Shown: piece by piece, positions 1 to 64,000 of the stretch | How the letters are laid out: each line of letters starts with the position of its first letter | How positions within the stretch are numbered: the stretch's first letter is position 1 | Source: Octopus vulgaris | Taxonomy: Eukaryota | Direction of reading: 5' to 3' | Assembly: GCA_951406725.2 (NCBI GenBank) | Contig: CATOCA020000001.1 | Location: 5,828,001-5,892,000, forward strand | Length of the DNA: 64,000 nucleotides | The notes under the pieces: generated by a model | What the model was told of the DNA's origin: nothing | Seen by the model: only the letters and a program-made list of their open reading frames with translations | Databases searched by the model: none | Position numbers and translations under genes: made by a program

Positions 1-354
1 CACATGCATATACCTGTCTACACATACACACACGTATATATGCATACACTCACTCCCATGCATGCACGCATACACACATGTATATATATACCCACGACCA
101 CACATACATATATACACAGAAAAATATATATATTCATACGCACATACACTCATGCACACACAACACACCTAGTTCCCTATATACACATATTTACACCTAT
201 ATATACATACACCCACATACACATATGTGTACATATATATATATATATATATACATATACACGCATACATATATATACATGTGTGCACATACATACATAC
301 ACACATATACATACACATACACATACACATGTGTACCCATACATACCTACACAT

Positions 355-395
<41 letters not shown>

Positions 396-780
396 CCAAT
401 ACAGGCCCATTCCCTAATTTTAATTTTATTATCTTCATTTATTACTTTTGTTATCTTTGATCGCTAGAGCTAAGGATCCTGGCTATGGCAGCATGTCCAT
501 TTGTCTGTCTACTAGAAGGCAAGTACTCATACCCGCACGCACACTCATTAGCACGTACATTCACCCATTCGTACACTCATACACATACACGTACGCCCGC
601 GTTATATTCATACATACAAACATCTACATACGTTCACGTATATACACAAACGTACTCGTACCTACAGATTCGTGTCTACACTTTAGGAGGCTATTCTATA
701 CATATACACCAATAAATATACATATATATATATATATACACACACACATACACACACACACATATACTCCTACATACAGA

Positions 781-829
<49 letters not shown>

Positions 830-981
830 CACAAACATATATACACACATATATATATATATATATACACACATTCACACACATACATACATATACACAC
901 AAACACATACATACGTATACATACATACATACATCCATACATCCATACATACATGCATTTATACGCATACACACACCCATC

Positions 982-1014
<33 letters not shown>

Positions 1015-1291
1015 TCACACATACACATATACAAATATACGCACACACATACATACATACACGTATACACATACACGCACATACACATATACATGCGTAC
1101 CCATACACGTGCACACACGCACGCGCATCCATATATATACACACACACACATATATACACGTGTGCAAGCATACATACATACTCATACACGCACACATAC
1201 TTACATATACATATATGCACACACTTACACACATATATACATACACATATACATGCATACATACATATATGCATACATACACACACGCGCA

Positions 1292-1337
<46 letters not shown>

Positions 1338-1502
1338 CATACACATACATATACATACACATATACACATACATACACATACACATGCATACATATATAT
1401 ACACATATATACACATATACACATACATATATACACATATACATACATATACATACACACACACATACATATATACATATACACTGATACACATACCCAT
1501 AC

Positions 1503-1533
<31 letters not shown>

Positions 1534-1616
1534 TATACACATGCATATACTTATATCTCTACATACTCACATATAAACATATATATATATACACACACAT
1601 ATATATACATGTACAT

Positions 1617-1691
<75 letters not shown>

Positions 1692-1769
1692 TACATATAC
1701 ACATATACATGTATACATACGCAATAATGATACACATATATACACATACACACACACAGACAGATGCAT

Positions 1770-1826
<57 letters not shown>
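1..1826. repeat. Compound (TA)n/(CA)n/(TACA)n microsatellite and low-complexity region
   Basis: Almost entirely TA, CA and TACA iterations. The ORFs here are I/Y/H/T repeats. Confidence 0.95.
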
Positions 1827-1827
<1 letters not shown>

Positions 1828-3312
1828 TGTGGGAAGGAAATAAATATTCGTCTGTCAAAATTCTTTATTTATTTAATTTCTAATGAACATAAATGGGATA
1901 TACTAATACTATATTCACTTACACATGCATAAACTAAGAATATGCAAAAGAAACTAATAAATTATGGTAACTAAATATTTAGGGGTGAAAAAAGTATTCG
2001 TAGGAAATAAATGTATGATTTTCTATGCCACAAAATACTGTTAAAATATTTTTTTACTAGAAATTTCTTGTTTATTCCAATAATCTTATCAGTTTTCATT
2101 TTTGAGTGTCAAAACACTAGCTTCTTCATTCAGCACTGAGACAACATAAAGTAATATCGCAATAATGGCGAAAAGTAAAGAACTCACAAATTCAGAGAAA
2201 AACTTAATTATTGAACTGTAAAAAGTAGGTAAAAGTTACAGGAAAATATCAGAGACACTTTGTATTCCGCTTACTACCATATCTTCATTTATTCAAAGAT
2301 ATAAGGAATCGGGAACTGTTGAAAACAGAATAAGATCCGGAGCACCACGCAAGATTTCCCCAAGATCTTTAAGAAAAATGAAGCGAAGAATTGGAAAAAA
2401 ACGCAATAATCACCAGAAAGGAGTTTTCATAGGAATGAACTGAAGTCACGCTCTCCTAGAAAAACTCCTCTGTTGACTAAAAGGCATAGAGATGCCCGTT
2501 TAAAATTTGTTATGAACATAAAGATAAATCTGATACATTCTGGGAAAATGTTCTATGGACAGACGAGACGAAAATTGAATTGTTTGGACGAAATTCGCCT
2601 ACCCATGTTTGGAGTAAAAACACAATTCCTACCGTAAAGATTGGAGGTGTGGGGGTGTTTCTCTGCAAATGGTACTGGCAATTTACATGTGATAGATGGT
2701 AGAAGGAATGCAGAGATGTACCAAAATATTTTGAACAATAATTTATGGGACTCTATTGAAAAGCTCCAGCTTTGTGAAGGGTGGGTTTTACAATAGGGTA
2801 ACGGCCCTAAGCACACGGTGAAGTCTACCAAATATGGATTGTCAATCACAATATAAAATTATTGTAATGGCCAAGCCTGTCACCTGACTTGAACCCCATT
2901 GAAAATTTGTGGCGTTATTTGAAAACTGAAATTCAAGAACCCCAACATGCATTACAGATTTGAAGAAAATTTGTCAAGAAGAATAGGAAAAAATTCCTAA
3001 AGAAACATGCGAGTCATTGGTGAAGAACTAAAAGAAGATATTGGTTGAAGTGGAACTGAATAATGGTTATGCTACGAAGTATCATATCAGAATTATCAGT
3101 TATTTATATTCTGTACGAATACTTTTTTCACCCCTAAATATTTATAATTGTATATAAATTCCTTAGTTACTATAATTTATTAGTTTCTTTTGCATATTCT
3201 TAGTTTATGCACCTGTATGCAAATATATAATAGTGGTATATCCCATTTATGTTCATTAGAAATTAAATAAAGAAAGAATTTTGACATGCACGAATATTTA
3301 TTTCCCCCCGTG
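1827..3312 (+). mobile_element. Full-length decayed Tc1/mariner DNA transposon with ~180-200 bp IR/DR-type terminal inverted repeats, inserted in (TA)n
   Basis: Left end 1827-~2003 (..GGAAATAAATATTCGT..TCAAAATTCTTT..AATGAACATAAATGGGATATAC..GGGGTGAAAAAAGTATTCGTA) is the reverse complement of ~3113-3312. Each TIR has an outer and an inner copy of GG(G/A)AA(A/T)AA(A/G)TATTCGT. TA flanks both ends. Confidence 0.93.
2165..3085 (+). pseudogene. Tc1-family DDE transposase pseudogene
   Basis: Starts MAKSKELTNSEKNLIIEL* (TAA 2219-2221), then KSYRKISETL..RSGAPRKIS, WENVLWTDETKIELFG, VWGCFSANG, GPKHT and WPSLSPDLNPIENLW. Several stops and frameshifts. Confidence 0.92.
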
Positions 3313-3515
<203 letters not shown>

Positions 3516-3573
3516 AGAGTTTACGAAAAAAACAAAAGACGATGACAGGTGGTATTGAAGGAATAGAAAAAGT

Positions 3574-3609
3574 CTTTTACGTTTCGAGCCTTCGCTCTTC
3601 TACAGAAAG
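3574..3609 (-). ncRNA. Degenerate minimal hammerhead-ribozyme-like motif (Penelope-type remnant)
   Basis: Minus strand reads cttt CTGTAGA a gagc gaag gctc GAAA cg T A aaag. Stems I and II pair and there is one core mismatch versus CUGANGA. Confidence 0.5.
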
Positions 3610-3693
3610 GGACACGGAAAAAAAAACAAGGATAGAAACAAGGAGAGAAAAAAATGTGTGTAGCGGCTAACAATCTATCATGGCGACTGACTC

Positions 3694-3736
<43 letters not shown>

Positions 3737-4059
3737 AGTGAATTATATTTCTGGAATATATGTTGTTCACTTTGCGTACATCAGTTTTTGTGATGTATCA
3801 ATGTCATGACATATACTTATTAATATTTGTGTCCATTTATATATATATATATATGTGTGTGTGTATGTGTGTGTGTGTGTGTGTATCTCTGTCTGTGTCT
3901 GTGTGTCTGTGTCTGCATTTATATACACACAATTTCGCCCATATGTAATTGTTTAATTGTGGTGTCGCATAATATTCTCTACTGTAAATATGCACACAAT
4001 GTAATATTTGTTATAAATGAATGTTATTAATGGGATGTGTTCATGTTTTTGTTCCTCAG

Positions 4060-4202
4060 ATGTGTGTTTTGTGAAGACGAAGTGGCCACAGAGACGTTCT
4101 TTCCATGTAAACATCTTTCGCTGTGTAAGAAATGCTGTCCCCAAAAGATACCTAAACGATGCCCTACGTGTGGACAGAAGATAACGAACAAAAATAGTTT
4201 GG
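4060..4202 (+). CDS. Internal exon encoding a C3HC4 RING finger (MIB/IAP-type spacing) of a RING + Death-domain protein
   Basis: Acceptor ttcctcAG at 4059. Translation CVFCEDEVATETFFPCKHLSLCKKCCPQKIPKRCPTCGQKITNKNSL. Donor G|GTAATA at 4203, phase 1. Upstream exons were not found and are presumably outside the window. Confidence 0.88.
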
Positions 4203-5013
4203 GTAATAATACTGTATGATCTGTCTGTTTGTCTCATGGGCTTTATGGTGTGGAGTATTGTATTTCATGTTGTTGTGTAGATCCAGTTCTGACTTAATCA
4301 AGCACACTTTTGATAAAAGATGTTCCAGGTGTCTTTTCTCTGTCATATTATGTCTCTCACTACTCCCACTAAACATTGTTCTTGTCCAATTAGAAGACTT
4401 GTCACACTTCAAGATGGTTACTTTCTGCAACATAAAAATAATAAAGAATACTGAATTATAAATGGTGACTAAATACCAATAAATCACCAAGGTTCTATCA
4501 GTAAATACCGACATTTTGTGTGTGATTAGAGTGATTAATGATTTATCAATATCTTCGGAAGCTGATAATTAAAAACAACTGCATTTATATGAATATCAGA
4601 GTGAGCCTTTATAAAATAGGAGACTCAATAAGAAAATATCAACTGAGGGTTTTGGGACCAACATTAGAGAGGGGACATCAAAAGGGTGGGAAACTTTGAT
4701 TGATGTATAGATTAGTATTCCCGAGTATCAGTTCTTCTGAACCGTTTCAAATATTTTCACAGCAATAATGTGTGGATGACAAGTTTTATGTCGTTAATGA
4801 GGTTTTGTGTGAATGTAGTGTGTTAATTTAGGACACGAGATATCACTTCCTGTTAGACCTGATGTCACTTTCTGTTCGACCTGCTTTATTCAGGAGGATG
4901 AATGACATTGAAATATCTTCAGATATTTCCCCACATCTGATTACATTCTGGAGAACTGTGATGTGGGTAATTAAGATTAAAGATTACTAGTAGTAACCAA
5001 TAACAAAGAGAAC

Positions 5014-5075
<62 letters not shown>

Positions 5076-5537
5076 TGAAGTGGTGTTTGGTGATTGGGGT
5101 TGGATATTCGATGCGCAACTTGGTTGACATTTGAATTTAGCAGAAGATGAGACGAATATTGGTTAGAGATCTCTGGAGGTGAAATGACGATGTCTTGTCA
5201 AAGATCTGGAACAAACATAAGAAAACCAAAACGAAACTAAGAGAGAATCTGTTGTTATTAGGTGATAATTAAATTAGATAATTTCAGAATTGTTAGAATT
5301 GCTGGATGCCTTAAGAGACAGAGAAGGGTTGTTAAGTGTAGTTTATGCTGTTGTGGACCTAAATTTTGAATAATTACATTGTAATACTGTAGAAATTATA
5401 CAAATGCTCTCCAAAATCATGATGGTCACCAGTTGACCAATGATGATAGGATTGTCTAACAATAATAAAACATCGATTATTAATAATGATAAAGACTTTT
5501 TTCTACAGTGTTTAAAACATGAAATTGTTTATTTCAG

Positions 5538-5588
5538 AGGGTCCAAAGTCGTCAAAGCCGGAAGTCCAGATGTTGGCAGAACCACCTG
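5538..5588 (+). CDS. 51-nt phase 1-1 microexon (linker EGPKSSKPEVQMLAEPP) of the RING-Death gene
   Basis: Acceptor tgtttatttcAG and donor G|GTGAGT. In frame with the RING exon, no stops. Confidence 0.75.
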
Positions 5589-5694
5589 GTGAGTAGAAAA
5601 TAACTGTACCTAATTATGTAAGACCATAAGAAGCATAGGGTTGGTTTCCCGGTTCCCCCGAGGTATATATTCCTCCATGAACAGGACGCTAGTC

Positions 5695-6070
5695 ATCATC
5701 ATTCATCATCATCATTATTTAGCGTCCGCTTTCCATGCTAGCATGGGTTGGACGGTTCAACTGGGGTCTGGGAATCCAGAAGGCTGCACCAGGCCCGGTC
5801 TGATCTGGCAAAGCTTCTACGACTGGATGCCCTTCCTAACGCCAACCACTCCGTGAATGTAGTGGGTGCTTTTTACGTGCCACCGGCACAGGTACCAGAC
5901 GAGGCTGGCAAACGGTCACGATTGGAAGGTGCTTTTTACGTGCCATCGGCACAGAGGCCAGTCGGGCGGCACTGGTAACGGCCACGTTCGGATGGTTCTT
6001 TTACGTACCACCGGCACTGGTATCACAGCTACAATTTCCATTGATGTTGATCGATTTTGATTTTGATTTA
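5695..6070 (-). mobile_element. Non-autonomous retroposon (RTE-associated SINE-like) with (ATG)n tail and internal tandem repeats
   Basis: CATCATCAT..TTTAGCGTCCGCTTTCCATGCTAGCATGGGTTGGACG..GGATGCCCTTCCTAACGCCAACC, then three diverged GTGCTTTTTACGTGCCACCGGCAC units. Confidence 0.6.
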
Positions 6071-6259
6071 GTCCGCTGTAAAATTACATATTTTCGCCAG
6101 CTGAGTGGACTGAAGTGTTGGACATATTTTAATCATGTGATTTTGACTCAGAGGATTTAGTAACGAGGATTTATGTGGACTGGGCCTTCCTGATGTGCCT
6201 AACTTCCCCAGTGAATGATTTCCTTCAAACCGCTGAAAATGTGTTTGATACTCTGCATC

Positions 6260-7320
6260 AACCCCATTTCATAGCAAAGGCTCAAACTAGTCTCCTTTTT
6301 CATCAGAAAGATGATCTGACATCAAATCAATCAACAGTATTGTCAGACTTGGCAGAAAATTATAGTTTTGTAGAAAAGGATTCGGATCAAGGGTTTCATT
6401 GGAACAACTCCCAGGCCAATATATTCATCCATTCGCGATCTACTATAAGACTGGTTCAAACCCTCAATGCACTTCAATCTGTGTCATATCTGATTGTTTG
6501 AAACATGACAATACCAGAGTGCATGCTTTTATTACGAGGGTGATATCGCATATAAAGACAGAACTTCCATTCATAAACATCTCCTGTACTTCAGTGACGG
6601 TGCAGCCGACCAATACAAGAACTAGAGACACCAAACAAATCTCTGTCATCATCAGAATGATCAAGGACTTGAAGCGGAGTCGTATTTCTTTGCCATGTCA
6701 TGTGGAAAAAGTACATATGAGGGAATCAGTAGGATGACGAAATGTGTTGCTGAAAAAGCAAGTCTACAAGCAACCAGGAAAGACATTTTCTCACAGGTTG
6801 CAAGATGTATGGCTGAGCATGTGCAAGCATTCCAGAGATAATGTTCTTTGACATGTCGGCAGCCGATGTCATCCAAAATGAAAACAGCTTCGACTTGCTT
6901 TCACGAATCAGCAGCTCAGTGAAATTAGTTGGCACACGATCCCATCACCGCTTCGTCCCTTCTTCAAGATCTGATCGTCTAACGAAGAAGATATCAGCTG
7001 ATGACAATTTCACTCTTTTAGGTGAGGAGAGACCAGCATCTGAGCAAGATATTTCAAAGTTAAAGTCCTGAAAATATGTTGGATACACGAATGAAAATGA
7101 TTGGTACATTGGTTGTATCATTGAACTCTCAGATGAAAACCAAGATTTATTAATTTCATGCACCAATCAAACGCATGACTTCGGTCATGGCGTTCCTCGA
7201 TCTGTAGCAATGCTTGTCGGGTGCCCTAACCAAACATTATCTGATTGGTTTGAGCACCTGATACAGAGAGCCAGGTTTTATAAGCTGGCCCCTGAGGATC
7301 TGCTCTCATCCAGAAGAGGT
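6260..7320 (+). pseudogene. Decayed DDE transposase relic resembling Sola2-type elements
   Basis: Across frames: HFIAKAQ, DLAENYSF..QGFHWNNSQA.IHPF, CVISDCLKHD, FSDGAADQYKN, FFAMSCGKS, GTRSHHRFVP. This matches the DF(A/S)ENY..HW..SDG..QYKN..HGK motif order. The superfamily name is from memory and unverified. Confidence 0.65.
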
Positions 7321-7574
7321 TGTCATCGTTTATATATAGTTATTTTTACAATCAAAAATACAAAACGTATAATAATGATCTAATTAGATAATTGTCTGTT
7401 AATATGTAATCAATGAATTGTAAATCAATAACATCTCAAATAATACCATAAGCATTTCAGTATGAAAATAATATGATTTAAAATATAAATTTTTATATGT
7501 AAAATAAGATCCTTTTTACCAAATAGGCGGCTTATATCTGCCCTTTTATTGATCTTGTGTGATCATTTTCAGGG

Positions 7575-7945
7575 GAGGAAATGAGTCGAGTATATCGACC
7601 CCAGTACAAAACTGGTACTTATTTTATTTACCCTGAAAAAATAAAAGGCAAAGACAACCTCGGTGGAATTTTAAACTCAGAACGTGAAGACGGACGAAAC
7701 GCCACTCGGCATTTTGTTCGGCGCGCCACCGATTCTGCTAGTTCGCCGCTTTAATATTATTAAATAATAGATAAGGTGACCCCTGGCAGAATCGTTAATG
7801 CACTTAACTGCATTTCGTCCGTCTTTAGGTTCTAATTTCAAATTCTGCCGAGGTTGACTTCGCCTTTTCACCCCTTCAGGGTCAAAAGGAAAATACCAGT
7901 TGTGTACTGGGGTCGATGTAATCAATGTACTCCCTCCCTGAGCTT
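7575..7945. mobile_element. Two diverged SINE copies in inverted (head-to-head) orientation
   Basis: 7575-7750 (ATCGACCCCAGTAC..CTGGTACT..AAAGGCAAAG..CCTCGG..GAATT) is mirrored by 7785-7945 (GCCGAGGTTGACTTCGCCTTT..TACCAGT..TACTGGGGTCGAT). Same family as the repeats at 33-37 kb. Confidence 0.7.
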
Positions 7946-8450
7946 GCTGGTCCTGTCACTTTTATTGACCTTGTGTGATAAAAGTTCTGTCAGAGAACTG
8001 TGCAATTTTGTTAAAAAACACATATTGGAAAAATAAAATTAACTATGAAGAAGACAAGAAGAGACTTTGAGATTTTGAACAAATAAAGCGTAGATGTATA
8101 CAATCTTGGAGAATGAGTTTCGATCCATTGTTGAATAGGACACATGGTGAAGTGGCGAGTTGAAAATTGTCAAAAACGCGATTTTTACACGCGGAACGAG
8201 TTTCAGAGGCCTCTAAATATAATATCGTATATTGTGAATATTCTTATCATAGGTAGATCATTTCTCAAACTGTAGAACCTCAACAGAACTTAGCACATTC
8301 AAGTAACATTCTACACCTTATTACTCTCTGTAGTTTTACAATTTTCCTTGGTTACATGACCACATCCATACGAACCGTGATTATGGTCCCTATGTTTCAG
8401 TATGTTCGTGATGGTATTGTGTTTTTGCTTCATTTCATAGGAAACACTAT

Positions 8451-8654
8451 ACTCTTTTACTCTTTTACTTATTTCAGTCATTTGACTGCGGCCATGCTGG
8501 AGCACCGCCTTTAATCGAGCAACTCGACCCCGGGACTTATTCTTTAGTAAGCCCAGTACTTATTCTATCGGTCTCCTTTGCCGAACCCCTAAGTAACGGG
8601 GACATAAACACACCAGCATCGGTTGTCAAACACAGACACACAAACACACACACG

Positions 8655-8745
<91 letters not shown>

Positions 8746-8916
8746 ATATATACAACGGGCTTCTTTCAGTTTCCGTCTACCAAATCCAGTCACAAGGCTT
8801 TGGTCGGCCCGAGGCTACAGCAGAAAACACATGCCCAAGGTGCCACACAGTGGGACTGAACCCGGAACCATGTGGCTGGTAAAGAAGCTACTTTACCACA
8901 CAGCCACTCCTGCGCC
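8451..8916 (-). mobile_element. tRNA-derived CORE-like SINE (dominant family), full length with internal (TA)n
   Basis: Reverse complement of GGCGCAGGAGTGGCTGTGTGGTAA..GGTTCAGTCCCACTG..CTTGGGCA..GGCGGTGCTCCAGCATGGCCGCAG..(GAGTAAAA)n. Confidence 0.9.
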
Positions 8917-9169
8917 TATGCTGTGGAACATTTCTGTATACGTATTTGACACTAATTAGATGTATTTTATAAAGCATTTTAGAAACATTTTCAGTGATGG
9001 TGGAATGGGGTGTGACAAGGCTTTCATATTCCTTGTGATGTTGTTAACTACGACATCAGGAAGACGGTTTCTGTCAGGTAAATATTTCTACAGAGGTGTC
9101 CATTTCGTCCCCTCAGATTTGATTGAACTGAATTTTCAACCCATTCAGAGAAACCGCATTGATTAAGGG

Positions 9170-10030
9170 ACATCAACTAAGTGGCCAATTGAAGCCAATT
9201 TCAATCTTGAATGGCAAGATTTACATGGGTGTATTTGCTATGAAATCAGCTACATGTCAGCAAAATAATGGTTATATGACAGAAAATATCCAGAAGACTA
9301 GAATCCGGAGAATGTCTGTGTGTGTAGAACATGTATTTTAAATCTGGGATACCATATAAAAAGCAAAGAAGAATAAAAGAGATTCGGATATAGTATGGCT
9401 TCATCTGGCTAATGCTTATGGTTCTGTACCACACACATTGTTGATGGAAACAAGGAATTTCTTTCATAAATGGGAGGAGATTAAGGATCTGATGATGAGA
9501 TGCTATATCAGTTTCAAAATGTGTTTCATAGGATAGAATTTCACAAAAGACTGCCAGGTTCGGGTTCTGGAATAGCTGTAGGTTGCACAATATCAGTTGG
9601 TTGGTGATCTTTATAGTTATGCTAATTAGATTAACAGAATGTCCAGAAGAAATTGCTCAACGGAAAGATATTCATGGCTGACATAACAATACAAACAAGA
9701 GACTAAAAGGATATGCAAATAGTTCTGGTTAGTAGACTCCATAGAGTTAGTACTTAGTCAAGAATGTGGTTTCAAGCAAATAAGTAATGCAGTCTATAAT
9801 TTGTGAATGGTCAGCTGGAGCAAAGGAAGTTACGAACGGCAGGAGAACTCATGCCAAAAGTTAAAGACAAACCAAAAGTTAAAGATGGTGGTACGCTATC
9901 TTGTTGACTGATACATGCTGGGGTAGTGAGACCATGGCAAAGCTGAAGATGGACAGAAAACAACTGATAATTCAAAACTACTAAAGAAAATGCACAATTT
10001 CATGTTTCCAGTTGGATTTTGTTTATATAT
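9170..10030 (+). pseudogene. Decayed non-LTR retrotransposon RT fragment (HERO/NeSL-like), copy 1
   Basis: LKPISILNGKIYMG, QK..CVEH, VWLHLANAYGSVPH, GIAVGCTISV, IFMAD. Many stops and frameshifts. Confidence 0.7.
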
Positions 10031-10784
10031 TCTTCAGAATAAATTGTCAGTTCTCAATTTGGATATAATTCCTTTGTAATAATGTGTACGTGAACAGTTA
10101 TTTTGTAGTTAAGGATGTTTTGTACAAAAGTACAGTGTTTCAGGATACCTGTTATCGCTTACCTCTCCACCGTTGTAGAACTAATCATTGTTCACCTGAA
10201 AAAAGTCGCTTATTAAGGAGGAGGATTGACATTTCCTTAATCAGAATATATTCTGATGAAGTGTGATGTGGTCAGTTAAAGTTAAAGATTGCCAACAGTG
10301 ACCTTTAAAAAAGAGAGCGGGATTATGTTAATCCTACCTGAAACGATGTGTCATGGTTTTGTGGTCCGATTTTTGAGGACCAATTTGGTTGTCATGGAAT
10401 TAAGTAGAAAACGAGAAGAATGTTGATTAGTGAAGTCTAGAGATGAGAGGACAATCATGTCATAGATTAGATTAAATATAAGAAGGAGATTAGCAGTGTT
10501 AACAAGGGATTATTAAATGAGATAAGTGCAATGTTGTTAGATTATGTAGGATGTCTTAATAGTGAGAGGAGATTGAGGAAGGTCAGTCTATTTTGTAGTA
10601 GACCTATATATTGGGTATATTACACGGTCCCATGGTAGAGAGTATAAAAATGCTGACCAAAGCCATATTACTCACCAGTTGACCATTGATTACATGAATG
10701 TCTCACAATAATAAAATACAGAATTATTCATAAAGATAAAGAAGTTTTACTATGAAGTATAAAACCTGGAAATGTTTATTTCAG

Positions 10785-10835
10785 TGCGTCCAAAGGTTGA
10801 AGACAAGGCATCCCAGACAGAGGCTCAGCCACTTG
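10785..10835 (+). CDS. 51-nt phase 1-1 microexon (linker VRPKVEDKASQTEAQPL) of the RING-Death gene
   Basis: Acceptor tgtttatttcAG and donor G|GTGAGT. Paralogous to 5538-5588, including the flanking intron. Confidence 0.75.
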
Positions 10836-11829
10836 GTGAGTATAAAATAACTATATCTAATTGACTTCTTCAAATTTTACCTCCACCTGAACTACATAAT
10901 TTGTGTGAAAGACTGAGAAGCGGTTCTATTGATCTATTTCATTCGAATGTTTAGCTACAAAGTAATTCTGTTCTACTACAAATGCAGGAATATCCAATAA
11001 ATGGATTTTACAGAAATAGGGAAACATGAGACACAGGAAAAAGATCTCACACGATAAGGAAAAATACAAAAGATAAAATATAAAACCTGAAGCGGTTCGC
11101 TCCCCTTAAGGGGAATATTCACTCTTTCTATCATTTCGTTGCCATATTGTCATTTCTCTCTCTCTCTCTCTCTCTCTCTTACTATGGATGCATCTACAAG
11201 CCCATTGATATTACTGATTTGAAATTTAATAAAATGTCCAGCAGTGTTGGCGCTGTTGGTAAAATGGCTAAATTAGAAAACACAACAGACTTCATATTGT
11301 CTTTGGAATAAAGGAAAGCAATTTGTCGTTTAAAGGCAAAAACAGATGAGATAATGAGAGAGCTTGTTTGTTGTACATTTTAATAAGTTTCCTAATTGTT
11401 GTTGTTGTTGTCGGTCATTTTTAACAAGGTGACTAAGTTGAAAATTGTTACAAGTGTGAACACCCTCTCTTTTTTTCACTGATAGTAAATCTATCATTAC
11501 ATCCCCTAAACGTTGTGTTTATCCCAGTAGGAGACTTTGGTCTGCTGCTGAGACAATTGCTCTCTTTCTCTCTCCTCAATATTGGGTGCAAGATACAATG
11601 CAATCGATTATAGTGTCTTCATCATCGAATTGGCTGGGTGGTCACTATCCATGTCCTTATTCAGAATTACTGTCCACCTCGATTGCTTGAGAAACACATC
11701 TCCCTTAAACATTCCACCTTTCCTATGGTAGTATGCCTTTCTTAACACCAACCACTTTATAAAGGGTCCTGAGTACATTTTAATGTGGCAAAAGCACTAG
11801 AAAAAGAATTTCGTGTGTCCAACATTGAA

Positions 11830-12310
11830 ACTAGAATAGCTGTAGATTGCACAATATCCGTTACTTGGTTTGTGCTTGTTATGGGGATGCTGTTATGGGG
11901 ATCGGCAGATTTATCAGAAGAAATTATTCAAGGGAAATCACTTAAGAAGGCATTTATGGATGACATAAAAATAAGAAGAAGAGATCAAATGTTTATACAA
12001 TTAGTTCTGGATAGACTGGATGGACTAATTACTTGGTCAAGAATGCTGTCTAAAGCAACTACTTGATGCGGTCTGACATATGTCAAAGGTCAACAGAAAC
12101 AGGTAAAGTTCAAAATAGTAGGAGAAACTATGCCAAAAGTTTAAAAAATAATTGAGGACGATGCTACAATCCCACATTGTCTAATAAGAGTAGAGGCATT
12201 GAAGTCATTGCAGAAACCGAGGATGGGCGATAAGCATTTGCCAAGTCAAAACTTCTGGGCAAAAACAAGATTTGGTGCTTGAAGTTTGATCTATATCACC
12301 ATCTTGTTTA
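11830..12310 (+). pseudogene. Decayed HERO/NeSL-like RT fragment, copy 2
   Basis: IAVDCTISVTWFVLVM..KAFMDDIKI..LDRLDGLITWSRM. Colinear with 9570-10030. Confidence 0.72.
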
Positions 12311-13035
12311 TATATTCTTGAATATCACTTCTTTTGTACCTTTTCAAATATTTTTCTTTTGCAATAATCTGTGTATAAACATTTACATGTTGTTAAAGAT
12401 GTTTTGTGCAAGTATACAGTGTTTTAGGACACTTGTTATCACTTTCTGTTTCACCTCTGTAAAACTAATCATTGCTCACCTGGAATGAAAGCGGTTTCAT
12501 TAAGGAGTCTCAAAATATTTTATGAATCAGATGAAATTCTGGTGAACTGTGAGTTGCATAGATAAAATTAAAGGTCAAAACAAAGAAAACAGGTGTGTGT
12601 TGATCCTGCTTCAAGTGGTATGACATGAGTTTGTGTCAAGAGCATTTATAACCAACATGGTTAACACTGGATTAGTGAAGTCTACTGATGAGGGAACAAT
12701 GCTATCTCATAGGTTTAGCCCAGCTATAAAAAAGAAAAGAAATAAAAGGTGTTAACATGTGATAATTAAATGAGATGAATGCAACATTGATAGATCAAGA
12801 AGGTTGTCTTAATAGAAAAAGGAGGTTTAGGAAGATCAGTCTATTTTGTTATGGACCTAAATATTGAGCCATTTTATAAGACCACTGTAGAAAGTATAAA
12901 ACTGTCGACGAAACCTATAGTGGTCAGCAGTTGGCCATTGATGATAGGAATGTCTTACAATAATAAGATATAAACCATTAACAGAGATAGGGAAATTATA
13001 CTATGAAGTGTAACATGTGGAAACATTTATTTCAG

Positions 13036-13107
13036 ATATACTAACGCTAGAGGTGAAGCATCTACATCGGGTGTCCAAAAAGTTGGCCGGTAAATGGCAG
13101 CAACTTG
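13036..13107 (+). CDS. 72-nt phase 1-1 exon encoding the N-terminal part of a Death domain
   Basis: Acceptor tttatttcAG, translation DILTLEVKHLHRVSKKLAGKWQQL(G), donor G|GTGAGT. The L..V...L...W..LG pattern is typical of Death-domain helices 1-2. Confidence 0.85.
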
Positions 13108-13660
13108 GTGAGTATAAAATACCTAATTGATTTCTATAAATTTTGCTTTCAGTTAAACTTTTGACTGAGAACAGATTCCATTCCTAGTTTCCAATTGAAA
13201 GTTTAGCTATAAAGTAAAGATATCACTGAAATTTCATAAAATATCCACCGAGGTCAGCACAGGTGTAAAATATTTGAATTAGAAGATACAGTCGAGTTAA
13301 TATTGTCGTTTGTAAAAGGGGACTCAAGAATAATGGTGTTAAAGAGTAAACAGGTGAGTTAATGACAATGTTTTAGTTTGTTTACGTTTTTGGAAAGTTC
13401 ACAGATTGGTTGTTATTGTTGTTGTTGCTGAGGCAGATATCTGTTTTAATCTGGCAGAGTTAAGAGGGAAGGTTTCCAGATGTGACATCATTCTTTCTCT
13501 TGGATGAAGAGGACCACATTATCGAATGCAACCTTTTTAAACACGAGAGTTTGCATTATGTGTGACATGCTGTGTTCTCTTTGATTGTAGTTCTTTAGTC
13601 CCTGGTCAATATATAGTGCCAGTCTCTATAGAAAACAGTCCCCCATTGTTGACTGTGTCC

Positions 13661-13740
13661 ATGGCTGGATTGAACTCAGTATTGTAAATTAATGAAACTC
13701 ATGGCTGGATTGAACTCAGTATTGTAAATTAATGAAACTC
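13661..13740. repeat. Exact 40-bp tandem duplication
   Basis: ATGGCTGGATTGAACTCAGTATTGTAAATTAATGAAACTC occurs at 13661-13700 and 13701-13740. Confidence 0.95.
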
Positions 13741-14209
13741 ACGTTTCATCCGAAAATTCAAACTCAACTTGATTTTGTTTATCAATTGAAATCATTTCAC
13801 TCTCCTTTACTGGAAAGGCATGAACATCACAGTATCCCATTTCCTCTTGTCTGAAAGTTTAACAACATTAAATATCATTTATACAATATTCCTATTATTT
13901 ACAGCAATATCCCTATCGTGGTTCGTAGACTGAACCAGAAGAGAGATGTCTTTACCAGGACATTGAGCTGTGCTGGGGACTAGATTTGAACCTTTCATCC
14001 GTGACTCAAGAGGTTGTAACGTTATCCACTCAGTCAGCTGATTGAAATGATTTATCTAAATTAAGAGAGGACATCATTTGTGACATTGCTAATTTGTTAT
14101 TTCTCTAGCAGTCATACAAAATGTACCAGTCATATACTGGGGTAAAAATCAATCCATTAACACCAGTCCAATATAATCAACATCTTACGTTCATTTCTCC
14201 AAGTTTGTA

Positions 14210-15000
14210 TGTGTCAGACGACTTCTCCCACAGTCGTTGTGGTTGTTTGTCAGGTTTAATCGCTTGTTTTCTTCTACTTGAATTCCAGGCACTTCTTTAT
14301 CCAAATTTCATTTACCATATCCCTTCTAAATCTATACTATATTGTGCACTATCACAGATTCTTCTGAGACCCAGTTTTCCCTAACCCCAGGTTTTCAACA
14401 CATTAACATTACACTTCTAGTGATGTATGCTCACCTCATTTCTTGCCAGTTTTCCTGCATCTTCTACATTAAATGCAACATTGCACTTTATAAATACACC
14501 TCATGCAATCTCTCCTTCATTTGGAGACAGAATCCCATAGTTGGCTGTAGACATAACAGTTCCCTGTACATTTTCCATCCCATTTTTCCTCAAAGTACTG
14601 CACTTTGAGAATAGACCCCCACCCACCCACTTCTAATTATGTCTCTTAGGTTAGAGAAACTATATGTCTTTCATACTTGTTCTTACTACAAACTAATCCC
14701 GTGTATCTGCTACTTAAAAAGTCATTCCCCAACCCTAACCCGTCCTCCCTGTAAACTTGCCTGTGATACCACTGCACCTATTGCGTACATTAGATAAACC
14801 ATATAGAATTCCTATTAACCCCTTTTCTCTCCCCTGCATATAAATTGTGATAACTTTCCAGATGTTGTAGATGTTTGAGGATGCAGGGATTCTTTCAGGA
14901 CCCAAGTGTTGTAGGTGTATGGTGTAGATGTTCTGTTATTGCCTACAAACTAAAACTCTTCTCATTGCTTCGTTTACTCTTGGGCCTCTCCTGTAGGAGA
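14210..15000 (-). pseudogene. Highly decayed RTE-clade LINE RT/C-terminal fragment
   Basis: Minus-strand remnants MGWKMYRELLCL (compare GWKKFRELLPLL) and a DSFCYLGD-like stretch at ~14640-14665. Boundaries are approximate. Confidence 0.45.
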
Positions 15001-15986
15001 TTCTTTTGAAATTGTGGCCTTCAGCCAGTGAAGGAATCCCTTTTTAGGAGTCAGTATTCCAAAACTACCTTTTCAGCTGGTATCTTCTATAATATGTGAT
15101 ATGTACCTAACAGTGTTATATTTTTACTTTGTGCCGTTGAAGTCATTCCCCACTTTCGAGATATTTCTGAATTTTGATAATCTTTAATTATTTACAAATC
15201 ATAGGAGGGACCACATCACAGGTGACTATTTCAGTCTTTGAATATGGGATGTTATCAAAACGACTGAAATTGAGTTCCTCTGAAGAGTGCCTGGAGTAAC
15301 GCGTGCAGCTTCGAAATTTGGGTGTCTCTCCAGGTCAAACGACTGCTTCTCTGCATTGAGAGGTCACAACTGCTCCAATACTACCGGCATGTGATTAAAA
15401 TGTCTCAGGAAAGAATCATAAGAGGATTCATCGAGCTGAGCCAACTGACAGAAGACCTGGGGCTAAACCAAGAATAAATTTTTGCATAAAAACCATAGTT
15501 TCAATTGGTTGTGCTTGGAAATCCTCTCAGAATTTCTAATCAAGGTTACTTTAGATAGAATCGTATGAAGGAGGTGCCTGAGGACTCTACCCCTATAACC
15601 CTCCTATGAAGAGAGGGCAAAGAAATTGAATGGATAGATGAAATGGTGTAACTATTGGTAGTCTTTGTTGATTCTTGAGCTTTTCGTATACTGCTGCCCA
15701 CACAAACACTTCTGCCAGTTGTTTACCAGAAGATTTCTCATGTGTAACTTTCAATTTTATTCGATCCTTAAATGTTTTCTCCAATTCCAGCTTTTATTTC
15801 AACTTGTTTCTTATTTTTCTCAAACTCTTTAGAAACAGATAACAATGTCTTCTATTTTCCGTGTTTCTTCAGTATTTCTCATTCGTCTATTCACATAATT
15901 TCTTTGTCAGTTCTATAATTTACAGTTCACAGGTTTTATATTATCGTTAATGCTTTTGCAATTATTTCTTATTGTATCTTTTGCAG

Positions 15987-16192
15987 GAAGGGAATTAGAA
16001 ATTACAGACGAGGACCTGCAAATAGTCAGGCACGAAAATCCTTATAACATTGTGGAACAAGGCTATCAGATGCTTCTCAAATGGTTCCAAAGTTGCGATC
16101 CAGCGAAACGTACACCTCAAACATTAAAAGAAGCACTTTTAGAAACCGAATGTTTCGTGGCAGCTGAATGTTTATTATCAGACTTCAGTTGA
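15987..16192 (+). CDS. Terminal coding exon completing the Death domain
   Basis: Acceptor cttttgcAG at 15986, phase 1. Translation (G)RELEITDEDLQIVRHENPYNIVEQGYQMLLKWFQSCDPAKRTPQTLKEALLETECFVAAECLLSDFS*, with stop TGA at 16190-16192. EQ.YQML..W and T...L..AL are Death-domain hallmarks. Confidence 0.9.
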
Positions 16193-16426
16193 ATTTCTTG
16201 GAAATATTGCTGTTGTTTAACGCCAAGTTTACCTTCACCACACACAGGCATATGATTAAATGCCTTCCATCCAGGACCATCATGTTTTCCTTGTCTAATG
16301 TGTCATTCTTTAAGATGATAAGTGATGAATGGAGTAGGATTCGGCTACTAATTCTAGCAGATCTATTTACCACATGGAGATCTCTTTATTTGTTTAGCTC
16401 CCTTTTTGTTGGAGATTAACTTTGGA

Positions 16427-16432
16427 AATAAA
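16427..16432 (+). promoter_or_regulatory. Candidate polyadenylation signal of the RING-Death gene
   Basis: AATAAA ~235 nt after the stop codon, followed by a GT-rich tract (TTGTTATTGGTGTTGTTGTTG). Confidence 0.6.
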
Positions 16433-16669
16433 GATTGAAATTTCATTTGTTATTGGTGTTGTTGTTGTAAGCCCCGGCATCTCCCTAAATACTTCCATTG
16501 TTATATAAACAGTTTAAATATCCTGTGAAATTTTCCCAAAAAAGGAAAGTGTAATTCCATTTTGTGAAACTTACTTAAAATGTATATTTTGCTGTCAAAT
16601 AGAACCTCCTTATAGACACGATTGTTAGTAAATATACAGTTTCTATTTCTCTCAGCCAATAGTTTTACA

Positions 16670-18150
16670 TTAGGCTTCATCCAAACTCTAGAAAGTGAAA
16701 CTTACAGCTGACCACGGGAGAAGAATTGTGTTGGAAGATATATTCCAGTTTGTTTAAATGTCTGTTCCTGTGCTTTGTTGCATGTCAAGGCAAAGAGTGG
16801 TTCCACAGGAAATTGTTTGTATGGTAACTATGAATGGGAACTCCATTCCTTGAGACCCATTTGGAATCCCTGAGATTGATCCTGCAAAAGAATCACAAGC
16901 AACCCCGGCAGCAATAATAAGTTCTTGGAAGTAGATAATAACGTAGCCTGTGTCATTGCAATGGTCTTGTTTAGCATCTAAATTCTTCAAAAACCTAATG
17001 CAGCCTCTTGTCTTTCGTGTGAGGATATGTCCATGGAAACCCTGATGGTAGGAGTTTGTTGATGAATTTGATTAGGTACAGAGCTTCTTTATCAACTGTA
17101 TCTGAGCTTCTGCATATCTTTACCTCACCAGGGATCCTGGTCAACATGAATTCATTTACAAATTGTGATATTTCATTTGTTGGAGTAATAATGGGTCTGT
17201 TTGCAAGCCACATGGGGTCTCTGAAATTATTTGCAAGACAACATCACATAAACTTGACAGGCCAAAGTTGTAAAGCAGGTTGATTTTGGATGCACCTAGA
17301 CTTTGTTCGACAGAAATATCACCATTTCCAGCATCAAAATGGTGATTAACAGACTCCTTTTCATCAGAATGACCTTTTGTAAGAAGTCTTAGATTGGTTC
17401 CTATCTTCACTATTTCTACTCAATCCTCAAGAAAGGATCTGTATCAACAAATTATAATCTTCCAAGATGACATAACTGCAAGAATTTGTTTTCTATCACC
17501 AGACAGTAATATAGTAAATTCACAAACAGGTTTGTTACAGTCTCACACATCATTCAATCTCCTTTCAAGGCACTCACAGAGATGCTTAGGCCCCATCCTG
17601 GTCCCATCGATAACTAAGAGACCAGATTGAGGCACAAATTCTCTTGTGGCATCTCTCTTTGTGAGTCTTAATATTGATTTTGTAGTCTCACTGAGAGAAA
17701 TCCTGGACATAGAATGAAGAACTCTCCCTTTCAGAAGCAAAGTGGTTGCAATAGTAGACGTGGGAGTAGCAACTATCAAGTATGATGTTGATTACATAGG
17801 TTTTCCCTGTGCCACCATTTGCATTTAAGAACAGAATTCTTCCTTCTTTTACTATTTATGGACCTGATAGCTTTATCAAAATCTAGTCGTTGTTCAATGT
17901 CTAAAGTTGGCAGAAGTTTATTAATACATTTTTTCACCTTAAAAATGGTTTCTTCTCTAAGCCCAATTGGAATATTAGCTACTTCAACAATTCTTGTATC
18001 TGGTCAAGGAAGACCATTGTGGCTGTAGATATGGAAGCTGTCAACTTCAAGCTTCCTTTGGATATTTATAAGAAAAATGTTCACTTTCCGTTTAGAGACG
18101 ATTTCTTCATTGTTCTGGTGCATATTTTCTTCAGCAACATAATTCTTCCA
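16670..18150 (-). pseudogene. Helitron (Pif1-like) helicase relic
   Basis: Minus-strand motifs in the expected order: GGTGKT (~17800-17817), STIATTLLLKGRVLHS, LLVIDG, LLSGDRKQIL, RPIITPTNE, KNLD..HCND, QFPV..FALTCNKAQ, FSRGQL*VSLSR. Frameshifted. Confidence 0.85.
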
Positions 18151-18968
18151 GAAAACAGGACGATCACCTGACATGCATATTCCAATTGGGACAGAAAATC
18201 GATTTTATTTTATTTTGTCAGCGGTTTTATCGGGATTCGTGCTTTCAACCCTAGGCTACTTAAAGCAACACATTATCGAGATGGATGTCAGCCAAATTAA
18301 AATAAACAAACTCTCGCCCACAGCAGGAACAAACCGACCTCTTCTCTCCATAAATACACGCGGACGTTCAACTATAAGAAGCATGTATTCGAGAATGTTC
18401 TTTCTTTTAAAAATGGAAATTACATTTTAAATTAAACATACTTTTTTTCCCTATTACCTAAATATATTCGCAAATTTTAGGATTTAGTTCACTTTTCTTC
18501 TATTCCATTGCATTCACTTCTTTCCTGTTCCATTCACATCCCTTCCGGTCTGATCCCTTTCCTCTCGTATTTGACTCTCACAGTTTTGCAGCTTAAAATA
18601 GGACGACAACCGGTGCACGGCTGCACTAAACTGTACTAGCCTTGCATATTCTTGCTCTCCCCTCTTTGTATTGCTCAGGCACTGGCTTATCTTTGGAGCT
18701 TTCTGACCAAATGCTAATACGAAAAAAGAAATTTAATTAATTTCCAAGAAATTAAGAAAACAAATGATAAAAACGTTTCATATTTTATCATGTGAGATTT
18801 GGCTGTTGCTTCTAGCAGGTGCAACCACAATCGAGGCTGTGTGACGATAGCAGGGAGGAGCGAAGCTAAGGGGTAAGAATCGTAATATTAAAAAAGCGAA
18901 ATTTTTAGATGTAAAACGACAAACGAATTAGTGATGAGGAGAAGTGTTCGATATTTATTGATAATATA

Positions 18969-19454
18969 TTAGTTAGTTAGTTAGTTAGTTAATTTGGCTC
19001 AAAAGCAAATAGCAAGGCCATGTAGGGGGACATGGAGTTAAGTACAGGGTGGTGTTCATGTAAAAAGTTCAGGCCACTTGAGGTCCAGGGAGGCTTTGAA
19101 CAAAGCGGTCGTCGGCATCTTCACCATCTCGTCTGGCAGCTTGTTCCACGGATCCGCAACCCGGACGGAGAAAGCTCCTCTCCTTCGATTGAGATGAAAT
19201 CGTCTCAGGTAGAGCTTTTCGGAATGACCCCGCAGCCGACGCTCTGGAGCAGGAGTGAAGAACAGTTCTTTCGAGAGGTTACACTTTCCGCTTATGATGT
19301 TGTGGGCGAGAATGAGATCACCACGGCGGCGGCGTTTTTCAAGAGAATAAAGGTCGAGCGTCTTCAGCCTTTCTTCGTAGGACAAATTTTTGAGACCATG
19401 AACCATGCGGGTAGCCAGCTTCTGGACTCTTTCGAGATGCTGTATGTTTAACAC
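18969..19454 (-). mobile_element. 5'-truncated CR1-clade LINE 3' end with (TAAC)n tail
   Basis: ORF 19056-19454: LERVQKLATRMV..SYEERLKTLDLYSLEKRRRRGDLI..LRGH..FSVRVADPWNKLP. (TTAG)n at 18969-18991. Confidence 0.9.
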
Positions 19455-19624
19455 TTCGATCTATTATTTGCATGAAATCATATTTGGAAATCTTCACAAA
19501 CTGCGCAGAAAAACAGATTTTATTTCGCATAAAAGAAAACAATAGAATTTAAAGTAAAAGGGATCTAATAAGAGTTATTATTCTTACCGTTTCAACGTTG
19601 ACTCCTCCCACTTCATCGTATACG

Positions 19625-21675
19625 TGTCTCCGCCCATTTTTGCTTCCTTTATTAACTCATACTCTTCCTCTATTGGTAAATATATTTATTATTCTCTCGC
19701 GCTCTCCCCCTCTTTCTATGTCTCTCTCTCTTTCTCTCTCTTCTCCTCCGCCTCTCACCTCATCATAAATTACACAATGCTTCCCCCTCCCCTTCTCTCT
19801 TTCTTATTAAACACAAATAGCATTTTCTTTCTCCCTCCCTCAAAACATATCCTCCCACTTCTCCCTCTTTCTCTCCTTTCTCTCTGCACCTCATTATATA
19901 TTCATGTTTAACCACCCCGCCTGCCTTACTATATCGTTCACCTCATCCTCTCCCTCACTTCCTAAACGTATATATATCAGTCCCCCCTCTCTCTGTCTCA
20001 CTCTCTCTCACGCACTCACTCTCACACTCTCTCTGCTACCTCATATATTAATATATCCCTCCCCTTCTTTAGGTTTTCTCTCCTTTTTCTTTCCCTCTCA
20101 GCACCCCACACATTACTGTATCCCTCCCCCTCCCCTAGATTTCCCTATCTCTCTTTTTCCTTTCTTTCTCGCTTCCTCTCTTCCCCTCTCTCTCTCACAC
20201 ATTCTGTCTTTCTCTCTCCCACTCTCATTCTTTCTCTGAGTGAAGAAGCGTCTATAAAACGTATTGGTGGTCTGTTATCTTGCTAGAAATAACAGCCCAT
20301 TACGCTATACTTTACATTGTTATCACGAAGGACACTTTAAGAAGATTCTGGAGAAATATAGTCCAATTGGTTATCAAATGTGATGCTAGAAATAACAGCC
20401 AAGTATGTTAAAGTTTGGTTTTGTGTTTCATATGAAAATGAAGGACACTTCGAAACTCTTCTCTCTCCTTCCTCATTCTGTATTAATACCTCATCCTTCC
20501 CCTCTTCCTTTCTCTAATACATGATAGACTCCCTCTCTTATCACACACATCATTCCCTCTCCTTCTCTCCTCCTCTCCCTCCCCCTCTTTCACTTATTTA
20601 TGTTATTGTTTAACCCCGCCTCCCTCATCCCTCGTTTTCTCTCAACTCTTACTCTCCCTCCCTCACAAATCATATATCTCATACGTCATCTCTTTTTCCT
20701 TCCCCCTTCCTCACTTTTTGTCTCTCTCCCTCCCTCATTACCACCTCATATCTCGTACTCTCCCTCTACCACTTTTGCGCTCCGCCCCACGTCACACTCT
20801 CCCTTTCTTTCTAAACCTATGTATCATTCTCTCTCTCCCTCCACCTCCTTATATAATATTCTCTCATTCTCTTACCTCATTCTTTCCCTCCCTTTCTCCT
20901 CCCTTTCCCTCTCCCTCTCTTTCTCTCTGTCTCTCTTTCTCTCTCTTTGCTCTCTCCATTTCTCTATCTCAGTCTCTCTCTTTCTCCCTCTCGCTTCTTA
21001 TGTCTCTCTCTGTCTCCGTGTCTCTGTTTTCCTGTCTCTCTCTTTCTCTCTCTCTCCCACTCCCTCTCTCTATTACCTCATTATATATTAATGCTCCGCC
21101 TTTTTACTCTTTCTCTCTCATCTCATACTCCTCCTCTCTTCTTAACATTTATTTCTCTAATCCCTCCTCCTTCCTCCCCTCTCTCTCCCTCCCCCTCTTT
21201 CTTCTCATCACTTTCTTTCTTTCTTCCTTTCCTTCTTTCTTTCTTTCTTTCTTTCCTTTCTTTCTTTCTTCCTTCCTTCATTTCTCTCATTCTTTCTTTC
21301 TTTCTTTCCTTCCTTCCTTTATTTTCCTTATTTCTTTGTTTTTCTTTCTGTTTTTCATTTCCTTCTTCTTACCTTCATTCTTTTTTTCTTTCTTCCCTCT
21401 CATCTTTCCTTCTTCAATCCGTCTTTCCTTTTTCTTCCTTTCTTTCTTCTGTCATTGCTTCGTTTCCTTTCCTTGTCTCCTTTTTCTCTCTCTCCCTCTC
21501 ACCCTGCTCTTATCCTTCTCACTTTCATTCCTTCTTTTTCCTTCTTCCTTTCTTTTATCTTTTTATCTTTCATTCTTTCTATCTTTCCCTCTTTTTCCTT
21601 CTAACCTTCTTTCTTTTCTGTTTCCCTTTCTTTCATTCTTTCTTTCTCTCTTTCTTTCTTTCTTTCCTTTTTTTA

Positions 21676-21706
<31 letters not shown>

Positions 21707-22115
21707 TGTTTCTGTCTCTCTTTCTTTCTTTCTTTCCTTACTGCCTTTTTTCCTTCTTTCTTTCCTTACTGCCATTCTTTCCTTCCTTCTTTTACTTCCT
21801 TATTTCCTTCTGTCCTTCTTTCCTTCTTTCCTTCTTTTTCCTTCCTTCCTTCCTTCCTTCCCTCCTTCCTTCCTTCCTTCCTTTCTTTCTTTCTTTCTTT
21901 CTCTCTCCCCGCTCCCATTTCATGCATTATTACAGAATCACGTTACTTTATTCCTTCCCTACTCTTTTCTTTCTTTCCTTCTTTTTTTCTCTTTTCATTC
22001 TTCCTTTCTCTCTCTCTCTCTCACTCTCACACTTTCTTTCATTCTTTCCTTCTTTTTACTCTCTCTCTCTCTCTCACTCTCTTTCTTTCCCTTAATCTCA
22101 TTGTTTCCCTCCCAA
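19625..22115. repeat. Very long polypyrimidine (CT/CTTT/CCTT) low-complexity region
   Basis: Strongly C+T-biased + strand, interrupted only at ~20240-20460. Confidence 0.92.
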
Positions 22116-23889
22116 AACCATTTCGACTTTTATAAAAGAATCTCACCTCTCTATTGTCTCGCATCATTCGTGAAACAGCAACCAAACACCTTGAAATTCC
22201 TAAAGTTTTTGTTTTATAAAAGCAGGACACTTGACGAAGTGTCTATCAGACATATTGTCCTACGGGTGGTCGGGTAAGATGGTAGAAATAACAGTTCAGT
22301 ACACTATATTCTGCCTTGTTTTTCATGAAAGATTGAAGGAGACTTTAAGAAGCATCCGGAGGAATAATATACAATTGGTGGGCCTAGGTGATGCTAGAAA
22401 TAACAGCCAAGTATATCAAAGTTTTGTGTTGTCACTCATATAAAAATTAAGCGTACTTAGAAAATCCTCTCTCTTCCACCTCAGCATATATTAATATACC
22501 CCTCCCCACAATCTAAGCCGAATACCCCTAACCTCTAAGCCACTTCACTCCAGCGACCATGCAAACTGTGTGATGATTGCAGGCAGAGTGAAAGGAAAAG
22601 TAAAGAATTGGAAATGTGAAAAAGCGAAATAAAAAACGAATCAGTGACGTGGAGTCGCAATCTGTACTAATTCCATTGATCAATGTTCGATATTTATCGA
22701 TAATGTGTTATAAACACTATTTTATATTATTCTCACTCTTTTTAATGATAGGCATCATTCGCCGTCGCTCCGCCCCTTTCTCTCCCTCCACACCCCGCTC
22801 GATGCTCTCTAAAGCGGAGTTCCATCCAGATGTCCTCACATCCGATTCTCTCATCAATAGGCGAACCGTTGTTCCGTCCGTCTCTTTGCCATTGTCGGCC
22901 GATTTGTGTGTGTGTGTGTCCATATATTGGATTGGTGCATAATTATTGCGGCTTTTTTCAACAAATTTTATTCAACAAAATCAATAACATGTAACTAAAA
23001 CATCTTTAAATGATTATTCCGGAGCATATTCACCATCTACTTCAATAACTGCTTCCCATTCGCTTGATAGACGGTCATGTAAAGATGTTTCTGATAAATA
23101 GTTTTATTGTTTTTGTTGAATATTATTTGTTGAAAAATAGCCGCAATAATTATGCACCAACCCAATATTTTACCTGACCCTAGGATGGTGTGATATCTTG
23201 AATTGAGCGTGACATGGATTAAAGTGAGGGAAGGTTGCACAATAGCATTTGGCTCACTCTCTCGTCCTTTCCTATGTGATTCCAGTGGAAGGATGAAGTC
23301 AAGAAAACTACAGACAGGTTGCAGTTCACCCTCCACAAAGCTTGCGGGTCCATTGAGCCTGTCTAGTGGTTTCCTCAGCACATTCCACCGGTTCACATCC
23401 TTAGATAGACAAACCCTAGCCCACCAATGGTTAAAGGCCGTGTGCTACCCTTACCATGGTTTAGCCAGCCTGTGGAAGCCGTGAGACTGGGTGTGGATAC
23501 TGTTGCATGCAGACAGCATTGATGAACCACAGGTGACAGGTGGGTGTCACAGGAGGAACAAAGCGGACGGACTACTCCAAAGGTCACTGCATATGCCTTT
23601 GACAGAGGTACTACTTGACCCCGTACACCTTGCACCCTAGAAAAAGTATTACAAGAGCAAAGAAAGCTTCAATTATGCGGGTCCAGAGTCGGCTTCTTGC
23701 CTTCAGACCCAGCAGACAACCATTGCCCGACCTGTGGCAAAGACTTCCCAGCACGTATCGGACTGGACGACCACTGCCGGACACACCGTTACCCATCTCC
23801 TTCTCCCATGTAATGTATTTGGTCATCGTCGACAACGACGGAAGAACTAATACCTGCCTCTGACTTGCTATTCTCATACGATGAAACAA

Positions 23890-24275
23890 GACTCTCTCTC
23901 TCTCCTACCTGTCTCTGTCACTCTATTTTCTCTCTCTCACTGTATATATCTCTGTCTGTCTGTGTGTCTCTGGCACCGTTGTGTCACTCGTCTCTCTCTT
24001 CCTGCCAGTTTCTCTCTCTCTCTCACTCCCAATCTATCTGTCTTTCTCTCTCTCTCTTTCTCCTCTTTCTCTCTGTGTCCCTGTCTGCCTCCCTCTCTCT
24101 CCCCTTCCCTCTTTCTCCCACTCTCTCTCTTACTCAATCTCCCACTCAATCTCTTTCTTTCTCCTCTTTCTCTCTCTCCCCTTCTCTCTTTCTCCCCTTC
24201 TCTCTTTCTCCCACTCCCTCTCTTACTCATTCTCCCTCTCTCTCTTTGTCTCTCACTCCCACTCTCTCTGTCTCT
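23890..24275. repeat. CT-rich low-complexity tract
   Basis: Direct inspection. Confidence 0.9.
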
Positions 24276-24714
24276 AATGCCTGCCTGATAGCCACCTGAC
24301 TGATTGATTTTCTTTTCGCATGATCGGACGGCGACGGTAAGCGGATCGATTTCGAATCACCGTTTGAGCAATTCCACTGAAACACGGACACACTCGCCAA
24401 ATTGTGGCCCACGAAAGAGACGGTTATCTGCGTCAGAGAAGGGGAAGCGAATCAACGGTTTGAGTTACACTCGAACATACACACGCAAGAAGCGACCTTT
24501 GCCACTTCGTTTTATTGTCAATGAAGGTCAGAAAGAAAATTTGACCCAAACGAGAGAATTTAATTAACAACATTAAGGGAAGTAATACTTCTTATTCTAC
24601 AAGAGTTATTGCCCTTGAACTGTTAAATTAAAGTTTCATCTTAAGGGCGATGACAAGCAGTAGAGCAGCTGTGAAGGTTCCGTATGTATGTGTGTGCATA
24701 TATATATACATAGA

Positions 24715-25470
24715 CGTAGGAGTGGCTGTGTGGCAAGTAGCTTGCTAACAAACCACATGGTTCTGGGTTCAGTCCTACTGCGTGGCATCTTGGGCAAGTG
24801 TCTTCTGCTATAGCCTCAGGCCAACCAATGCCTTGTGAGTGGATTTGGTAGACGGAAACTGAAAGAAGCCTGTCGTATATATGTATATAGACGTAGGAGT
24901 GGCTGTGTGGTAGGTAGCTTGCTAACCAACCACATGGTTCCGGGTTCAGTCCCACTGCGTGGCATCTTGGGCAAGTGTCTTCTGCTATAGCCTAAGGCCA
25001 ACCAATGCATTGTGAGTGGATTTGGTAGACGGAAACTGAAAGAAGCCTGTCGTATATATGTATATAGACTTAGGGGTGGCTGTGTGGTAAGTAGCTTGCT
25101 TACCAACCACATGGTTCCGGGTTCAGTCCCACTGCGTGGCATCTCGGGCCAAGTGCCTTCTGCTATAGCCCCGGGCCGACCAATGCCTTGTGAGTGGATT
25201 TGGTAGACAGAAACTGAAAGAAGCCTGTCGTATATATGTAATGCATATGTGTATATGTTTATGTGCCTGTGTTTGTCCCTCTAGCATTGCTTGACAACCT
25301 ATGCTGGTGTGTTTACGTCCCCGTCACTTAGCGGTTCGGCAAAAGAGACTGATAGAATAAGTACTAGGCTTACAAAGAATAAGCTCCGGGGTCGATTTGC
25401 TCGACTAAAGGCGGTGCTCCAGCATGGCCGCAGTCAAACGACTGAAACAAGTAAGAGAATAAGAAAAGAA
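24715..25470 (+). mobile_element. Three tandem 5' halves of the dominant SINE (~177-bp period) followed by one 3' half
   Basis: GGAGTGGCTGTGTGG..GAAAGAAGCCTGTCG starts at ~24719, ~24896 and ~25073. The tail GGCGGTGCTCCAGCATGGCC is at ~25410. Confidence 0.9.
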
Positions 25471-25488
25471 AGAAAGAAATGCACACAC

Positions 25489-25521
<33 letters not shown>

Positions 25522-25528
25522 TATATAG

Positions 25529-25579
<51 letters not shown>

Positions 25580-25740
25580 CGTATTTTTGCCATTTCAATA
25601 TGGCTAACCCCTAAGGTTGGATGCTACTGTAGTTTTTAGCCCCAGGAGGACACACTCCTCCAGCTGGCCATAGACAACACTATCTGTGTCCTGTCAGTAT
25701 TTGCAAAGGGAAGTCATCCTTCCCGTCTTCAACTTATGAT

Positions 25741-25776
25741 ACACACGGACTCGAGTTTCGAGGTATTGACCTCTCG

Positions 25777-25779
<3 letters not shown>
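25741..25779 (-). ncRNA. Hammerhead-like motif truncated by (TA)n
   Basis: Minus strand reads TGACGA gagg tcaata cctc GAAA ctcgag T C cgtgtgt. The first core C and the stem I 5' strand are replaced by the TA tract. Confidence 0.55.
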
Positions 25780-25870
<91 letters not shown>

Positions 25871-25872
<2 letters not shown>

Positions 25873-26131
25873 ACTAAGCAATAAAGGGTTTAGCAACGAA
25901 TTGCCTTACCACATACCGAATTTAGAAATAGCAGTCAAAGAGTTATAGCTATTACTTCTACTAAAAATGGAGATCTCAGTAAAAACAGCAATTGGAAGGC
26001 AGACTTCCAATTGCTGTTTTTACTGAGATCTCCATTTTTAGTAGAAGTAATGGCTATAACTCTTTGACTGCTATTTCTAAATTCGGTATGTGGTAAGGCA
26101 ATTCGTTGCTAAACCCTTTATTGCTTAGTAT
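25871..26131. repeat. Near-perfect palindrome with ~128-bp arms, part of a (TA)n-embedded element extending to ~26237
   Basis: ATACTAAGCAATAAAGGG..GCAATTGGAAG / CTTCCAATTGC..CCCTTTATTGCTTAGTAT, centred at ~26000. Confidence 0.95.
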
Positions 26132-26353
26132 TACTTAAATTTTCCTCGAATGAGGCTTTTACATGCCGAAGACTACTTGGTGTAATTGATAATTATTCCA
26201 AATTAATTAATTTCACCCTTCATTATTACGGATAACTATATATATGTATATATATATATATATAAATATTCAATAAATATATACTATAAACATATACATA
26301 CATATATAAACACATACACACACACACTCAAATATATACATATATATACAGAC

Positions 26354-26423
<70 letters not shown>

Positions 26424-26987
26424 AAGAAAGCGGTTTAACAGATCTCAAGAGATTCTCAATGTAGAAAACACTTAGCAGCTACCAAACAGATTCAACTTCG
26501 ACTCGGAAAGCTTTACCGACGACCAAGTCCCCGACATGAAGAGTGGCTGCAACAGAAATCCCTGGATACACGGAGATAAAGACAAAGCAGAGAGTGGAAC
26601 ATCCTCAATCTTTGCTTCCTCTCTGCTAACATCTATCCATTGATATTTATTTTATATATCAATCCCAACAAGTTTCACATGTTTATTTGCCTCATTCTCT
26701 CACTCTTTGTCTCTCTTTCTCTCTTTGTATCTGTGTTTGCCTCCATTATGTAGCGGTTCGGCAAAAGACATCCGATAGAATAAGACGTAGGCTAAAGAAA
26801 AATTGCCGGAGTAATTTATTTTGGGTTAAATCTTTACAAATTGTTGCTCCAGCATGATTGCAGTTTAATAACTGACTCAGGAAAAACAAAAGATATGCAC
26901 ACATACCTACATACATATGTGTGTGTGTATGTATATGTGTGTGTGTGTATGTATGTGTGTGTGTGTGTGTGTGTGCCTCTATGTGTA

Positions 26988-27065
<78 letters not shown>

Positions 27066-27122
27066 CATATATATATACACATAGAGGCACGCACACACAC
27101 ATATATACATACATACACACAC

Positions 27123-27153
<31 letters not shown>

Positions 27154-27185
27154 GGTATGTATGTATGTATGTATGCATACATACA

Positions 27186-27219
<34 letters not shown>

Positions 27220-27244
27220 CATATATACATATATATATATATAA

Positions 27245-27546
27245 CACCCTCACCGTCACCGTGACCAACCAGGCTGTCAGATGCTGCTACACATCGCTGG
27301 TCACAATGCGTTTCGTATTGTTTTAGCCTTCAAATGACGCAACCTCGCTGGCTAAGCGAGTAGGCCAACAGAAGAAAGACTGAGAGAAAGTTGTGGCGAA
27401 AGAGTACAGCAGGGATCACCACCACCCTCAGCCGGAGCCTCGTGGAGCTTTAGGTGTTTTAGCTCAAGAATCACTCACACCGCTTGGCCTGGGAAACGAA
27501 ACCGCGATTCTACAACCGTGAGTCCGTTGCACTAACCACTGGGCCA
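27245..27546 (-). mobile_element. Second tRNA-derived SINE family (partial copy also at ~28660-28777)
   Basis: Minus-strand head GGCCCAGTGGTTAG (A box)..GGTTTCGTTTCC (B-box-like). The body GCTACACAT(C/T)GCTGGTCA(C/G)AATGCG..GCTGGCTAAGCGAG recurs at 28696-28770. Confidence 0.7.
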
Positions 27547-27584
27547 TATATTTATATATATAATATATATATATATATACAATT

Positions 27585-27902
27585 TTTCTCGTTTCAGTCA
27601 TTTGACTGCACCCATGCTGGAGCATCGCTCTTTAGTCGAGCAAATCTACCCCAGGACCTATACTTTGGAAGCCTAATACTTATTCTATCGGTCTCATTTG
27701 CCGAACACACCACCATCGGTTGTCAAGCGATCTTGGGGGGACAAATACAGACACAGTTTTCATCTACCAAATCCACTCACAGGGCGCTGTTCTCCCCGAG
27801 GCTATAGTAGAAGATACTTGCACAAGGTGCCACGGAGTGGGAATGAACACGAAACCATATGGTTGGTAAACAAAATAATTACCACACAGCCACTCCTGCG
27901 CC
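27585..27902 (-). mobile_element. Dominant SINE, internally deleted and diverged copy
   Basis: Runs from GTTTCAGTCATTTGACTGC to ACCACACAGCCACTCCTGCGCC. Confidence 0.8.
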
Positions 27903-28419
27903 TATACATACATATATATATACATATATATACATATATTTATATTTACATTTACATTTATATTTATATACATGCACATACATATGCATGCCCGGTTTGT
28001 ATGACCAAGTGGTGCAGATGAGTTGTGATCTTTGTGGGTCCTAAAGTGTATTGAGACGTCCCTTAGATTTTCAGACCTTCTGGCATACAGAGTATTGAAA
28101 TGTGTGCACAGACATATACGCAGAATAGTTGGTGGAGGTTCGTTTTGTATGGTTTCGCAAATGAGATATGGTCCAGAAATAGAATTTTCAGAAAATATTC
28201 TCCACACACAAAAGAAATTGTTGAATTTCATTTTCTCGTTGATAATAACATTTTTCATTGATTTTGTTTTCAGTTTTGATTGGGTCATCCTGGCTTCTTC
28301 AAAACTTTCAATGCAATTTTGTTTGCCATTGAACTCGGTCTGAAGCAAGGGTTTCTATGGCTTTTGGATCAATTCCAACTGACATTTCATTTTATTTCCT
28401 TACAAAGTACTTAAAATAC

Positions 28420-28499
<80 letters not shown>

Positions 28500-28537
28500 G
28501 TGTGTGTGTATGTATATGTATGTATATATGTATGTAC

Positions 28538-28602
<65 letters not shown>

Positions 28603-28822
28603 TATTTATATACATACGTATATATATAAACATATATATATATGTATATATATATATATCACGTGATCACGTGTCCGACTAGACCATCAGATGTTGCTAC
28701 ACATTGCTGGTCAGAATGCGTTCGCATTATTTTAGCCTTCGAATGACGCCACCCCGCTGGCTAAGCGAGCAGGTCAATGTATATATATATATATAAATAT
28801 ATACATATATATATGTATGAAT

Positions 28823-28867
<45 letters not shown>

Positions 28868-28876
28868 CAATATAAG

Positions 28877-28943
28877 TGAAATACATGACGTGTAATAAAG
28901 GAAATATAATCAAGGATATTCTATTCGATAACAACTTCAAATG

Positions 28944-28982
<39 letters not shown>

Positions 28983-28994
28983 TGTGTGTGTATG

Positions 28995-29070
<76 letters not shown>

Positions 29071-29606
29071 TTAAATGTTTGTTGTGCAAGAATTCTTATG
29101 TGAAGTCGTGTGTTGAAACAGATATTGTTATATTTCGGAATGGTCATATTGCCAGTTTAGCCAATAAAAACACACGCACTATATATTTGGTGTTATTTTG
29201 CTTCAGTGATATTTATTTTTTACATTAATCTTAATCTTATTTCGGACAAAGTTCTTTCGTCACACTCCTGTGACCGCATCAGTGGTCCTTTGTTTTCTTC
29301 TCACTTATTTGTGTCTCTCCTTACTAACCGTCAGCCATTTTGTAAGACGGTTATAGTAAGGAGAGACACAAATAAGTGAGAAAACAAAGGACCACTGATG
29401 CGGTCACAGGAGTATGACGAAAGAACTTTGTCCGAAATAAGATTAAGATTAATGTAAAACATAAATATCACTGAAGCAAAATAACACCAAATATATAGTG
29501 CGTGTGTTTTTATTGGCTAAACTGGCAATATGACCATTCCGAAATATAACAATATCTGTTTCAACACACGACTTCACATAAGAATTCTTGCACAACAAAC
29601 ATTTAA

Positions 29607-29685
<79 letters not shown>

Positions 29686-29705
29686 TATATACATACACAC
29701 ACACA

Positions 29706-29746
<41 letters not shown>

Positions 29747-29826
29747 CATTTGAAGTTGTTATCGAATAGAATATCCTTGATTATGGCCGGTCAACATTTC
29801 CTTTAGTTACACGTCATGTATTTCAC
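28877..29826. repeat. ~950-bp palindrome (arms ~460 bp, 13-nt spacer) that includes mirrored microsatellites
   Basis: GTGAAATACATGACGTGTAA..CATTTAAATGTTTGTTGTGCAAG..TAACCGTC agccattttgtaa GACGGTTA..CTTGCACAACAAACATTTAAATG..TTACACGTCATGTATTTCAC. Confidence 0.95.
29389..29433 (+). ncRNA. Hammerhead-like motif (mirror copy on the - strand at 29244-29288)
   Basis: ggacca CTGATGCG gtca caggagta tgac GAAA gaac T T tgtcc. In the mirror copy stem II is gtcaca/tgtgac. Confidence 0.45.
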
Positions 29827-30029
29827 TCGACTATATTGACAGTATAAGCAATGAACGGTCCGAAGTCACATAATGCCTTTAGTAATGCAGCTAAAAATAC
29901 AATCTTCGTCATTTTGGTGGTCAAAAATACGCTGAAACAAGCAAAGAATTAAAAAATTTGAAACGATAAAACTTCTTATTTACATTATTTACATTTGACG
30001 GATATTCGTCCTCATCTTGTTTGTTGTAA

Positions 30030-30073
30030 ACACAACGCTTCGGCTGATATACCCTCCAGCTTTCATCAGGTGT
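30030..30073 (-). ncRNA. Minimal hammerhead-like motif
   Basis: acac CTGATGA aa gctg gagggtatat cagc c GAAG cg T T gtgt, with GAAA changed to GAAG. Confidence 0.55.
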
Positions 30074-30516
30074 CGTGGGGAAATTTCGAACCTAGGTTCT
30101 CATTTCTAAGGTCTTTTTCGATGTTATTATTCTGAGAGAAGAAAGGTTTGGGGAGAGAGTGAGAGAAGAGAAGAGAATGACAAGCTCTCTCTTTAAATCT
30201 ATTTTGTTCTTGTGACGTCATAATCTCTCTGCCTGACATCGTCCGATACCTTAACATTCAATCGAATTATCTGTATATACACAGGCACACACATGCATAC
30301 TTACACACATATAATTAGAAACGTGTATATAGTGATATATGTATGGACACACACTCATTAGACACGTAGACAAGCGTTACAGGTATAGGCGTGGCTGTGT
30401 GGTCAGCAGTTTGTTTCTGGTTCAGTGCCACCGCGTGGCACCTAGAGGAAACGATCTCTGCTATAAACAAGACGGACAGTGAAAGAAGCTTGTCGTACAC
30501 ACACACACACAAATAC

Positions 30517-30613
<97 letters not shown>

Positions 30614-30667
30614 TACATATATACATACATATATATATATAAATTTATATATATACAAATACGTACA

Positions 30668-30747
<80 letters not shown>

Positions 30748-30915
30748 AGAGAGAGAGAGAGCTACATACATACATACATACATATTAAAGGAAAATAAAT
30801 GAAAATCAAAGCAGGTCGAGTATCTCGGGTCATTTAGAATATTTAATTAGAGTTGAATGAAAAATGGAGAAGTAGAAGTAATTAAAGTCACAGTATCTGG
30901 GATAACACAGGTGAT

Positions 30916-30956
30916 GGGTCAGCATCTCCGGACAGGATAGTCCGTCGTCAGAGACC
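30916..30956 (-). ncRNA. Degenerate hammerhead-like motif
   Basis: ggtct CTGACGA cggac tatcct gtccg GAGA tgctgaccc, with a perfect 5-bp stem II. Confidence 0.45.
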
Positions 30957-31084
30957 ACGTGTATGCAGGGTAGTTCCAGACAGAGAATTCACGGAATATA
31001 AAAGAATTAATCAGATGACAGAAGAATAATGACAGGAGAATAAAAATTCTAAATCTATAGAGAGATAAAGATATTAATTACACA

Positions 31085-31770
31085 TCTTTCGGTTTCCGTC
31101 TACCAAATCCACTCAAAAGGCTCTGGTCGGAAACGATGCTATAGCAGAAGACAATTGTCGAAGGTGCCATGTAGTGGGACTGAACCTGGAACCATATGGT
31201 TGGTTTGCAAGCTAATTATACATACATACATATATATACATACATACATATAATACAAACACACACAGATATATATATATATATAAATATACATACATAC
31301 ATACACATAAATTACATACATACACACACACATGCATATATATATATATATACATACATATTTTACACATATATGCACACACACACAAATGTATATATTT
31401 ATATGTATATATTTTTCTTTTATTCGTTTCAGTCCCTTAAATGCGGCCATACTAGAGTTTGTCTTCAGTCGAACAAATCAACCTCAGCATTAATTCTTTG
31501 TAAGCCTATTACTTATTCTATCATTCTTCTTTGCCGGACCGCTATATTTTGGAGACGTAAACACTCCAACATCGGTTGTCAAGCGATTATGGGGGCACAA
31601 GCACAGACACACAAACATATACATATACAACGGGCTTCTTTCAGTTTCCGTCTACCAAATCCGCTCAAAAAGCTTTTTTCGGATCGAGGATATAGTAGAA
31701 GACACTTTCTTGCGCTGCCATGCTGAAACCGGAACCATGTGATTGGTTAGATAGCTACTTACCACACATC
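31085..31770 (-). mobile_element. Diverged minus-strand copies of the dominant SINE (31085-31210 and 31420-31770)
   Basis: TTTCCGTCTACCAAATCC and GGAACCAT motifs. Confidence 0.75.
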
Positions 31771-31854
31771 CAACATATACATATGACCGCGTGTGTACCG
31801 TTGGCGATTGTTTTTCCCTCTGTCTTCCCTTCTCTGGATCTTTCCTTCTCCTAT

Positions 31855-31889
31855 GTTTCCTACGAAGAGCTCCGCTCGAAACGTTAAAC
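31855..31889 (+). ncRNA. Degenerate minimal hammerhead-like motif, same type as 3574-3609
   Basis: gttt CCTACGA a gagc tcc gctc GAAA cg T T aaac. Confidence 0.45.
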
Positions 31890-31986
31890 CCTCCTTCTTC
31901 CCTTCTTTCCTGAGCGTCCAATAATACTATATTTGTTCCACGTCCTCGCGTTGTTGTGATTGTTGTGGTTTCATGATTGGATAAAC

Positions 31987-32018
<32 letters not shown>

Positions 32019-32085
32019 GGTGGTATATGGGACTGCTGGTCTTCCATAAACTTCGACTTGTGTCTAGGAGGTAACTATGCAATAT

Positions 32086-32246
<161 letters not shown>

Positions 32247-32277
32247 CATATACATATATATATATACATATACATAT

Positions 32278-32543
32278 ACAAATTAGTAAATAAATGGCAC
32301 AACTAAGTACCGATATTTACTGGAAATAGCGAACGTAAAAATACGACGCTAATGTGTAGCTTCACCGCGTATGTATTAGCAAAAATGCGTGTGTGCAACA
32401 AATTAGAGAAAAAAAACCGTCTTACCTCCAGGGAGAACATCTGAAAGATGAAACACCCGGAAAAGGATAATGCGTCGCATTTTTACGTTCGCTTTTCCCA
32501 GTAAATATCAGTACTTAGTTGTGCCATTTATTTACTAATTTGT
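32278..32543. repeat. Inverted repeat (~70-bp arms, ~120-bp spacer) adjoining a (TA)n tract
   Basis: ACAAATTAGTAAATAAATGGCACAACTAAGTAC..GACGC versus GCGTC..GTACTTAGTTGTGCCATTTATTTACTAATTTGT. Confidence 0.9.
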
Positions 32544-32612
32544 GTATTTTTCCCTCACGGGCTACTTTTTACTGGAAGGCAATACTTTGTATTGCATTAC
32601 TGATACATATAC

Positions 32613-32815
<203 letters not shown>

Positions 32816-33029
32816 AGTGAGTGAGGAATAGAGAAAGTGAAAAAAAGCCATATATACAAGTCCCAAATTGTTGTTGTTGGAGTTTGCAAGTTTATTACTT
32901 CAACCCTGATATGAACCTGCTTCTTATTTTATCGACACTAAAACGTTAAAAGTGAATGTTAGCATTGGCACAATTCGAACTGAGACTTGGATATTCTCAG
33001 GAAAAAGCCATTGGCTGAACAAGATATAT

Positions 33030-33405
33030 AGTTCTACACTAGGCACAAGGCGTGAAATTTGGGCGGGGGACAAGTCGAATACATCGACCTTCAGTGTTTG
33101 ACTGGTACTTAATTTATCGACCCCGCAATAAAGAAAGGCTAAGTTGACCTCGGCTGAATTTGAACTAAAAATGTATCGACGGGTGAAATATGTTTCTTTA
33201 TTACCAACACAGGGCTAACATAGAGGGGAGAAACGAGGACAGACAAAAGGATTAAGTCGATTACATCGACGCCAGGGCGTAACTGGTACTTAATTTATCG
33301 ATCCCGAAATGATGAAAGGCAAAGTCGACCTCCGTGGAATTTGAACTCAGTACTTAGCGGCGACGAAATACGGCTACGCATTTCGCCCGGCGCGCTAAAG
33401 TATGC

Positions 33406-33480
<75 letters not shown>

Positions 33481-34140
33481 GTATAGAAGCCATCTTAACA
33501 TGGCTGAATTTGAACTCAAAATGTATCGACCGGTGAAATATCTGTTTCTTTATTACCAACACGGGGCTAACATAGAGGAGACAAACAAGGACAGACAAAC
33601 GGATTAAATCGATTACTTCGACCCCAGTGCGCAACTGGTACTTAATTTATCGACCCCGAAATGATGAAAGGCAAAGTCGACCTCTGCTGAATTTGAACTC
33701 ATTACGTATCGACGGGCGAAATATCTGTTTCTTTATTAGCCACAAGGGGATAAACATAGAGGGGCAAAAGAAGGACAGACAAACGGATTACGTCGATTAC
33801 ATCGACCCCAGTGCGTCACTGGTACTTAATTTATCGACCCCGAAATGATGAAAGGCAAAGTCGACCCCGGCTGAATTTGAACTCATAACGTATCGACGGG
33901 CGAAATATCTGTTTCTTTATTAGCCACAAGGGGATAAACATAGAGGGGACAAACAAGGACAGACAAACGGATTAAGTCGATTACTTCGACCCCAGTGCGC
34001 AACTGGTACTTAATTTATCGACCCCGAAATGATGAAAGGCAAAGTCGACCTCGGCGGAAATTGAACTCAGTACTTAGCGACGAACGAAATACGGCTAAGC
34101 ATTTCGCGCGGGGCACTAACGTTTCTACTAGCTTGCCACA
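33030..34140 (-). repeat. SINE-derived tandem array (~180-bp period), block 1
   Basis: CTGGTACTTAATTTATCGACCCCGAAATGATGAAAGGCAAAGTCGACC recurs at ~33100, 33283, 33635, 33819 and 34003. Confidence 0.9.
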
Positions 34141-34218
34141 TCTGGGTGGGCAGGATATAGCAGTAATTGTTGGTCTGAGTCACCTGCGTGTTTATCTGTG
34201 TTAGTTTGTGTGTGTGTA

Positions 34219-34257
<39 letters not shown>

Positions 34258-34540
34258 AGAATGTTGAAACTGAGTCACACTTGACTTAACATTAACGACT
34301 GCAAGCCTCTTAGTCAAAAATCAGGTCAGTCATTTTTATATACATGTAAGCAGCTTTCGTCACCATCATCATCATAATCGTCATCATCATTATTATTGTC
34401 AAGGCTTTACATTCACAGACACAATTACATGTCTGCATTTGTATATATAGATGTATAGGTTTGAAATTTCCCCAAAACACCTGATTAAGGGGGGAGGGTA
34501 TATCAGCCGCAACGATGTAAATACAATGTATTTATATATA

Positions 34541-34604
<64 letters not shown>

Positions 34605-34634
34605 CATATATATATATACATATATATGTATACA

Positions 34635-34687
<53 letters not shown>

Positions 34688-34764
34688 TTTCTTTTTCTAT
34701 AAGACCGCAGGTCGAGGTCCTGTAGCGACGAAAATACTTTGACAAATTAAACTTAAATGTTGAA

Positions 34765-35170
34765 GGAGTGGCTGTGTGGTAAGTAGCTTGCTAACCAACC
34801 ACATGGTTCCGGGTTCAGTCCCACTGCGTGGCATCTTGGGTAAGTGTCTTCTGCTATAGCCCCGGGCCGACCAATGCCTTGTGAGTGGATTTGGTAGACG
34901 GAAACTGAAAGAAGCCCGTCGTATATATGTACATATATATAAGTGTGTGTGTATATGTTTGTGTGTCTGTGTTTGTCCCCCCTAGCATTGCTTTACAACC
35001 GATGCTGGTGTGTTTACGTCCCCGTCACTTAGCAGTTCGGCAAAAGAGAGCGATAGAATAAGTACTGGGCTTACAAAGAATAAGTCCCGGGGTCGATTTG
35101 CTCGACTAAAAGCGGTGCTCCAGCATGGCCGCAGTCAAATGACTGAAACAAGTAAAAGAGAAAGAGAGTA
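34765..35170 (+). mobile_element. Dominant SINE, full length
   Basis: GGAGTGGCTGTGTGGTAAGTAGC..GCGGTGCTCCAGCATGGCCGCAGTCAAATGACTGAAACAAGTAAAAGAG. Confidence 0.92.
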
Positions 35171-35483
35171 AGTGAATCGAACGGCTTTTGTGTGTTTCTT
35201 AAATGGCTTACAAACACCTTCCATGCTGCAATTGTTTACGTTTCAGCACACGACCTCAGATCAAATCACTTGCTATGCAAGTACATCTCCGTAATCTTTT
35301 TCTTTATTTTCCTTTAAATCTCTTTATGGATATCTTGTTTTTTCTCACAGAAACAATTGTCTGGGATGGGATTATGAAATAAAAGGATCATCCATTTTAA
35401 CATCAAATCTGCTTCATTTTATTTATTTGATGAACATTATTAAACTTTGTCTAATATATTGTCTCATGTTGACTCTCTCTCCA

Positions 35484-35519
<36 letters not shown>

Positions 35520-36005
35520 GGTTATGAGAGGTAATGGGGTCAATAAATCCCAAAGGTGTCAGGTAATGCTGAGTAAATGCTATGGACAAACTGTAGTTAA
35601 GCTCCATGTTCGGTGATTAAGGAAATGAGGAGTCCGACGTATCTCATATATCAGCATGCGTAGATATGAAAAAAGATTAACAGAATGAGATGAAAGTCTC
35701 AGGCTGTGAAAGATTTCAGAACATTTATAAAGAGAAGGTCTTAGAGCTGTTTCCGGGATAATTTATATACCCCTTCATCAGAGACGGTGTGAGAAGATGG
35801 TTAAGCAATAATTATTCTAGATAAGATATGAAATAGAAAGTGGAGTGGAGGAATGAAAATAGATGTGAGATATGCAGGGATATTGTATCTGTAGGTCCAT
35901 TATTTAGGCAGAATGGTTTACATAAAAGATTCCTGTACCTTGTGTATAAGCCGCTTTAGTACCTGACACCTTTGTGTTTTATTGACACCATTACCTCTCA
36001 TAACC
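35520..36005. mobile_element. (TA)n-flanked element with ~46-bp terminal inverted repeats and an internal hammerhead-like motif (35738-35785, minus strand)
   Basis: GGTTATGAGAGGTAATGG..AAAGGTGTCAGGTA versus TACCTGACACCTTTG..CCATTACCTCTCATAACC. Internal motif gtct CTGATGA agggg..cccg GAAA c agct c T A agac. Confidence 0.65.
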
Positions 36006-36009
36006 TCAA

Positions 36010-36052
<43 letters not shown>

Positions 36053-36224
36053 AAACAAGTCAAAATAGAAAATGCTAAAATAATTTTATAGAGGACACTT
36101 CAGTACAGGTTTCGGTCATTTTGAGACCTTTACAACTTTAAAGGAATATTTGTATAGAGTTCAAATATAAGTGGCATTCTGCCTTTCTCTGTCTCCCTTG
36201 TTTGCACTTGTGTGTTCCAGGCCG

Positions 36225-36276
<52 letters not shown>

Positions 36277-36334
36277 ATATAAAGAGTGAGTGAGGAATAG
36301 AGAAAGTGAATAAAAAACTATTGATACAAGATAT

Positions 36335-37105
36335 ATAGTTCTACAATAGGCACAAGGCGTGAAATTTGGGGAAGGGGACAAGTCGAATGCATCGACCTTC
36401 ATTCTTTGACTGGTACTTAATTTATCGACCCCGAAATGATGAAAGGCAAAGTCGACCTCGGCTGAATTTGAACTCAAAATGTATCGACGGGCAAAATATC
36501 TGTTTCTTTATTACCCACAAGGGGCTAAACATAGAGGGGACAGACAATGACAGACAAACCGATTACGTCGATTATATCGATCCCCCAGTGCGTAACTGGT
36601 AATTAATTTATCGACCCCGTACTAATGAAAGGCAAAGTCGACCTCGGCTGAATTTGAACTCGAAACATATCGACGGGCAAAATATCTGTTTCTTTATTAC
36701 CCACAAGTGGCTAAACATAGAGGGGACAGACAATGACAGACAAACCGATTACGTCGATTATATCGATCCCCCAGTGCGTAACTGGTAATTAATTTATCGA
36801 CCCCGTACTAATGAAAGGGAAATTCGACCTCGGCTGAATTTGAACTCGAAACATATCGACGGGCAAAATATCTGTTTCCTTAATATCCACAAAGGGCTAA
36901 ACATAGAGGTGACAAACAAGGACAGACAAACAGATTAAGTCGATTACATCGACCCCAGCGCGTAACTGGTACTTAATTTACCCATCCCGAAAGGATGAAA
37001 GGCAAAGTCGACCTCGGCGGAATTTGAACTCAGTACTTAGCGGCGACGAAATACGGCTACGCATTTCGCCCGGCGCGCTAAAGTTTCTGCAGCTCGCCAC
37101 CTTTG
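36335..37105 (-). repeat. SINE-derived tandem array (~185-bp period), block 2
   Basis: Four units of the same motif as block 1, at ~36410, 36595, 36782 and 36966. Confidence 0.9.
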
Positions 37106-37399
37106 GGTGGGCAGGATATAGCAGTAATTGTTGGTCTGAGTCACCTGTGTGTTTACCTGTGTTAGTGTGATGTGTGTATGTGTATGTGTGTGTGTGTGTG
37201 TGTAGAATGTTGCAATGAGTCACACTTGACTTAACATTAACGACTGCAGGCTTCTTAGTCAAAAAATCAGGTCAGACATTTTTACATACAAGTAATCACT
37301 ATTATTGCCAAGGTTATACACACATAATTACATGTCTGCATTTATATATATAGATGTATAGGTAGGTATATATATGGACAAATATGCATGCTCATACTT

Positions 37400-37453
<54 letters not shown>

Positions 37454-37500
37454 AATATATATATATATGTGTGTGTGTGTGTGTTGTGTGTATGGATTTT

Positions 37501-37559
<59 letters not shown>

Positions 37560-37808
37560 GTCTATGTGTGTGTGTGTGTGAGTGTGTGTATGTATGTCTG
37601 TATGTATGTTTGTATATATATATATATATATCCCTTCATCTCTCTATCTTTATATATATATATATAAAAATATATATATATATTGTTATCACCATATTAA
37701 TATGGCATTCTTATAGAAATAAGAATAATCGCTGCTGCTGGTCAGCTCCATGTGTCCACCGCCATCAAGATAGCTATTATAGAGAATTCGTAATTTTAAT
37801 ATTTCTAT

Positions 37809-38757
<949 letters not shown>

Positions 38758-39085
38758 ATATTTGTGTGCAAGTGTTTAGGTGTGTGCAACCATTTATGAA
38801 TGTATGTATGCATATATGTAGGGATATATTTATTTACAAATATATATTCATGTATGTGTGTGTGCCTGTGTATTACTGTGGCTTACGATTGTATTTCGTT
38901 CTGTAGCCATTACTTAATAAATAAAACTTTATTTCTTTAGTCTGAAAGAAAAGGAAGGGACACAAAACTTTTATAATGTTGTATGATTTTCACAACTTAC
39001 CACATTTATATATTGTCATTTAAGCCCAATTGCCTTAAATTCGGGACATACTCTCTCTTTCTCTCTATCTCTCTCCTCTCTCTCT

Positions 39086-39138
<53 letters not shown>

Positions 39139-39165
39139 ATATATATATATTTATATATATATGTA

Positions 39166-39212
<47 letters not shown>

Positions 39213-39235
39213 AATATATATATGTATATATATAT

Positions 39236-39281
<46 letters not shown>

Positions 39282-39343
39282 TATATACATATATATATAC
39301 ATAAATATATATATATTTACATACGTATATACGTAGATACATT

Positions 39344-39378
<35 letters not shown>

Positions 39379-39703
39379 CTTGGATGTTCATCAGTGTTTT
39401 GTTTCTTTCTATTTACATATATAAATATTTTATATATCACTCCCAAGAAGTCCTATTTTTTTAGTTTTCATCTTTCCTGTCTCTCTCCTTCTCTTCCGCC
39501 TCTCTCACTTTCTTCATTTATACAAATCATATACATACATAGAAATATACATAATTGCATGTATACACAATAAGAAACATATATACATGCATCTTACATA
39601 CACACACAGAAACATATATACATAGATCATACATACATACATACACTCACGCATACATACATACACAAGGCCCGAAAATTTTCGGGGAGGGGACCAGTCG
39701 ATA

Positions 39704-40362
<659 letters not shown>

Positions 40363-40569
40363 ATACATGTGTATTTTAATGTGCATACATACATACATAT
40401 ATATATAAATATGCATACATACATACATACATGCATACATGCATACATTCATTCATAGATACATACATACATTCATACATACATACATACATACATACAT
40501 GTAGGGTGAATGTATGTTTGATTAAAGTTATATGTGTGTATATTGTAGCGTGAGTGTTAGCGAGTAGAG

Positions 40570-40638
<69 letters not shown>

Positions 40639-40767
40639 ATTAGGGCTTAGTAAAATAAATTACTTTGCCACATACTGAACTTGCTAGAAATAGCAGCCCC
40701 AAAAAAGTTTTTTTGCCATTTCCACTACTTAAAGAAAATTTCTCTCAGATAATTTTACCCTCAATTG

Positions 40768-40815
<48 letters not shown>

Positions 40816-40822
40816 ACATATA

Positions 40823-40885
<63 letters not shown>

Positions 40886-40961
40886 ATATATATATATATA
40901 TATGCACATATATATATATATACTTATATATCTAACATCTATCTATCTATCTATCTATCTA

Positions 40962-41002
<41 letters not shown>

Positions 41003-41005
<3 letters not shown>

Positions 41006-41412
41006 TGTGTGGTAAGTAGCTTGGTTCTAACAAACTAAATGGTTCCGGGTTCAGTCACACTGCGTGGCATCTTGGGCAAGTGTCTTCTGCTATAGCCTCG
41101 GGCCGACCAATGCCTTGTGAGTGGATTTCGTAGACGGAAACTGAAAGAAGCCTGTCGTATATATGTATATATGTATAAGTGTGTGTGTGTATATTTTGTG
41201 TGTCTGTGTTTGTCCCCCTAGCATTGCTTTACAACCGATTCTGGTGTGTTTACGTCCCCGTCACTTAGCGGTTTGGAAAAACAGACCGATAGAATAAGTA
41301 TTGGGCTTACAAAGATTAAGTCCCGGGGTCGATTTGCTCGACTAAAGGCGTTGCTCCAGCATGGCCGCACTCAAATGACTGAAACAAGTAAAAGAGTAAA
41401 AGAGTAAAGAGT
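41003..41412 (+). mobile_element. Dominant SINE (array copies at 49633-50038 and 55720-56126)
   Basis: GGCTGTGTGGTAAGTAGC..GGCGTTGCTCCAGCATGGCCGCAC..GTAAAAGAGTAAAAGAG. Confidence 0.9.
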
Positions 41413-41572
41413 ATATATATATACATATATATATATGTACACATATATCTATACATCTAGCTATTTATCTATCTATCTATATATATATAATATATACTTT
41501 ATAAAGCATATTACTCTACCACTGGTATTTGAGTACTCTTTTTTTCCACCTTGTTTCACATTTATGTGTTTA

Positions 41573-41626
<54 letters not shown>

Positions 41627-42206
41627 TTAGAGATAGTATAAAATCTTTATAAGGATTTATCAAGTAGTTAGCGTGAAAAGCGTCATAAGAGAAAAATCCA
41701 CCATCTTTTTCATTTAAATGTATTTTTTTATATTATATAGAGGGCATTACTATACATAAATGCCACACGCTAGGAGGAATTCATAAAGTCAGAACTACCA
41801 AAATATATAAACACATTGTAAAAGTATTATTTATAGCTGAATGTTCTTCTTGACACTAATAAACCTAACAACAGTCATCGTGTTGTGTCTCTAGGTTAGC
41901 TACATTCCTCTGCTTACATCTTGAGCTACAAATCTGTGGATCATACCCCAGCTAGGGTGGGGGCTCTTTATATGAAAAATAAATTGATTCTCTAAAGAAA
42001 GGTAGATTTATGAAAACTAGTAAAAGAATCAATGACACAGAATTTGTACAATAAAACCTCCGGTATTGATCTTTGATCTGATCTCATCTACGTTGCTAAT
42101 ATTTCGACAGACACTATCAACAAGTGCTTACTTAATAAATTTTTGTAAATATCTTTATGACTATTTCACAATTATTTAATAAATTTCCATTATATATATA
42201 TATATG

Positions 42207-42273
<67 letters not shown>

Positions 42274-42301
42274 TATATATATATGTATATAATATATATA
42301 T

Positions 42302-42397
<96 letters not shown>

Positions 42398-42399
<2 letters not shown>

Positions 42400-43036
42400 A
42401 CCACTGATGGTCCTATGGAAAACATTCGTCCTCAGCCGCTTGGACTACTGCTCCCAACTTTGGTCACCACACAATATAAAACAAACAGCAGAACTCGAAG
42501 CAATTCAGAGAAGCTACACAAAGAAAATCGTCTCAATGCAAAATATCAGCTACTGGGAAAGACTGAAGGTATTAAACCTCTTCTCCCTAGAGCGGAGGCG
42601 GGAGAGATATGCAGTGATATACATCTGGAAAATCCTGGAGGGTCTTGTCCCAAAATTTGGCATTCAAAGTTACTCCAACCGCAGAACGGGGCGCCGCTGC
42701 GTGGTGCCAAGGATTCCAACATCACCATCAAAATACAGGCCCAGATACTGCAACAGCTTGGGTTTCAGAGGACCACAGCTCTTTAACATCCTCCCTAAAT
42801 GCCTGAGAGACTTACATGGTGTGGATGTGGGTTTCTTTAAAACTAAACTGGATCTCTTCTTGTTGGGAGTCCCAGATGAACCTACCTCACGACAGGAGAC
42901 GCGGATGCGGGCAGCAGCATCGAACTCCCTTGTTGATCAAGTGCCACGTATCAGAGGTGGATTCACAAACTAGTGTAGCTCATTCAGCGGTGGTGCCCCA
43001 GCATGGCCGCGGCTTTCGGGCAAAAACATTTTTTAT

Positions 43037-43038
<2 letters not shown>
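42398..43038 (+). mobile_element. 5'-truncated CR1/L2-group LINE 3' end inside (TA)n, copy 1
   Basis: [78 protein letters not shown], stop at 42973. Confidence 0.9.
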
Positions 43039-43080
<42 letters not shown>

Positions 43081-43637
43081 TTATATACTAACATCATCAT
43101 CATCATCATCATCATCATCACCACCATGCTGAAAATAGCAGCCATTATCTGACTCTAAAACAACCTTAAGTCAATCTTAAGTCAAAACAGGTAGACAATC
43201 TAGTTTATCTAATCCCCTCTCTATAAAGCTGTTCAATGTTCATTCTCACTCACTTTTTGACTCTTTCTCACTCTCTGTCTGACTCGCTCCCAGCAAAGAA
43301 GGACATTGTGGAAGACAATTTAAATGCTAGAAATAGCAGCAAAACAACTCCTTAGAAATATGCTATGATGATTTTAACAATATATATATATATATATTTA
43401 TTTATATATATATATGTATATATATATGTGTGTGTGTATATATATACATGTATATATGTGTGTATATATATATCTATATATTTACTTATATATATATATA
43501 TGTGTGTGTGCATATATATATATGTATGTATATGTGTATGTATATATATATATTTATATACATGCAAGTATATATGTGTGTATATATATATATATGTATA
43601 TATGTATGTATATATGAATATATATATATATATATAC

Positions 43638-43668
<31 letters not shown>

Positions 43669-43672
43669 CATG

Positions 43673-43729
<57 letters not shown>

Positions 43730-43754
43730 GTTTCATCCTTGTTATTTCGTCAAC

Positions 43755-43860
<106 letters not shown>

Positions 43861-44118
43861 TTCATCCTTGTTATTTCGTCAACCCTGAAATGATAAAGTA
43901 GTGTTGGCATTAATAGAATTCGAACCCAGAATGTAGGCTCCCAGCAAATAGCTATAAATAATACCAACAGGATATGTGGTTATCAAGACATAGCAGTAAT
44001 TGAGGCTATGTGTGTGTGTGCCCGTGCATGCGTGTGGGCGACTGTTTCGATTTTTTGTGTTTGTGTATGTGTATATATATGCGCATGTATGTATGTATAT
44101 ATATATCTATCTATCACA

Positions 44119-44205
<87 letters not shown>

Positions 44206-44629
44206 CCCGATGTACTTGTGCTCATAATATATTTATATATACAAATATATACATTCATATATAGAAAGCTGAAAAGTGACACGTGGCTGTGTGGTGAGAA
44301 GCTTGCTTACCTACCATATTGTTCTGAGTTCAATCTCACTGCGTGGCACCTTTGGCGAGTGTCTTATTCTATAGCCACGGGCTGACCGAAAGAAGCCCAT
44401 CGGATGTATATATATGTGTTTGTGCTAGCGTTTAACAACGCACTATCGCTTCACAACCAATGCTGTTGTGTTTAGGTCCCCGTAACTTTGCGGTTCGGCA
44501 AAAGCTCCCGATAGAATAACTACTAGACTTAAAAAGCAAGCAAATACATACATATATACGCACATATACATACATATATATATACATATATAAAAATATA
44601 TAAAAATATATAAAAATATATAAAATCTT

Positions 44630-46229
44630 TATTACTATTAAAGACCACAAAGAAAACTTCCTTTCCAATCCTAAATGTAGGCTTATCAACCCAGCCAAGT
44701 CAGAACTAGGGATTATTAGCAAAGAAATTTTAGATAAAATAAATACGAAAATTAAGACCGATACTAGGCTAGTGCAATGGTCCAATAGTATAGAAGTCGT
44801 AGACTGGTTTAAAGCTATTAAGAATAAGAAAAAAGCGAGGTTTACACAATTCGATATTGTTGATTTTTATGCCTCTATCTCTAAAGAACTGCTAGATAAA
44901 GCCCTAATCTTCGCTAGTGATTTCATAGAAATTAGTACCAATGATAAGGATATAATCTTCCATGCTAGAAAGACATTACTTTTCAGTGAGAATGCAAAGT
45001 GGGTAAAAAACACCGACACGGAGGGCGCTTTCGATGTGAGCATGGGTTCATATGATGGGGCAGGCATCTGTGATCTAATTGGACTCTTTCTCCTAGATAC
45101 CTTCAGTAAGACATTCCCTAACGTACATTTTGCCATCTACAAAGATGATGCCCTCGCCTTAACAGCTAATACAAATGGACCAGCACAAGATCGTTTTAGG
45201 AAGGATATTATCCAGTTAATGAAACACTTCGGACTTAGTATAACTATAGACACTAACCTGACGGTTGTCAATTTCTTAGACGTTTCCTTAGATCTTAATA
45301 ATAATATTTATAAGCCTTATAGGAAACCCAATGATAGACTAAGTTATATTAATGTAGGTTCATGCCATCCCCCTATAGTATTCAAAAATTTAGTTAAAAA
45401 TATTAGTAAGAGGATTTCTAGCCTCTCATCTAATGAGGACATCTTCAATAGCGTTGCCCCAGTTTATAATAAAGCTTTAAAAGATAGTGGTTTTAGCGAA
45501 AAAATAAAATATACACCTATCACCAGCCCAACAATAAGGAAAAGGAATAATAGAAATAGGAAGGTCATCTGGTTTACGCCCCCTTACTCACCCGAGGTGG
45601 CCTTCAATATAGGTAAATATTTCCTAGCACTGATAGATAGACATTTTCCAGTTAACCATGCTTATAGGAAACTCTTCAATAGACACAATTTAAAAATTAG
45701 TTTTAGTTCAACTACCAATTTTAAAAACATAATCAATCATAACATACAAAAAACACAAGAAGAAAACAGCTGTTCATGCAGGAATAAAGAATTGTGCCCG
45801 CTAAATGGAGCTTGCATGTCCAAGACCATCATATATGAAGCAACCGTAAACTCTATAACCACTAAAGACACCGTTTCGACGAAGAAATACGTGGGCCTGA
45901 CAGAGGGTAATTTCAAGGCCAGGTTCAATAACCACACTTTGAGCTTTAGGCACTGGAACAAAAGAAAAGCGACACAATTATCCAATCATATTTGGTCTTT
46001 AAGAGATAAAGGTGTCGATTATAACATACAATGGAAGATTTTGGCCAGATGTAAGCCCTATACTAACGGCAGCGGAAGGTGCGGTTTATGCGACATGGAG
46101 AGATGGCTTATCTGGAAAAGCAGCTTAGACCCTACCACATGTCTAAATACAAGGACAGAGCTTTTCGGATCATGCCCACATGTGACTAAATTTCTGTTAC
46201 GTTTTTGGTCCCCTAAAGAAAACGGATAG
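44630..46229 (+). CDS. Penelope-like retroelement polyprotein (RT + C-terminal GIY-YIG endonuclease), 5'-truncated but uninterrupted, copy 1
   Basis: The frame is open upstream of the annotated GTG (FITIKDHKENFLSNPKCRLINPAKSELG). RT motifs QFDIVDFYASI, SMGSYDGA, YKDD, VNFLDVSLDL, YRKP, CHPP. Linker CSC..CPL.G.C. Endonuclease IIYEA..YVGLT..FKARF, CGLC..E, CPH. Confidence 0.93.
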
Positions 46230-46423
46230 AACATGCTTTCTGTGTTATGTCCCAAGAAGATTTTATATATTTTTATATATTTTTATATATTTTTATGTAT
46301 TTTTATATAATTTTTATGACGAAAAATGCGAGCGATGTATAAGTACGCAGGCAAAGCAGAGTTATAACAGAGTAATTTCCCTTCATTTTTAACGGTATTT
46401 TTTCATAACGTTTTCAAATAGCC

Positions 46424-46486
46424 AGATAACCGAAGAGATGGTGTTGTGGATTTCCACTTCGGCATCTGAAACTCAGAGTTTTATCT
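46424..46486 (+). ncRNA. Type I hammerhead-ribozyme-like motif in the Penelope 3' region, copy 1
   Basis: agataa CCGAAGA gatg[..gtgga tt tccac..]catc t GAAA ctc a gag T T ttatct. Stem I is 6 bp and stems II and III pair. The core has C at position U4. Confidence 0.6.
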
Positions 46487-46508
46487 TGACTACCGAGTAA
46501 TGTAACAT

Positions 46509-46548
<40 letters not shown>

Positions 46549-47104
46549 CGCAGGAGTGGCTGTGTGGTAAGTAGCTTGCTTACCAACCACATAGTTCCGG
46601 GTTCAGTCCCACTGCGTAGCATCTTGGGCAAGTATCTTTACTATAGCCTCGGGCCGAACAAAGCCTTGTGAGTGGATTTGGTTGACGGAAACTGAAATAT
46701 ATATATATATGTTTGTGTATCTGTGTTCGTCCCTCTAGCATTGCTTCACAACCGATGCTGGTGTGTTCACGTCCCCGTCACTTAGCGGTTTAGCAAAAGA
46801 GACCGATAGAATAAGTACTGGGCTTACAAAGAATAAGTTCCGGGGTCGATTTGCTCGACTAAAGACGGTGCTCCAGCATGGCCTCAGTCAAATGACTGAA
46901 ACAAGTAAAACAGTAAAAGAGTATATATATATGCATATATAGGCGCAGGAGTGGCTGTGTGGTAAGTAGCTTGCTAACCAACCACATGGTTCCGGGTTCA
47001 GTCCCACTGCGTGGCATCTTGGGCAAGTGTCTTCTGCTATAGCCCCGGGCCGACAAAGGCCTTGTGAGTGGATTTGGTAGACGGAAACTGAAAGAAGCCT
47101 GTCG

Positions 47105-47139
<35 letters not shown>

Positions 47140-47673
47140 CTGTGTTTGTTCCCCTAGCATTGCTTGACAACCGATGCTGGTGTGATTCCGTCCCCGTCAC
47201 TTAGCGGTTCGGCAAAAAGAGACCGATAGAATAAGTACCGGGCTTACAAAAAGAATAAGTCCCGGGGTCGAGTTGCACGACTAAAGGCGGTGCTCCAGCA
47301 TGGCCACAGTCAACTGACTGAAACAAGTAAAAGAGTAAAAGAGTATATTTGTGTGCAAGTGTTTAGGTGTGTGCAACCATTTATGAATGTATGTATGCAT
47401 ATATGTAGGGATATATTTATTTACAAATATATATTCATGTATGTGTGTGTGCCTGTGTATTACTGTGGCTTACGATTGTATTTCGTTCTGTAGCCATTAC
47501 TTAATAAATAAATCTTTATTTCTTTAGTTTGAAAGAAAAGGAAGGGACACAAAACTTTTATAATGTTGTATGATTTTCACAACTTATCACATTTATATAT
47601 TGTCATTTAAGCCCAATTGCCTTAAATTCGGGACATACTCTCTCTTTCTCTCTATCTCTCCCTCTCTCTCTCT

Positions 47674-47726
<53 letters not shown>

Positions 47727-47763
47727 ATATATATATATTTATATATATATGTACGTATGTATG

Positions 47764-47802
<39 letters not shown>

Positions 47803-47819
47803 AATATATATATATGTAC

Positions 47820-47880
<61 letters not shown>

Positions 47881-48542
47881 TATATACATATATATGTACA
47901 TAAATATATATATATTTACATACGTATATACGTAGATACATTCACACACACACACACACATACATAAATATATATACTTGGATGTTCATCAGTGTTTTGT
48001 TTCTTTCTATTTACATATATAAATATGTTATATATCACTCCCAAGAAGTCCTATTTTTTAGTTTTCATCTTTCCTGTCTCTCTCCTTCTCTTCCGCCCTC
48101 TCTCACTTTCTTCATTTATACAAATCATATACATACATAGTAACATACATAATTGCATGTATACACAATAAGAAACATATATACATGCATCTTACATACA
48201 CACACAGAAACATATATACATAGGTCATACATACATACGTAATACATACATACATACACGCATACATACATACACAAGGCCCGAAAATTTTCGGGGAGGG
48301 GACCAGTCGATAAGATCACCTACAATCAAACTACAAAGAAAGAATGTTCCCTAGAGAACATTCTTTCTTTGTAGTTTGATAGTAGGTGATCTATTTCTAG
48401 CATATAGCTGTCCACATAGTGGTTTTTAGCCCTTAATATACACATGTATTAGAATTTTCTCTGATTTCTCTGCCTTTTTTATGCTAGGCTACTGGTTTTA
48501 AATTGATATTAATTAAATTAATATTCAATTCATCTCCCTCGT

Positions 48543-48721
<179 letters not shown>

Positions 48722-49188
48722 CATATATGTGTGTGTATGCATACATACATACATACATACATACATACATACATACATACATACACATATGTATATATAT
48801 ATATGTGTGTGTGTGTATATATGTATGTATGTATGTATGCATACACACACACATATACATGCATATATATATTCATATATATACACATGTGTATATTAAG
48901 GGCTAAAAGCCAATATGTGGACAGCCATATGCTAGAAATAGATCACCTACGATCAAACTACAAAGAAAGAATGTTCTCTAGGGAATACATGTGTATATTA
49001 ATGTGCATACATAAATACATATATATATAAATATGCATACATACATACATACATGCATACATGCATACATTCATTCATACATACATACATACATTCTACA
49101 TACATACATACATGTAGGGTGAATGTATGTTTGATTAAAGGTATATGTGTGTATATTGTAGCGTGAGTGTTAGCGAGTAGAGAGAGAC

Positions 49189-49266
<78 letters not shown>

Positions 49267-49395
49267 ATTAGGGCTTAGTAAAATAAATTACTTTGCCACA
49301 TACTGAACTTGCTAGAAATAGCAGCCCCAAAAAAGTTTTTTTGCCATTTCCACTACTTAAAGAAAATTTCTCTCAGATAATTTTACCCTCAATTG

Positions 49396-49441
<46 letters not shown>

Positions 49442-49451
49442 ACATATATAC

Positions 49452-49513
<62 letters not shown>

Positions 49514-49564
49514 ATATATATATATATATATGACATATATATATATATACTTATATATCTAAAC

Positions 49565-49635
<71 letters not shown>

Positions 49636-50202
49636 TGTGTGGTAAGTAGCTTGCTAACAAACTACATGGTTCCGGGTTCAGTCACACTGCGTGGCATCTT
49701 GGGCAAGTGTCTTCTGCTATAGCCTCGGGCCGACCAATGCCTTGTGAGTGGATTTCGTAGACGGAAACTGAAAGAAGCCTGTCGTATATATGTATATATG
49801 TATAAGTGTGTGTGTATATTTTTGTGTGTCTGTGTTTGTCCCCCTAGCATTGCTTTACAACCGATTCTGGTGTGTTTACGTCCCCGTCACTTAGCGGTTT
49901 GGAAAAACAGACCGATAGAATAAGTATTGGGCTTACAAAGATTAAGTCCCGGGGTCGATTTGCTCGACTAAAGGCGTTGCTCCAGCATGGCCGCACTCAA
50001 ATGACTGAAACAAGTAAAAGAGTAAAAGAGTAAAGAGTATATATATATACATATATATATATGTACACATATATCTATACATCTAGCTATTTATCTATCT
50101 ATCTATATATATATAATATATACTTTATAAAGCATATTACTCTACCACTGGTATTTGAGTACTCTTTTTTTCCACCTTGTTTCACATTTATGTGTTTACT
50201 CC

Positions 50203-50244
<42 letters not shown>

Positions 50245-50830
50245 TTAGAGATAGTATAAAATCTTTATAATGATTTATCAAGTAGTTAGCGTGAAAAGCG
50301 TCTTAAGAGAAAAATCCACCATCTTTTTCATTTAAATGTATTTTTTTATATTATATAGAGGGCATTACTATACATAAATGCCACACGCTAGGAGGAATTC
50401 ATAAAGTCAGAACTACCAAAATATATAAACACATTGTAAAAGTATTATTTATAGCTGAATGTTCTTCTTGACACTAATAAACCTAACAACAGTCATCGTG
50501 TTGTGTCTCTAGGTTAGCTATATTCCTCTGCTTACATCTTGAGCTACAAATCTGTGGATCATACCCCAGCTAGGGTGGGGGGCTCTTTATATGAAAAATA
50601 AATTGATTCTCTAAAGAAAGGTAGATTTATGAAAACTAGTAAAAGAATCAATGACACAGAATTTGTACAATAAAACCTCCGGTATTGATCTTTGATCTGA
50701 TCTCATCTACGTTGCTAATATTTCGACAGACACTATCAACAAGTGCTTACTTAATAAATTTTTGTAAATATCTTTATGACTATTTCACAATTATTTAATA
50801 AATTTCCATTATATTATATATATATATATG

Positions 50831-51722
<892 letters not shown>

Positions 51723-51733
51723 TTATATACTAA

Positions 51734-51765
<32 letters not shown>

Positions 51766-52216
51766 CCACCATGCTGAAAATAGCAGCCATTATCTGACTC
51801 TAAAACAACCTTAAGTCAATCTTAAGTCAAAACAGGTAGACAATCTAGTTTATCTAATCCCCCTCTCTATAAAGCTGTTCAATGTTCATTCTCACTCACT
51901 TTTTGACTCTTTCTCACTCTCTGTCTGACTCGCTCCCAGCAAAGAAGGACATTGTGGAAGACAATTTAAATGCTAGAAATAGCAGCAAAACAACTCCTTA
52001 GAAATATGCTATGATGATTTTAACAATATATATATATATATATTTATTTATATATATATATGTATATATATATGTGTGTGTGTATATATATACATGTATA
52101 TATGTGTGTATATATATATCTATATATTTACTTATATATATATATATGTGTGTGTGCATATATATATATGTATGTATATGTGTATGTATATATATATATT
52201 TATATACATGCAAGTA

Positions 52217-52264
<48 letters not shown>

Positions 52265-52268
52265 TATA

Positions 52269-52309
<41 letters not shown>

Positions 52310-52322
52310 GCAAATATATATG

Positions 52323-52437
<115 letters not shown>

Positions 52438-52695
52438 TTCATCCTTGTTATTTCGTCAACCCTGAAATGATAAAGTAGTGTTGGCATTAATAGAATTCGA
52501 ACCCAGAATGTAGGCTCCCAGCAAATAGCTATAAATAATACCAACAGGATATGTGGTTATCAAGACATAGCAGTAATTGAGGCTATGTGTGTGTGTGCCC
52601 GTGCATGCGTGTGGGCGACTGTTTCGATTTTTTGTGTTTGTGTATGTGTATATATATGCGCATGTATGTATGTATATATATATCTATCTATCACA

Positions 52696-52779
<84 letters not shown>

Positions 52780-53258
52780 CCCGATGTACTTGTGCTCATA
52801 ATATATTTATATATACAAATATATACATTCATATATAGAAAGCTGAAAAGTGACACGTGGCTGTGTGGTGAGAAGCTTGCTTGCCTACCATATTGTTCTG
52901 AGTTCAATCTCACTGCGTGGCACCTTTGGCGAGTGTCTTATTCTATAGCCACGGGCTGACCGAAAGAAGCCCATCGGATGTATATATATGTGTTTGTGCT
53001 AGCGTTTAACAACGCACTATCGCTTCACAACCAATGCTGTTGTGTTTAGGTCCCCGTAACTTTGCGGTTCGGCCAAAGCTCCCGATAGAATAACTACTAG
53101 ACTTAAAAAGCAAGCAAATACATACATATATAACCAACCACATGGTTCCGGGTTCAGTCCCACTGCGTGGCATCTTGGGCAAGAGTTTTCTGCTATAGCC
53201 CCGGGCCGTCCAATGCCTTGTGAGTGGATTTGGTAGACAGAAACTGAAAGAAGCCTGT

Positions 53259-53299
<41 letters not shown>

Positions 53300-53825
53300 C
53301 TGTGTTTGTTCCCCTAGTATTACTTGACAACCGATGCTGGTGTGATTCCGTCCCCGTTACTTAGCGGTTCGGCAAAAAGAGACCGATAGAATAAGTACCG
53401 GGCTTACAAAAAGAATAAGTCCCGGGGTCGATTTGCTCGATTAAAGGCGGTGCTCCAGCATGGCCACAGTCAACTGACTGAAACAAGTAAAAGAGTATAT
53501 TTGTGTGCAAGTGTTTAGGTGTGTGCAACCATTTATGAATGTATGTATGCATATATGTAGGGATATATTTATTTACAAATATATATTCATGTATGTGTGT
53601 GTGCCTGTGTATTACTGTGGCTTACGATTGTATTTCGTTCTGTAGCCATTACTTAATAAATAAAACTTTACTTCTTTAGTCTGAAAGAAAAGGAAGGGAC
53701 ACAAAACTTTTATAATGTTGTATGATTTTCACAACTTACCACATTTATATATTGTCATTTAAGCCCAATTGCCTTAAATTCGGGACATACTCTCTCTTTC
53801 TCTCTATCTCTCTCCCTCTCTCTCT

Positions 53826-53876
<51 letters not shown>

Positions 53877-53913
53877 ATATATATATATTTATATATATAT
53901 GTACGTATGTATG

Positions 53914-53949
<36 letters not shown>

Positions 53950-53981
53950 AATATATATATGTACGTATATATATATATATA

Positions 53982-54017
<36 letters not shown>

Positions 54018-54079
54018 TATATACATATATATGTACATAAATATATATATATTTACATACGTATATACGTAGATACATT

Positions 54080-54111
<32 letters not shown>

Positions 54112-54671
54112 CTTGGATGTTCATCAGTGTTTTGTTTCTTTCTATTTACATATATAAATATTTTATATATCACTCCCAAGAAGTCCTATTTTTTTAGTTT
54201 TCATCTTTCCTGTCTCTCTCCTTCTCTTCCGCTCTCTCTCACTTTCTTCATTTATACAAATCATATACATACATAGAAATATACATAATTGCATGTATAC
54301 ACAATAAGAAACATATATACATGCATCTTACATACACACACAGAAACATATATACATAGATCATACATACATACATACACTCACGCATACATACATACAC
54401 AAGGCCCGAAAATTTTCGGGGAGGGGACCAGTCGATAAGATCACCTACAATCAAACTACAAAGAAAGAATGTTCCCTAGAGAATATTCTTTCTTTGTAGT
54501 TTGATAGTAGGTGATCTATTTCTAGCATATAGCTGTCCACATAGTGGTTTTTAGCCCTTAATATACACATATATTAGAATTTTCTCTGATTTTTCAGACT
54601 TTTTTATGCTAGGCAACTGGTTTTAAATTGATATTAATTAAATTAATATTCAATTCATCTCCCTCATTATT

Positions 54672-54737
<66 letters not shown>

Positions 54738-54801
54738 AATGTATATATATATATAAATATATATATAATTATATATATATATATTTATATAAATATATAT
54801 A

Positions 54802-54853
<52 letters not shown>

Positions 54854-54881
54854 CATATATGTGTGTGTATGCATACATACA

Positions 54882-54917
<36 letters not shown>

Positions 54918-55315
54918 TATATGTGTGTGTATATGTATATATGTATGTATGTATGCATACACACACACACATATACATGCATATATATATTCATATATAT
55001 ACACATGTGTATATTAAGGGCTAAAAGCCACTATGTGGACAGCCATATGCTAGAAATAGATCACCTACGATCAAACTACAAAGAAAGAATGTTCTCTAGG
55101 GAATACATGTGTATTTTAATGTGCATACATACATACATATATATATAAATATGCATACATACATACATACATGCATACATGCATACATTCATTCATAGAT
55201 ACATACATACATTCATACATACATACATACATACATACATGTAGGGTGAATGTATGTTTGATTAAAGGTATATGTGTGTATATTGTAGCGTGAGTGTTAG
55301 CGAGTAGAGAGAGAC

Positions 55316-55369
<54 letters not shown>

Positions 55370-55533
55370 ATTAGGGCTTAGTAAAATAAATTACTTTGCC
55401 ACATACTGAACTTGCTAGAAATAGCAGCCCAAAAAAAGTTTTTTTGCCATTTCCACTACTTAAAGAAAATTTCTCTCAGATAATTTTACCCTCAATTGTT
55501 TATATATATATATATATGTGTGTACATATATAC

Positions 55534-55575
<42 letters not shown>

Positions 55576-55627
55576 ATATATATATATATATGCACATATA
55601 TATATATATATACTTATATATCTATAC

Positions 55628-55722
<95 letters not shown>

Positions 55723-56301
55723 TGTGTGGTAAGTAGCTTGCTAACAAACTACATGGTTCCGGGTTCAGTCCCACTGCGTGGCATCTTGGGCAAGTGTCTT
55801 CTGCTATAGCCTCGGGCCGACCAATGCCTTGTGAGTGGATTTCGTAGACGGAAACTGAAAGAAGCCTGTCGTATATATGTATATATGTATAAGTGTGTGT
55901 GTATATGTTTGTGTGTCTGTGTTTGTCCCCCCTAGCATTGCTTTACAACCGATTCTGGTGTGTTTACGTCCCCGTCACTTAGCGGTTTGGAAAAACAGAC
56001 TGATAGAATAAGTATTGGGCTTACAAAGATTAAGTCCCGGGGTCGATTTGCTCGACTAAAGGCGTTGCTCCAGCATGGCCGCACTCAAATGACTGAAACA
56101 AGTAAAAGAGTAAAAGAGTAAAGAGTATATATATATACATATATATATATATATGTACACATATATCTATACATCTAGCTATCTATCTATCTATCTATCT
56201 ATATATATATAATGTATACTTTATAAAGCACATTACTCTACCACTGGTATTTGAGTACTCTTTTTTTTCCACCTTGTTTCACATTTATGTGTTTACTCCG
56301 G

Positions 56302-56380
<79 letters not shown>

Positions 56381-56954
56381 AGAGATAGTATAAAATCTTT
56401 ATAAGGATTTATCAAGTAGTTAGCGTGAAAAGCATCATAAGAGAAAAATCCACCATTTTTTTCATTTAAATGTATTTTTTTATATTATATAGAGGACATT
56501 ACTATACATAAATGCCACACGCTAGGAGGAATTCATAAAGTCAGAACTACCAAAATATATAAACACATTGTAAAAGTATTATTTATAGCTGAATGTTCTT
56601 CTTGACACTAATAAACCTAACAACAGTCATCGTGTTGTGTCTCTAGGTTAGCTACATTCCTCTGCTTACATCTTGAGCTACAAATCTGTGGATCATACCC
56701 CAGCTAGGGTGGGGGACTCTTTATATGAAAAATAAATTGATTCTCTAAAGAAAGGTAGATTTATGAAAACTAGTAAAAGAATCAATGACACAGAATTTGT
56801 ACAATAAAACCTCCGGTATTGATCTTTGATCTGATCTCATCTACGTTGACAGACACTATCAACAAGTGCTTACTTAATAAATTTTTGTAAATATCTTTAT
56901 GACTATTTCACAATTATTTAATAAATTTCCATTATATATATATATGTATGTATG

Positions 56955-56990
<36 letters not shown>

Positions 56991-56995
56991 ATATA

Positions 56996-57034
<39 letters not shown>

Positions 57035-57040
57035 TATATG

Positions 57041-57824
<784 letters not shown>

Positions 57825-57835
57825 TTATATACTAA

Positions 57836-57867
<32 letters not shown>

Positions 57868-58385
57868 CCACCATGCTGAAAATAGCAGCCATTATCTGAC
57901 TCTAAAACAACCTTAAGTCAATCTTAAGTCAAAACAGGTAGACAATCTAGTTTATCTAATCCCCCTCTCTATAAAGCTGTTCAATGTTCATTCTCACTCA
58001 CTTTTTGACTCTTTCTCACTCTCTGTCTGACTCGCTCCCAGCAAAGAAGGACATTGTGGAAGACAATTTAAATGCTAGAAATAGCAGCAAAACAACTCCT
58101 TAGAAATATGCTATGATGATTTTAACAATATATATATATATATATTTATTTATATATATATATGTATATATATATGTGTGTGTGTATATATATACATGTA
58201 TATATGTGTGTATATATATATCTATATATTTACTTATATATATATATATGTGTGTGTGCATATATATATATGTATGTATATGTGTATGTATATATATATA
58301 TTTATATACATGCAAGTATATATGTGTGTATATATATATATATGTATATATGTATGTATATATGAATATATATATATATATATAC

Positions 58386-58416
<31 letters not shown>

Positions 58417-58430
58417 CATGCAAATATATA

Positions 58431-58560
<130 letters not shown>

Positions 58561-58818
58561 TTCATCCTTGTTATTTCGTCAACCCTGAAATGATAAAGTA
58601 GTGTTGGCATTAATAGAATTCGAACCCAGAATGTAGGCTCCCAGCAAATAGCTATAAATAATACCAACAGGATATGTGGTTATCAAGACATAGCAGTAAT
58701 TGAGGCTATGTGTGTGTGTGCCCGTGCATGCGTGTGGGCGACTGTTTCGCTTTTTTGTGTTTGTGTATGTGTATATATATGCGCATGTATGTATGTATAT
58801 ATATATCTATCTATCACA

Positions 58819-58924
<106 letters not shown>

Positions 58925-59348
58925 CCCGATGTACTTGTGCTCATAATATATTTATATATACAAATATATACATTCATATATAGAAAGCTGAAAAGTGACA
59001 CGTGGCTGTGTGGTGAGAAGCTTGCTTACCTACCATATTGTTCTGAGTTCAATCTCACTGCGTGGCACCTTTGGCGAGTGTCTTATTCTATAGCCACGGG
59101 CTGACCGAAAGAAGCCCATCGGATGTATATATATGTGTTTGTGCTAGCGTTTAACAACGCACTATCGCTTCACAACCAATGCTGTTGTGTTTAGGTCCCC
59201 ATAACTTTGCGGTTCGGCAAAAGCTCCCGATAGAATAACTACTAGACTTAAAAAGCAAGCAAATACATACATATATACGCACATATACATACATATATAT
59301 ATACATATATAAAAATATATAAAAATATATAAAAATATATAAAATCTT

Positions 59349-60948
59349 TATTACTATTAAAGACCACAAAGAAAACTTCCTTTCCAATCCTAAATGTAGG
59401 CTTATCAACCCAGCCAAGTCAGAACTAGGGATTATTAGCAAAGAAATTTTAGATAAAATAAATACGAAAATTAAGACCGATACTAGGCTAGTGCAATGGT
59501 CCAATAGTATAGAAGTCGTAGACTGGTTTAAAGCTATTAAGAATAAGAAAAAAGCGAGGTTTACACAATTCGATATTGTTGATTTTTATGCCTCTATCTC
59601 TAAAGAACTGCTAGATAAAGCCCTAATCTTCGCTAGTGATTTCATAGAAATTAGTACCAATGATAAGGATATAATCTTCCATGCTAGAAAGACATTACTT
59701 TTCAGTGAGAATGCAAAGTGGGTAAAAAACACCGACACGGAGGGCGCTTTCGATGTGAGCATGGGTTCATATGATGGGGCAGGCATCTGTGATCTAATTG
59801 GACTCTTTCTCCTAGATACCTTCAGTAAGACATTCCCTAACGTACATTTTGCCATCTACAAAGATGATGCCCTCGCCTTAACAGCTAATACAAATGGACC
59901 AGCACAAGATCGTTTTAGGAAGGATATTATCCAGTTAATGAAACACTTCGGACTTAGTATAACTATAGACACTAACCTGACGGTTGTCAATTTCTTAGAC
60001 GTTTCCTTAGATCTTAATAATAATATTTATAAGCCTTATAGGAAGCCCAATGATAGACTAAGTTATATTAATGTAGGTTCATGCCATCCCCCTATAGTAT
60101 TCAAAAATTTAGTTAAAAATATTAGTAAGAGGATTTCTAGCCTCTCATCTAATGAGGACATCTTCAATAGCGTTGCCCCAGTTTATAATAAAGCTTTAAA
60201 AGATAGTGGTTTTAGCGAAAAAATAAAATATACACCTATCACCAGCCCAACAATAAGGAAAAGGAATAATAGAAATAGGAAGGTCATCTGGTTTACGCCC
60301 CCTTACTCACCCGAGGTGGCCTTCAATATAGGTAAATATTTCCTAGCACTGATAGATAGACATTTTCCAGTTAACCATGCTTATAGGAAACTCTTCAATA
60401 GACACAATTTAAAAATTAGTTTTAGTTCAACTACCAATTTTAAAAACATAATCAATCATAACATACAAAAAACACAAGAAGAAAACAGCTGTTCATGCAG
60501 GAATAAAGAATTGTGCCCGCTAAATGGAGCTTGCATGTCCAAGACCATCATATATGAAGCAACCGTAAACTCTATAACCACTAAAGACACCGTTTCGACG
60601 AAGAAATACGTGGGCCTGACAGAGGGTAATTTCAAGGCCAGGTTCAATAACCACACTTTGAGCTTTAGGCACTGGAACAAAAGAAAAGCGACACAATTAT
60701 CCAATCATATTTGGTCTTTAAGAGATAAAGGTGTCGATTATAACATACAATGGAAGATTTTGGCCAGATGTAAGCCCTATACTAACGGCAGCGGAAGGTG
60801 CGGTTTATGCGACATGGAGAGATGGCTTATCTGGAAAAGCAGCTTAGACCCTACCACATGTCTAAATACAAGGACAGAGCTTTTCGGATCATGCCCACAT
60901 GTGACTAAATTTCTGTTACGTTTTTGGTCCCCTAAAGAAAACGGATAG
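59349..60948 (+). CDS. Penelope-like RT + GIY-YIG ORF, copy 2
   Basis: The 485-aa annotated translation is identical to copy 1, with the same truncated 5' junction. Confidence 0.93.
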
Positions 60949-61142
60949 AACATGCTTTCTGTGTTATGTCCCAAGAAGATTTTATATATTTTTATATATT
61001 TTTATATATTTTTATGTATTTTTATATAATTTTTATGACGAAAAATGCGAGCGATGTATAAGTACGCAGGCAAAGCAGAGTTATAACAGAGTAATTTCCC
61101 TTCATTTTTAACGGTATTTTTTCATAACGTTTTCAAATAGCC

Positions 61143-61205
61143 AGATAACCGAAGAGATGGTGTTGTGGATTTCCACTTCGGCATCTGAAACTCAGAGTTT
61201 TATCT
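61143..61205 (+). ncRNA. Hammerhead-like motif in the Penelope 3' region, copy 2
   Basis: Identical to 46424-46486. Confidence 0.6.
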
Positions 61206-61227
61206 TGACTACCGAGTAATGTAACAT

Positions 61228-61267
<40 letters not shown>

Positions 61268-61823
61268 CGCAGGAGTGGCTGTGTGGTAAGTAGCTTGCTT
61301 ACCAACCACATAGTTCCGGGTTCAGTCCCACTGCGTAGCATCTTGGGCAAGTATCTTTACTATAGCCTCGGGCCGAACAAAGCCTTGTGAGTGGATTTGG
61401 TTGACGGAAACTGAAATATATATATATATGTTTGTGTATCTGTGTTCGTCCCTCTAGCATTGCTTCACAACCGATGCTGGTGTGTTCACGTCCCCGTCAC
61501 TTAGCGGTTTAGCAAAAGAGACTGATAGAATAAGTACTGGGCTTACAAAGAATAAGTTCCGGGGTCGATTTGCTCGACTAAAGACGGTGCTCCAGCATGG
61601 CCGCAGTCAAATGACTGAAACAAGTAAAACAGTAAAAGAGTATATATATATGCATATATAGGCGCAGGAGTGGCTGTGTGGTAAGTAGCTTGCTAACCAA
61701 CCACATGGTTCCGGGTTCAGTCCCACTGCGTGGCATCTTGGGCAAGTGTCTTCTGCTATAGCCCCGGGCCGACAAAGGCCTTGTGAGTGGATTTGGTAGA
61801 CGGAAACTGAAAGAAGCCTGTCG

Positions 61824-61858
<35 letters not shown>

Positions 61859-62416
61859 CTGTGTTTGTTCCCCTAGCATTGCTTGACAACCGATGCTGGT
61901 GTGATTCCGTCCATGTCACTTAGCGGTTCGGCAAAAAGAGACCGATAGAATAAGTACCGCGCTTACAAAAAGAATAAGTCCCGGGGTCGATTTGCTCGAC
62001 TAAAGGCGGTGCTCCAGCATGGCCGCAGTCAACTGACTGAAACAAGTAAAAGAGTAAAAGAGTATATTTGTGTGCAAGTGTTTAGGTGTGTGCAACCATT
62101 TATGAATGTATGTATGCATATATGTAGGGATATATTTATTTACAAATATATATTCATGTATGTGTGTGAGCCTGTGTATTACTGTGGCTTACGATTGTAT
62201 TTCGTTCTGTAGCCATTACTTAATAAATAAAACTTTATTTCTTTAGTCTGAAAGAAAAGGAAGGGACACAAAACTTTTATAATGTTGTATGATTTTCACA
62301 ACTTACCACATTTATATATTTCATTTAAGCCCAATTGCCTTAATTTCGGGACATACTCTCTCTTTCTCTCTATCTCTCCCTCTCTCTCTCTCCTTATATA
62401 TATATATATATATATA

Positions 62417-62508
62417 GTTATCAGTAATAATAAAAGGGTGAAATTAATTAATTAGGGATAATTATAGCATTTTATCTTGGCCATAACAATAACCATATTA
62501 CTGATTAT

Positions 62509-62511
<3 letters not shown>
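62417..62511. mobile_element. ~95-bp insertion in (TA)n, unique to array unit 4
   Basis: GTTATCAGTAATAATAAAAGGGTGAAATTAATTAATT.. is absent from the equivalent TA tracts at ~39090, ~47676 and ~53828. It matches the reverse complement of 26189-26237. Confidence 0.8.
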
Positions 62512-62550
<39 letters not shown>

Positions 62551-62587
62551 ATATATATATATTTATATATATATGTACGTATGTATG

Positions 62588-62669
<82 letters not shown>

Positions 62670-63413
62670 AATATATATATATGTACGTATATATATATAT
62701 ATATGTACATATATATATATATATATATATGCATATATATATATATATATGTACATATATACATATATATGTACATAAATATATGTATACTTACATACGT
62801 ATATACGTAGATACATTCACACACACACACACACACATACATAAATATATATACTTGGATGTTCATCAGTGTTTTGTTTCTTTCTATTTACATATATAAA
62901 TATTTTATATATCACTCCCAAGAAGTCCTATTTTTTTAGTTTTCATCTTTCCTGTCTCTCTCCTTCTCTTCCGCCCTCTCTCACTTTCTTCATTTATACA
63001 AATCATATACATACATAGAAATATACATAATTGCATGTATACACAATAAGAAACATATATACATGCATCTTACATACACACACAGAAACATATATACATA
63101 GATCATACATACATACATACATACACGCATACATACATACACAAGGCCCGAAAATTTTCGGGGAGGGGACCAGTCGATAAGATCACCTACAATCAAACTA
63201 CAAAGAAAGAATGTTCCCTAGAGAATATTCTTTCTTTGTAGTTTGATAGTAGGTGATCTATTTCTAGCATATAGCTGTCCACATAGTGGTTTTTAGCCCT
63301 TAATATACACATGTATTAGAATTTTCTCTGATTATTCAGACTTTTTTATGCTAGGCTACTGGTTTTAAATTGATATTAATTAAATTAATATTCAATTCAT
63401 CTCCCTCATTATT

Positions 63414-63595
<182 letters not shown>

Positions 63596-63613
63596 CATAT
63601 ATGTGTGTGTATG

Positions 63614-63670
<57 letters not shown>

Positions 63671-64000
63671 ATGTATGTATGTATGTATGTATGCATACAC
63701 ACACACACACATATACATGCATATATATATTCATATATATACACATGTGTATATTAAGGGCTAAAAGCCACTATGTGGACAGCCATTTGCTAGAAATAGA
63801 TCACCGACGATCAAACTACAAAGAAAGAATGTTCTCTAGGGAATACATGTGTATATTAATGTGCATACATAAATACATATATATATAAATATGCATACAT
63901 ACATACATACATGCATACATGCATACATTCATTCATAGATACATACATACATTCATACATACATACATACATACATACATGTAGGGTGAATGTATGTTTG

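What the first reader, a model, noticed from the sequence alone, without database searches (positions are those of the whole stretch)
4060..16192. Hidden spliced gene: RING-finger E3 ligase with a C-terminal Death domain
Seen: five exons joined by GT-AG phase-1 introns form one open frame, CVFC..PCKH..CKKC..CPTC (RING) - two 17-aa linkers - LHRVSKKLAGKWQQLGRELEI..EQGYQMLLKW..TLKEAL (Death domain) - stop. The ORF track shows only two disconnected pieces. Established: in Mind bomb and IAP-type ligases this RING type is normally C-terminal, and Death domains mediate TLR, TNFR and apoptotic adaptor assembly. Inference: this is a lineage-specific ubiquitin ligase that could be recruited to death-fold signalling complexes, possibly one of an expanded cephalopod MIB-like immune family.
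Basis: partly seen in the sequence, partly recalled or inferred. Interest (0 to 1): 0.75.

Follow-up and report, generated by a model that had tools for sequence, protein, structure and literature searches.

The report
Octopus death-domain adaptor with LC8 exons
This spliced octopus gene, one of about 85 RING-plus-death-domain copies (some broken), joins ankyrin repeats and a RING finger derived from the Mind bomb 2 gene to a death domain; because it kept the RING that human Mind bomb 2 does not need for tagging proteins with ubiquitin, it likely works as a signalling adaptor, and a tiny duplicated linker exon carries a predicted binding site for the dimer-forming protein LC8.

Summary
The five exons are real and open. 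All four junctions occur in RNA-like contigs, though paralogs share exons. O. sinensis RefSeq 'MIB2-like' X5 matches 171 of 173 residues, and ankyrin exons lie upstream. The family is large: 85 of 105 RING hits have a Death exon just downstream. This scan noted the family before on other DNA (e1-8662395).

Three things are new here.
(1) The RING descends from MIB2's internal RING1 (shared introns, tree). In human MIB2 that RING is dispensable for ubiquitylation, the catalytic terminal RING is gone, and the linchpin Arg is Gly. 'E3 ligase' is therefore doubtful.
(2) The linkers are tandemly duplicated phase-1 micro-exons, 0-10 per gene and variably included in RefSeq isoforms. 57 of 124 carry an LC8/DYNLL-type motif in one register (window: DKASQTE, in a predicted disordered stretch).
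(3) The same micro-exon-plus-Death cassette, introns included, ends octopus adhesion-GPCR genes.

Best reading: an exon-shuffled Death-domain adaptor, probably dimerised by LC8. Binding, catalysis and any immune role are untested. This copy's first ankyrin exons were not found.

The parts
4060..4202 (+). RING exon (C3HC4), homologous to the internal RING1 exon of MIB2; phase 2 in, phase 1 out; ends C-P-T-C-G (Gly codon 4172-4174 where MIB1 RING3 has Arg996)
   Evidence: PMC10925295
5538..5588 (+). 51-nt phase 1-1 linker micro-exon; Gln in the motif register but Pro at -3 and Met at +1, so a degenerate motif
   Evidence: junction 4202/5538
10785..10835 (+). 51-nt phase 1-1 linker micro-exon carrying the LC8-type motif
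   Evidence: junctions
10802..10822 (+). Codons for DKASQTE, a predicted LC8/DYNLL-binding motif (5 of 6 consensus positions; Ser at -1 is off-consensus)
   Evidence: consensus from the PMC3078936 abstract; disorder
13036..13107 (+). 72-nt phase 1-1 exon encoding Death-domain helix 1 and part of helix 2; same splice flanks and intron homology as the linker exons
15987..16192 (+). Terminal Death-domain exon with stop codon
5094..5615 (+). Intron-plus-exon module about 69% identical to 10359-10862 and to the stretch before 13036: the linker exons arose by tandem duplication with their introns; the same flank precedes the Death helix-1 exons in an adhesion-GPCR locus
9175..17500 (+). 3' block (motif exon plus Death exons) 97% identical to two paralogs that carry a different RING subtype: mosaic gene

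Best explanation
This is a spliced gene of a large Octopus family in which the last ankyrin repeats and the internal RING1 of MIB2 are joined, at a phase-1 intron, to duplicated micro-exons and a Death domain in place of MIB2's catalytic terminal RING; the protein likely acts as a non-catalytic Death-domain adaptor that is predicted to be dimerised by the hub protein LC8 through its linker motif. Shown: the exon chain, the domains, the MIB2-RING1 origin, family size, the motif in fixed register, variable exon number between paralogs and between RefSeq isoforms, and the same cassette on adhesion-GPCR genes. Inferred: (a) the ankyrin repeats bind a target; (b) the Death domain docks on another Death domain, the nearest candidates being family members or the related Death tails of octopus LRR adhesion GPCRs; (c) LC8 binds the linker and pairs two chains, replacing the coiled-coil/RING dimer lost with MIB2's last exon; (d) exon copy number and splicing set how many LC8 dimers can bind (one site in this copy, up to eight in paralogs) and so the threshold for assembly. 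My odds: origin 0.9; LC8 binding somewhere in the family 0.7, for this copy's motif 0.55; little or no ligase activity in this copy 0.55; GPCR tail as partner 0.25.
For: Origin: octopus MIB2 (C26) has ANK-RING1-RING2. Its last two ANK exons and its RING1 exon share end positions and phases (0-0, 0-2, 2-1) with this gene. MIB2 RING1 as query finds family RINGs at up to 57 bits against 32.5 for MIB1 RING1. In a tree of 47 distinct RINGs, a 34-row clade of family RINGs plus two RING1s of MIB2-like duplicates (96/94) is sister to MIB2 RING1 (82/68, weak), and the 7 terminal RINGs form their own clade (95/89). MIB2 duplicates that still carry RING2 exist on C26, C27 and C20. Function of RING1: PMC7815719, PMC10925295 and PMC5345843 (passages). 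Motif: 57 of 124 linker exons versus 0 of 39 Death helix-1 exons in 40 intervals, and 1 of 30 GPCR-tail micro-exons. 9 of 14 exon types carry it versus a shuffle mean of 0.17, maximum 3 in 20,000. The Gln is the best-kept residue between types (0.53; others 0.33 or less) while its third base varies like the others. 23 motifs in 1159 linker residues versus 0 in 4487 pre-RING residues of 19 proteins. Published binders Bmf EDKATQTL (PMC3078936) and gephyrin EDKGVQCE (PMC12057147) differ by 1-2 residues from family motifs. The linker has pLDDT below 50 (residues 322-359). LC8 is encoded in the genome. Isoforms carry 1-4 linker exons in O. sinensis and 3-5 in O. bimaculoides. Cassette sharing.
Against: The micro-exons are in register with the Death helix-1 exon, which already has acidic-Lys at -4/-3 and sometimes Gln at 0, so the motif needed few changes and the exon types are not independent. 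67 of 124 linker exons lack the motif; 18 of 40 genes have none; in the largest type only 24% keep it, with many Gln-to-Lys changes. The window's motif has Ser at -1; 'SQT' had 0 occurrences in the main text of two LC8 papers and 1 unseen occurrence in a third. All eight zinc ligands are intact. XIAP has Tyr after the last Cys, so losing Arg does not exclude ligase activity. 16 of 39 family RINGs end in P-I-C-R like MIB1 RING3. Tree support for MIB2 RING1 as sister is weak (45 columns). The first 76 residues of the O. sinensis orthologue were not found in 36 kb upstream. RNA joints cannot be tied to this copy.
Confidence: 0.5

Rival explanations
1. Active ubiquitin ligase recruited by its Death domain. 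The MIB2-derived RING has regained E2 binding and ubiquitylates partners in Death-fold complexes; LC8, if it binds, would supply the dimer that this RING type needs.
For: C3HC4 ligands intact and Pfam zf-C3HC4_3 over cut-off. Nearest solved RINGs are cIAP/XIAP. Phe and Pro sit at two E2-contact positions. 16 of 39 family RINGs have PICR. Human MIB2 ubiquitylates RIPK1 and cFLIP (PMC5912950, PMC7815719, passages).
Against: RING1 lineage. Thr and Gly stand where MIB1 has I994 and R996. The terminal RING exon, which in MIB1 supplies dimer and activity (PMC10925295), is absent. MIB2 binds RIPK1 through the MZM domain (PMC5912950), which this family lacks.
Confidence: 0.3
2. The QT motifs are accidental relics of a duplicated Death helix-1 exon. 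The micro-exons are only a variable-length spacer, and LC8 plays no part.
For: Same flanks and register as the helix-1 exon. More than half of the exons lack the motif, and 36-nt versions delete it. GPCR tails use the same cassette almost without the motif.
Against: Gln is kept with synonymous variation across 14 types. The motif persists in diverged exons of O. bimaculoides. 0 of 39 helix-1 exons have it.
Confidence: 0.3
3. This particular copy is a 5'-truncated or decaying duplicate, and the RNA signal comes from paralogs.
For: The first two ankyrin exons were not found upstream. Some loose ends fit other copies or alleles. Broken copies exist, for example the frameshifted C31:7.88 Mb copy with an identical last exon.
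Against: All nine exons found (four upstream, five here) keep frame and splice sites. The O. sinensis model matches 171 of 173 aa. The direct 5588/10785 joint fits this copy's layout, though skipping in a paralog gives it too. An in-frame Met lies in the upstream ankyrin exons, where some family models start.
Confidence: 0.2

Closest known systems
Mind bomb 2 (MIB2; human, Drosophila, octopus C26 gene)
   Same: Last ankyrin repeats and RING1, with the same intron positions and phases.
   Different: No MZM/REP substrate-binding region and no terminal catalytic RING; a micro-exon linker and a Death domain instead; about 85 copies.
RefSeq/GenBank 'E3 ubiquitin-protein ligase MIB1/MIB2-like' models of O. 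sinensis, O. vulgaris and O. bimaculoides (e.g. XP_036370781.1)
   Same: Same proteins, with Ank, zf-C3HC4_3 and Death domains precomputed.
   Different: The source names imply ligase activity; RING identity, linker motifs and cassette origin are not stated in them.
Multivalent LC8 clients (ASCIZ with 11 sites, Nup159 with 5; PMC5963919)
   Same: Tandem QT-type motifs in a disordered region next to folded domains.
   Different: Here each motif is its own symmetric exon, so the number changes by exon duplication and splicing; binding is only predicted.
Octopus-specific adhesion GPCR group 3 (Ritschard et al. 2019, PMC6408891)
   Same: One O. bimaculoides member was reported with a Death domain. 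Here GPCR Death tails fall among the family's Death domains and share the micro-exon cassette with intron homology.
   Different: Membrane receptors; tail micro-exons nearly lack the LC8 motif (1 of 30).
Oyster IAPs with RING and Death domains (PMC8917759)
   Same: Molluscan lineage-specific expansion combining RING and Death domains.
   Different: BIR-containing IAPs; no BIR on P0012; a different origin.

Membership tests
Mind bomb (MIB1/MIB2) | N-terminal Mib-HERC2/ZZ and MIB repeats | tested here: not met
   None in Pfam scans of 8 family proteins; the 10 PF06701 matches in the genome include none on C29-C31.
Mind bomb (MIB1/MIB2) | Ankyrin array followed by an internal RING | tested here: met
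   Upstream exons and shared introns with MIB2.
Mind bomb (MIB1/MIB2) | Terminal catalytic RING | tested here: not met
   Replaced by micro-exons and Death. So MIB2-derived, not a member.
Active IAP/MIB-type RING E3 | C3HC4 zinc ligands | tested here: met
Active IAP/MIB-type RING E3 | E2-contact residues (MIB1 V965, P993, I994, R996; PMC10925295) | tested here: inconclusive
   Phe, Pro, Thr, Gly here; XIAP also lacks the Arg.
Active IAP/MIB-type RING E3 | Ubiquitin transfer in vitro | not testable with these tools
   Needs an assay.
IAP | BIR domain | tested here: not met
   No BIR on P0012 or 7 other family proteins.
Death domain superfamily | Six-helix Death fold | tested here: met
   Pfam 34.4 bits. 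A model of a close paralog fragment (P0016, 91 of 108 identical) matches FADD DD at Z 14.5, rmsd 1.6, 87 aligned, tied with p84 and ankyrin-G DDs; Foldseek best is RIPK1 DD, E 3.4e-3.
Death domain superfamily | Homotypic partner binding | not tested
   No complex was modelled.
LC8/DYNLL clients | [D/S]-K-x-[T/V/I]-Q-[T/V]-[D/E] motif (PMC3078936) | tested here: met
   DKASQTE meets 5 of 6; 28 of 124 family exons meet 5 or 6.
LC8/DYNLL clients | Motif in a disordered intracellular segment | tested here: met
   pLDDT below 50 over residues 322-359 of P0012; a prediction only.
LC8/DYNLL clients | Physical binding to the LC8 dimer | not tested
   Needs ITC or pull-down.

The most novel reading that the evidence does not exclude
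Octopuses built their own Death-domain signalling system by shuffling one exon cassette onto two gene families: LRR adhesion GPCRs (receptors with Death tails) and about 85 MIB2-derived ankyrin-RING adaptors. In the adaptors each micro-exon is one LC8 site, so duplication and alternative splicing dial the number of LC8 dimers (0-8) and with it the assembly threshold of each adaptor.
Probability: 0.2. Interest if true: 0.85.

Novelty: new variant of a known kind. Interest (0 to 1): 0.62.

Why it matters
An expansion of about 85 genes, concentrated on a few short contigs, carries an automatic 'E3 ligase MIB2-like' label that is probably misleading. It is a clear, recent case of exon shuffling with intermediates still in the genome. 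If the LC8 reading holds, it gives a natural series of proteins with 0-8 LC8 sites encoded one per exon, which makes the role of LC8 valency in Death-domain assembly directly testable. It also points to candidate receptors (Death-tailed adhesion GPCRs) for a cephalopod signalling pathway that the papers I searched do not describe.

Tried and rejected
No run was on record as RNA; the 14 holders guessed as RNA carry no tissue labels, so immune expression could not be examined. Exon skipping (4202 to 10785) was not among the displayed joints (24 and 17 joints not shown), so alternative splicing rests on RefSeq models plus loose ends. Whole-protein PDB and Foldseek searches and a 'longer' homolog search were swamped by ankyrin repeats and say nothing on range. 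The ESM Atlas gave only ANK+RING clusters at 0.85 or below, which are leads only. The Death-domain tree did not resolve a root, so whether the GPCR or the RING gene donated the cassette is open. MIB1 RING2 is split by an intron and was left out of the RING tree. The idea that the shared intron flank is a dispersed repeat was rejected: 0 hits in 367 kb of five control sets versus 3 hits in the 54-kb GPCR locus. Four literature searches aimed at this family in octopus and searches listed no paper describing it. The library lacks most subscription journals, and I read no supplements (Ritschard table S3 and genome-paper gene-family tables may bear on novelty).
Full report
Observation. Pfam finds zf-C3HC4_3 (E 5e-9) and Death (E 7e-5 on the last exon alone). 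The chain is already annotated in O. sinensis as 'MIB2-like isoform X5' (P0012, XP_036370781.1), 171 of 173 residues identical. In contigs of 7 runs guessed to be RNA, the four joints appear in 6, 1, 7 and 6 runs; none appears in the run that covers introns evenly. Exons 2-4 are identical in 4-5 fetched paralogs, and exon 5 in one frameshifted copy. So the RNA shows that the family splices this way, not that this copy does.

Rest of the gene. Four ankyrin exons lie 1.6-11.3 kb upstream of the window on the same strand and keep frame with the RING exon. The exons for the first 76 residues of P0012 were not found in the next 36 kb, where a head-to-head paralog begins. AlphaFold2 on P0012 (24 sequences, mean pLDDT 82.7) gives ankyrin repeats, a RING, a low-confidence linker (322-359) and six helices. 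A paralog fragment's model matches Death domains of FADD, p84, ankyrin-G, RAIDD and RIPK1 at Z 13-14.5, with no clear nearest.

Family. The Death exon has 140 matches among 150 scored candidates, 89 of them on C29-C31. I merged the RING hits, dropping duplicates, MIB1, MIB2 and extra tandem RINGs on C30. Of the 105 left, 85 have a same-strand Death hit within 30 kb downstream and 2 upstream. These are floors and include broken copies. Every named RING-Death protein came from O. vulgaris, O. sinensis or O. bimaculoides (only 10 of the 150 hits were looked up for names there). The window gene is a mosaic: its 3' 8 kb is 97% identical to two paralogs with another RING subtype.

Origin of the RING. 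The genome's MIB2 on C26 has ankyrins, an internal RING and a terminal RING. Its last two ankyrin exons and its internal RING exon end at the same positions and phases as in this gene; the terminal-RING exon starts at the phase-1 intron where the micro-exons start here. The internal RING finds family RINGs at up to 57 bits and MIB1 RING1 at 32.5. In a 47-row tree the family RINGs group with MIB2 RING1 (82/68, weak) and apart from all terminal RINGs (95/89). Duplicates that keep both RINGs survive on C26, C27 and C20. In human MIB2 the RING1 mutant still ubiquitylates cFLIP and the RING2 mutant does not (PMC7815719, passages). In MIB1 only ccRING3 transfers ubiquitin and drives dimerisation, with V965, M989, P993, I994 and R996 touching the E2 (PMC10925295, passages). 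PMC5345843 (abstract and passages) says the same of the terminal RING. This copy has Phe, Pro, Thr and Gly at four of those sites. Against a dead RING: zinc ligands are intact, XIAP lacks the Arg too, and 16 of 39 family RINGs end in PICR.

Linker exons. The three middle exons sit in duplicated intron modules about 69% alike. I scanned 40 RING-to-Death intervals, chosen as relatives of this RING or Death exon (500,900 bp), for the shared splice flanks. That gave 194 sense hits, 163 of them open and in frame, against 36 antisense hits. Of the 163, 39 are Death helix-1 exons and 124 are linkers, 0-10 per gene. 57 linkers carry [KR]x[TVISM]Q[TVS] with Gln always at codon 11; no helix-1 exon does; 22 of 40 genes have at least one, 13 have two or more, and the maximum is 8. 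This pattern is my relaxation of the published consensus [D/S]Kx[T/V/I]Q[T/V][D/E] (PMC3078936, abstract and passages), widened after seeing the exons. Across 14 exon types (71 distinct sequences) 9 carry it, and the Gln is the best-kept residue while its third base varies. In 19 of 47 stored proteins with both domains recognised, isoforms included, 23 motifs fall in 1159 linker residues and 0 in 4487 upstream residues (shuffle mean 0.59, maximum 4). RefSeq isoforms include 1-4 linker exons in O. sinensis and 3-5 in O. bimaculoides. Loose ends in X1, X5 and X10 show an extra linker exon, absent from this copy, spliced at 5588 or 10785. Against: the exons share ancestry with the helix-1 exon, which already had part of the motif; 67 of 124 lack it; and the window's motif has Ser at -1. 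LC8 occupancy tunes activity in ASCIZ (PMC5963919, passages); PMC12057147 (passages) describes the anchor and the gephyrin motif.

Shared cassette. The profile search returned an O. bimaculoides LRR-GPS-7TM receptor ending in this Death type (P0156; all three models of its cluster). Ritschard et al. mention one such Death-bearing GPCR (PMC6408891, passages). In this genome a 7TM exon at C2:152.433 Mb is followed by six micro-exons with the same donor flank, two helix-1 exons and a Death exon. That gene model is my inference, without RNA. The intron before the window's micro-exons is 68-74% identical over about 450 bp to three places there (E 4e-62 or lower) and has no match in 367 kb of controls. 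GPCR Death domains form a clade (98/90) among the family's; the root is unresolved. Only 1 of 30 GPCR micro-exons has the motif. An earlier scan note described such 36-base tail exons (e1-9569562).

Mechanism. The most likely reading is an adaptor: ankyrins bind a target, the Death domain docks on a Death partner, and LC8 pairs two chains through the linker in place of the lost MIB dimer. That these proteins dimerise through a coiled coil plus terminal RING is shown for MIB1 and inferred for MIB2. Exon number would set valency. Every step after the anatomy is inferred. Human MIB2's role at RIPK1 (PMC5912950, passages) makes a cell-death or immune setting plausible, but it uses the MZM domain that this family lacks. 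PMC8917759 (passages) shows RING-plus-Death combinations in oyster IAPs.

Verdict. Observation confirmed; interpretation partly supported. A new variant of known parts. It is present in databases under a ligase name and was not found described in the searches (listings only, open-access library, no supplements read). Interest 0.62.

Noticed in passing
window ~1830-3310: Decayed Tc1/mariner-like transposase between terminal inverted repeats (inverted match; the family name is recalled from reading the sequence, not from a profile search).
   Followed up: no
window 44604-46229 and 59323-60948 (+): Two identical-looking 541-aa ORFs that look like Penelope-type reverse transcriptase plus GIY-YIG (label recalled), inside a tandem segmental duplication (38375-47976 versus 53133-62727, 95.8%).
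   Followed up: no
window 19056-19460 (-), 42314-42973, 50802-51614, 56881-57714 (+): LINE-like reverse-transcriptase C-terminal fragments (label recalled).
   Followed up: no
L188 (G000:C30:5120001-5130000): At least 8 tandem RING exons of the family type within 7 kb, some frameshifted; possibly alternative RING exons.
   Followed up: no
G000:C1:102.71-102.73 Mb and 216.93-216.96 Mb: Tandem arrays of Death exons, most with in-frame stops.
   Followed up: no
G000:C26:0.75-1.32 Mb, C27:36.35 Mb, C20:45.05 Mb: MIB2-like duplicates; five fetched loci still have RING1 plus a terminal RING, and two of them have the family-type RING exon.
   Followed up: partly
C29 subfamily, e.g. L096-L098, L100-L118: RING1-derived RINGs ending in PICR, like catalytic RINGs: possible regain of E2 binding; their micro-exons often sit about 166 bp apart and many have Lys in place of the motif Gln.
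   Followed up: partly
G000:C2:152.03-152.09 Mb (L199, L200, L236-L239): Adhesion-GPCR tail with 13 near-identical 36-nt exons spaced about 2.75 kb apart, followed by a Death-like remnant.
   Followed up: partly
P0007/P0008; L073-L074; L225-L228: Duplicated Death helix-1 exons that could be used alternatively, giving Death domains with different first helices.
   Followed up: no
G000:C26:12.81-12.93 Mb (L206, L207): A divergent Death cluster with 75-nt helix-1 exons; upstream domains not identified.
   Followed up: no
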